64,000 bases of DNA, from contig JANJGN010000022.1 in the NCBI GenBank assembly GCA_026770705.1, forward strand, positions 31,372,001 to 31,436,000, given 5' to 3'. The stretch is from Isurus oxyrinchus (taxonomy: Eukaryota). Both the position numbers and the translations under genes were made by a program. Of the stretch, positions 1-64,000 are shown one piece after another (positions within the stretch are counted from its first letter, which is position 1; each line of letters opens with the position of its first letter). Under the pieces are notes generated by a model, which saw nothing but the letters and a program-made list of their open reading frames with translations, searched no databases and was not told where the DNA came from.

Positions 1-215
1 CCTAACTTAGAAATATATTGCCATTCCTTCACTGTTGCTAGGTCAAAATCCTGGAACTCTCTCCCTAACAGCTCTGTGGGTGTACCCCCAACACATGGGT
101 TACAGCAGTTTAAGAAGGCAGCTCATCACCACCTTCTCAAGGGCAATTAGGGGTGGGCAATATATGCTGGCCTAGCCAGCGATGCCCACATCTCATATCC
201 TGTAAATGAATAAAA
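1..215 (+). mobile_element. 3' end of CR1/L2-group LINE (paralogue of the 40480-43445 element)
   Basis: Matches 43232-43445, including the tail gggcaattaggg...gatgcccacat...aatgaataaaa. Confidence 0.8.
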
Positions 216-806
216 CAAATTATGTATGAAAATAGTCATCCAATTGTCTATACTAAAAAGATGAACTTCAGAACACTTGTTTTCCAAAAGCAAGATGCAA
301 ATTGGCATGAACGAGAGCTAAGGTTATAGAACTCTTATATGACAAGATCGGGATAGTTAACTTCCTCCCCAGGAGGATCTGGAAAGCACTGATGTTGGGT
401 GTGCTATCTTACCCTGAAATTGTATAAATGCTTCCATCTTATTGATCCCCAACACCAGACTGGCCTGTAACATATACAAGGAGGAGTGTGTTAAACAATT
501 TTACAGCTGAGGATCTTTATTTAAAACACAGCTTGGGCTGAAGAACACCACCATGAGAACAGTGCCAGCATCTAATAGTCTGCAATTGAGTCATTTTAGC
601 TCCTTTCTAGAGAGTTATGGGAAGATTAAAGTTAGTTTATATTAAAATGAAAACTGGGCCCAGACTTCAATTTTCAAATTACAGTTGGGCTGAAGACCTT
701 TTTTCTTCTTTTACGGAACGCTGTGATGTCGAAAACTGAACCATTTATTATCCATCACAGGAGAAATAATATTCACTGCAATCACCATTAAACATCAGCT
801 CCCTGG

Positions 807-817
807 TCACTTGACAT
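807..817 (-). CDS. Terminal coding exon, copy A (G|AT GTC AAG TGA)
   Basis: Strong polypyrimidine tract tttttttgtcttttaacag, conserved in copy B. An intervening exon cannot be excluded. Confidence 0.55.
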
Positions 818-3800
818 CTGTTAAAAGACAAAAAAAAGTTACAGAATCTGTGACGCATAGCTTTCAAACATGTCCTAATGTTTGAAATCACACCTACCAT
901 CGGGATTTCAGGTTCTTTTCTAACTGCTGAAATAAAAGAAAAACAACAATTAATTAATTACTTCTGGCACATAATATTTAATTTGAATTAACATGCCCAA
1001 CTGTGAAATTTGCAGTCTATTTTTTTATATAGTTCCAAAACTCCTAATCATTTGTAAAACAGACAGTAATCTGTGTACAATTGTGATGTTAACAGTTAAA
1101 AAAAAGCTCACATTTTCAAAAAAGTTCTCCTACTCCCTTTATCTAACTATAAAAATGATTTTATAACTAAAGGGATCCAAAATAATTGCAATCACCCATC
1201 CTATATATAAGATTTTAGTCCTCTGACTTGACTAGGTGGGTACAGTATTGTAATGGTTATATTACCAATTTCAAATTCAAAAGTCTGGACTAGTAATTCA
1301 GAAGATGAGAGTCCAAATCCCACCAATTTGAATTTGGATTTTTTTTTTTAAAAAAAGGCTGGTATCTGGACAAGTCACCATGAAGCTTCAGTCACTTTCA
1401 GAAGACTGTCCTACATACCCAACTTGTTCACTAGTGTCCTTTCAGGAGGGAGTCTACAGTCCTGTATGCAACTCAAGTAGCACACCAATATGTCTGAATT
1501 GCCCACTGAATTACCCTAGAAAACCACTCAGTGGTATTAAACTGCAATGGAGAAGGCCCAACATCTTCTCATGGTCACTGAGAACGAGAAATAAATGCCA
1601 GCTTTGCCAGAGGTACACATGACCAGAAAGTGATTTTTTTTTTAAAGCATTTCCTTCCTTCTCTTCTCCCATTTGCCTTTCCCTGTATCAAACAGCATAA
1701 CTCGGAAACTTGTGATTTGCAACTTATTCCCACATCTCTTTCAATACTGCTTGATGCATATGCCTCAATAGAAGGGCACCAGAGCAGTTCACCCACCTGG
1801 GTTTTTCCTCCTTCTCCTTGTGGGACTACAGGAGGGGTGGAAGCATGGCTTGTATTTTGTACATTATCTATCCTCTCTTCACCCAACTAAACCTAAAGAT
1901 TGTAACTAATTAGACAACATTCATAACTTTAGGTGTCTCTTGTGTCTGGAGCAAACTAACCAGCAAACATGTTCCTGATCAGTGAGGTAAGAGTATTTGA
2001 TTGCCAATGGTTCAGCCAAAATCTTATGTAAGTCACACAACTCTAGCAAGTGAATTAGAATGCCAGGCAGAATTTCAAACTGTGCAGAATGTTGGGATTC
2101 TGTCACTTTTTATTTAGTTTTGGAACTTGGACAGTTGGCATATGATAAGGCTAAACTGAATTGCTTACCAGATTATGGGTGTATTCAAAATAAAGGCTAA
2201 GCGAAAGTATTTTAAAACATAAGATTAGGTCATGTAATAATCTTAAGTTTTGAAAGGAAAAAGAAGCATTTCCATATCCATCATACCTGGATGCCACCTT
2301 CTGCTGCACTGCAAAACTGCCAAGATTACAAATGCTATAAAACATACTGGAAAAATCATAAATATAGCTATGAGAATATTTGTCTTCCTTTCCTCTGCTG
2401 GCGGCTGATAAGGATTACGTTGTCTTTCCAAGACTGAAACAGAAAATTTAGAAGAAAACAATTTAATTAATTATTAATTTCAGCATCAACTTTTATATAG
2501 AGTCATAAAAGTATACAGCACAGAAAAAGGCCCTTCGGCCTATTGAGTCTGCACCGGTCAAACAAGTACCTAACTATTCTAATCCCATTTTCCAGCACTA
2601 GGCCCATAGCCTTGTGTGCCATGGCATCACAAGTGCACATCCAAATACTTCTTAATTATTATGAGGGTTTCTGCCTCTACCACCCTTTCAGGCAGTGAGT
2701 TCCAGATTCCCATCACCTTTTGAGTGAAAAAATTCTTCCTCACATCTCCTCTAAACCTCCTGCCCCTTACCTTAAATCTATGCCCCCTGGTTATTGATCC
2801 ATTTATTGGTAGCAATTTGTGATTTTGACTTGATTTCTGAGTACTTTCATTGGGAACTCTTTAGGGGGCTTCAAATTCTGTTTCTTTATATATTTTTTGT
2901 CTAATTTAGCTGGTGCATAAATTTTGCATGCTTTTTCTGGAGTATACCTGTGTCCTCCACCAATCTAGGGATGAATTTACACTGATGATGTTGTTTATTT
3001 AGTGTAGACAGAAAGGAAGGAAAAATATAATGGTAAGTCCTAGACTGCCATAATTTACAGTTACAGTCAAATATCCATGTTAACCAATGCATCTGCAGTG
3101 TTTACACAATATTAAAAATGGAGAATAAGAAATTTCTTAGATTGCTATGCACAGAGTGACAAAAAAAATAATTAAAATATGTAATCTAGTAATCCCTTTC
3201 CAGGGCACTGTTTAGCAGCATTGCAAAATCATGTTATTGAAAGGGAGGTTATCGCATTTTTATGTTGCTGCAGATTGGTAATTAGCTTGACTCAGTTGGG
3301 ACTATTCCCTCTTAGAAATCAGAAGGCTGTGGTTCCAAGTCCCACTATGTGCATGAAAACATCATCCTGTCTGGCACTTCAATGCAGCATTGAGGGAACA
3401 TGCACTGGTCAAAATGTTGCCTTTGCAATGAGACATTCAATTGAGATCTCCAGATACCTGCTCAGGCTGATAGACAAGATCTCGAAGCACTATTCAAGTG
3501 TATTCTCCAGATATCCCAGATAACATTTGTTATTCAACCAACGCCACCAAAAATGGGTGAAATGATCATTCACTCAGTCAATTGCTGTTTGTGAAATTTC
3601 CCTCCATGCAAGTTGACTGTTGAAAGTGATTACATAACAACAGTGACTACAACTCAAAGCTATCACATCAGCGATATGTTTCACAAGGTGCTGAGGATGT
3701 GAAAAGTACTATATAAATGCAGGATCACTTGTTCATCCCTCTCTAACATGACTCTCTTTATAACTTGTTGTTGCCTATGAACACAAATCAAGCTTACTAA

Positions 3801-4364
3801 AAATGAGAAGAAATTTGAAATTTGTTGCCAATTAGTGGCAACCAATATTTTACAAGGAAGCACATCAAAGAAATACTGTTACGCACCTTTAACCTTCAGA
3901 GTGATGGTTTGAAATTGGTGACCAGAATTTGATAGCAAATCATATTGATATGTTCCACCATCTGACAATTTTGTTTTCTGGATTAGCAATGAGACATCCG
4001 TTGAATTTGGATGAAGTAATTTAATTCGACCCTGAACTCCACTGATATTTTTATTTGTGCTAAAGACAACTGTTCTATTTCCATCTTTATTTATACTCAG
4101 TTCATATAATGAAAAATTTGTTTTAGTTGTAGTGAAACTGCACGGCAATTCTGTGTCTTTATCAAATATTCCTGTCACTGAATGGACACAATTAAAAGTC
4201 ACGAAACCTAGAAAACAAAAATGTACTTTCACTCATATTACCTCAGTGACAATCGGTGTTTAATGAGGTACATATTGAGAAATACTACAGTACTTACTTT
4301 CTGCAAAGGTTGTTCTTGTGTATAAGATGACATAAAGCAAAGTCACTGTATGGTATGAGCCCAT
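807..4364 (-). CDS. B7-family Ig-superfamily membrane protein, IgV-only paralogue (copy A); predicted join 4364-4298, 4207-3887, 2433-2287, 817-807; 181 aa
   Basis: All introns are GT-AG, phase 1. Leader MGSYHTVTLLYVILYTRTTFAE|gtaagt; IgV (TELPCSF...DVSLLIQKTKLSDGGTY); TM NILIAIFMIFPVCFIAFVILAVL; tail CSRRWHPDVK*. Exon lengths sum to 546 nt with an open frame. Confidence 0.75.
1235..1640 (+). mobile_element. Old tRNA-derived SINE with LINE-like 3' tail (paralogue at ~45035-45450)
   Basis: Degenerate A/B boxes (tgtaatggtta; gagtccaaatcc); tail ataaatgccagctttgccag resembles the LINE tail at 160-190. Confidence 0.55.
2287..2433 (-). CDS. Stalk plus transmembrane exon, copy A (147 nt)
   Basis: Acceptor ttttctgtttcag, donor CAG|gtatga; about 22 hydrophobic residues followed by SRR. 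Confidence 0.85.
2495..2800 (-). mobile_element. CR1 3' fragment, truncated by the IgC deletion (longer paralogue at ~46308-46915)
   Basis: Translates to TRGHRFKVRGRRFRGDVRKNFFTQ...WNSLP. Confidence 0.85.
3275..3735 (+). mobile_element. Old tRNA-headed Deu-type SINE (internally deleted in copy B, ~48110-48245)
   Basis: ctcagttgg A box, ggttccaagtcc B box, central cagcattgagggaa...tgcactg, tail acaacagtgactaca...actatataaatgcag. Confidence 0.55.
3887..4207 (-). CDS. IgV exon, copy A (321 nt)
   Basis: Acceptor ttttgttttctag, donor G|gtgcgt; V-set motifs LPCSF, GRIKL, DVSLLI, DxGTY. Confidence 0.9.
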
Positions 4365-4382
4365 TTCCAGAATGCAGTTCAT
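4298..4382 (-). CDS. Leader-peptide exon, copy A (ATG at 4364, in-frame upstream ATG at 4382)
   Basis: Hydrophobic leader; donor A|GTAAGT; acceptor ...ctttccctaaataagcag directly before 4382. Confidence 0.75.
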
Positions 4383-5164
4383 CTGCTTATTTAGGGAAAG
4401 TACAGAAACATCATTAAGCCTCAGGAATTTAATCAAGCCTGATTTCACTTTTCTTGTGCATCACATTAGTTTTCTTTCAGGAATTTTAAGGAGATATATA
4501 ATGCTGCACCAAAAATTCCATTAGGGAAATTTGCTTTGCTAAAATATTTTGAATGTTCATAAATATTGTGTGTTACTGAAAAACAAACAAATGCATTTTG
4601 TACTGTGTTCCTACAATTCTCACAGCAAGAATCCTGGAATCAATGAACTGACAATAGTATACAAATGGACACCGCAATGGCTCCAATCTTGACAGGGGCG
4701 GGTTATTTATGTTGAAGACAGAGTTTCAGGCACCGATTGCAGATTTCCCACGTATTTTGTAGAATTTTGAATCAACAACGTCTTTTTGCAGGATCAGCTC
4801 CCCACCCCCCACTGTTTGACATGATTGACACCGAGGCGGATGGGGCACATTCTGGAGCAAGCTGCAGCTGCTACTAGGAGCCAGGGGCTGTCCGATCCTG
4901 GACCTGCGATGGTCCGATCCTGGATGACAGCCCAATCCGAATGGCCATCATTGTGCAATTGTGCAATTCTGGCACAGAATTTCCATGGAGATTTCCCCTA
5001 ACTCCCAACATCACTCCAGTAGAAGATAACCGAAAAAGTCTGACTGTTGAAGTTATTCCATCACAGGGTACATCACAACTGTTGGGGCAATTCTTGCGAA
5101 ATTGGTGATTAAACTCCAGACCATCCTGATCTCTCTACTGCTCATCTATTTACAGAATAAATGT

Positions 5165-6445
5165 AGTGAGCAACCAGGTCCCCTTGTCCCCACTTCTCAC
5201 CCCACAAGGCTCCACATTCAAAGGATCATCCTCCGCCATTTCCGGCAACTCCAGCATGATGCCACCACCAAACAAATCTTACCCTCACCTCTCCTGTCGG
5301 CATTCCATCGGGACCATTCCCTCCAGGACACCATGAGCTACTCCTCCATCACCCCAATGCTTCATCCCCTTCCCACAGCACCTTCGCAGGCAATCACAAA
5401 AGGTGCAACACCTGCCCCTTTACCTCCTCCCTCCTCAACATCCAAGGGCCCAAACACTCCTTTCAGGTGAAGCAGTGCTTCACTTGCACCTCCTTCAATT
5501 TGGTCTACAGCATCTGCTGCTCCCTACGCGGTTTCCTCTACATTGAGAAACCAAACCCAGACTGAGTGACCACTTCGTGGAACACCTTTGGTCTGTCTGC
5601 AAGCATGACCCAGACCTTCCTGTCGCTTGCCATTTCAACACACCATCCTGTTCTCATGCCCACATGTCAGTCCTTGCCCTGCTGCAATGTTCCAGTGAAG
5701 CCCAACACAAACTGTAAGAACAGCACCTCATCTTTCAATTAGGCACTTTACAGCTTTCCGGACTTAACATTGAGTTCAATAAATTCTGATCATGAACTCT
5801 CTCCTCCATCCCCATCCCTATTTTTCTAAATTCATTTTTATTTTTTATCCATTTATTTTTATTTTTATTCATTTATCCATGGTTTTATCCCATTTTTATC
5901 CCATTTTCTATCCTGTTTTTCCCCCATCACTGCCCCCTCCTCCAACTTATCTCTTACAGGGCCAACTATTATTTGTTCCTCTCCGCAGATGCTATCAGAC
6001 CTGCTGAGTTTTTCCAGCTTTTTTTGTTTTTGTTTCAGATTTCCAGCTTCTGCAGTATTTTGCTTTTATTGTGGTCTTTCACACAATGCTACCCTTGTTC
6101 TGCTATTATCACATTCTGCTTTCTTACCTTTATGCCATTCAGCACCTTTTTTAGCACTAACCACTACCATTAACAATCCCTTTGCCCTCCAGTTCATGAC
6201 ATCTTTGTCAACCCCTCCTTAGCCCCCACCTACTGCTGGCTTTATATCCAGCTCCACCTGCCCCACCCCCCTTAAAGAGTATACATTTCATGACATTTCC
6301 ACTTATCTTCTGCTCTGAAGAAGGGTCATACTGACTGGAAATGTTAAATTTGTTTCTCTCTCCACAGATGCTGTCAGACTTGCTGAGTTTTCCCACTATT
6401 TTCTGTTTTTGTTTCAGTTATCCGGCATCCACATTATTTAGCTTT
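5165..6445 (+). mobile_element. Penelope-like element 3' fragment (degenerate GIY-YIG) with tandem pLTR end
   Basis: Paralogue in B translates to FTCTSFNLVYCISCSQCGLLYIGETKRRLGDHF; the cagatgctg..agacctgctgagtttt block is repeated at ~5985 and ~6365; hammerhead-like ctgaagaagggtc...gaaat at ~6315. Confidence 0.85.
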
Positions 6446-6975
6446 TAGCTTTGTTTAAATATTCTGATGCCTTTCGAGTTTATATTTGCCGTTAACAAGC
6501 TTTGAATGTTTGCAAGTAGTTATACTGGCTGCCTGAGTTTAAGGTTTTAAACTGCAGACGTTTACTGTCCAGGTGATAGTGCTGAGGGTTATGTTATTCA
6601 GACATTAGAAACAATCTGCAGGGTTACGGGGAAAAGGCAGGAGATTGGCATTCAGTAAAAATGCTCAAAAGAGCCGGTGCAGACACGATGGGCCGAATGG
6701 CCTCCTTCTACCCGTAACGATCCTGTCATTCTGTGACTGCTTCTAAGAAATGATCCCATTCTGTTAGGCGAAGCCAGTTTCGGGAGATCAGTGCGAAGAT
6801 CACTATCTCTGATGTAACAATGCATGATGTGGCTGTTGCCATTTCTGCTAAAAGCGCTGATACATATTTTGATGTAACTAATCTTTCTGATGGGGTCTCA
6901 GGGAACAACAAACAGAGAACAATAATTTTTGACAAATCAGCAGTCAGGCCCCCGGCTGTTTATATTCCTTTCTAA

Positions 6976-7575
6976 TTCCGGGAATACTGCAACAATTGAA
7001 TTTTACATTTCAAATTCGTTTACTGCATTTATTTCTGTTAACCCAATCCTTCCTCCATCCTTAGCTAATTTCTTCAATTATACACACAACACTCATTTTA
7101 CACAAGAGTCAACAAAATATTTCTCACATTTTCTGAAAACCTGGCCGTACTTTTTTTTTCCTCAAGCAAAATATGGAGATCCAACCAGCCCAACTCCAAA
7201 CTGACCCAGGAAAAGACACCTTTCAAAATCCGACACGCTGACAATCGCTGCGAATGATTCAGGGATCTCAACACCGAACATCTCACCTGAAGCCGGAACC
7301 AAGGGCTGGGATCTGCGGGGAGCGAGTCGGCTGTTGGCTCTCGATCCACTGTCCAGTCTGGGATAGTTAGCAGCGCCTGTTAGCTTGTGCCATTGACAAA
7401 CAGTGAGCAAAGGTATCTCCTCCACCCTCCACTATCTCTCCTCTCAGCCTGTGGTGTCGAAATGAACAAAACAAAGAGACTTTTACTGCCTTTCAAACTT
7501 TCTCTTTCGATCCGGCTGGACACAAGCCTGTTGCCAAGAAGCCAATTCCTCGCCCCGCCGCAGAATTACCCCACC
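6976..7575 (-). promoter_or_regulatory. Putative CpG-retaining promoter/5' region of B7 copy A
   Basis: GAS TTCCGGGAA at 6976-6984, IRF-E-like GAAAGAGAAAGT at 7508-7497, GC box at ~7549-7560. GAS and IRF-E are identical in copy B. TSS not determined. Confidence 0.45.
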
Positions 7576-7589
7576 TGCACCGCTCAGGA

Positions 7590-7747
7590 ATCTTTCAGGT
7601 TAAAACAATTAAACCAAATCAACAAAATGAGGACAAATCAAGCACAGCCCCTAATTCAGGTCAGCTGTAAAACTAAAGACAAAATTTAAAGGAAACTTAC
7701 AACTTTAAACCAAAATGTGATTAAAGGGGTCAATAAAACACCCCAGT
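7590..7747 (-). mobile_element. 5'-truncated Tx1 (3' UTR and ORF2 end) with 15-bp TSD
   Basis: Matches Tx1 3' end at 8402-8555; TSD ctgcRccgctcagga at 7575-7589 and 7748-7762; empty site at 51880-51894. Confidence 0.9.
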
Positions 7748-8199
7748 CTGCGCCGCTCAGGATACAGATGGAAACACCCTAAAGATTTTTTTACCTGAAA
7801 CTATTTAAATAAGAGATTGTTGTGAACTAAATTTGATAAGTCATTTTAAAGGAGAATTTTTTTTCACATTGAGGAAAGTCTGTTCTTGACTTCTTGCAAG
7901 CGCAATTCAGCCAAACAATGAGGTGGAATAAAGTCAATCTGTATAAGACAATCTAAACCTGTGACTTAACTGCTGAAAATAATTTATATTGTCCCCTATC
8001 TATTATTATTGCAGAAAAGAAAAATTAACTTTGCTACTTCTTATACTCCAGGAAATCTCACCTCAGTTCAAAAATCGGAAATAGACGATACTAAATTGTA
8101 TTGCAGCTGTATTTACCAAGGGAGACGCTGCTGCTCAGATCATGGTGAAAGAGAAGCTCATTCAGACACTTGACAGGTTTAAGACTGAGGTTTTGGTTT

Positions 8200-8393
8200 G
8201 GCTTTCTGTACTTAAAGTAGATAAGACACCACGACCGGCTGAGATATATGCAGAGACTGAGGGAAGTGAGAGTGGGGAAGCACTATTTGCAATTTTCCCA
8301 CCCTAGCGTGCTGGCAGAGGACTGGAGAATCGCAAACCCTTGTTCAAAAAAGGGGTTTAAAGATAAGCCCAGCAAATGAAGCCAGTCAGTTTA
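8200..8393 (+). mobile_element. CR1 RT fragment interrupted by the Tx1/SINE array; resumes at 22720-23100
   Basis: Degenerate CR1 ORF2 sequence (gactggagaatcgcaaa...ccagtcagttta); the other side reads MYMDFQ...FDK and DRLVEWADKWQ. Confidence 0.65.
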
Positions 8394-8510
8394 ATTGTGA
8401 TAATCTTTTAAATGAAAACCAAATCAACAAAATCAGGATAAATCAGGCACAGCCCCTAATTCAGGTCAGCTGTAAAATCAAGAACAAAGTTTAAAGGAAA
8501 CTTACAAACT

Positions 8511-11500
8511 TTAAATCAAAATGTGATTAAAGGGGTCAACAAAACACCCCAGTCCCCGCGGTGCCCACCGGGCATGGAAGGCCTCGAGAGTGCCAGTAGA
8601 CACCGCGTGCTCCCTCTCCAGGGACATCCGGCAGCGAACGTAGCCGCGGAAGAGGGACAAACAATCGGGCGGGACTCCCCCGTCGATCGCCCGCTGCCTG
8701 GACCAGTTAATGGCCAACTTGGCCAGGCCCAGGAGTAGGTTCACGAGGAGGTCCTCCTCCTTCCCGACCCCCTTCCGCACCGGGTGCCCATAGATCAGGA
8801 GCGTGGGGCTGAAGTGCAAACAAAACATCAATAAAAGGTTTTTCAAATAACTAAAAAGGGAGTGCAGCCTACAACACCCTATGTATACATGGTCCACGGA
8901 CTCCACAAGACCGCAAAAAGGGCACGTGTCCTGAGAGTCCGTGAACCTATGCATCCTCTTATTATAGGGGACTGCTGCGTGCAACACCCTCCAACCCAGA
9001 TCCCTGATAGAAAGGGGGAGGACACCTCCGTAGAGGGCCTCCCATCGGGGGCCTCCGCCGCCGGACGGCAACAAGGCACGCCAGGGCGTGTCCGGTCGAC
9101 AGACAAGGGCGAGAAAATGGAAGGTGTGCAGCAGCAGTCCGTACACAAAGCCCCTCTTTGCTGTGCCAAAAGGCACGGAGGGCATGTCCCCGAGGCGGCT
9201 CATATTGCGGGGCACCAGCACCCTAGGGAGGGATCGGCGCTTGGGGCCAATGTGGAATTCCGTCCGAACAGGGGAACGTTCAGACGGAAGACCACCGCGC
9301 ACCTGGGCCACCTCAAGACCCAAAATAACGTCGGGTCCTAGCACGACCGTTCTCAGGTCTTGGATGGCATCGGCTGCGACCTGGACACTCACAGATGCGC
9401 GTCGCGCCAACTCCTGCGGGAGCATCCAGCCCAGTCCTCCGCCACCCAGCACGTCCCCGATCCTGGTCACCCCTGCGGCCACAGCCCTCCTCTCCACCAA
9501 CCACTGAAAGGGACGGAGGGGCGGATTCCTGATGGGGGAGAGCTGCGTCGTGAGGCGACCACTTTCCAGACTTTGATCAGGTCCTGGTAAAAGATGGGCA
9601 ACGCCTGCAAGGAGCCACCGAGGCCCAGCTGTTCTATATACAGGAGCTGCACGTCATAATTCAGGCCGTGCACCTGACGGAAGAAATACGTCGTCAGGGC
9701 ACACCATCTAGGAGGAGGCTCAACGTAGAGGTATCGCTGCAGGGTCTGAAGGCGGAAAGTCGCCACCTGTGTGCGTAGGCACACTAGCGCCTGACCGCCA
9801 TCCCTAAGCGGGAGACTCAGAACCTCGGCAGCGACCCAGTGCAATCTTTTGTCCCAGAAGAAGTCGACTAACAATCTCTGGATTCTTGTGACAAAGTCCG
9901 GGGGAGGGGTCAAAGTGACCAGCCGATACCACAACATGGCGGCGATCAGCTGGTTTATGACCAGAACTCGACCTCGGTAAGATAGCACTCGGAGCAGTCC
10001 TGTCCAGCGCCGCAGGCGAGCGGTGACTTTCGTCTCCATTTCCTGCCAGTTTGCCGGCCAGGATTCCTCAGCAGGGCAGAGATGGACCCCCAGGTAGAGG
10101 AGGCTGGTCCTGCTCCAGGTGAAAGGCCTGAGCTCCTCGGTTAGGGGATCCATCTGCCACTGACCGACCAGGAGTCCAGAACATTTACCCCAGTTGATCC
10201 TGGCAGAAGAAGCGGCAGAGTAGACCTCCTGGCACTTGCGCATCCTCCGCAGGTCAGCCCGGTCGCTAAACATAAGGAGCACGTCATCGGCGTAAGCCGA
10301 AAGGACCACCCCGATGCCCGGCCCGCGCAGGACCAATCCCGACAATCTCCTCCGCAAGAGGCACAGGAAAGGCTCCACGCAAATAGAATACAACTGGCCA
10401 GACAGGGGGCAGCCCTGACGTACCCCTCTCCCAAAGCGAAGGGGCGCCATCAGGGACCCGTTAACCTTCACTAGACACTCCGCGGCGGTGTACAGAAGTC
10501 GGATCCGGGCGACAAAATGCGTCCCAAACCCGAACGCTCGCAGAGTTCCGAGTAAGTATCCGTGATCCACCCTGTCGAACGCCTTCTCCTGATCGAGAGA
10601 CACGAAGGCGCTCAACAGACCAACCCTCTGGGAATAGTGGATGATGTCCCGGACCAGATGGATGTTATCATAAATGGTTCGGTCCGGGACGGTGTAGGAC
10701 TGGTCAGGGTGGATCATGTGGACCAGCACAGTGCCGAGCCGGGAAGACATGGCTCGGGCGAAGATTTTGTAGTCCGTGCTGAGGAGGGAGACCGGGCGCC
10801 AGTTTTTAAGAAGGCGGAGATCCCCCTTCTTCGGCAGCAGGGCAATCACGGCCCTGCGCCACGAAAGGGGCATCTCCCCGGTAGCAATGCTCTCCCCCAG
10901 GACCCCCGCGAAGTCGCTCCCCAAGACGTCCCAGAACGCCCTGAAGAACTCCACGGTCAGCCCGTCTAGTCCCGGGGATTTGCCCCTAGAAAGACCGTCG
11001 AGTGCGCCGGTCAGCTCCCCCAGACTTATAGGGGAGTCAAGCCTTCCGGCGCACTCCGGGCTGACCTGCGGCAGGTCCTCCCACAAAACTCTGCAAGCGT
11101 CCTCGCTGGACGGATCCGGAGAGAACAGGGCAGTGTAGTAATCTCGGGCGATGGCCCTGATGCCCTCCGGATCCGAGACAAGGGATACGTCGTCGGCCAG
11201 CAGCATAAAGAGCTGCTGACGGACCCCGTGCCTTTTTTCCAGCGAGTAGAAGAAGGGGGAGCCACGGTCCATCTCCCTGAGGAACCGGATCTGCGACCTC
11301 ACGAACGTGCCCCGAGACCCGACCAGTTGCAGGTCCCGCAGCGCGCCCTTCTTCTCATCGTACACCGACTGCAGGGCCGGGTCTGCATCAGGCTGACGGA
11401 GACGTGCCTCCAGGTCGAGCACCTCCTTCTCCAACTCCTCGACCCTGGATTTGCGTCTCTTTGTCGACCCCTTCGCGTACTCTTGACAGAAAACTCGGAC

Positions 11501-12373
11501 GTGAGTCTTGCCCACGTCCCACCATAGCCTCAAGGAGGGGAAGCCTCCCTGCTTCCTTCTCCAGCCGGCCCAGAAACGACGGAATGAGTCCAGGAACCGC
11601 TGGTCTTCCAACAACAGGTTATTAAAATGCCAGTACGCGGACCCCGTCCGAGCGCAGAACGAAGTGAGCTCCGCCCACACCAGACGGTGGTCCGTGCACG
11701 GAACCTGCCGTATAGAAGCAGCCGGAACGCAGGACACGTACGCCTTTGAAACGTAAAGGCGGTCGAGTCTGGACGCTCCGACTCCAGGTGACACAAAGGT
11801 GAACACGCTGGAGTCAGGATGGAGATTTCGCCAGACGTCCACTAAGTCGAAAGACCTGACCAGGTCCCGCAACTTACTCACACCTCGCGTGCAGTGCGGG
11901 GTACCGTGACGGTCCCGGACCCCGAGGGTGCAATTGAAATCCCCCCCGAGGACGATGCACTCGCCAGCGTCGATGGAGCCGAGATGAGTGGACACTTCTT
12001 CAAAGAAGCTCGCTTGCTGCTGCGTGCCCAGGGGAGCGTACACATTCACAAAGTGAAGCACCGCCCCCCCCAGACGCACAGTCAGGTGCAGCAACCGGCC
12101 TGGCACCAGCTCCTTGACCCCCAAGATCTCCGGCTGAAAATGTGGGGCCAACAAGATAGCCACCCCGCCAGAATTGGAGGCTAGGTGACTCATGTAGAGC
12201 CCCCCTCGCCACTCCAGGAGCCACGTGGCTTCGTCTCCCGGAACGGTATGGGTTTCTTGCAGGAGGCACAACGCATACTTCCCGTCCCTGAGGACCGAGA
12301 AGTTCTGGAACCTGCGCTGTGCGCCCCTGCTGCCGCGGATGTTGAGGCTGGCTATAGTCGTCTTCATTGTCAA
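8511..12373 (-). pseudogene. Tx1 copy 1 ORF2 (APE-RT-Zn), frameshifted near 9530
   Basis: LQETH, GGDFN, TDHR, LDQEKAFD, QGCPLSG, YADD, CPFC...H...C. A ~34-bp deletion between tcctga repeats, relative to copy 2, splits the ORF. Confidence 0.92.
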
Positions 12374-12423
12374 AGGTACATCAAACCTTCACCTTAAGTA
12401 ATTAAAAAGAAGAAGAGGACTTT

Positions 12424-14531
12424 TTAGTCCTTCCTCTCCTTCAGGAGCCCAGCGAGAAACGTTTGGACCCTCCGCCGCGGGTTCCTATCCAACTCAGGAG
12501 ACTTGAGAGCCTCGCGAGTGGACCAGAATACCAGCGGAAATGAATGCCACCGGTCCAACGCCAACTGAACCCTGTCTCGGCGACCGCGGTGCCCCGACAA
12601 AAAGTCCCGGAGTTCCCTTGGGGGGATGAGGGGGGAGTCAGTGGAGGGCACCAGGGGATCCACCGCCTCGCCTGAGAGCGACTCCGCGTAATCCCCAACG
12701 CTCACCACCGACACCCCGTCCTCCTCCGGGTCGTCGCCTCCAGCTTCCGACCCCTCCCGCGCATTGAGTACGGGGTCTGATTCGGAGCTGCCAGCTGGCT
12801 CTATCTCAGCCTCGATCCCACCCCCAGGATCAAGGCCAGAGGAGTCCTCTCTGGTCTCCTCGAAACTTTTTAGGCCAGAGGGCAGCGGCAGTTCTGATGC
12901 CCGCTCTCCTCCCGGCACCGGGTCATCCGGGGAGCTCAGGACAAGCTCCTGACCTAAACATAGGACGCCTGGTGTCAAGGTTTGGGAGGGAGCGGGAAGG
13001 CCCTCTTTTTCGCCGCCACCCAATGACCCATTTACATTCTTTAAAATTTCAAAGCTGCAATCCCCCGACGAGCTAGAAAGTACCTCGGGGGTATTAAGTG
13101 CCCTGGAGTCGGACACCACCTCAAGGGAGGTGCCCTCAGCGACCCCCGAGGGGCCCTGTTCAGGGGACTGCAGCAGACTGTTAGGGGGAACAGTGGGAGG
13201 GGTAGGTGTTTCGGGTTCTCCCAGAGGGCAGGGCGAGGTTTTACTGGGTGGAGACGCCACCACCTCTTCATCAGGGGAAGGGACACACCCAACTTCTTCA
13301 GTTTGGGCATCGCCCACTTCCTCCTCTGAAACGTGACGCCTCTTCTGGGTCAGGCTGGGGGCTAGGGAGACCTCCATTTCCGAGGCCCCCTCCTCCTTTC
13401 CCAGCCCTCCCGGACACTCCACCCTCTGGGTTTTCAATTTTTCTTTCGGCTCGGGGTCCCGCGTCTTTTCCCCGCCGGCCCCGGGAGCACGCGCAGGGAC
13501 GACGCCGGGCCCAGCACTCGGCGCCTTAGCGCCCACGGACCCGGGAGCACACGCGGACACGACGCCGGGGCCGGATGATGTTTTCTCCCCCAAGCCGGTT
13601 TTTCCATGTGTTTGAGGGGTTTGGAGCGTCTTCCTCCGCGCCTTCTTACGGCGCGGGGGCTCTCACCCCGCCTCACCGGCAACCGAGATAGCAACTGCTG
13701 CAGGGGTCGCTTCCCCTTGCGGGGAGGGAGATGGAGTGGTGGCGGGTGGTGGAGGGGCGGTGCCAGCCGCGGCTGCTTGGGTGGGGCTCGTGGCCTTGGA
13801 GGCGGGGCAGTTCTTTCTTATGTGCCCCGCCTCCTTACAGGCATGGCACCGCACGCCCTCCGTGGTCCAGAAGACCCGATAGGCGGTCCCCTCAAAATTA
13901 ACAACGAAAGCCCCCTCCAGGCATTCCTCCCGGGCCAAACGGATGAAAACCTGGCGCCGGAATGAGTACACGTGGCGGAGGGTCGAGTCTCTGAGGCCGA
14001 GCGGGACTGGCGCAACCCCTGACCTGACCTCCCCCAGCTTATTAAGGTGGGGGAGGAGGAGCTCACATGGTATAAAGGGCGGGACGTTCGAAATAACAAT
14101 CTTCTGGGCGGTGGCCTCAAGGGGGTCCACCGCCAGAAAAGTCCCGCCCACAGTGAGCTGATTCTGCAGGGCGAGTTGCACCGCCCGCTCGGACCTCAAG
14201 AAAAAGATGGCCCTCCCATACATTTTTGAGGCCGCGACAACGGCTGAGGGGCCGACAACCCCAGCCATAGCCTTCACGCAGGCCTCAATAGTCATCTCCG
14301 GGTGGGCGTAGCACTTAACCCCGAGGGCCCTGGTTAGGAGGCGGAGTGGTGACAGGGCAGCGGGAGCAGCTGGTGCTGCAGAAGCAACCACCCCCGCATA
14401 GGTTTTCTTTTTTGAGGCCCTGCCACCGGTGACAAAACCACCTCCACATTAGCCCTCGAGGGGCCGGCCACAGGCGATGGTGAATTGGCCTTAGGGCCAG
14501 AGCCACGCCCACCCTGGGAAGGATTGGCCAT
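12424..14531 (-). pseudogene. Tx1 copy 1 ORF1 (gag-like, CCHC), frameshifted
   Basis: Three ORF pieces that together match the 713-aa ORF1 of copy 2. Confidence 0.9.
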
Positions 14532-15469
14532 TTTGTTTTTTGTTTTTTTTTTAATTTTTAATATATATATATATATACACGTAGTATTCCTCCTTGGGAA
14601 GGAAAGGGGGTGGGGGAGAGAGGTAGAAACAACCTCCCCTCTTTTAGGCAGGAGAGGAGAGGAGGGAGAGGAGTAAAAGACAGAGAGGCACAGGAGGGAA
14701 AGAGGTAAATGTCCAGGTGGGTGTCCTCGATGGTGGATGGATGGTGGGTGGGGGCCTGATGTTCTTCAGGCAGGGGGAGGCGATGTCTTCACCAGCTACT
14801 GCTGGCCTTACCGGGAAAGGGCTGGGTTGGGGGAGGGGTGGCAGAAAGATGGTTTCAGCACACACACACACCCTCCCTCTCTTCCTTCCCCAACCCCTCT
14901 GGCAGGCTTCTTGCCTCCCCCTACAAAACACAGTCCTTAATTGCCCCCACCTTAAACAAAAATACACAGTTCAGACACCCACCTAGGATGTTGTTTTTCA
15001 ACTCAGTCCTGGCCTCCTGGCCTTCCTGTCCTGTAGCAACAGCAGCAAAAGTTCTCTTCTCTCCCTCTCTCTCCTTTTGCACCACAAGGGCAAGGGAGCA
15101 GCAGCAGCAGCACTGGAGGAGCAGCAGCAGCAGAAGCAACAACCCCAAAGCAGCAGCAGCAGTTGTTCCTCTCTCCCTCTTGGTCCAAACAGGGGCAAGG
15201 CAGCAGCAGAAGCAACAACCCCAAAAGCAGCAGCAGAAACAGTTGAAACACTGAAGAGGAGCAGCAACACCAACACCACACACCTTCTCTCCTCAGGATC
15301 AGGGAACAAACTGAATCCACAATTGCCTCAACGAGATCGTTAAGAAGATGAACTCTCGATAATCTTTTAAATGAAAACCAAATCAACAAAATCGGGATAA
15401 ATCAGGCACAGCCCCTAATTCAGGTCAGCTGTAAAAACAAGAACAAAGTTTAAAGGAAACTTACAAACT

Positions 15470-18400
15470 TTAAATCAAAATGTGATTAAAGGGGTCAACA
15501 AAACACCCCAGTCCCCACGGTGCCCACTGAGCACAGAAGGCCCCGAGAGTGCCAGCAGACACCGCGTGCTCCCTCTCCAGGGACATCCGGCAGTGAACGT
15601 AGCCGCGGAAGAGGGACAAACAATCGGGCGGGACTCCCCCGTCGATCGCCCACTGCCTGGACCTTTTAATGGCCAACTTGGCCAGGCCCAGGAGCAGGTT
15701 CACGAGGAGGTCCTCCTCCTTCCCGACCCCCCTCCGCACCGGGTCCCCATAGATCAGGAGCGTGGGGCTGAAGTGCAAACAAATCATCAATAAAAGGTTT
15801 TTCAAATAACTAAAAAAGGGAGTGCAGCCTACAACACCCTATGTATACATGGTCCACGGACTCCACAAGACCGCAAAAAGGGCACGTGTCCTGAGAGTCC
15901 GTGAACCTATGCATCCTCTTATTATAGGGGACTGCTGCATGCAACACCCTCCAACCCAGGTCCCCGATAGAAAGGGGGAGGACACCTCCGTAGAGGGCCA
16001 CCCATCGGGGGCCTCCGCCGCCGGACGGCAACAAGGCACGCCAGGGCGTGTCCAGGCGGCGGACAAGGGCGAGAAAATGGAAGGTGTGCAGCAGCAGTCC
16101 GTACAAAAAGCCTCTCTTTGCTGTGCTAAAAGGCACGGAGGGCATGTCCCCGAGGCGGCTCATATTGCGGGGCACCAGCACCCTAGGGAGGGATCGGGGC
16201 TTGGGGCCAATGTGGAATTCTGTCCGAACAGGGGAACGTTCAGACGGAAGACCACCGCGCACCTGGGCCACCTCAAGACCCAAAATAACGTCGGGTCCGA
16301 GCACGACCATTCTCAGGTCTTGGATGGCATCGGCTGCGACCTGGACACTCACAGACGCGCGTCGCGCCAACTCCTGCGGGAGCATCCAGCCCAGTCCTCC
16401 GCCACCCAGCACGTCCCCGATCCTGGTCACCCCTGCGGCCACAGCCCTCCTCTCCGCCAACCACTGAAAGGGACGGAGGGGCGGATTCCTGAGCAGCGGG
16501 TCTCTGACGATAGCCGCTACTCCTGACGGGGGAGAGCTGCGTCGCGAGGCGACCACTTTCCAGACTTTGATCAGGTCCTGGTAAAAGACGGGCAACGCCT
16601 GCAAGGAGCCACCGAGGCCCAGCTGTTCTATAAACAGGAGCTGCACGTCATAATTCAGGCCGTGCACCTGACGGAAGAAATACATCGTCAGGGCACACCA
16701 TCTAGGAGGAGGCTCAACGTAGAGGTATCGCTGCAGGGTCTGAAGGCGGAAAGTCGCCACCTGTGTGCGTAGGCACACTAGCGCCTGACCGCCCTCCCTA
16801 AGCGGGAGACTCAGAACCTCGGCAGCGACCCAGTGCAATCTTTTGTCCCAGAAGAAGTCGACTAACAATCTCTGGATTCTTGTGACAAAGTCCGGGGGAG
16901 GGGTCAAAGTGACCAGCCGATACCACAACATGGCGGCGATCAGCTGGTTTATGACCAGAACTCGACCTCGGTAAGATAGCACTCGGAGCAGTCCTGTCCA
17001 GCGCCGCAGGCGAGCGGTGACTTTCGTCTCCAGTTCCTGCCAGTTTGCCGGCCAGGATTCCTCAGCGGGGCAGAGATGGACCCCCAGGTAGAGGAGGCTG
17101 GTCCTGCTCCAGGTGAAAGGCCTGAGCTCCTCGGGTAGGGGATCCATCTGCCACTGACTGATCAGGAGTCCAGAACATTTACCCCAGTTGATCCTGGCAG
17201 AAGAAGCGGCAGAGTAGACCTCCTGGCACTCGCGCATCCTCCGCAGGTCAGCCGGGTCACTAAACATAAGGAGCACGTCATCAGCGTAAGCCGAAAGGAC
17301 CACCCCGATGCCCGGCCCGTGCAGGACCAATCCCGACAACCTCCTCCGCAAGAGGCGCAGGAAAGGCTCCACGCAAATAGAATACAACTGGCCAGACAGG
17401 GGGCAGCCCTGACGTACCCCTCTCCCAAAGAGAAGGGGCGCCGTCAGGGACCCGTTAACCTTCACTAGACACTCCGCGGCGGTGTACAGAAGTCGGATCC
17501 GGGCGACAAAATGCGTCCCGAACCCGAACGCTCGCAGAGTTCCGAGTAAGTATCCGTGATCCACCCTGTCGAACGCCTTCTCCTGATCGAGAGACAGGAA
17601 GGCGCTCAACAGACCAACCCTCTGGGAATAGTGGATGATGTCCCGGACCAGATGGATGTTATCATAAATGGTTCGGTCCGGGACGGTGTAGGACTGGTCA
17701 GGGTGGATCATGTGGTCCAGCACGGTGCCGAGCCGGGAAGACATGTCTCGGGCGAAGATTTTGTAGTCCGTGCTGAGGAGGGAGACCGGGCGCCAGTTTT
17801 TAAGAAGGCGGAGATCCCCCTTCTTCGGCAGCAGGGCAATCACGGCCCTGCGCCACGAAAGGGGCATCTCCCCGGTAGCGATAGTCTCCCCCAGGACCCC
17901 CGCGAAGTCGCTCCCCAAGACGTCCCAGAACGCCCTGAAGAACTCCACGGTCAGCCCGTCTAGTCCCGGGGATTTGCCCCTAGAAAGACCGTCGAGTGCG
18001 CCGGTCAGCTCCCCCAGACTTATAGGGGAGTCAAGCTTTCCGGCGGACTCCGGGCCGACCTGCGGCAGGTCCTCCCACAAAACTCTGCAAGCGTCCTCGC
18101 TGGACGGATCCGGAGAGAACAGGGCAGTGTAGTAATCTCGGGCGATGGCCCTGATGCCCTCCGGATCCGAGACAAGGGATCCGTCGTCGGCCAGCAGCGT
18201 AAAGAGCTGCTGACGGACCCCGTGCCTTTTTTCCAGCGAGTAGAAGAAGGGGGAGCTACGGTCCATCTCCCTGAGGAACCGGATCCGCGACCTCACGAAC
18301 GCACCCCGAGACCCGACCAGTTGCAGGTCCCGCAGCGCGCCCTTCTTCTCATCGTACACCGACTGCAGGGCCGGGTCTACATCAGGCTGACGGAGACGTG

Positions 18401-19382
18401 CCTCCAGGTCGAGCACCTCCTTCTCCAACTCCTCGACCTTGGATTTGCGCCTCTTTGTCGACCCCTTCGCGTACTCTTGACAGAAAACTCGGACGTGAGT
18501 CTTGCCCACGTCCCACCATAGCCTCAAGGAGGGGAAGCCTCCCTGCTTCCTTCTCCAGCCGGACCAGAAACGACGGAACGAGTCCAGGAACCGCTGGTCT
18601 TCCAACAACAGGTTATTAAAATGCCAGTACGCGGACCCCGTCCGAGCGCAGAACGAAGTGAGCTCCGCCCACACCAGATGGTGGTCCGTGCACGGAACCT
18701 GCCGTATAGAAGCAGCCGGAACGCAGGACACGTACGCCTTTGAAACGTAAAGGCGGTCGAGTCTGGACGCTCCGACTCCAGGTGACACAAAGGTGAACAC
18801 GCTGGAGTCAGGATGGAGATTTCGCCAGACGTCCACTAAGTCGAAGGATCTGACCAGGTCCCGCAACTTACTCACACCTCGCGTGCAGTGCGGGGTACCG
18901 TGACGGTCCCGGACCCCGAGGGTGCAATTGAAATCCCCCCCGAGGACGATGCACTCGCCAGCGTCGATGGAGCCGAGATGAGTGGACACTTCTTCAAAGA
19001 AGCTCGCTTGCTGCTGCGTGCCCAGGAGAGCGTATACATTCACAAAGTGAAGCACCGCCCCCCCCAGACGCACAGTCAGGTGCAGCAACCGGCCTGGCAC
19101 CAGCTCCTTGACCCCCAAGATCTCCGGCTGAAAATGTGGGGCCAACAAGATAGCCACCCCGCCAGAATTGGAGGCTAGGTGACTCATGTAGACCCCCCCT
19201 CGCCACTCCAGGAGCCACGTGGCTTCGTCTCCCAGAACGGTATGTGTTTCTTGCAGGAGGCACAACACATACTTCCCGTCCCTGAGGACCAAGAAGTTCT
19301 GGAACCTGCGCTGTGCGCCCCTGCTGCCGTTGATGTTGAGGCTGGCTATAGTCGTCTTCATTGTCAAAGGTACATCAAACAT
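15470..19382 (-). CDS. Tx1 copy 2 ORF2: endonuclease/reverse transcriptase (1190 aa open, single +1 frameshift at A6 run 15812-15817)
   Basis: All APE/RT motifs present; copies 1 and 3 have A5 at this run. Confidence 0.9.
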
Positions 19383-19414
19383 TCACCTTAAGTAAAAAAG
19401 AAGAAGAGGACTTT

Positions 19415-21556
19415 TTAGTCCTTCCTCTCCTTCAGGAGCCCAGCGAGAAACGTTTGGACCCTCCGCCGCGCGTTCCTATCCAACTCAGGAGACTTGAGAG
19501 CCTCGCGAGTGGACCAGAACACCAGCGGAAATGAATGCCACCGGTCCAAGGCCAACTGAACCCTGTCTCGGCGACCGCGGTGCCCCGACAAAAAGTCCCG
19601 GAGTTCCCTTGGGGGGATGAGGGGGGAGTCAGTGGAGGGCACCAGGGGATCCACCGCCTCGCCTGAGAGCGACTCCGCGTAATCCCCAACGCTCACCACC
19701 GACACCCCGTCCTCTTCCGGGTCGTCGCCTCCAGCTTCCGACCCCTCCCCCGCATTGAGTACGGGGTCTGATTCGGAGCTGCCAGCTGGCTCTATCTCAG
19801 CCTCGATCCCACCCCCAGGATCAAGGCTAGAGGAGTCCTCTCTGGTCTCCTCGAAACTTTTTAGGCCAGAGGGCAGTGGCAGTTCTGATGCCCGCTCTCC
19901 TCCCGGCACCGGGTCGTCCGGGGAGCTCAGGACAAGCTCCTGACCTAAACATAGGACGCCCGGTGTCAAGGTTTGGGAGGGAGCGGGAAGGCCCTCCTTT
20001 TCGCCGCCACCCAATGACCCATTTACATTCTTTAAAATTTCAAAGCTGCAATCCCCCGACGAGCTAGAAAGTACCTCGGGGGTATTAAGTTCCCTGGAGT
20101 CGGACACCACCTCATGGGAGGTGCCCTCAGCGACCCCCGAGGGGCCCTGTTCAGGGGACTGCAGCAGGTTGACGGGGGGAACAGTGGTGGTAGTAGGTAC
20201 AGGAGTTTCGGGTTCTCCCAGAGGGCAGGGCGAGGTTTTACTGGGTGGAGACGCCACCACCTCTTCATCAGGGGAAGGGACACACCCAACTTCTTCAGTT
20301 TGGGCATCGCCCACTTCCTCCTCTGAAGCGTGACGCCTCTTCCGGGTCAGGCTGGGGGCTAGGGAGACCTCCATTTCCGAGGCCCCCTCCTCCTTTCCCA
20401 GCCCTCCCGGACACTCCATCCTCTGGGTTCTCAATTTTTCTTTCCCCAGCTCAGGGTCCCGCGTCTTTTCCCCGCCGGCCCCGGGAGCACGCGCAGGGAC
20501 GACGCCGGGCCCAGCACTCGGCGCCTTAGCGCCCACGGACCCGGGAGCACACGCGGACACGATGCCGGGGCCGGATGATGTTTTCTCCCCCGAGCCGGTT
20601 TTTCCACGTGTTTGGGGGGTTTGGGGCGTCTCAGGGACCGCCTCCAAATTTCGGGTCTTCCTCCGCACCTTCTTACGGCGCGGGGGCTCTCCCCCCACCT
20701 CACTGGCAACCGAGATGGCAGCTGCTGCCGGGGTCGCTTCCCCTTGCGGGGAGGGAGATGGAGTGGTGGCGGTTGGAGGAGGGGCGGTGCCAGCCGCGGC
20801 CGCTTGGGTGGGGCTCGTGGCCTTGGAGGTGGGGCAGTTCTTTCTTATGTGCCCCGCCTCCTTACAGGCATGGCACCGCACGCCCTCCGTGGTCCAGAAG
20901 ACCCGATAGGCGGTCCCCTCAAAATTAATAACAAAGGCTCCCTCCAGGTACTCCTCCCGGGCCAAGCGGATGAAAACCTGGCGCCGGAAGGAGTACACGT
21001 GGCGGAGGGTCGAGTCTCTGAGGCCGAGCGGGACTGGCACAACCCCTGACCTGACCTCCCCCAGCTTATTAAGGTGGGGGAGGAGGAGCCCACATGGTAT
21101 AAAGGGCGGGACATTCGAAATAACAATCTTCTGGGCGGTGGCCTCAAGGGGGTCCACCGCCAGAAAAGTCCCGCCCACAGTGAGCCCCTTCTGCAGGGCG
21201 AGTTGCACCGCCCGCTCGGACCTCAAGAAAAAGATGGCCCTCCCATACATTTTTGAGGCCGCGACAATGGCTGAAGGGCCGACAACCCCAGCCATAGCCT
21301 TAACGCAGGCCTCAATAGTCATCTCAGGGTGAGCGTAGCATTTTACCCCGAGGGCCCTGGTGAGGAGACGGAAAGGTGACAGGGCAGCGGGAGCAGCTGG
21401 AGCTGCAGAAGCAACCACCCCCGCATAGGTTTTTTTTGTAGGCCCTGCCACCGGTGACAAAACCGCCTCCACATTAGCCCTCGAGGGCCCGGCCACAGGA
21501 GATGTTGAACTGGCCTTAGGGCCAGAGCCACGCCCACCCTTGGAAGGATTGGCCAT
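19415..21556 (-). CDS. Tx1 copy 2 ORF1p (713 aa), nucleic-acid-binding protein with zinc knuckle
   Basis: Intact ORF; CHACKEAGHIRKNC; ISNVPPFI RRM-like segment; low-complexity C-terminal half. Confidence 0.92.
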   Translation of the reverse strand: MANPSKGGRGSGPKASSTSPVAGPSRANVEAVLSPVAGPTKKTYAGVVASAAPAAPAALSPFRLLTRALGVKCYAHPEMTIEACVKAMAGVVGPSAIVAASKMYGRAIFFLRSERAVQLALQKGLTVGGTFLAVDPLEATAQKIVISNVPPFIPCGLLLPHLNKLGEVRSGVVPVPLGLRDSTLRHVYSFRRQVFIRLAREEYLEGAFVINFEGTAYRVFWTTEGVRCHACKEAGHIRKNCPTSKATSPTQAAAAGTAPPPTATTPSPSPQGEATPAAAAISVASEVGGEPPRRKKVRRKTRNLEAVPETPQTPQTRGKTGSGEKTSSGPGIVSACAPGSVGAKAPSAGPGVVPARAPGAGGEKTRDPELGKEKLRTQRMECPGGLGKEEGASEMEVSLAPSLTRKRRHASEEEVGDAQTEEVGCVPSPDEEVVASPPSKTSPCPLGEPETPVPTTTTVPPVNLLQSPEQGPSGVAEGTSHEVVSDSRELNTPEVLSSSSGDCSFEILKNVNGSLGGGEKEGLPAPSQTLTPGVLCLGQELVLSSPDDPVPGGERASELPLPSGLKSFEETREDSSSLDPGGGIEAEIEPAGSSESDPVLNAGEGSEAGGDDPEEDGVSVVSVGDYAESLSGEAVDPLVPSTDSPLIPPRELRDFLSGHRGRRDRVQLALDRWHSFPLVFWSTREALKSPELDRNARRRVQTFLAGLLKERKD

Positions 21557-22004
21557 TTTTTTTTAAATATATAATGTTCCTCCCTAGGGAAAGAGGTAGT
21601 AATAACCTCCCCCTTTTGTGCAGGAGAGGGGAGGAGAGGAGGGAGTAGAGTGAAGGACAGGGAGGCACAGGAGGGAAAAGGGAAGAGTCCAGGTGGGTGT
21701 CTCCAGTGAAAGGTGGACGTTGGGTGGGGGCCTGATGATCTTCTTGCAGGGGGAGGCGATGTCTTCACCAGCCACCACTGGCCTTACTGGGGAAGGGCTG
21801 GGTGGGGCGGGGGGGTAGCAGAAAGGTGGTTTTAACCACACACACACCCCCCTCTCTTCCTTCCCCAAACCTTCTGCAGTCTTCTTTCCTCCCCTACGAA
21901 ACACAGTCCTTTATTGCCCCCACCTTACACAAACAATAACGTTGGACACCCACCTAAGATGGTGTTTCTTGACACAGTCCTGGCCTCCTGGCCTTCCTGT
22001 CCTG

Positions 22005-22260
22005 CAGCAGCAACAGAAGCTGTTCTTCTTCTCTCCCTCTCTCTCCCTTTGTTCCACAGGGGCAGGTCCAGCAGCAGCAGCAGCAGCAGCAGCAAACACC
22101 CTCGAGTGCAGGTCCAGCAGCAGCAGCAAACACCCTCTAGTCCAGGAGCAGCAGCAGCAGCAAACACCCTCGAGTGCAGGGGCAGCAGCAGCACACAGCA
22201 GAAGCAACCCCAAAAGCAGCAGCAGAAACAGTTGAAACACTGAAGAGGAGCAGCAACACC
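22005..22260. repeat. (CAG/CTG)n-rich subrepeats in Tx1 5' UTR (also ~15030-15270 and ~59330-59450)
   Basis: Runs of cagcagcag with repeated aaacaccctcgagtgcagg units. Confidence 0.85.
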
Positions 22261-22413
22261 AACACCACACACCTTCTCTCCTCAGGATCAGGGAACAAAC
22301 TGAATCCACAATTGCCTCAACAAGATCGTCAAGAAGATGAACTCTCGATCTTGGGGTTACAAACCCAGTACCATAACCACTTGGCTCTCATACCCGAACC
22401 CTGATTTGATGTA

Positions 22414-22715
22414 ACTCTTTCGAGTACAAACACATTTCCATCTGTCATTTCAGATGAAGTTACATTGTTTTTCATTGTGAGATTTGAACTCTTGATAAGC
22501 ACAAACTTGTTTCCATCTGTTTCCAGATGAAGTTACATTGTTTCATAGTTTTGCCATTGTGAGATTTGAACTCTTGATTTCTTTTGAGTACAAACCCGTT
22601 TCCATCTGTTTCAGATGAAGTTATATTGTTTCATAGTTTGCCATCGTGAGATTTGAACTCTTGATCTTTGGGTTACACACCCAGTACCATAACCACTTGG
22701 CTATTTAGGCCAAGC
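22414..22715 (-). mobile_element. tRNA-Thr(UGU)-derived multimeric SINE (head plus 3 units of 82-87 bp), 15-bp TSD
   Basis: A box TAGCCAAGTGG, B box GAGTTCAAATC; TSD ccctgatttgatgta at 22399-22413 and 22716-22730. Confidence 0.85.
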
Positions 22716-23282
22716 CCCTGATTTGATGTACATGGACTTCCAAAGATTATTTGATAAATTGTTGCACAACAGTCTTGTAAAAAAAATTCAAGCTCTTGAA
22801 ATAAAAGGGACAGTAGCAGCATGGATGCAAAATTGGCTGAGCGACAGAAAACAGAGTGATAAATGGTTGTTTTCTGGACTGGAGTTTATAGTGGAATTCC
22901 CCAGGGATTGGTGTGGGGCATTCTGCTCTCCTCAATATATATTAATGATCTAGATTTGGTCTAGGGCATAAATTCTAAATTTGTGGATATACAAAATTTG
23001 CAATCTTGTGAACTGTGATGAAGATAGTTTTAATCTTCAAAAGGAGATAGACAGGTTAGTGGAATGGGCAGACAAGTGGCAGATAAAATTTAATGCAGAG
23101 AACTTAACAAAGGATATCTGTAGCTCCTCAACCCTTCCCTGTCTCTGTATACCTGTGCTGTTTAAAATTAGTGTAACAAAGGACTGGCTGTCCTCCTTTC
23201 ATTACATTTGATTTGGCAAAAAAACAATTGTATCTGAGCCGTCACTGAACTTTCCCCACCAGCGCTACTCAGGATACACATG

Positions 23283-23961
23283 GGCCTGAATTTTCCCATT
23301 GGCGATTTGGGGGTGGGGCCCGCTCGCTGACTGGAAAATGACACCGGATGGCGTTGGGAGATAGCCCCAATGTCATCCCGGTCCCTTTAAACTTTTAGGA
23401 AGCCGGGCGGACAGCAAAATCATCTGTCCACTCGCCGAACTGTCAGTGGCCAATTAAGGCCATTGACAGGATAATTAAGATATTTAAAGACCTGCCCGTC
23501 CAACCTTAAGGCTGGCGGGCAGGCCAGGAACCCCAGCGGGCTCCAGATTATTCATGTAACCTCACCCACTGGCAGCAGGAGGTTTCATGTCCGTTTTTAA
23601 AAAGTGTAATAAAGTTTATGTCCTTTTTATTAACATGTCCCATATTGTGTGACATTGTCACATGAGGGGGACATGTTAATAATTTTTTAATTTTTCTATT
23701 TTTAAAGATTTTTTCACTGTCAGTAATCTCCCTGAGACAGCACTTTGTCTCAGGGGGCAGTGTGCACTTTAACAGATGGGAAATCCCTCCACCCCGCACA
23801 GGAAGTGCATAGCGCTTCCCCTCGGGCAGGACGCTGGGGGAGCCTTAATTGGCCAGCCCACGCAAAATGGAGGAGGGTCCCATTTCAGTGGCAGGGTTCA
23901 GCTGTCCGCCCGCCGCAGAGCTGGTGGGGCCCACACACCCACCAAGGCAAAAATTCTCCCC
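23283..23961. mobile_element. Harbinger-type MITE (paralogue at ~60175-60856)
   Basis: Imperfect TIRs GGCCTGAATTTT / GGGGAGAATTTT; flanks ATG / TTG. Confidence 0.7.
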
Positions 23962-24124
23962 TTGGAAACACCCAGAAGGTCCAGAATGAGAGGCAAAGTA
24001 AAGAATTTTTTCCTGAAAATATTTAAATAAATTTTGTGAAATTGGGTCTATTTTCCTTGTAGAAGAGGGGTCTGAAAGGAGATTTGATAACCTCATGAGA
24101 GGTCTGGACAGTGTAATTAGGGAG

Positions 24125-27100
24125 CAAATGGGTGAGTACATGTTACCTCAAGTCACTAATGCAGGCCCTTTCCCCCTGGCACCACCACCACCGCAGCACC
24201 CCACCCCCTACCCGGCAACTCTGAGTACAGTAGCGGCATTGAATCCTTCACGGCATGTATCCTTCGCTGGGTGCAGCAACAGATATTGCCCATGCTTAAT
24301 TCACCGTGAGCAGGTTGAGCTAGGATGTGTTCTGCATCCGCAGCATATGTGACACTGACACCCAGAGTATAGAATGGAGATGAAAGTCAAGGATCTGCAC
24401 CTAGGCATAGTGCTGGAACTGGGAAGCATGTCAAAGTCAGGGTGCTAAACATGCTGGGAGGGGAGCTTCCAGTTGGCAGGGCACCAATCCATCTGCTGGT
24501 CTTTGCGCTCCACATGCTTGTGCCTCCTTGTTTAGTAAAGTGACACCTTGTGGTGCCACATGTGAAGTAGGCAGCATTTGGGCAATGGTGGGGGGGTGGG
24601 GGGTGGGAGCCAGCCCTGGCTAGTTTGGGTGAGTGTGTGGCAGCTGCGGGGTGACGAAGAACCTGAGCCCTGTAACGTCCCACTCTGGCTGGGGTGGCAG
24701 GGATGTGATGGGAATTCAGGTGCAGGCTGGACGAATCAATGCTCTTCTCTCCTTTTCAGAAGAAGACTGCGCACAATTCCGCAGAATGGATGTGGACTGG
24801 CAGAAGCCAGGCCCAGTTGGCCATCCTAATGGCTTACGAGCAGCAGGCCATGGATCTGGAGAGGTGCCATGCCCCCAGGTCCACCGGTGGTGGTGAAGCT
24901 GGAGTGCCACGAGGAGGTATCTTTGTCGAGCACTCAGGTCACCATGTGTGTCCCAGAAGCAATGACACTGCTGAATGCTCCGTGATTGAAGTTAGCAACA
25001 TGGGATTACCACTGCTATTGAAGAATGAGCACATAATGATCTAGGAGAGCAGCATGCAAGTTGACATTGTCTGCACTGTAACTAATCAAATGTCCTTTTT
25101 CTTCCTTTCAGCATCACTGGAGCAAGGCTGGGAGAAGGAGGCAGAGGGCCCACCTCGCACCCTGAGGCCCCTGAGCAAATCCACTCACCAGTGTCACACC
25201 ATCTCAGCAAGGGAGGCACCAGCACAGATACTAGCACCTCGGTGGAAATTAGATCTTTGATTAGTGTCCCAGGCCACGGTGGTGAGGGTACTTCACAGTC
25301 GCTTGAGGTGCGTTCAGAGACAGAGAGTGCCCACAGCGCCGGCAGTTGGAGGACTGCTGGAGACCAGGTGCATGCTTAGTCGGAGGCTGATGATGAGCCT
25401 CTGCAGTCATCTGTGAGGCAGCGAATGCTGGAAGTGCAGCAGGGTATGCGGGACGATCTGATGGAATACATGAGGGTATGCGTGGCATAGTGCCTGTGCT
25501 TGAAGAGACCACGCAGAGCATCACCAATGCAATGAGCCTCATGGCTGAGTGCCATGCTTCTTCCAGAGCGAGAGTGGCGACTCTCACGGAGATGCTCATC
25601 CAGGAAAACAAGTAGGTTTTCCTGAGGTTGCGCTCGGACCTGCAAGCCCTCACAATGGAATTACCCTCAGCTGATCAGTGCCAGTGTGGGAGATAGTTTG
25701 GGCACCAAGAATCCCAGCTCAGTGCCCATCTATCGATGGTGGGCAGGGAGGTCCAAAGCAACCTCACGTTGGCATAGCAGATGCCTGTCTGTGGGTCTCT
25801 GCGTGTTCCTCTCAGGGCATTCCGGATGAGGGCAGAAGCTCCTCCGCCCCTCTACCAGTGACTGGGGCATCCGATGAGGCTGCGGTGACTGGGGAGGTGT
25901 TAGGCGTGGAACTAGAAGCTCCCTCCTAGGCGGGGCTGTCAAAGGCTCCACGGTCCAGAGGATGTCCGCCAAGGTCATTGAGGCCAACAGGACAGCAGAG
26001 TGAGTAGGCCGTCTCAGATGCCAGTCCCAGCAAGGGGACAGCACCGAGATGTAGCACCCACAAGTGTAAATGTAAGGCACCTTAGGCACACCATGGGTTT
26101 CTCACTAGTACTTTTATGTTGGCCATAATAGTTTCTGGAAGACTTGGTGTGATGTCCAACACCTTTTTTTTTTGCTTTATGAAGTTACGTTTATTCCCTC
26201 AATAAATTTTGATATGTTGCCATTGCTCAGGGTGATTCCTTACTTCTGCAGGTGGACAGGATCCCATGATGTTATGAGTGAGTTGTTTGACATTGAGCTT
26301 TATTGACAAAGACCTTGGTTAATGTTAGTATCCAGGCTGATTTAGCACTCAGGTGTCGAGTCAGGACCCTGCAGCTCTGGCATCTGAGGGGTCTAGCTGA
26401 AGGTTGTTTGGATTAAAGCCTCCCGGGTGTCCCTGTCCCCCTGGAGTATGCCTGGGTCAGCATCTACCCCTCAGCATTTCCCTATGCGTGCTCAGCCTCG
26501 GACTCACTGCTGGACTCATCGTGTGCAGCTGCAGCCACTGCGTCTATGTCTTCATCGTTCACTGTGTCCCCCCTTTTCAGTGCAAGATTGTGCAGAGCGC
26601 AGCATGCAACCACTATCACCGAGACACGATCTGGGAGGTATTGGAGTTTGCGCCCAAGTGGTCCAGGCATCAGAAGTGCATCTTGAGAAGACCGATGACT
26701 CTCTCCACCACAGCCCTTGTGGTGCCCTGGCTCCTATTGTAGCGCTGCTCAGCTTCTGTTCTTGGATGGCGGAGAGGCGTCATGAGCCACCTTCTGAGGG
26801 GATAGCCCTTGTCACCCACCAGCCATCCATCCAGCCGAGCCGGAGCACTGAAGAGCCCCGGCACCTGGGAGTGTCTGAGGATGTAGGCATCGTGGGAGCT
26901 GCCTGGGTACCTTGCACAGACTTGTAGAATCTGCATCCTGTGATCACACACTATCTGCACGTTCATGGAAGCCCTTCCTGTTGATGAAGGCACCGGGCTC
27001 ACCTGCTGGCGCCTTGATGGCCACATGTGTACAGTCTATTGCACCCTGGATGTGGGGGAAGCCAGCAATGACCGCAAAGCCTCTGGCTCACTGTGTCTGG

Positions 27101-28088
27101 CTGGCCTCATTCCAGCGCTAGTGGATGAAGGTCAATGTGCACCTGAACAGAGCATTTGTCACCTGCTTTACACAAGTGTGGACAGCTGATTGGGAAACTC
27201 TGCAGAGATCACCCATCGACCCCTGGAAATAGCTGGAGGCATAGAGGTTGAGGGCAGCCATGAACTTTAGAGCCACTGGCATGGGATGCCCACCCACACA
27301 GTTTGTGGGATCTCAGGGCCAATCATCTGACAGATGGAGGTGACTGTTTCCCTTGAGAGTCAGAGCCTCCTCCAGCACTGGACCTCAGACATATTGAGGT
27401 AGCTACTTCACTGCCTGTATACCCTGGCAGCAGGATAGTGGCGTCTTCTGCAGCCCCGTCTGCCTTAGAATTCCTGTTGGCCCTGCGCCCCTTGTGCCTG
27501 TGCCTCTCCTCCCAAAGATGGCTCCCCCGGAGGCTGAAGGTGGACTCCTGGCCTCCTCCCCGTTCTGGTCCTCTCTTCCTCCTCAGATGATGTGCCTCCA
27601 GTGAAGAGCACAACTCCCATTCCCAAGCTATGGGAAGGCTTCATGAAAGCTGCAGGCCCCAAAAATGACCTTTACTGTAGAGTCCTGACCAAGGCTTTTA
27701 CTTCTGTCTGAGCAGCTGGTCTGAGTTTCGAAGTATTCCTGCTCACACAGGAAAGTATAAGTACCTTTCACACTTAAATCACATTCATGATCGCAATCAT
27801 CTCTCTTATCCCACCCGTGGATGAGGTTTGCACAAATGCCTCCTACCCACCTGCCCATTGCATCCGTGTGACCTCCTGAAGATCGCACAGGCTGCGAAAA
27901 ATCATATTCAATTGCTGCTTCAAGGGCCTTAACTAGCCCATTAATTAATGGCGTGCACGCATCCAAACTCATAGCTCTCTCGCCTTCCGAAATATCTCAA
28001 TGGCGTGCAGTGACGTCAGGATGCACGCCCGATGTCACTGCACATCATTTTACACGTCGGTGTGCACGCCAATGGAGAAATTCTGCCC
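24125..28088. mobile_element. Degenerate PIF/Harbinger DNA transposon; left end missing, right TIR retained
   Basis: Minus-strand DDE transposase; right end aaattctgccc equals TIR GGGCAGAATTT; a convergent plus-strand decayed second gene (~24700-26085) is inferred from typical Harbinger organisation. Confidence 0.8.
26400..27625 (-). pseudogene. HARBI1-like DDE transposase, frameshifted
   Basis: GAIDCTHV, NVQIVCD, YPGSSHDAYIL, GDKGYPL, YN...R.VVERVIGLLK motifs. Confidence 0.9.
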
Positions 28089-29961
28089 TCTAAGTTTATT
28101 GTAACATATTTAAGTTATAAGAACGTCCTACAGCAGCTTCTGACCATGCTTATTCTCCACAAGTCCAAGATCACATGAGTATATGTCACTTCCTTCCATG
28201 ACATCACAGACTGTTTCAGTTAACACTTGATGGGTCTTTGCCTAATATACAATTGCAAGGGCATCTGTGATGACTGTGGATAGACTTTTACACTTCAAGT
28301 CTCAAAGGGAGGTGTTAAGAATGTCAGGTTTTTATAGATGGTTGTGCTTTAAATTGTCTTTCTTATTCTCAGATAGAATGAAGTTGGAGATCTAAAGGAT
28401 AGCTTATTTGTATTTTCACGTGGATACAAGGCCCATGTGAGTCACTTGCCATGGAGGTGGGCTTTGAGAAAGGACCAGACCATGGAAAGCCAGTGTTGTA
28501 TTGGCTTACAGGTTTTTTTTTTCCTTAATATCTTTTTTTAAGATATTCCTGAACCACCCAGTCAAGTCAATCTTCAAGAAGCAGAGAGAAAGAGAGAGAT
28601 GGCAAACAGATAGATGCAGCCAGTTTCAATTGTTCATCATGCAGAATGTGGGTGGGAGTTCATGTTCAGATTGAAGAACACAAGTTCACGAGGATTTAAA
28701 CAAGACTGGAAGATTCGTTTAGCTTTGGCTAGAATGAAGGTTCTCCAGGGTAACTCTCGCTGTGAAAGTCAGTCCGGGGATTAGAAATTATTTGCTAGTA
28801 AAGGAAAAAGGAAGCAAGTCTTTGGGATCTGAGAATAGCTTTGGACTGGTTCCAGGAGCACCATGCTATTCCAGTGTCCATTGGCAATGGAGTTAGTGGC
28901 AATATGATCTGTGCCTCCACAGCTTTGAAACTGGGTATCTCAGTGAAAAGTTCATCCTAATCTGTTCCCCAGCTGATGGTTTATCGCTTTTACCAGTGTG
29001 TTGGTGAAACACAACCTTGCTATTGAAGTTCTGGTCATGGAGATCCTTGATGATGAGATATTTGCAGGGGCTCCATTCATTAAAACCAATGATGTGTCAA
29101 TTCAACCAGCCAAACGCCTAGTATTAGTTCGTGACTCCACTACATATCTTTATGGATCTTGTGCTTCCTCCAGCTCATGCAGAGTTAAATGAGTTCATGT
29201 AATTCATGCTCCCTCATGGTCACAATAATCTGGTCAGGGGATTACATCAACATCACCTTACTGGGTGATTTTGCAGATCTCACAACATTCGCAGACAAGC
29301 TCTCCCCTCTTCCTTCAGGACCAAAATATACGAAGCCACCAACACTTTGCCCCGATCACATAATTCGGCTATTGTTGATTCACATTATGAACCTCTCCCT
29401 TGAACCACAGGTCCTGCCTTGCTGTGAGCATTTTGCTCAATATGGCCTGTCTTCACTCCCAGCATCCAAGATTCTCAGACTTCTCAGGAAGACATGACAC
29501 AGTGACTTATCAAGCAATGCAAGCATAAGCACCATCGGCTTTATTTCAGAATCTGTTCTTGTGGATCCAGATCACACTTTGCCTCAGCACACACGTTATC
29601 AGTTCCACAGCAGCCTTCAGGAATATGATAATGTCTTTGATCCAACATTCCTTTCAAAACTAATGTCAACATGGGACCCACACAACCTCCACAATGAAAG
29701 GGTCACCTTCCCCATTATATCAGAGATAAACTTGTTGAGTTGCAGCAAAAATTTAATGACCTTGAAGGCCTTGGATTCATTCTCTATTTGAAGATGTTGG
29801 AGTCACTGTAGAGTACCTTAGCCCATCATTTCTCATGAAGAAGTCAAATGCCAATGTTGGGCGCTGCAGTAAGCTACAACATTTGTTCATGCCAGATATT
29901 GACTCAATCTTACACAAGCTTGCCCAGTAGAAATATATCATTTCAATAGTTCTAACCAATG

Positions 29962-31246
29962 AAATAAAAACAGAAAATGCTGGAAAAACTCAGCAAGTCT
30001 GGCAGCATCTATGAAGAGAGAAACAGAGTTACTGTTTCAAGTCCATATGACTCTTCTTCAGAACTGAAGAGAGGTAAATATGTGATGGGTTTTATACTGT
30101 TTAAGGAGTTTGTGGAACAGGTGGACCAAAACAGGAGGTCAGGGACAGGTGGGAGATAAGGTGAAATTTGACAAAGGTGTCGTGGACTCAATACAAATGG
30201 TGGCAATACCCAATACAAGTGGTGGCATTAAGGACGAAAGAAGGTGTCGATAGTGGCATGAAGATAAGATAGCAGAATGTGTTAATAGCAGAATAAGGGT
30301 CAGCGCTCTGTGGAAGCACAACATGAGAACAAGTGATAGAGGGCCCTGTTAGTTGGGGGAGTGGGGGCAGAGTGCTGCAGTGGCGGAGGCTGGTTGGGGA
30401 AAAATTTGGTTTAAAAAAGGGGTCATGGATGAGAAATTCATGGCCTGAAGTTGTTGAACTCAATGTTAAGTCCAGAAGTCTGTAAAGTGCCTAATCAGAA
30501 GATGAGGTACTGTTCCTTCAGTTTACATTGGGCTTCACTGGAACATTGCACAAGAGCAGGATGGTGAGTTGCAAAGGAAAGCGGCAGGAAGGTCTGGGTC
30601 ATGTTTGTGCGCTGAGTGAAGGTGATCTGCAAAGTGATCACCCAGTCTGCATTTAGTCTCCCTAGTCTAGAGGAGACTGCATTATGAGCGGTGAATACAA
30701 TAAACCAAACTAAAGGAGTTGCAAGTGAAGCACTGCTTCACCTGTAAGGAGTGTCTTGGCCTGCTGCAACATTCCAGTGAAGCCCAACGCAAACTGTCCT
30801 CCATCTTGACCCCTTTCTTAATCCACTTTTTCCCCAAAACCCACTCCCCACAGGGCCATCCACGACTGTTCTTATGTTGTGCTTTCCCTAAGTACTGACA
30901 CTTGTTCTCCCATAAACACATTCTGCTATCTTACCTTAATGCCACTATCAGCACCTTCTTTAGTCTTTAACATTAGCATTAACACCCTCTTTGTCTTGTG
31001 TCCATGACATCTTTGTCAAATCTCTCCTGAGCTTTCACCTATCCCTGACCTTCTATTTTGTTCCACCTGCTCCGTCCCCTCTTAGCAGTATAAAATCCAT
31101 CACATTTCTACCTCTCTTCAGTTCTGAAGAAGAGTCATATAGACTTGAAACATTAACTCTGTTTCTCTCTCCACAGATGCTGCCAGTCTTTGAGTTTTTC
31201 CAGCATTTTCTGTCTCTATGTCAGACTTACAGTATTTTGCTTCTAT
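29962..31246. mobile_element. Penelope-like insertion with inverted arms (minus ~29962-30760, plus ~30757-31246) and 17-bp degenerate TSD
   Basis: Both arms carry the pLTR and hammerhead block; TSD aatagttctaaccaatg (29945-29961) and attagatctaaccaacg (31247-31263). Confidence 0.8.
31120..31158 (+). ncRNA. Minimal type I hammerhead ribozyme-like motif in Penelope pLTR (mirror copy on minus at ~30027-30065)
   Basis: AGTT CTGAAGA A GAGTC atata GACTT GAAAC ATT AACT: stem I AGTT/AACT, CUGANGA core, stem II, GAAA. Confidence 0.6.
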
Positions 31247-34149
31247 ATTAGATCTAACCAACGACCTTGATCATATTCTATTATGAAGTGCTATGGAATG
31301 GTTACATCCTGCAAAGGTATTTGTCCTTGCACTCAATCTGCCCTGGACAGGTCTGGATCTGAAAGTGACCTTGAGAATTGACATGACATGTCCTAGGTGA
31401 TCTTTTAGAGGAGGGCACAGTAGTCAAGCTTGCAGATGATCTCCACTGTTATAGTAACAGTTTGGAAGAACTTCTTCGCAACTGACAACAGGAACGATAT
31501 TGTGATCTGTGCCTATCTGCCCCTAAATCTGTCATCTGTCCTAAGACTATTCTGGGATGGGTGTCTCAGGGTATCTTTCAGTTTAGCCCGTAACATGTGA
31601 CCACTATCTCTAACTGCTCTCCACTGGTGAAGATGTTTGGCATGAGATCTTTCATCAGAGCCTTTAAGATGCTTTCAAGAGTCTCCCCTCATTGTGCCTC
31701 TTTCACAGCCCCCTTGAATGCCATTACCATTGGTCATCAGCCCAATTAAAGGATCGAATGGACAGATAAGCTCTGCACAATCCGCTCTTTCATCCGCTAA
31801 AGCAATTGTCTTACCTATCCAGATGATATACTCTGTGTTGTCACAGACAATGCTGTTAAGAAGAATGGCATCGCCTCCACCTTGTATGTGACCTGTGGTA
31901 ACAGACACAAACTTGCTGTTTTTTTCTGTTGTCCAACTGCATGGTCATGGAGTCACATGGTTGCTTTGTGAAATTGGCGCTCTGTTCATCACAACTTCTA
32001 TTAAACATTTCAGCTCATATATTGTGCAGTCCAAGCACTGCCCTTGTGTCCACACAGAAAGCAAGTCTTGTGTGCAGCTTCTGAGAAACTGTGCAGAGGC
32101 AAATTTTCTACCAGTTCCCATGTTACTGCCTTCCTTTCCAGACACTACCCTGGCTCTTTCAGACAAATAGCTGGATCTGTGAACAGCCCTTCAGATTTTG
32201 CAAGTCCCAAAGCAACTGACTGAAAGAACCCCACATGCCAGGTCTGTTTCTTCATTCATCAGACCTCACATTCCACTGTTTACTGGGTATCCATTGATGT
32301 CAATACTTCAGGCACAACAAAACTCCCTTTTATCAGCAGATCAGGCATGCTCACCTGCCACAAGGCATCAGCCCTTCAACGAACCTTACCAATATTTGCA
32401 AATTCAAACGCGACCCCTGGATTGCTATCATTGCTTGGGGTGGTTTACTCATTGTTCAGCACAAAGAGTCCCTTGTCCCCTGCAGGTAATGCATTATCAT
32501 TTCACGTGATGTTCTGGAAGGTCTCATCACTGCTGTCCATCCATCGCCTTAGTCACCAATCTTCTCATCAACTCAACTCAGCCATCCATCAATATTTCTA
32601 TGCACAGATGCCTCCGTTGAATGGATCACAGCTAGCTGCCACACCTACGCTGCTCTCCAGACCATCCCACACACTATCATCCCCCGGTCTTCAAGTGACC
32701 TCCAGAGGCATCTCATTTATTGCTGATGTTATCAAGCATGAATGACAACTCATTTTAGTTGTACAAAAATGTGTCACTTCTTACACAGCTGTTTACATGA
32801 CTGCCAACGACACCTGGCACCTTAAGGAATGCTCTTCTCCAGTTGTGCTTTAGGTTTCGTCCACTTGATGGTGCCTAAGCTATCATATGGACTGATCTTC
32901 CCACTGGGTTTTCCACTCTGTTAGGACTCAAAGCATTTCAGGAATGCCACATTGCCATTGAGCTCAAGGAGTTGAAGAATCCTAACAGGAACCTGGTCGC
33001 AGAGAAGCCAGTACAGGAATTGGAGGATGTGCTTCTATGCTAAGAACTACATGGAGGCCCTATCACACCTTTGACTCTGTCTATTTTCGCTACATGACGC
33101 AATTCCCGCCTTTGTTCCCAAGACCTTTCTGCGAGAGAATTATGGACACAGAGAGATCAGTTCACCAGTATGCAGATTCCCTTGTCTGACAGCAGGGATA
33201 CTGAGTCTCAATATCAGCTCCACCAGGCTAATCACCTGTATCGTTAGAAATTCAAGGCCCCCCCTAGTAGTGTAACCAACACTCACCTCAGCTGATGTTG
33301 GTGATCTGGTCTAACTTCATGCTGATCTATATCCAGCTATGGGTTTAGCACCCATGGTGAATGCTCCCAACCATCTAGTTCCTGTAAACTCTGATAAATC
33401 CGCTGAGGCACCTATGACTTCCACAGCTCCAGTGCTGCCAGCTATGGGGTCAACCAAGCAAACTCTTACAATGGGTCCCACAATCCTGTCTCAATAACTG
33501 ACTTTAGGACAGATCCCTGGGTGTCCAGCCCTGCTGTGGCAACACTGATACCTCATCCAGAGCCAAGGACTTTATCACCTACTCCAGTTTGGTCATCCCC
33601 GGCACAGGCCCTGTTCTGATGCATCCATCTGATCCAGTCTTGCAGCTCACTGTCCGGGCTCCTGATTCTATAGCACTGGCTTTAAGCACACCCAGCCAGC
33701 TGTCTAAGTGTACCACTGTTCCCTCAATGCCCACTTTACGACAATCCATTCATTAGAGATGTCCCCCAATCCATCCAGCAGATTTCATAGCTCATGATTT
33801 GTGGGCTGAATAAACACCACTGGATAGAGGACAGTACACCCCCTGATGTGTTCAATTGAGAGTGGATTTTGATGCAAGGAAGCGGTTCACGTGTACTCAT
33901 CTCAGATATTTTTCTTGGCATCATTAATTAGAACAAGGGAATTTGAAGTACATGGGTGAGAAAAAGAAAGAGGTTATACCACTATATATTATCGCCTTCT
34001 GTTGGCTGGGGGCCCATGTAAAACTCCAGTGGCTTGTTGGCAAGAAAGAAACCAAGTCTTCTTCTACCTAGAGCTTCATTCCCATTCACATAAAACATCA
34101 TCCCACATTATCCCTCTTTACACTATTTTGAGTACCCAATGTAAACAAT

Positions 34150-34425
34150 TCAAAGGTAGAACAAATTAACAAAACTAACAAGGGGAAAATCCCTTAAAGC
34201 GACACTGCAGGTAAAGACAAAATCTCAAAGGAAACTTACAAAATACAGTTGTTGGGGTCAACAATGCACTCCAGTCCAAAGAATGGCACCTCTGACAGTC
34301 AAACACTTCTGTTGTACTGCACTGGGAATGCCAGCATAGATTCCACACTCAAGCCTCAGGCATAGAATTTTAACCCACAACATTCTCAGTCAGAGACAAC
34401 AATACTACCAACTGAGCCACAGCTG
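34150..34425 (-). mobile_element. Old Tx1-like 3' fragment (~34150-34278) next to a Deu-type SINE head (~34285-34425)
   Basis: aaaggaaacttacaaa...ggggtcaacaa...ccagtcc resembles the Tx1 3' end; the reverse complement of the second part starts cagctgtggctcagttggtag. Confidence 0.5.
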
Positions 34426-34759
34426 AAATGAAGCTGTTTCACCTTAATATGCACCCAAATGATGTGCTTAACCAATTAACCTCTAATTACTAACTTAATC
34501 ACTTCTTGGTTCTGAAATATTTTGTATCTAAACAATTCGTTCCCTCGTGGGTGCGGCAGTTTTGTATTATTTCATTGTACTGTTCCAAGGCTGCTTTAAA
34601 CTCGATGCTTCCACCTTAACACAACTGGTATTGTGATCCAGTTTATGTGTCAACCTAATGGAAAACACTGCCGGTGGCAGAGCTCTGCAGATAATAAAGG
34701 AAAAATAAGATGCCATAGTTACAGTCATAGTGTCATTCAAGATTTAGAGTAAAGCATCA

Positions 34760-37700
34760 AAGTTGATACTGTTGTGGGGGGGATGGCCTATCAGGGCAAA
34801 ACAACAGGAGTAGTCAGAGCAGTGGCACCACGGCTGGCTCTGTTGTTCAGCAGGGGGGTGGTCAAAGCACAGAAGAGCAATTGTCATAGGGGACTCTATA
34901 GTCAAGGGCTCAGATAGGCAATTCTGTGGTCATGAAAGAAACCCCAGGATGGTATGTTGCCTCCTTGGTGCCAGGGTCCAAGATGTCTCTGATCGGGTAG
35001 GGGACATTCTGAAGGGGGAGGGAGAACAGCCAGAGGTCATGGTACACATTGGTACTAACGACATAGGCAGGAAGAGTGACGAGGTCCAACAGTAGGAGTT
35101 CAGGGAGTTAGGTAGAAACTTAAAAAACAGGACATCTAGGGTTGTAATCTCAGGATTACTCCCTGTGTCAATGAGGCTAGAAATAGGAAGATAGTGCAGC
35201 TAAACACGTGGCTGAACAGATGGTGTAGGAGGGAGAGTTTCCGATATTTGGATCTTTGGGATCTCTTCCGGGGCAGGTGGGACCTATACAAGAAGGACAG
35301 GTTGCATCTAAACTGGAGGGGCACCAATATCCTGGCTGCAAGGTTTGCTAGTTTCACTCGGGAAGGTTTAAACTAGTATGGCAGGGGGGTGGGAACCAGA
35401 GCAATAGGTCAGCAGGTGAAATAAATGATGGGGAACCAGTGAATATGGCCAGTAGGACTCAGAGGAAGAGCAGGCAGGGTGACATTACTGAACACAGTGG
35501 GACTGGGGGTTTGAAATGTATTTGTTTCAATGTGAAAAGTATAACAGGCAAGGCAGATGAGCTTAAAGATTGGATTAGTACTTGGGACTGTGATGTTATT
35601 GCTATTACAGAGACTTGGTTGAAGGATGGACAGGATTGGCAGATAAGCGTTCCAGGATTTAGATGTTTGAGGCAGAATAGACAGGGATGTAGAAGAGGTG
35701 GGAGAGTTGCACTGCTGGTTAAGGAGAATATCACAGCTGTACGACAGGAGGACACCTCGGTGGACTCATGCAGCGAGGCAATATGGGTAGAGCTCCGGAA
35801 TTGGAAGGGTGCAGTCACAATGTTGTGGGTTTACTATAGGCCTCCCAATTGTTGGCGGGAGATTGAGGAACAGTTATGTAGGCAGATTTTAGAAAGATGT
35901 AAAAGCAATAGGGTTGTTGTGGTGGGTGATTTTAACTTTCCCTATATTGACTGGGCATCACTTCATGCTAGGAGTTTGGATGGTGCAGAATTTGTAAGGT
36001 TCCTCCAGGAGTGCTTCCTGAGACAATATGTAGATAGTCCAACTAGGGAAGGGGCAATACTGGACCTGGTATTAGGGAATCAACCCGGCCAGGTGGTTGA
36101 AGTTTCAGTAGGGGAGCATTTCGGGAAAAGAACAAAGAACAAAGAGAAGTACAGCACAGGAACAGGCCCTTTGGCGCTCCAAGTCTGTTGCGATCACATT
36201 GCCTGTCAACTAAAACATTTTGCACTTGCAGGGTCTGTATCGCTCTATTCCCATCCTATTCATGTATTTGTCAAGCTGCCTCTTAAACACCACTATCGTA
36301 CCTGCTTCCACCACCTCCTCTGGCAGTGAATTCCAGACACTCACTACCCTCTGCGTAAAAACTTGCCCCGCACATCTCCTCTATAGTTTTCTCCTCTCAC
36401 CTTAAATCCATGTCCCCTAGTAATTGACTCTTCCACCCTGGGTAAAAGCTTCTGACTATCTACTCTGTCCGTGCCACTCATAATTTTGTAAACTTCTAAC
36501 AAGTCGCCCCTCAATCTCTGTCACTCTAGTGAGAACAATCCGAGTTTCTCCAACCTCTCCTCATAGCTAATAACCTGCAAATCAGGCAGCATCCTGGTAA
36601 ACCTCCTCTGCATGCTCTCCAATGCCTACATTCTTTGTGACAGGATTTATTACCATTTGGAAGCAAATGGGCTTATTAGTGAGAGGCAGCATGGTTTTGT
36701 GAAGGGGAGGTCGTGTCTCATTAACTTGATCGAGTTTTTCGAGGAAGTGACAAAGATGATCGACAATGGAAGGGCAGTGGATACTATCTACATGGATTTC
36801 AGTAAGGCCTTTGACAAGGTCCCTCATGGCAGACTGGTACAGAAGGTAAAGTCGCACAGCATCAGAGGTGAGCTGACAAGAAGGGTACAGAATTGGCTTG
36901 GTCAGCGAAGACAGAGGGTAGCAGTGGAATGGTGCTTTTCTCAATGGAGAGCTGTGACTAGTGGTGTTCCACAGGGATCAGTGCTGGGACCTTTGCTGTT
37001 TGTAGTATACGTAAATGATTTGGAGGAAAATGTAACTGGGTTTATTAGTAAGTTTGCAGACGACACTAAGGTTGGAGGAGTTGCAGATAGTGAAGAAAAC
37101 TGTCAAAGGATACAACGAGATATAGATCGGTTGGAGACTTGGGCGGAGAAATGGCAGATGGAGTTTAATCCAGACAAATGTGAGGTAATGCATTTTGGAA
37201 GGTCTAATACAGGTAGGAATTATCCAGTAAATGGCAGAACCCTTAAGTGCATCGACGGGCAGAGGGATCTGGGTGTACAGGTCCACAGGTCACTGAAAGT
37301 GGCAAAGCAGATGGATAAGTTAGTCAGGAAGGCCTATGGCATGCTTTCCTTCATTGGCAGGAGTATTGAGTATAAAAGCTGGGAAGTCATGCTGCAGCTG
37401 TATAGAACCTTGGTTAGGCCATACTTGGAATATTGCTTGCAATTCTGGCCACCACATTACCAGAAGGATATGGAGGCTTTGGAGAGGACACAGAGGAAGT
37501 TTACCAGGATGCTGTCAGATCCGGAGGTTATTAGCTATGAGGAGAGGTTGGAGAAACTCGGATTGTTCTCACTAGAGCAACGGAGATTGAGGGGCGACTT
37601 GATAGAAGTTTACAAAATGATGAGTGGCATGGACAGAGTAGATAGTCAGAAGCTTTTTCCCAGGGTGGAAGAGTCAATTACTAGGGGACATAGATTTAAG

Positions 37701-37965
37701 GTGAGAGGAGAAAACTTTAGAGGAGATGTGTGAGGCAAGTTTTTTACGCATAGGGTAATACGTGTCTGGAACCCGCTGCCAGAGGAGGTGGTGGAAGCAT
37801 GTAGGATAGTGGTGTTTAAGAGGCTACTTGACAAATACATGAATAGGATGGGAATAGAGGGATACGGACTCCGGAAGTGCAAAATGTTTTAGTTTGATAG
37901 GTAATATGATCGGCGCATGCTTGGAAGTGCCTGTTCCTGTGCTGTACTTTTCTTTGTTCTTTGAT
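34760..37965 (+). mobile_element. CR1 LINE (esterase-type ORF1 remnant, APE 35439-36125, RT 36626-37733) with internal inverted fragment
   Basis: IVIGDSIV and VHIGTNDI (SGNH); ITETWL, VGDFN; MDFSKAFD, PQGSVLGP, FADD; tail (ttctttg)n. Confidence 0.92.
36126..36625 (-). mobile_element. Inverted CR1 3' end of the same family
   Basis: Reverse complement resembles ~37480-37965. Confidence 0.85.
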
Positions 37966-38349
37966 TTGAAGCTGTGGGAAGGGTGAAGTGCTTCAAACAG
38001 TGAGTTACAAAACTAATGGCCACAGAATTGGGAGATGACAATGTGTGGAAAGACCATGCAAGAATAGGAAGGTTGGAGTTGAGAGACAGTTAGTGAGAAC
38101 TGAGTGAGTTAACTGTGAGTAATTTAAGCAATGATATTAGTTTGAGTAGGCATGGGCATTGCCTGAACTGAAACTAGAACATGTGGTTGGTGAATAGAGG
38201 CAATTATTTACAATGTTAATCAAAATGGGCCAGGAAGGAAATTTTGTATCAGGAAATTAGTGAGAATTGAGTTAAGGGAAGGAGTAGCAGCCAGGTCTCA
38301 GGTGGAATGAGCCTGAATAGGGCAGTGGGAAGACATGAAAACACAAAGT

Positions 38350-39180
38350 TGATGGTACAGAAAACGTATGGTCAGGCCAAAAAAGAGCTATCCAGCCTGA
38401 TCTAAATGCCCAGCTCTTTGTTTGTAGTTTGCAGCACATCAAGTGCATATCCAAGGATATTTTAAATGTGGTGTGCCTCAAGCAGCTTCTTAGGCAGTGA
38501 GTTCCAGGCCTCCACCACCACCTGGGTGAAATTGATTCTCTTTGACACCAGCCCCACCAATCCTTCTGCCGATTACCTTAAATCTATGCCCAGATTATTG
38601 ACTACCCTGCTAAGTGAAATAAGTCTTTCCTATCCACTCGATCAAGACACTACACAATTTTATACAGTTTGTGAAATCTCAACTCAACATAGCCTTCTCC
38701 AAAGAAAACAGCACCATCTTATCAAATCTTCTCATTGCTAAAGTTTTCTATTCATTGCAACATGAGAACACTTGGGCTCAGTGAGAACATCTCAGTTGGG
38801 TCAGGAGTAGGAACATAATAATTGATCTCATTGCCCCAGCACTACAGTGGTGAGAATTGGTCAGGATTGTTGCTAAAAATATACAGAGGTAGTTTTAAAC
38901 TAATGCCACTCAGCAGGATATTTGGCAAAATGTTCCAGCAGTGAGTAGGATGGTGTCAATGTGAGGCATGGATCTCCATTGAAATAGGAGCAATGTGAAG
39001 AGGCTGCCCATAGGATCATAGAACGATAAAATGTTTACAGCACAGAAGGAGGTCCTTCAACCCATTGAGTCTATGCCAGTTCACTACAACAACAACTTAG
39101 TCTCAACCCCTTTCCCCTTCCCCATAGCTCTGGAATTTTGTTTTCCAGATTATTCTATCCAGATTTTGATGAATGCAATA
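38350..39180 (-). mobile_element. Old CR1 3' fragments (~38350-38760 and ~39015-39180)
   Basis: Decayed CR1 tail sequence (tacagcacagaaggagg, ggcagtgagttccag). Confidence 0.55.
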
Positions 39181-39600
39181 TCATGTGGACAGGTTGGCAA
39201 CCAAGGTTAATCTTGGAGGGAGTGCAATCATGGACAAGTTGGAAAGAGAGAAGCAGATATTTCTGCCAAGAGCACTCCTGCTCCTCGTTGCTGCACAAAA
39301 ACTCATCCAAAGTTTATCTTTCTCAGGTCTTTCCAGCTGCACTGGCAATTAAGTGTGCACCCATATGCTTAACCAGTTCTGCCCTAAAATGGCAATCAAT
39401 ATCCTTAACCTGCCATTAGACCCAAATTTGAATATTAATGGAAGTCTATTGCCTGAGACAAAACGACACTTGGACTGCTGAGTTGTAGTCCCTTGCAGAA
39501 ACAGAAGCATCATAAATAGAAAAGAACACTGACTACTTACGATTAATGATGTTGTTACAGACTCGGTCACAGCAAGGTGAAATCACCAGTGTCAGACTTG

Positions 39601-40237
39601 GGGTAGAATCTTACCTATGTCGGGTGGGCTGGGCAGGAATGGGCAGGGATGGGCACAGAGCCGATTGCTACCCGTGTTCGGCTGCGTACTGCCATTTTAC
39701 ACAGGCGGGCCAATTAAAATCCACCCAGCATAATGCACGGCCGGTAGCCCTCAGTGCCATCTGTGCGGGTTGGGGGAGGAGGCAGAGTTGGGACCTGTGC
39801 TCTTCCGCACACATCGCAGCAATCTGCGAGGCATGGAGCTGCCTCAGGGAGCTTAAGTGGATAATGAAACGTTTCAATAAATGAACTAGAAAATTATTTA
39901 AACATGTCCCCTCATGTGACAGTGTCACATGATCTGGGACATGTTTGAGCATTTTTCAGAATTTATTTATTTGTTTTGTACAAGCTTCAGGAAACCTTAG
40001 CCCCTCCCTGGATCAGATTTCCTGAAAAACGCAAAGGCCGCTTGGGTTTTTCGCCTGCCTGCCAACTTTAAGATTGGACGGGCAGCGTTGTTAACATCAA
40101 TTACATTTTTAATGGCCTTAATAGGAATTTGACAGTTCTGAACAAAATATCGAAATGACACACGGTGATGTCAGGATGCACACCCGATGTCTTGGCGCGT
40201 CATTTTATGTGTCAGCCCTGATGGCAATATTCTGCCC
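39601..40237. mobile_element. Harbinger-type MITE with TTG TSD
   Basis: TIRs GGGTAGAATC / GGGCAGAATA; TTG on both sides (39598-39600, 40238-40240); internal palindrome acatgtccc...gggacatgt shared with the 23283 MITE. Confidence 0.8.
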
Positions 40238-40479
40238 TTGGTTATAGAAACTTGCCATGTTAAATACCCTGCTCACATTCACAGTCAAAGTGTGTCTTAG
40301 GACTAATCGGGCTTATTGAGACATTGTTGGAAATGGTTCGATGCCCAAGGAACAATAACACAGCAAGGATTCAGTTTCTTATCAAGAAGCAAGTGTAGAA
40401 TGTGTTAAAAGGAAAGCTATTAACAGCATACATTACTTAAAACGCATCTTGGGCTGGAGAACACCACGAGAACAGTGCC

Positions 40480-43445
40480 AGCATTTACTCAAGTAACTGC
40501 TTGACACAGTCATAATCATGGAATCATATCTTACAGATAATGTCCCATACACCACCATCACCATCCATGGGTGTGTCCTGTCCCATTGGCAGGACAGACC
40601 CAGCAGAGGTGATGGCACAGTAGTATACAGTCAGAAGGAAGTTGCCCTGGGAGTCCTCAACACTGCCTCCAGCCTCAATGAAGTCTCATGGCATCAGGTT
40701 AAACATGGGCAAGGAAATCTCTTGCTGATTAACATGTACTGCACCCCCTCAGCTGATGAATGAGTGCTCCTCCATGTTCACCACTTTGAAGAAGCAATGA
40801 GGGTGGCAAGGGCACAGAATATGTTCTGGGTGAGGAACTTCAATCACCAAGAGTGGCTCAGTAGCACCACCACAGACCAGGCAACCCAAGTCCCAAAGGA
40901 CATAGCTGCTAAACTGAGTCTGCGGCAGCTGGTGAGGGAACCAAGAGGGAGAAACATACTTGACCTCATCCTCACCAACCTGCTTGCCATTGGTGCATCT
41001 GTCCGTGACAGTATTGGTAGGAGTAACCATCACACAGTTCTTGTGGAGACAAAGTCCCATCTTCATAATGAGGATACCCTCCATCATGTTGGGTGGTGCT
41101 ACCACTGTATTAAATGGGATAGATTTCAAACAGATCCAGCAGCTCAAGACAACACAAGTTCATGAGGCGTTGCAGGCCATCAGCAGCAGCAGAATTGTAC
41201 ATGAACACAATCTGTAATCTCATGGTCCGACATATAAGACCATAAGATTGTAAGACGTAGGAGCAGAGGTAGGCCATTTGGACCATCTAATCTGCTCCAT
41301 TATTCAATGAGATCATGGATAATCCTCAACTCCACTTTCCTGCCTTTTTTCCATAACCCTTGATTCCCTTAGTGATTAAAAATCTGTATATCTCAACCAT
41401 GAATATACTTAACAACCCAGCCTCAACAGCCCTCTGCAGTAAAAAATTCCACAGATTCACTAGCCTCTGAGAGAAGAAATTCCCCCTCAGTTCTGTCTTA
41501 AAGTCTTAATATCCACTGCTCTGCCATTACTACCAAAGCATGGGATCAACCCTGCTTCAATGAAGAGTGAAGGAGGGCATGCCAGGAGCAGCACCAGGCA
41601 CACCTAAAAATGAGGTGTCAACCTGGTGAAGCTACAACACAGGACTATTTGCATGCCAAACAGCATAAGCAGCAAGTGATCGACAGAGCTAAGTGATTCC
41701 AAAACCAACGGATCAGATCTAAGCTCTGCAGTCTTGCCACATCCAGTTAAGAATGGTGGTGGGCAATTAAACACTCACTGGAGGAGTAGGCTCCACAAAC
41801 ATTTCCATCCTCAATGATGGAGTTTCCCAGCACAGCAATGCCAAAATAAGGCTGAAGCATTGCAATAATCTTCAGCCACAAGTGCTGAGTGGATGATCCA
41901 TGTCGGCCTCCTCCAGAGGTCCCCAGCACCACAGATGCCAGTCAATTCGATTTACTCCACATGGTAAATGGCTGAAGGCACTAGACACTGTAAAAGCTAT
42001 GAGCCCTAACAATGTTTTGGCAATATTAATCCAGATCCTACCATGCCCCTATGTTACATGCTCAAAAAGCAGAACAAATCCAACCCAGCCAATTACTGCC
42101 CCATCAGTCCATCTTTAATTATCAGTAAAGTGATGGAAGGGGTCATCAACAGTATTATCAAGCAGCACTTGCTCAGTAATAACCTGCTCACTGAGGTGCA
42201 GTTTGGGTTCTGCCAGGGTCACAGCCTCTGACTTCATTACAGCCTTGTTTCAAACATGGACAAAAGAGCTGAACTCCAGAGGGGAGGTGAGAGCGACTTG
42301 ACATCAAGGCAGCATTTGACCAAGTATGGCATCAAAGAGCCCTAGCAAAACTGGAATCAATTGGAATTAGGGATCAAAATCCATTGGTTGGAGTCATACC
42401 TAGCACAAGGGAAGATGGTTGGGGTGGTTGAAGATCAATCACCTCAACTTCAGGGCATCACTGCAGGAGTTCCTCAGGGTAATGTCCTAGGCCCAGCTGC
42501 TTCATCAATGACCTTCCTTCCATCATAAGGTCAGAAATGGGGAGGTTCACTGATGATTGCACAATGTTCAGCATCATTCGCAACTCCTCAGAAACTCAAG
42601 AAGTCCATGTTCAAATACAGCAAGACCTAGACAGTGTCCAGGCTTGGGCTGACAAGTGGCAAGTAACATTCGTGCCACACAAGTGTCAGACGATGACCAT
42701 CTCCAAAAAGACAGAATCTAACCATTACTCCTTGACATTCAATGGCATTACCATTGCTGAATCCCACACTATCAACATCCTAGGGGTTACCATTGACCAG
42801 AAACTGAACTGGACTGGCCAGATAAATACTGTGGCTACAAGAGCAGGTCAAAGACTCGGAATCCTGTAGCAAATAACTCACATCCTGACTCCCCAAAACC
42901 TGTCCACTGTCTACAAGACACAAGTCAGGAGTGTGATGGAATACTCCCCATTTGCCTGGATAGTGCAGCTCCAACAACATTTAAGAAGCTTGTCACCATC
43001 CAGGACAAAACAGCCCACTTGATTGGCACCCCTTCCACAAACATTCACTTCCTCCACCACCGATGAACTGTGGCAGCATTGTGTGCCATCTACAAGATGC
43101 ACTGCAGGAACTCACCAAGGCTTCTTCAATAGCACCTTCCAAACCCATGACCACTACCATCTAGCAGGACAAGGATAGCAGACAGATGGGAACATCACCA
43201 GCTGGAAGTGCCCCTCCAAACCACTCACCATCCTAACTTAGAAATATATTGCCATTCCTTCACTGTTGCTAGGTCAAAATCCTGGAACTCTCTCCCTAGC
43301 AGCTCTGTGGGTGTACCCCCAACACATAGGTTGCAGTAGTTTAAGAAGGCAGCTCACCACCACCTTCTCAAGGGCAATTAGGGATGGGCAATAAATGCTG
43401 GCCTAGCCAGTGATGCCCACATGTCATATCCCGTAAATGAATAAA
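40480..43445 (+). mobile_element. Decayed CR1/L2-group LINE (APE-RT), with nested minus-strand CR1 tail at ~41236-41505
   Basis: ESYL, RNFN, NILDLILTN, NYCPIS...SKVME, QFGF, FTDD, ILGVTIDQKLNW motifs. Confidence 0.85.
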
Positions 43446-43702
43446 ACAAATTATGTATGAAATTAGCCATCCAATTGTCTATACTAAAAAGATGAACTTC
43501 AGAACACTTGTTTTCCAAAAGCAAGATGCACATTGGCATGAACGAGAGCTCAGGTTATAAAACTCTTATATGACAAGATTGGGATAATTAACTTCCTCCC
43601 CAGGAGGATCTGGAAAGCACTGATGTTGGGTGTGCTATCTTACCCCGAAATTATATAAATGCTTCCATCTTATTGATCCCCAACACCAGACTGGCCTGTA
43701 AC

Positions 43703-43929
43703 TTGAGTACAGACATGTTTCCATCTCTTGCTATTCTGATGAAGTTACATTGTTTCATAGTTTGCCATTGTGAGATTTGAACTCTTGATACTCTTTCGAG
43801 CACAAACCCGTTTCCATCTGTTTCAGATGAAGTTACATTGTTTCATAGTTTGCCATTGTGAGATTTGAACTCTTGATCTTGGGGTTACAAGCCCAGTACC
43901 ATAACCACTTGGCTATCATACCAGAACCT
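43703..43929 (-). mobile_element. tRNA-Thr(UGU)-derived dimeric SINE, 16-bp TSD, absent from copy A
   Basis: TSD cagactggcctgtaac at 43687-43702 and 43930-43945; empty site at 456-471. Confidence 0.92.
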
Positions 43930-44609
43930 CAGACTGGCCTGTAACATATACAAGGAGGAGTGCGTTAAACAATTTTAAACAGCTGAGGACCATTATTTAA
44001 AACACAGCTTGGGCTGAAGAACACCACCATGAGAACAGTGCCAGCATCTAATAGTCTGCAATTGAGTCATTTTAGCTCCTTACTAGAGAGTTATGCGAAG
44101 ATTAAAATGAAAACTGGGCCCAGACTCCTCCATGATTTAAGTGGATCTTTAAATTATATCAGAGAACCTGTTATTTTGCAAAATTCTTTGTGATAAGCTT
44201 GGCTTGATATTATTGCACGGCATTTGCTGTAAGGCGACATAGATTTATTGAATGGAAAATAGTCTAGAATTTTAGCAAATAAACAAGCAGATGAAACAAG
44301 AAAGCCGCTTATTGACCTCGAAAAGGGAAATCATTTTTTACATACCTATTAATATAAAGTAATAATAGTTAAAAATATAAATGTTTTTCAAAAGCATATT
44401 TACAAGTTAGACAGAAAAATATGAATCACAGTATCAAAGTCAAATCAGATTTTACAATAATATCATACTTCACTTTTCAAATTACAATTGGGCTGAAGAC
44501 CTTCTTTCTCCTTTTACGGAACGCTGTAATATCAAAAACTGAACCATTTATTATCCGTCACAAGAGAAATAATATTCACTGCAATCACCATTAAACATCA
44601 GCTCCCTGG

Positions 44610-47600
44610 TCACTTGACATCTGTTAAAAGACAAAAAAAAGTTACAGAATCTATGACACATAGCTTTCAAACATGTCCTAATGTTTGAAATCACACCTAC
44701 CATCGGGATTTCAGATTCTTTTCTAACTGCTGAAATAAAAGAAAAGCAACAATTAATTAATTACTTCTGGCACATAATATTTAATTTGAATTAACATGCC
44801 CAACTGTGAAATTTGCAGTCTATTTTTTTATATAGTTCCAAAACTTCTAATCATTTGTTAGACAGACAGTAATCTGTGTACAACTATGTTAACAGTTATA
44901 AAAAAAACTCACATTTTCAAATAAGTTCTCCTACTCCCTTTATCTAACTATAAAAATGATTTTATAACTAAAGGGATCCAAAATAATTGCAATCACCCAT
45001 CCTATATATAATATTTTAGTCCTCTGACTTGACTAGGTGGGCACAGTATCGTAATGATTATATTACCAAATTTCAAATTCAAAAGTCTGGACTAGTAATT
45101 CAGAAGATGTGAGTCCAAATCGCACCATCACAATGTGAGAATTTGAATTTGGATTTTTTTTTTAAAAAAGGCTGGTATCAGGACAAGTCACCATGAACCT
45201 TCAGTAACTTTCAGAAGACTGTCCTATATACCCAACTTGTTCACTAGTGTCATTTCAGGAAGGGAGTCTGCAGTCCTGTATGCAACTCAAGTAGCACACC
45301 AATGTGTCTGAATTGACCTCTGAATTACCCTAGAAAAACACACAGTGGTATTAAACTGCAATGGAGAAGGCCCAACATCTTCTCATGGCTACTCAGGATG
45401 AGAAATAAATGCCAGCTTTGCCAGAGGTGCACATGACCAGAACGTGATTTTTTTTAAAGCATTTCCTTCCTTCTCTTCTCCCATTTGCCTTTCCCTGTAT
45501 CAAACACCATAACTCGGAAACCTGTGGTTTGCAATTTATTCCCACATCTCTTTCAATACTGCTTGATGCATATGCCTCAATAGAAGGGCACCAGAGCAGT
45601 TCACCCACCTGGGTTTTTCCTCCTTCTCCTTGTGGGATTACAGGAGGGGTGGAAGCATGGCTTGTATTTTGTACATTATCTATCCTCTCTTCACCCAACT
45701 AAACCTAAAGATTGTAACTAATTAGACAACATTCATAACTTTAGTGTCACTTGTCTCTGGAGCAAACTAGTCAGCAAACATGTTCCTGATCAGTGAGGTA
45801 AGAGTATTTGATTGCCAATGGTTCAGCCAAAATCTTATGTAAGTCACACAACTCTAGCAAGTGAATTAGAATGCCAGGCAGAATTTCAAACTGTGCAGAA
45901 TGTTGGGATTCTGTCACTTTTTATTTAGTTTTGGAACTTAGACGGTTGGCATATGATAAGGCTAAACTGAATTGCTTACCAGATTATGGGTATATTCAAA
46001 ATAAAGGCTAAGCGAAAGTATTTTGAAACATAAGATTAGGTCATGTAATAATCTTAAGTTTTGAAAGGAAAAAGAAGCATTTCCACATCCATCATACCTG
46101 GATGCCACCTTCTGCTGCACTGCAAAACTGCCAAGATTACAAATGCTATAAAACATACTGGAAAAATCACAAATATAGCTATGAGAATATTTTTCTTCCT
46201 TTCCTCTGCTCGTTGCTGATGAGTTTTATGGTGCTTATCCAAGACTGAAATAGAAAATTTAGAAAAAAACAATTTAATTAATTATTAGTTTCAGCATCAA
46301 CCTTTATATAGAGTCATAGAAGTATACAGCACAGAAAAAGGCCCTTTGGCCCATTGAATCTGCACCGGTTAAACAAGTACCTAACTATTCTAATCCCATT
46401 TTCCAGCACTAGGCCCATAGCCTTGTGTGCCATGGCACCGCAAGTGCACATCCAATTACTTCTTAAATATTATGAGGGTTTCTGCCTCTACCAACCTTTC
46501 AGGCAGTGAGTTCCAGATTCCCATCGCCCTCTGAGTGAAAAAATTCTTCCTTACATCCCCTCTAAACCTCCTGCCCCTTGCCTTAAATCTATGCTCCCTG
46601 GTTATTGATCCCTCCACCAAGTGGAAAAGCTCCTTCCTGCCTACCTGATCTGTGCCCCTCATAATTTTATACACCTCAATCATGTCCCCCCTCAATCTCC
46701 TCTACTCCAGGAAAAATAACGCCAGTATATCCAATCTCTCCTCATAACTAAAACTCTCCAATGCTGGCAACATCCTGGTAAATCTCCCCTGCATTCTCTT
46801 CTAGTGCAATCACATCCTTCCTATAATACAAATTCCAGAACTGCACGCAATACTCTAGCTATGGCCTAACTAGCATTTTATACAGTTCCAGCATAACCTC
46901 TCAGCTCTTATATGCATAATAATGAAACTTATTTCTAACCTTCAATGGCAATATTAATTAACAATGGCAAAATTGACATTCAAATAACATTGTGAGATAA
47001 AGTACTGCAATAATTTAAAAAGAATGTCTCCACAAGCTTTTCGGTATAAATAATCATGGATATTAAATAAGTCTTGCAATATTGTCCACATCCTCAGAAT
47101 TAAATATATTAATATGATATTAATTCTTCCAACAGCAATTTGTTAAGATCATTTGAAGAATAAACGCTATGAACTTACTTTGAAAATATTGCTGCGTCTC
47201 GTATACATTTTCTTCCATATTCCACACAGCACAAGAATAATTGCCTTTGGAAATATTTACTTCTTTGATTTGAAGCATGCTGGTAATCTTCAACAATCCT
47301 TGCAGGGTTTTTGCACTGCTAGTATTAGCCTCGGATGTGAGATTGCTTGCTCCGTCGATGAACCAGTGAATCTGAGCCAGTGGGTATCCAATCGTTTCAC
47401 AAATGAGATTTGTTGTTCCCATTGGTGTGGTTGTTGGGAATGCAGTCACATTTGGTAAACCGTATGGAGCTAAAAAGGATGATTGCATTATCATTATTGT
47501 AATAAGAAAGAACTGCAGAGTAATATAGAAGCAGTTTTTGTGCTTCCTCCTCACCAGTAAATGCAACAACAGTTTTTGGTAAATAATTATTCCCAAATTT

Positions 47601-48881
47601 ATGACAATAAGCTCATTAACTAGATTAGGGTGTGATAGAGGAAAACATTTGTTGATAGCAATTTGTGATTTTGACTTGATTTTGAGTACTTTCATTTGGA
47701 ACTCTTTAAGGGGCTTCAAATTCTGTTTCTTTATACATTTTTTGTCTAATTTAGCTAATGCATAAATTTTGCATGTTTTTTCTGGAGTATACCTGTGTCC
47801 TGCACTAATCTAGTGATAAATTTACACTGATGATGCTGTTTATTTAGTGTAGAAAGAGAGGAAGGAAAAACATAACGGTAAGTCCTAGACTGCCATAATT
47901 TACAGTTAGTCCAATATCCATGTTAACCAATGCATCTACAGTGTTTACACAATATTAAAAATGGAGAATAAGAAATTTCTTAGATTGCTATGCACAGAGT
48001 GACAAAAAAAATCAAAATATATAATCTAGTAATCCCTTTCCTGGGCACTGTTTAGCAACATTGCAAAATCATGGGAGGCTATCGCTTTTTTATGTTGCTG
48101 CAGATTGGTAATTAGTTTGACTCAGTTGAGACTATTTCCTCTTAGGAGTCAGAAGGTTGTGGCTACAACTCAAAGCAATCACCATCAGCGATATGTTTCA
48201 CAAGGTTCTGAGGATGTGAAAAGTACTATATAAATGCAGGATCATTTGTTCATTCCTCTCTAACATGACTCTCTTTATAATTTGTTGTTGCCTATCAACA
48301 CAAATCAAGCTTTTTAAGAATGAGAAGAAATTTGGAATTTGTTGCCGATTAGTGGCAACCAATATTTTACAAGGAAGGACATCAAAGAAATACTGTTACG
48401 CACCTTTAATCTTCAGAGTGATGGTTTCAGATGGGTGACCAGAATTTGATAGCAAATCATATTGATATGTTCCACCATCTGACAATTTTGTTTTCTGGAT
48501 TAGCAATGAGACATCCGTTGAATTTGGATGAAGTAATTTAATTCGACCCTGAACTCCACTGATATTTTTATTTGTGCTAAAGACAACTGTTGTATTTCCA
48601 TCTTTATTTATACTCAGTTCATATAATGAAAAATTTGTTTTATTTGTAGTGAAACTGCACGGCAATTCTGTGTCTTTATCAAATATTCCTGTCACTGAAC
48701 GGACACAATTAAAAGTCACGAAACCTGGAAAACAAAAATGTACTTTCACTCATATTACCTCAGTGACAATCGGTGTTTAATGAGGTACATATTGAGAAAT
48801 ACTACAGTACTTACTTTCTGCAAAGGTTGTTCTTGTGTATAAGATGACATAAAGGAAAGTCACTGTATGGTATGAGCCCAT
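44610..48881 (-). CDS. B7-family (CD276/PD-L1-like) IgV-IgC membrane protein (copy B); predicted join 48881-48815, 48724-48404, 47469-47179, 46244-46098, 44620-44610; 278 aa
   Basis: All introns are GT-AG, phase 1; 837-nt open frame; IgC APYGLP...LICETIGYPLAQIHW...GLLKITSMLQI...NYSCAVWN is typical of the B7 membrane-proximal domain. Confidence 0.85.
46098..46244 (-). CDS. Stalk plus transmembrane exon, copy B
   Basis: Acceptor ttttctatttcag, donor CAG|gtatga. Confidence 0.85.
47179..47469 (-). CDS. IgC exon, copy B only (291 nt)
   Basis: Acceptor cctttttag, donor A|gtaagt; both Cys and the Trp of the Ig core present; GYP motif. Confidence 0.92.
48404..48724 (-). CDS. IgV exon, copy B
   Basis: Acceptor ttttgttttccag, donor G|gtgcgt. 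Confidence 0.9.
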
Positions 48882-48899
48882 TTCCAGAATGCAGTTCAT
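48815..48899 (-). CDS. Leader-peptide exon, copy B
   Basis: MGSYHTVTFLYVILYTRTTFAE|gtaagt. Confidence 0.75.
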
Positions 48900-49679
48900 C
48901 TGCTTATTTAGGGAAAGTACAGAAACATCAATAAGCCTCAGGAATTTAATCAAACCTGATTTCACTTTTCTTGTGCATCACATTAGTTTTCTTTCAGGAA
49001 TTTTAAGGAGATATATAATGCTGCACCAAAAATTTCATTAGGGAAATTTGCATTGCCAAAATATTTTGAATGTTCATAAATATTTTGTGTTACTGAAAAA
49101 TGAACAAATGCATTTTGTACTGTGTTCCTACAATTCTCACAGCAAGAATCCTGGAATCTACGAACTGACAACAGTATACAAATGGACACTGCAATGGCTC
49201 CAATCTTGACAGGGGCGGGTTACATATGTTGAAGACAGAGTTTCGGGCGGCGATTGCAGATTTCCCACATGTTTTGTAGAATTTTGAATCAACAGCATCT
49301 TTTTGCAGGATCAGCTCCCCACCCCCCACTGTTTGACATGCTTGACACCCAGGCGGATGGGGCACATTCTGGAGCAGGCTGCAGCTGCTACTAGGAGCCA
49401 GGGGCTGTCCGATCCTGGACCTGGGATGGTCTGATCCTGGATGACAGCCCAGTCTGAATGGCCATCAATCACTGTGCAATTGTGCAATTCTGGCACAGAA
49501 TTTCCATGGAGATTTCCCCCAACTCCCAACATCACTCCAGTAGAAGATAACCGAAAAAGTCAGTTGAAGTTATTCCATCACAGAGTACATCACAACTGTT
49601 GGGGCAATTCTTGCGAAATCAGGGATTAAACTCCAGACCATCCTGATCTCTCTACTGCTCATTTACAGAATAAACCTAG

Positions 49680-50575
49680 TGAGCAACCAGGTCCCCCTTG
49701 TCCCCACTTCTCACCCCACCAGCCTCCACATTCAAAGGATCATCCTCCGCCATTTCTGCCAACTCCAGCATGATGCCACCACCAAACAAATCTTACCCTC
49801 ACCTCCCCTGTTGGCATTCTATAGGGATCATTCCCTCCAGGACACCCTGGCCTACTCCTCCATCACCCCAATGCCTCATCCCCTTCCCACAGCACCTTCC
49901 CAGGCAATCACAGAGGGTGCAACACCTGCCCCTTTACCTCCTCCTTCCTCACCATCAAAGGGCCCAAACATTCCGTTCAGGTGAAGCAGTGCTTCACTTG
50001 CACCTCCTTCAATTTGGTCTACTGCATTTCCTGCTCCCAATGCGGTCTCCTCTACATTGGAGAGACCAAACGCAGACTGGGTGACCACTTCGTGGAACAC
50101 CTTTGGTCTGTCTACAAGCATGACCCAGATCTTCCTGTCACTTGCCATTTCAACACACCATCCTGTTCTCATGCCCACATGTCTGTCCTTGGCTTGCTGC
50201 ATTGTGCTAGTGAAGCTCAACGCAAACTGGAGGAACAGTACCTCATCTTTCGATGAGGCACTTTGCAGCCTTCTGGACTTAACATTGAGTTCAACAACTT
50301 CAGATCATGAACTCTCTCTTCCATCCCCACCCCTTTTTTCTACATTCATTTTTATTTTTTATCCACTTATTTTTATTTATTTATCTGTGGTTTTATCCCC
50401 TTTTGATCCCATTTTCTATCATTTTTTCCCCATCACTGCCCCCTCCTCCAACTTATCTCTTACAGGGCCAACTATTATTTGTTCCTCTCCGCAGATGCTG
50501 TCAGACCTGCTGAGTTTTTCCAGTATTTTCTGTTTTTGTTTCAGATTTCCGGCATCCACATTATTTAGCTTTTAT
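49680..50575 (+). mobile_element. Penelope-like GIY-YIG 3' fragment (paralogue of 5165-6445, single pLTR end)
   Basis: ORF 49981-50256 LVYCISCSQCGLLYIGET...EH; lacks the ~370 bp between the two direct repeats seen in copy A. Confidence 0.88.
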
Positions 50576-50872
50576 CTTTGTTTAAATATTCTGATGCCTT
50601 TCGAGTTTATATTTGCCGTTAACAAGCTTTGAATGTTTGCAAGTAGTTATACTGGCTGCCTGAGTTTAAAATTTTAAACTGGAGACATTTACTGTCCAGG
50701 TGATAGTGCTGAGGGTTATCTTATTCAGACATTAGAAACAATCTGCAGGGTTACGGGGAAAAAGCAGGAGATTGGCATTCAGTAAAAATGCTCAAGAGAG
50801 CCGGTGCAGACACGATGGGCCTCCTTCTACCCGTAACAATCCTGTCATTCTGTGACTGCCTCTAAGAAATGA

Positions 50873-51041
50873 GTTGACGTTTCGAGTCCTCATGACCCTT
50901 CGACAGTTCTGTCGAAGGGTCATGAGGACTCGAAACGTCAACTCTTTTCTTCTGCGCCGATGCTGCCAGACCTGCTGAGTTTTTCCAGGTAATTCTGTTT
51001 TTGTTTTGGATTTCCAGCATCCGCAGTTTTCTTTGTTTTCA
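50873..51041 (+). mobile_element. Short Penelope pLTR insertion with perfect 5' fold-back, 12-bp TSD
   Basis: TSD tctaagaaatga at 50861-50872 and 51042-51053; empty site at ~6742-6753; arms 50871-50906 and 50909-50944. Confidence 0.9.
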
Positions 51042-51277
51042 TCTAAGAAATGATCTCATTCTGTTAGGCGAAGCCAGTTTCGGGAGATCAGTGCGAAGAT
51101 CACTATCTCTGCTGTAACAATGCATGATGTGGCTGTTGCCATTTCTGCTAAAAGCGCTGATACATATTTTGATGTAACTAATCTTTCTGATGGGGTCTCA
51201 GGGAACAACAAACAGGGAACAATAATTTTTGACAGAGACCAGCAGTCAGGCCCCCGGCTGTTTATATTCCTTTCTAA

Positions 51278-51880
51278 TTCCGGGAATACTGCAACAATTG
51301 AATTTTACATTTCAAATTCGTTTACTGCATTTATTTCTGTTAACCCAATCCTTCCTCCATCCTTAGCTAATTTCTTCAATTATACACACAACACACACAT
51401 TTTACACAAGAGTCAACAAAATATTTCTCACATTTTCTGAAAACCTGGCCGTACTTTTTTTTCCCTCAAGCAAAATATGGAGATCCAACCAGCCCAACTC
51501 CAAACTGACCCAGGAAAAGTCACCTTTCAAAATCCGACACGCTGACAATCGCTGCGAATGATTCAGGGATCTCGACACCGAACATCTCAGTTGAAGCCGG
51601 AACCAAGGGCTGGGATCTGCGGGGAGCGAGTCGGCTGTTGGCTCTCGATCCACTGTCCAGTCTGGGATAGTTAGCAGCGCCTGTTAGCTTGTGCCATTGA
51701 CAAACAGTGAGCAAAGGTATCTCCTCCACCCTCCACTATCTCTCCTCTCAGCCTGTGGTGTCGAAATGAACAAAACAAAGAGACTTTTACTGCCTTTCAA
51801 ACTTTCTCTTTCGATCCGGCTGGACACAAGCCTGTTGCCAAGAAGCCAATTCCTCGCCCCGCTGCAGGATTTCCCCACCC
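51278..51880 (-). promoter_or_regulatory. Putative promoter/5' region of B7 copy B
   Basis: GAS at 51278-51286, IRF-E-like at 51812-51801, GC box at ~51853-51862, kB-like GGGGAAATCC at 51876-51867. Confidence 0.45.
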
Positions 51881-52546
51881 TGCGCCGCTCAGGAAACACC
51901 CTAAAGGTTACCATGAGGGACAAAGTAAAGATTTTGTTTACCTGAAACTATTTAAGTAAGAGATTGTTGCGAACTAAATTTGATAAGTCATTTTAAAGGA
52001 GAATTTTTTTCACATTGAGGAAAGTCTGTTCTTGACTTTTTGCAAGCACAATTCAGCCAAACAATGAGGTGGAATAAAGTCTATCTGTATAAGACAATCT
52101 AAACCTGTGAATTAACTGCTGAACTTAATTTATATTGTGCCCTTTCTACTAGTATTATTGCAGAAAAGAAAAATTAAAGTTTGCTACTTCTTATACTCCA
52201 GGAAATTTCACCTCAGTTCAAAAATCGGAAATAGGCGATACTAAATTGTATTGCAGCTGTATTTACCAAGGGAGACGCTGCTGCTCAGATCATGGTGAAA
52301 GAGAAGCTTGTTCAGGCACTTGACAGGTTTAAGACTGAAGTTTTGGATAGGCTTTCTGTACTTAAAGTAGATAAGACACCACGACCGGCTGAGATATGTG
52401 CAGAGACTGAGGGAAGTGAGAGTGGGGAAGCACTGTCTATAATTTTCCAACCCTAGGTTGGTGGTAGAGGACTGGAGAATTGCAAATGTTAAACTCTTGT
52501 TCAAAAAAGGGTGTAAAGATAAGCCCAGCAAATGAAGCCAGTCAGT

Positions 52547-52681
52547 CTGTTGAAGGGTCATGAGGACTCGAAATGTCAACGCTTTTCTTCTCCGCCGATG
52601 CTGCCAGACCTGCTGAGTTTTTCCAGGTAATTCTGCTTTTGTTTTGGATTTCCAGCATCCGCAGTTCTTTGTTTTTATCTG
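52547..52681 (+). mobile_element. Short Penelope pLTR insertion, absent from copy A
   Basis: Same family as 50909-51041; copy A reads ccagtcagtttaatt uninterrupted at ~8382-8396. Confidence 0.85.
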
Positions 52682-52695
52682 AGTTTAATTGTGAT

Positions 52696-55600
52696 AATCT
52701 TTTAATTGAAACCAATTAAACCAAATCAACAAAATTGGGATAAATCAGGCACACCCCCTAATTCAGGTCAGCTGTAAAACCAAGGACAAAATTTAAAGGA
52801 ACCTTACAAACTTTAAATCAAAATGTGATTAAAGGGGTCAACAAAACACCCCAGTCCCTGTGGTGCCCACCGGGCACGGAAGGCCTCGAGCGTGTCAGCA
52901 GACACCGCGTGCTCCCTCTCCAGGGATATCCGGCAGCGAACGTAGCCGCGGAAGAGGGACAAACAATCGGGCGGGACTCCCCCGTCGATCGCCCGCTGTC
53001 TGGACCTGTTAATGGCCAACTTGGCCAGGCCCAGGAGCAGGTTCACGAGGAGGTCCTCCTCCTTCCGGACCCCCTTCCGCACTGGGTGCCCATAGATCAG
53101 GAGCGTGGGGCTGAAGTGCAAACAAAACATCAATAAAAGGTTTTTCAAATAACTAAAAAGGGAGTGCAGCCTACAACACCCTATATATGCATGGTCCACA
53201 GACTCCACAAGACCGTAAAAAGGGCACGTGTCCTGAGAGTCCGTGAACCTATGCATCCTCTTATTGTAGGGGACTGCTGCATGCAACACCCTCCAACCCA
53301 AGTCCCCGATAGAAAGGGGGAGGACACCTCCGTAGAGGGCCTCCCATCGGGGGCCTCCACCACCGAACGGCAACAAGGCACGCCAGGGCATGTCCGGGCG
53401 GCGGACAAGGGCGAGAAAATGGAAGGTGTGCAGCAGCAGTCCATACAAAAAGCCCCTCTTTGCCGTGCCAAAAGACACAGAGGGCATGTCCCCGAGGCGG
53501 CTCATATTGCGGGGCACCAGCACCCGAGGGAGGGTTCGGGACTTGGGGCCAATGTGGAATTCTGTCCGAACAGGGGAACGTTCTGACGGAAGACCACCGT
53601 GCACCTGGGCCACCTCGACCCAAAATAATGTCAGGTCCGAGCACAACCGTTCTCAGGTCTTGGATGGCATCGGCTGCGACCTGGACACTCACAGACGCGC
53701 ATCGCGCCAACTCCTGCGGGAGCATCCAGCCCAGTCCTCCGCCACCCAGCACGTCCCCGATCCTGGTCACCCCTGCGGCCACAGCCCTCCTCTCCGCCAA
53801 CCACTGAAAAGGACGGAGGGGCGGATTCCTGAGCAGCGGCTCTCTGACGATAGCCGCTACTCCTGACGGGGGAGAGCTGCGTCGTGAGGCGACCACTTTC
53901 CAGACTTTGATCAGGTCCTGGTAAAAGATGGGCAACGCCTGCAAGGAGCCACCGAGGCCCATCTGTTCTATAAACAGGAGCTGCACATCATAATTCAGGC
54001 CGTGCACCTGACGGAAGAAATACGTCGTCAGGGCACACCATCTAGGAGGAGGCTCGACGTAGAGGTATTGCTGCAGGGTCTGAAGGCGGAAAGTCGCCAC
54101 CTGTGTGCATAGGCACACTAGCGCCTGACCACCCTCCTTATGCGGGAGACTCAGAACCTCGGCAGCGACCCAGTGCAATCTGTTGTCCCAGAAGAAGTCG
54201 ACTAACAATTTCTGGATTCTTGTGACAAAGTCCGGGGGAGGGGTCAAAGTGACCAGTCGATACCACAACATGGCGGCGATCAGCTGGTTTATGACCAGAA
54301 CTCGACCCCGGTAAGATAGCACTCGGAGCAGTCCTGTCCAGCGCTGCAGGCGAGCGGTGACTTTCGTCTCTAGTTCCTGCCAGTTCGCCAGCCAGGATTC
54401 CTCAGCAGGGCAGAGATAGACCCCCAGGTAGAGGAGGCTGGTCCTGCTCCAGGTGAAAGGCCTGAGCTCCTCGGGTAGGGGATCCATTTGCCACTGACTG
54501 ACCAGGAGTCCAGAACATTTCTCCCAGTTGATCCTGGCAGAAGAAGCGGCAGAGTAGCCCTCCTGGCACTCGCACATCATCCGCAGGTCAGCCCGGTCAC
54601 TAAACATAAGGAGCACGTCATCGGTGTAAGCCGAAAGCTCTACCCCAATGCCCGGCCCACACAGAACCAATCCCGACAACATCCTCCGCAAGAGGCACAG
54701 GAAAGGCTCCACGCAAATAGAATACAACTGGCCAGACAGGGGGCAGCCCTGACGTACCCCTCTCCCAAAGCGAAGGGGCGCCGTCAGGGACCCGTTAACC
54801 TTCACTAGATACTCCGCGGCGGTGCAAAGAATTCGGATCTGGGCGACAAAATGCGTCCCGAACCCGAACGCTCGCAGAGTTCCGAGTAAGTATCCGTGAT
54901 CCACCCTGTCGAACGCCTTCTCCTAATCGAGAGACCAGAAGGCGCTGGACAGACCAGCTCTCTGGGAATGGTGGATGATGTCCTGGACCAGATGGATGTT
55001 ATCATAAATGGTTCGGTCCGGGACAGTGTAGGACTGGTCAGGGTGGATCATGTGGACCAGCACGGTGCCGAGCCGAGAAGACATGGCTCGGGCGAAGATT
55101 TTGTAGTCCGTGCTGAGGAGGGAGACCAGGCGCCAGTTTTTGAGAAGGCGGAGATCCCCCTCCTTCGGCAGCAGGGCTATCACAGCCCTGCGCAACGAAA
55201 GGGGCATCTCCCCGGTAGCAATGCTCTCCCCCAGGACCCCCGCGAAGTCGCTTCCCAAGACGTCCCAGAACGCCCTGAGGAACTCCATGGTCAGCCTGTC
55301 TAGTCCCGGGGTTTTGCCTCTAGAAAGACCGTCGAGTGCGCCGGTCAGCTCCCCCAGACTTATAGGGGAGTCAAGCCTTCCGGTGCACTCCGGGCCGACC
55401 TGCGGCAGGTCCTCCCACAAAACTCTGCAAGCTTCCTCGCTGGACGGATCCGGAGAGAACAGGGCAGTGTAGTAATCTCGGGCGATGGCCCTGATGCCCT
55501 CCGGGTCCGAGACAAGGGATCCGTCATCGGCCAGCAGCGTAAGGAGCTGCTTATGGACCCCGTGCCTTTTCTCCAGCGAGTAGAAGGCGGAGCCGCGGTC

Positions 55601-58600
55601 CATCTCCTTAAGGAACCAGATCCGCGACCTCACGAACGCACCCCGAGACCCGATCAGTTGCAGGTCCCGCAGCGCGTCCTTCTTCTCATCGTACACCGAC
55701 CGCAGGGCCGGGTCCGCATCAGGCTGACGGAGACGTGCCTCCAGGTCGAGCACCTCCTTCTCCAACTCCTCGACCCTGGATTTGCGTCTCTTTGTCGACC
55801 CCTTCGCGTACTCTTGACAGAAAACTCGGACGTGAGTCTTGCCCACGTCCCACCATAGCCTCAAGGAGGGGAAGCCTCCCTGCTTCCTTCTCCAGCCGGC
55901 CCAGAAGCGACAGAACGAGTCTAGGAACCGCTGGTCTTCCAACAACAGGTTATTAAAATGCCAGTACGCGGACCCCGTCCGAGCGCAGAACGAAGTGAGC
56001 TCCGCCCACACCAGACGGTGGTCCGTGCATGGAACCTGCTGTATAGAAGCAGCCGGAACGCAGGACACGTATGCCTTCGAAATGTAAAGGCGGTCGAGTC
56101 TGGACGCTCCGACTCCAGGTGACACAAAGGTGAACACGCTGGAGTCAGGATGGAGATTTCGCCAGACGTCCGCCAAGTCGAAGGACCTGACCAGGTCCCG
56201 CAACTTACTCACACCTAGCGTGCGGTGCGGGGTACCGTGACGGTCCCGGTCCTCGAGGGTGCAATTGAAATCCCCCCCCGAGGACGATGCACTCGCCAGC
56301 GTCGATGGAGCCGAGATGAGTGGACACTTCTTCAAAGAAGCTCGCTTGCTGCTGCGTGCCCAGGGGAGCGTATACATTCACAAAGTGAAGCACTGCCCCC
56401 CCCAGACGCACAGTCAGGTGCAGCAACCGGCCTGGCACCAGCTCCTTGACCCCCAAGATCTCCGGCTGAAAATGCGGGGCCAACAAGATAGCCACCCCGC
56501 CAGAATTGGAGGCTAGGTGACTCATGTAGACCCCCCCTCGCCACTCCAGGAGCCACGTGGCTTCGTCTCCCGGAACGGTATGGGTTTCTTGCAGGAGGCA
56601 CAACAAATACTTCCCGTCCCTGAGGACCAAGAAGTTCTGGAAGCTGCGCTGTGCGCCCCTGCTGCCGTTGATGTTGAGGCTGGCTATAGTCGTCTTCATT
56701 GTCAAAGGTACATCAAACCTTCACCTTAAATAAAAAAAGAAGAAGAGGACTTTTAGTCCTTCCTCTCCTTCAGGAGCCCAGCGAGAAACGTTTGGACCCT
56801 CCGCCGCGCGTTCCTATCCAACTCGGGAGCCTTGAGAGCCTCGCGAGTGGACCAAAACACCAGCGGAAACGAATGCCACCGGTCCAAGGCCAACTGAGCC
56901 CTGTCTCGGCGACTGCGGTGCCCCGACAGAAAGTCCCGGAGTGCCCTTGGGGGGATGAGGGGGGAGTCAGTGGAGGGCACCAGGGGATCCACTGCCTCGC
57001 CTGAGAGCGACTCGGCATAATCCCCAATGCTCACCACCGACACCCCGTCCTCCTCCGGGTCGTCGCCTCCAGCTTCCGACCCCTCCCCCGCATTGAGTAC
57101 GGGGGCTGATTTGGAGCTGCCAGCTGGCTCCACCTGTATCTTGATCCCACCCCCAGGATCCAGGCCAGAGTGGTCCTCTCTGGTCTCCTTTACCGTTTTC
57201 GGGTCAGAGGGCAGCGGCAGTTCTGATGCCCACTCTCCTCCCAGCACCGGGTCGTCCGGGGAGCTCAGGACAAGCTCCTGCCCAGTGCTAAGGTTTGGGA
57301 GGGAGCGGGAAGGCCTTCCTTCTCACCGCCACCCAATGACCCGTTAACATTTGTTAAATTTTCAAAGCTACAGTCCCCCAATGAGCCAGAAGGTACCTCG
57401 GGGGTATTGAGGGTGTCGGAGTTGGGTACCACCTCAAGGGAGGTGCCCTCAGTGACCCCTGAGGGGCCCTGTTCAGGGGACTGCAGCGTGTTGAGGGGGG
57501 GAACAGTGAATGTTGGGGTAGTGGTTTCGGGTTCCCCCAGAGGGCAGGGCGAGGTTTTACTAGGTGGAGACGCCACCACCTCTTCATCAGGGGAAGGGAC
57601 ACACACAACTTCTACAGTTTGGGCGTCGCCCACTTCCTCCTCCGAAGCATGACTTCTCTTCCGGGTCAGGCTGGGGGCTAGGGAGACTTCCATCTCCGAG
57701 GCCCCTTCCTCCTTGTCCAGCCCTCCCAGACACTCCACCCTCTGGGGTTTCGCTTTCTCTTTCCCCGGCTCGGGGTCCCGTGTCTTTTCCCCGCCGGCCC
57801 CAGGAGCACGTGCAGGGACGACGCTGGGCCCAGCACTCGGCGCCTTAGCGCCCACAGGCCCGGGAGCACACGCGGACGCCACGCCGGGGCCGGATGATGT
57901 TTTTTCCCCCGAGCCAGTGCTTGCAGGTGTTTGGGGGGTTTGGGGAGTCTCAGGGGCCGCCTCAGTGTTACGGGTGTTCCTCCGCACCTTCTTACGGCGC
58001 GGGGACTCTCCCCCCCCGCCTCACCAGCAGCCGAGATGGCAGTGGCCGCCAGCGTCAATTCCCCTTGTGGGGAGGGAGATGGAGTGGTGGCGGGGGGAGG
58101 AGGGGCGGTGCCAGCCGCGGCTGCTTGGGTGGGGCTCGTGGCCTTGGAGGCGGGGCAGTTCTTCCTCACGTGCCCCGCCTCCTTACAAGTGTGGCACCGC
58201 ACGCCCTCCGTGGTCCAGAAGACCCGATAGGCGGTCCCCTCAAAATTAATCGCTAAGACCCCCTCCAGGCACTCCTCCCAGGCCAAGCAGACAAATACCT
58301 GGTGCCGGAAGGAGTACACATGGCGGAGGGCCGAGTCTTTGAGGCCGAGCGGGATTGGTGCAACCCCCGACCTGACCTCCCCCAGTTTATTAAGGTGGGG
58401 GAGGAGGAGCTCACTGGGTAGGAAAGGCGGGACATTTGAAATGATAATTCTCTGGGCGGTGGCCTCAAGGGGCTCCACCGCCAGAAAAGTCCCGCCCACA
58501 GTGAGCCCCTTCTGCAGGGCGAGGTGCACCGCCCGCTCGGACCTCAAGAAGAATATGGCCTTCCCGTACATTTTAGAGGCCGCTACTATGGCTGAGGGGC

Positions 58601-59568
58601 CGACGACCCCAGCCATAGCTTTAACGCTATGTCATCTCAGGGTGAGCGTAGCACTTTACCCCGAGGGCCCTCGTTAGGAGGTGGAAAGGCGACAGGGCAG
58701 CAGGAGCCGCCGAAGCAGCCACCCCCGCATAGGTCTTCTTTTGAGGCCCTGTCACCAGTGACATAACCGCCTCCACATTAGCCCTCAAGGGCCCGGCCAC
58801 AGGCGATGGTGAATTGGCCTTAGGGCCAGAGCCACGCTCACCCTGGGAAGGATTGGCCATTTTATTTTTAATTTTTATTTTTTAATATATATATATATTT
58901 TTTTTTAAAGATATATAGTGTTCCTCCCTAGGGAGGGAAGGGGGTGGGGGAGAGAGGTAGAAATAACCTCCCCTCTTTTAGGCAGGAGAGGAGAGGAGGG
59001 AGAGGAGTAAAGGACAGGGAGGCACAGGAGGGAAAGGGGTAAAAGTCCAGGTGGGCGTCTCCAATGTTGGATGGGGGCCTGATGGTCTTCAGGCAGGGGG
59101 AGGCGATGTCCTCACCAGCTACTGCTGGTCTTACGGGAAAGGGCTGGCACAAAGATGGTTTCACCACACATCCACACCCCACCTCTCTTCCTTCCCCAAA
59201 CCCTCTGGCAGTCTTCTTGCCTCCCCCTACAAATCACAGTCTTTAAATGCCCCCACCTTAGACAAACAATAGTCTGGACACCCACCTAGGATGTTGTTTT
59301 TGAACACAGTCCTGGCCTTCCTGTCCTGTAGCAGCAACACTTGTTGTTCGTCTCTCTCTCCTTTGGCCCCACAGGGGCAAGGCAGCAGCAGAAGCAACAA
59401 CCCCAAAGCAGCAGTATCAGGCACAGCAACACTGAGGAGCACCAACAATACACACCTTCTATCCTCAGTGTCAAGCAACAACCTGAATCCACAATTGCCT
59501 CAACAGAGATTTGAACTCTCGATCTTGGGGTTACAAACCCGGTACCATAACCACTTGGCTATTTAGGC
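52696..59568 (-). mobile_element. Full-length Tx1-clade element, copy 3 (ORF1 58860-56753 and ORF2 56705-52813 both disrupted), with tRNA-like head
   Basis: Same motifs as copies 1 and 2; stop at 54923; frameshifts near 56275, 53620, 57265, 58020 and 58625; same 3' flank as copy 1. Confidence 0.95.
59496..59568 (-). pseudogene. 73-nt tRNA-Thr(UGU)-like head (Pol III A/B boxes) at the 5' end of Tx1 copy 3
   Basis: GCCTAAA TA GCCA AGTGGTTA TGGT A CCGGG TTTGTAA CCCCA AGATC GAGAG TTCAAAT CTCTG TTGAGGC A: cloverleaf spacing; acceptor 6/7, D stem 4/4, anticodon stem 3/5, T stem 4/5. Confidence 0.8.
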
Positions 59569-61077
59569 CCTGATTTGATGTATATGGACTTCCAAAGGTT
59601 ATTTGATAAATTGTTGCACAACAATCTTGTAAAAAAAAATTCAAGTTCACGAAATAAAAGGAGCAGTAGCAATATGGATACAAAATTGGCTGAGGGACAG
59701 GAAACAGAGTGATAAATGATTGTTTTACCGACTGGAGGAAAGTTTATAGTGGAATTCCCCAGGGATCGGTGTGGGGCATTCTGCTCTCCTCAATATATAT
59801 TAATGATCTAGACTTGGTCTAGGGCATAATTTCAAAATTTGTGGATGATACAAAACTTGCAATCTTGTGAACTGTGATGAAGATAGTTTTAATCTTCAAA
59901 AGGAGATAGACAGGTTAGTGGAATGGGCAGACAAGTGGCAGATAAAATTTAATGCAGAGAACTTAACAAAGCATATCTGTAGTTCCTCAACGCTCCACTA
60001 TCTCTGTATACCTGTGCTGTTGAAAATGAATGTAACAAAGGACTGGCTGTCCTCCTTTCATTACATTTTAAACTATCCCTTTTGATATGACTGGGCCCAA
60101 GTGAGTTGGCAATAAAACAATTGTATCTGAGCCGTCACTGAACTTTCCCCACCAGCGCTGCTCAGGGTACACATGGGCCTGAATTTTCCCGTCAGCAATT
60201 TGGGGGTGGGGCCTGCTCGCTGACTGGAAAATGACGCGGGATGACATTGGGAGGAACCCCTGATGTCATCCTGGTCCCTTTAAATTTTTAGGAAGCCGGG
60301 CGGACAGCGAAATCAGCTGTCCACCAACCGAACTGTCAATGACCAATTAAGGCCATTGACAGGCTAATTAAGATATTTAAAGACCTGCCCGTCCAACCTT
60401 AAGGCTGGTGGGCAGGCCCAGAGCCCCAGCGGGCTTCTGATAATACATGAAACTTCACCGACTGGCGGGAGGAGGTTTCATGTCCGTTTTTAAGAAGCGC
60501 AATTAAGTTTATGTCCTTTATATTAACATATCCCATCTCGTGTGACATTGTCACATGAGGGGGACATGTTAATAATTTTTTAATCTTTCTATTTTTAAAG
60601 ATTTTTGCACTGTCAGTAATCTCCCTGAGACAGCACTTTGTCTCAGGGGGCAGTGTGCACTTTAGCAGATGGGGAATCCCTCCACCCCGCACAGGAAGTG
60701 CATAGCGCTTCCCCTCGGGCAGGACGCTGGGGGGGGGCTTCAATTGGCCAGCCCACTAAAAATGGCGGCGGTCCCCATTTCGGTGGCAGGGTTTGGCTGT
60801 CCGCCCACCGCAGAGCCGGTGGGGCCCACACACCCACCAAGGGTAAAATTCTCCCCTTGGAAACAGCCAGAAGGTCCAGAATGAGAGGCAAAGTAAAGAA
60901 TTTTTCCTGAAAATATTTAAATAAATTTTGTGAAATTGGGACTATTTTCCTTGTAGAAGAGGGGTCTGAAAGGAGATTTCATAGAGGTCTTCAAAATCAC
61001 GAGAGGTCTGGACAGTGTAAATAGGAAGAAACTGTTTCCACTCATGCAAGTATCAAGAACCAGAAAACACAGGTTTA

Positions 61078-61400
61078 CATAGGAACATGCATAGAAAATA
61101 GGAGCAGGAGTAGGCCATTCGGCCCTTCGAGCCTGCTCCTCCATTCATTATGATCATGGCCGATCATCCAACGCAATAGCCTGCTCCCGTTTTCTCCCCA
61201 TATCCTTTGATCCCTTTCACCCCAAGAGCTATATCCAAATCCTTCTTGAAAACATACATTGTTTTGGCCTCAACTGCTTTCTGTGGCAGTGAATTCCACA
61301 GGCTTATCACTCTCTGGGTGAAGAAATTTCTCCTCATCTCAGTCCTAAATGGTCTACCCTGTATCCTCAGACTGTGATCCTCTGGTTCTGGACTCTCCCA
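61078..61400 (-). mobile_element. CR1 3' fragment
   Basis: catagaaaataggagcaggagtaggccattcggccc is the reverse complement of a CR1 tail. Confidence 0.75.
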
Positions 61401-63210
61401 CAGCTCAAAAGGAGGTCTTTCATCCCTTCATGTCTGTGCAAGATCAACTTAGACCTGCATTTCTTTTCTCTCAGATAATTCTCTCTGGATTTGGACAGGT
61501 GCAATATCATCTAACCAGACTGGTAGCCAAGGTAAGTTGGGGCAGGAGAGCAATCATAGATGGGGCTAAATAAGAGAAAGATGTCCAGGGCAACAGTAGG
61601 CCAGATAACCTTTCTCTGCCCAGGAAGAGCACTCCAGTCCCACAAAAATAAGTCAAAACTTATCTTTTTCAGACCTTGTCCGTTGTCCTGGCAATCAAAT
61701 ATGCACACATACAATCAACCAGTTCTGTCCTAAAATGGAAATCAATGTCCTATGCCTGTCATTAGACCCCCCAATTTAAATATTAAAGAAAGGTCCATTG
61801 CTTGAAACAGGAGGTTTGCCTGGGAAATTCAGTGGTAACTGCAAAAATGCTGGAAGCCAAAGCATTGCAAACAGAATAGGTTGCTGACATAGCATGATTA
61901 AGATCATTACCAAGCCAGTAACATCAAGTTAAAATCACACACCAGTGTCAGGTTTCATTTTAAAATCTCTCAGTGCTAAGTAACCTGCTTACATTCACAG
62001 CCATGGCTGACACAGGAGTATTGACAAGCTATTGGAGATGGATCAACACCCAAGGAATATCAAGACAGCAAGGATTCAGTGCCTTCTCAAGAAGGAAGCA
62101 TAGAATATGTTAACAGGAAAGCTGTTAACAATATCCAAGTGAGATTACATGCAAAATTAGTAATTTAAGTGTCAAGGACAATTTTTGGGTGTTTCCTTTT
62201 ATGTGCCCAGATAAAAAATATTTATATGTGGATGTGTATATTTCTTACCCTTGGAGTGATTGAGTCAATGTAAATAACCCAGCAGCAAGCTTCTGTATTT
62301 TAAAATGAAGGATAGTTTATTTCTCACAAGCTCGCCCCAAAGATGAACGAAAATGTGACGTCTCACTCACATGACTCAGCCACACTATCATGCGCAAATA
62401 AATATTAGCTATGGATGAAGATAAAACAGTAATTATGAAAATGCAATTTAACTCAGTCTCTATTTCAGTGCAGGCCTGATGTTTCTTAGTTGAGTTGTAA
62501 CTTTGGTTAAAGTGAAGGTCTCAAAAATGCAGTGATTTCTCAGTTGCTATGATCGTTCCTGTAGTTGATCTATCCAGAGGTTGCTTTCTCTGGTGATCTG
62601 GATGATGGAACAGATTAAAAGAGAAAGGGTCCTTGTTTCTCTTACAAGGTACTGCAGACAAGCACTTTGGCTGCCTAATTAACTGCAGCAGGCAGATGGC
62701 TTTGCTTGCCGGACTCCTTCTCTCAGATGGAATTCCATCTCAAAGTCTCTGAAGATGTTACTGAAAGGCAGTTTGAATTTTCTGCTATATCTTTTAGCAG
62801 GGAGCACAGATTAAAGCCTTATCCATGTGACCTTGCAACGAGTGTCAAGTTATGGTCCAAATAAGGAATTGCGGTAATTCAAACAACAGTCTGCTATCCT
62901 TCTCCCACCTGAGGTTTTAGGTGGCTGAAATCTTTTGTTTTGGATATGGCAAATCTGCATTTTTACAAAGAAGGTGTTGAGTGACTTGGTTTATTGCTAA
63001 CAATGTTAGAAATTCAGGCCCCTTTAAGAGTAAACCAGGGCAAACTTCACCCCCAGTAGGGTTTTTCTGCTTCTGGACAGGGAAGAAATCCAGAAGAGAA
63101 GAGTAGAAACTGGTATTTGTACTCAACTATAGTTTAACAATAAAACAGTTGTGATTCACAGAATGCCTTCTGCCACCTGATTTGGTAGACAGGGATCCAC
63201 CTATTAAACA

Positions 63211-64000
63211 TGGTAGCAGAGGATTGACTTCGATCTCTTCAAGCTCGAGAACAGAAAGCAATCCCTGTTTCTGACCAAACCAAAGCTCCTGGCGCTTTTA
63301 AAGTGAAATTGCTGAGTCACGCTGCAGGATCAGAAATTATGAATGCCCACCAGTCGTTTCGGACTGGAACCATACAAACAATGGAAGAATGAGGTGGACA
63401 TGTGGACTCGGGTCACTTCTCTAGCCAAAAGGAAGCAAGGTATGGCTTTGGTCTTTTCTTTACCAGGAAGAAGTAAGATACTACTACAATTTATGGACAG
63501 GATTTGCAAAAAAGATGACTTATTAGAATCCTGTGAGGCATGGACAATATTTGATAAATTTAAGAAGAATGGACAATCAGTCCATAGAAGAATATATTAT
63601 GAATTTTGAGAGGTTATATAAAAGACTAAAGAAATTCAATCTGGAAATTCTGGAGCCTGTATTTGTGTTCAAATTATTAGACTGTGCACAAATCTCACAC
63701 ATGGATAGACTTTTGGTTTTGACAGGTGTTCAATTTCATGGCGATGACTCTCTTTTTGAACAAGCTGCTGCTTTCAAAAAATTTAGGGGGAAACAATCAT
63801 TTCCGGCTACATTCGCGAGAGATGTTGGAAATTCTGCAGTAGTACGAAGAATGGAGGACTTCATGATTACTGACTCTCAAAATCGACTGGGAGCCTAGTC
63901 ACAGGCGCTTGTACAAAGAAGGAATTGCTGGAAGGCGTTCTGAGGTGGGTCGTACTTTTAATAGATTTATAGTTCAAGGTGAAGCACAAGGGGTGAGAAC
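63211..64000 (+). mobile_element. LTR retrotransposon 5' internal region (probably Copia-like): tRNA-iMet PBS and frameshifted gag; 5' LTR ends at 63210, its start unresolved
   Basis: ...aaaCA TGGTAGCAGAGGAT is complementary to the 3' end of initiator tRNA-Met; gag-like PYKQWKNEVDMW...KQGMAL and SIEEYIMNFERLY. Confidence 0.75.

Follow-up and report, generated by a model that had tools for sequence, protein, structure and literature searches.

Several families of the Tx1 clade of LINEs are sequence-specific: Tx1L inserts in Tx1D, Keno in U2, Mutsu in 5S, Dewa in the tRNA-Leu spacer, and Kibi and Koshi in microsatellites. Nearly all copies of such a family are found in one target, and site-specific Tx1 elements and their SINEs form stacks with a sandwiched stretch of target. 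The Tx1-Mar LINEs and SINEU SINEs of crocodilians have a common target and common heads, and their tandem copies sandwich the TSD (Kojima 2015, PMC4494074). For the U1/U2 heads of Tx1-Mar, capture by template switching of the reverse transcriptase has been proposed (PMC4494074).

Tx1-Mar together with SINEU is the closest precedent for the LINE and SINE of the shark Isurus oxyrinchus studied here. As in that pair, a near-identical, small-RNA-derived head is found on a Tx1-clade LINE and on a SINE, a tandem that may sandwich a TSD is present, and an insertion site preferred by both elements is a candidate from the window and from read contigs. However, the shark head is tRNA-Thr-like (Pol III type) and not of U1/U2 type, and its target is proposed to be within the head common to both elements, whereas that of Tx1-Mar and SINEU lies in a Mariner DNA transposon. 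With the sequence-specific Tx1 families the LINE has in common an ORF2 with APE, RT and CCHC, 49% identical to Tx1L, and an insertion tied to a multicopy sequence of small-RNA type; unlike in these families, unrelated sequence surrounds a truncated copy and the commonest tail variant.

Layout of the window and copy history of the LINE

The window, i.e., the whole stretch of DNA that was analyzed, comprises 64,000 nt (GCA_026770705.1, JANJGN010000022.1, 31,372,001-31,436,000, forward strand). Direct reading recovered all motifs and internal SINE junctions of the original prediction at their predicted coordinates. In a self-BLAST of the window, copies A and B (Table 1) were collinear with 89-97% identity across blocks, and the non-CpG divergence of their flanks was 0.021-0.064. 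They are two paralogous copies of one segmental duplication, and therefore c3 is a paralogue of the c1/c2 locus and its 5' and 3' flanks are inherited.

Table 1. Features of the window, in window coordinates.
Feature	Position	Strand	Description
Segmental duplication copy A	1..24130		tandem LINE pair, SINE trimer and truncated LINE
Segmental duplication copy B	43232..61034		single LINE (c3), tRNA-like head and SINE dimer
Truncated LINE, c1-c3 family	7589..7747	-	159 nt, 5'-truncated; TSD CCTGAGCGGYGCAG at 7748-7761 and 7575-7588
Tx1 copy 1 (c1)	8402..15348	-	ORFs broken; 3' end AAAAGATT, then ATCACAATTAAACT
12-mer ATCGAGAGTTCA	15349..15360	-	tandem junction between c2 tail and c1 5' end
Tx1 copy 2 (c2)	15361..22337	-	ORF1 and ORF2 both open
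c2 ORF2	15810-19382	-	1190 aa; APE, RT with YADD, C-terminal CCHC
c2 ORF1	19415-21556	-	713 aa, CCHC
Head 2	22338..22398	-	tRNA-Thr-like, directly 5' of c2; holds 12-mer at 22338-22349
SINE trimer (head 1 and units U1-U3)	22414..22715	-	flanked by TACATCAAATCAGGG at 22716-22730 and 22399-22413
SINE dimer (head and two units)	43703..43929	-	TSD GTTACAGGCCAGTCTG at 43930-43945 and 43687-43702
Tx1 copy 3 (c3)	52696..59495	-	ORFs broken; paralogue of c1/c2 via segmental duplication
tRNA-Thr(TGT)-like cloverleaf	59496..59568	-	complete; adjoins c3 5' end

Pfam domains were identified in ORF2 (Exo_endo_phos, 3.5e-8; RVT_1, 1.5e-35; zf-RVT, 7.8e-4), together with the motifs YADD and CPFC...H...C, and the protein was 49% identical to the Xenopus laevis Tx1 149-kDa protein YTX2_XENLA over 99% coverage. 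Judged by these ORF2 domains and by the similarity to Tx1, the LINE truly belongs to the Tx1 clade, in agreement with the original prediction. Shark relatives were not found in a search with ORF1. Raw reads of another organism (run X23) gave 38 reads only; all of these had less than 90% likeness and came from the 5' UTR region, with its GCA/GCT repeats, and therefore this run shows no sign of the LINE family. Four matches of the LINE 5' 19-mer in a metagenome scan were bacterial or phage and were taken as chance.

When the three LINE copies were compared, c1 and c2 agreed against c3 at 344 sites, distributed evenly over the length of the element, and the other two patterns were found at 125 and 118 sites. 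Non-CpG divergence was 0.052 between c1 and c3, 0.058 between c2 and c3 and 0.035 between c1 and c2. The first two values fall within the range of the flanks. It is concluded that c1, c2 and c3 all descend from one old insertion by way of the segmental duplication and of a tandem event in copy A, and that c1 and c2 are sisters, formed locally after the duplication. An origin of c2 from an independent master element was rejected on the 344 sites that it shares with c1 against c3. All three copies trace to one insertion, as found by self-BLAST and site patterns, and the several independent hits assumed originally are not supported. The 159-nt truncated LINE was missing from the corresponding site of copy B in the self-BLAST comparison.

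tRNA-Thr-like heads and SINE multimers

Heads of the form AGCCAAGTGGTTATGG... were found on the minus strand at 59560, 43914, 22702 and 22386. The cloverleaf next to c3 was called as tRNA-Thr(TGT) by both ARAGORN and Rfam (49.4 bits, model positions 1-71) and has six of seven acceptor pairs; its tRNA homology covers GTTGAGGCA and reaches the discriminator base, with the start of the LINE body immediately after it. Head 2 in copy A scored 17.1 bits (Rfam tRNA, model positions 9-63) and has no paired acceptor stem. For SINE head 1 the whole Rfam tRNA model was aligned, at 22.3 bits, which is under the family threshold. Self-BLAST identities were 93.7% over 63 nt (22338-22400 vs 43866-43928) and 94.7% over 57 nt (43860-43916 vs 59506-59562), and thus the head common to LINE and SINE, 57-63 nt of tRNA-Thr-like sequence, was borne out. 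By comparison of the heads, the cloverleaf of copy B probably arose by recombination between SINE head 1 and the head next to the LINE. The sense strand of the LINE contains 28 runs of at least 4 T, the first at 186 nt from the head start, so that the A/B-box head is unable to serve as a promoter for the entire LINE, and its transcription by Pol III from the head was rejected.

The SINE trimer has no counterpart in copy B. The dimer is flanked by a 16-nt TSD, and its empty site is found in copy A at 456-471. With a TSD, an empty site and a tRNA-like head (head 1 being sub-threshold in Rfam), the SINE is a tRNA-derived SINE. It resembles the SINE2 type in its A/B-box tRNA-like head, its TSD-flanked insertions and the empty paralogous site; unlike SINE2, its body consists of a variable number of repeated units of 82-88 nt that each start anew in the variable loop/T arm, and it has neither a poly(A) nor tail homology to the adjacent LINE. 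The 3' ends of the units are variable and the restart point is fixed. First units were 93% alike between the two loci and only 83% alike to their neighbors. The second unit in copy A was 84% alike to the second and 86% alike to the first unit in copy B, and second units are therefore not clearly position-specific. Since the SINE contains no T4 run, Pol III can transcribe an entire multimer.

The last 200 nt of the LINE, aligned with the SINE, scored 9.0 where shuffles averaged 10.5 (P 0.88), and only AAAGA.T was in common. The similar ends noted originally hold for this motif and not beyond it. By this measure the SINE tail shows no derivation from the LINE tail of the kind seen in a partner pair; for the proposed mobilization of the SINE by the LINE the support amounts to about 6 terminal bases in common, and this claim is not supported.

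Junctions at the 12-mer

The 12-mer ATCRAGAGTTCA occurs eight times on the minus strand (59523, 43877, 43789, 22665, 22578, 22496, 22349 and 15360). Its fourth position is G next to each of the three LINE copies and A in each of the five SINE units. At 15361/15360 the LINE tail AAAAGATT runs straight into ATCGAGAGTTCA; this breakpoint between c2 and c1 lies at the exact LINE 3' end, with ATC as the only microhomology. The internal junctions of the SINE multimers use the same joining point.

Short Logan contigs from two catshark read sets (X1 and X5) were aligned at at least 85%. The LINE tail followed by ATCGAGAGTTCA and by AATCTCACAATGGCAAA of a SINE unit was found in nine contigs of X1 and seven of X5, and two X5 contigs showed stacking around the 12-mer, i.e., LINE tail, 12-mer, A and a 5'-truncated LINE. 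Candidates for stacked copies that sandwich a constant TSD are the series c2, 12-mer, c1 in the window and two single X5 contigs. The contigs joining LINE, 12-mer and SINE could stem from one composite amplified as a whole, e.g., if a SINE unit was taken along by 3' transduction.

The ancestral LINE copy is followed by ATCACAAT... and not by the 12-mer and the remaining SINE. When the SINE remainder was sought in the 3' flank of c1 and c3, shuffled sequence matched equally well (P 0.34-0.5), and TCACAAT, originally read as the SINE sequence after the B box, is a 7-mer. A TSD enclosing head and LINE was sought without a significant result (P above 0.3). The truncated LINE, the SINE dimer and the SINE trimer, each with a clear TSD and a paralogous site without the insert, were not inserted in head sequence, and their TSDs are unrelated. 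Among the reads, the commonest LINE tail variant had heterogeneous flanks (agreement 0.7-0.77). Neither a single main 3' target nor target halves flanking the element were found. The TSD CCTGAGCGGYGCAG of the truncated copy and the varied flanks of the common tail variant show that strict site specificity is not a property of the whole LINE family; a preference at the subfamily level is possible. Of the original prediction that Tx1 targets the tRNA-like head, what stands is that the c2/c1 junction and the contigs from two read sets put the LINE 3' end directly before ATCGAGAGTTCA, as would be expected if insertion recurred at a single site; the truncated LINE and both SINEs, at unrelated TSDs, depart from it.

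Origin of the tandem

We give an even chance to a history in which one old LINE, joined to the head, was duplicated and then recopied locally at a nick in the head. A Tx1-clade LINE would have joined the tRNA-Thr-derived, SINE-type head before a segmental duplication of roughly 18-24 kb, which yielded c3 and the ancestor of c1 and c2. The LINE in copy A was then recopied locally, with a new junction exactly at the LINE 3' end and AAG^ATCGAGAGTTCA within the head. Most likely, RNA from the locus itself would have been the template for target-primed reverse transcription at the head nick, and such copying would leave the 12-13-nt ATCGAGAGTTCA(A) between the two LINE copies. Against this explanation, the window contains just one visible case of targeting, the ancestral copy does not precede the 12-mer and remaining SINE, the clear-TSD insertions lie at unrelated sites, and the common tail variant has varied flanks. 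Microhomology-mediated DNA duplication may be an alternative origin of c2. Homing of the LINE into the tRNA-Thr-like head is weakly supported, and it is doubtful that AAG^ATCGAGAGTTCA(A), which lies in the variable loop/T arm of the head shared with the SINE, is the homing site of a Tx1 subfamily that would form a self-targeting LINE/SINE pair.

Absence of any targeting is considered unlikely. The LINE tandem would then have arisen by duplication at the DNA level, either through the 3-nt ATC microhomology or by unequal exchange, multimeric masters would be the source of the SINE multimers, and the head would be shared by descent or by accidental insertion next to a SINE. The in situ derivation of the sisters c1 and c2 and the clear-TSD insertions at unrelated sites agree with this, as do the closer likeness of first SINE units across loci than to neighbors, a multimer transcribable as a whole, and a dimer that lies within one TSD, has an empty site in copy A and may have arrived as a unit. 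However, a breakpoint within 3 nt of the LINE 3' end would be rare for a 7-kb duplication at random, second SINE units are not clearly position-specific, and contigs of other loci in the two read sets repeat both the LINE tail/12-mer junction and the TSD-sandwiched stacking. It is rather improbable that the head is the native 5' end of the LINE, a tRNA-Thr-like RNA captured by template switching of the reverse transcriptase, in which case the junction at A46 would reflect an RNA-level event (a fixed 5' end, or a stall with end-to-end template jumping) and not a DNA nick preference. The tRNA homology in copy B, which reaches the discriminator base with the LINE body next, points in this direction, as does the proposed capture of the Tx1-Mar heads, and variable unit 3' ends with a fixed restart would be expected of jumps onto variable acceptor positions. 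Yet no TSD was detected around head and LINE, the copy B cloverleaf is probably recombinant, head 2 is without a paired acceptor stem, and a DNA target with a TSD accounts better than template jumps do for the contigs with LINE tail, 12-mer, A and truncated LINE.

For now, the case serves chiefly as a caution that recurring junctions in one window may be segmental-duplication paralogues and not independent insertions. If the homing reading were true, every hit would regenerate the site, and LINE and SINE units would pile up head to tail behind one A-box half. The Tx1 lineage would then have its safe-haven target in the head that its own family and a SINE carry, which would add to the list of Tx1 targets (DNA transposons, snRNA, 5S and tRNA spacers, microsatellites) and would offer a concrete route by which LINEs gain Pol III-type heads and SINE multimers originate.

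History of the LINE copies

Self-comparison of the window showed that two segments, copy A and copy B, are collinear paralogues with 89-97% identity. In copy B the third Tx1 LINE copy (c3) occupies the place that the pair of copies 1 and 2 (c1/c2) occupies in copy A, and its flanks are those of the c1/c2 locus, both upstream and on the 3' side (ATCACAATTAAACT...). Since c3 lies at a paralogous position with the same flanks, the flanks common to the copies were inherited via the segmental duplication; the copies are not independent, and the flanks are not the recurrent targets for which the original prediction had taken them. When the three copies were aligned with one another, c1 and c2 agreed against c3 at 344 sites, compared with 125 and 118 for the other two patterns, and this excess persisted along almost the entire element. 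Non-CpG divergence was 0.052 for c1-c3 and 0.058 for c2-c3, both inside the interval that the duplicated flanks span (0.021-0.064), and lower for c1-c2 (0.035). Together with the site patterns, these values show a single ancestral insertion, followed by the segmental duplication and then by a further, local round of copying within copy A. It is a solid conclusion that one old Tx1 insertion, linked to a tRNA-Thr-like head and situated beside a multimeric tRNA-Thr SINE, was multiplied through the segmental duplication and through a tandem event within copy A.

Features of the window (TSD, target-site duplication; 12-mer, short sequence inside the head)
Feature	Position	Strand	Remarks
Copy A of the segmental duplication	1-24130		
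Copy B of the segmental duplication	43232-61034		
LINE copy c1	8402-15348	minus	
LINE copy c2	15361-22337	minus	
LINE copy c3	52696-59495	minus	
5'-truncated copy of the LINE family, 159 nt	7589-7747		TSD CCTGAGCGGYGCAG
SINE dimer	43703-43929		TSD GTTACAGGCCAGTCTG; empty site 456-471
SINE trimer	22414-22715		TACATCAAATCAGGG on both flanks
12-mer with G at position 4	15360, 22349, 59523	minus	adjoins LINE sequence (3 occurrences)
12-mer with A at position 4	22665, 22578, 22496, 43877, 43789	minus	opens SINE units (5 occurrences)
tRNA-Thr(TGT) call	59496-59568	minus	ARAGORN and Rfam; Rfam 49.4 bits

The LINE and the tRNA-Thr-like heads

ORF1 of c2 encodes 713 aa with a single CCHC knuckle, and ORF2 (1190 aa) contains APE, RVT_1 (YADD) and a Cys-His motif at its C-terminal end. 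Because ORF2 and the Xenopus Tx1 149-kDa protein are 49% identical over 99% of the ORF2 length, the predicted assignment of the LINE to the Tx1 clade can be regarded as sound. Both ORFs are open in c2, whereas they are broken in its sister c1 and the paralogue c3; the 65 private substitutions in the c2 ORFs include no stop codon.

The motif positions originally read on the minus strand were confirmed directly in the sequence. The 12-mer ATCRAGAGTTCA occurs eight times in the window, on the minus strand only. The SINE consists of a tRNA-Thr-like head and two or three units of 82-88 nt, which restart at a fixed point (ATCAAGAGTTCA) and have variable 3' ends; no T4 run was found in it. With the Rfam tRNA model, the head directly before c2 scored 17.1 bits and the SINE head 22.3 bits. 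The copy B head joins LINE-proximal sequence to the 5' end of the trimer's head (GCCTAAAT). The most economical history would be that the trimer is older than the segmental duplication and was lost from copy B by recombination between the two heads, and the cloverleaf in copy B would then be a product of that recombination. The sole window sequence above the Rfam tRNA threshold (59496-59568), compared with 22703-22710 and 22338-22398, appears to be a recombinant of the SINE head and the LINE-proximal head and not a genuine tRNA gene. Both c1 and c2 differ from c3 by ~11 additional nt (TCTTCTTRACG) within the head's T-loop region (22338-22349 onward versus 59512-59496), which resemble a slipped duplication of ATCTCTGTTGAG; judging by read depth, this may be the usual version of the head in the LINE family.

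Insertion sites and the c2/c1 junction

Three insertions with a clear TSD were identified in the window, each absent at the matching place in the other duplication copy. As none of the three TSDs is made of head sequence, neither the LINE nor the SINE is strictly site-specific. A TSD around the head and LINE together was searched for and not found. The downstream TSD copy of the trimer (22399-22413) adjoins the 5' edge of the LINE head, which places the trimer's insertion point 0-15 nt upstream of a head of Pol III type. The SINE TSDs start with GTTACAG and TACATCA (43930-43945, 22716-22730), and past the common LINE tail (loose ends at 15375) the consensus of the public sequencing run X1 reads GTGTTACAGTG; a nick-site preference around TACA may be common to these three data points. 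In the LINE 3' flank, copy B carries an inserted repeat of ~136 nt (52547-52682) that is missing from copy A. It also occurs at 50908-51047, 5976-6069, 6348-6447, 50482-50585 and 29962-30066, two copies form a palindrome at 50860-50960, and its appearance is that of a small element of MITE or SINE type.

At the c2/c1 junction, the LINE tail of c2 (AAAAGATT) is directly joined to ATCGAGAGTTCA, followed by the 5' end of c1. Because the breakpoint coincides exactly with the LINE 3' end and microhomology is limited to ATC, a random 7-kb DNA duplication is unlikely; if the head was nicked between AAG and ATC, target-primed reverse transcription starting there would account for it naturally. Public reads were aligned to 15060-15660. 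Logan contigs from runs of two organisms (nine in X1, seven in X5) lead from the LINE tail through ATCGAGAGTTCA into SINE sequence (AATCTCACAATGGCAAA), a junction absent from the window. Two X5 contigs lead from the LINE tail through the 12-mer and an A into a 5'-truncated LINE (last 40 or 245 nt), which is the pattern of putative stacked insertions around a 12-13-nt TSD. Many independent hits and one amplified composite element both fit such short contigs, aligned at 85% or better. Around the more frequent variant of the tail, which is clipped at 15375, flank agreement is low and ATCGAGAG is not read; therefore, most of the LINE family sits elsewhere. Run X20, labelled as a coral metatranscriptome, contains 28% of the sampled words of 15000-23000. 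A preference at the level of a subfamily for AAG^ATCGAGAGTTCA(A) within the common head is a plausible but unproven cause of the junction, with an even chance of being correct. The full self-targeting model of the LINE/SINE pair, also plausible and unproven, is rather doubtful.

The proposed match of the LINE 3' flank TCACAAT to SINE sequence past the B box did not exceed what shuffled sequence gave (P 0.34-0.5). The LINE and SINE ends are similar as predicted in AAAGA.T and nothing further (P 0.88), so that the suggested mobilization of the SINE by the LINE is not supported. The head had also been proposed as an A/B-box promoter for the LINE. Since Pol III terminates at oligo-T (PMC4494074) and the LINE sense strand contains 28 runs of at least four T, with the earliest one 186 nt from where the head starts, full-length LINE RNA made by Pol III from the head was ruled out. 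The original observation was confirmed in part and its interpretation supported in part: the Tx1 clade, the head common to LINE and SINE and the position of the c2/c1 junction are supported; the independent hits, the 3'-flank match and SINE mobilization are not.

Relation to known Tx1 systems

Many families of the Tx1 clade are target-specific, such as Tx1L in Tx1D, Keno in U2, Mutsu in 5S, Dewa in a tRNA-Leu spacer, and Kibi and Koshi in microsatellites (PMC4494074, PMC3706591). The closest known system is crocodilian Tx1-Mar with SINEU, in which the target is common to LINE and SINE. Certain families of Tx1-Mar bear U1 or U2 heads that are almost identical to SINEU heads, and a TSD is sandwiched between tandem copies. 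The subfamily preference for AAG^ATCGAGAGTTCA(A), if true, would be a variant, itself new, of a known Tx1 habit.
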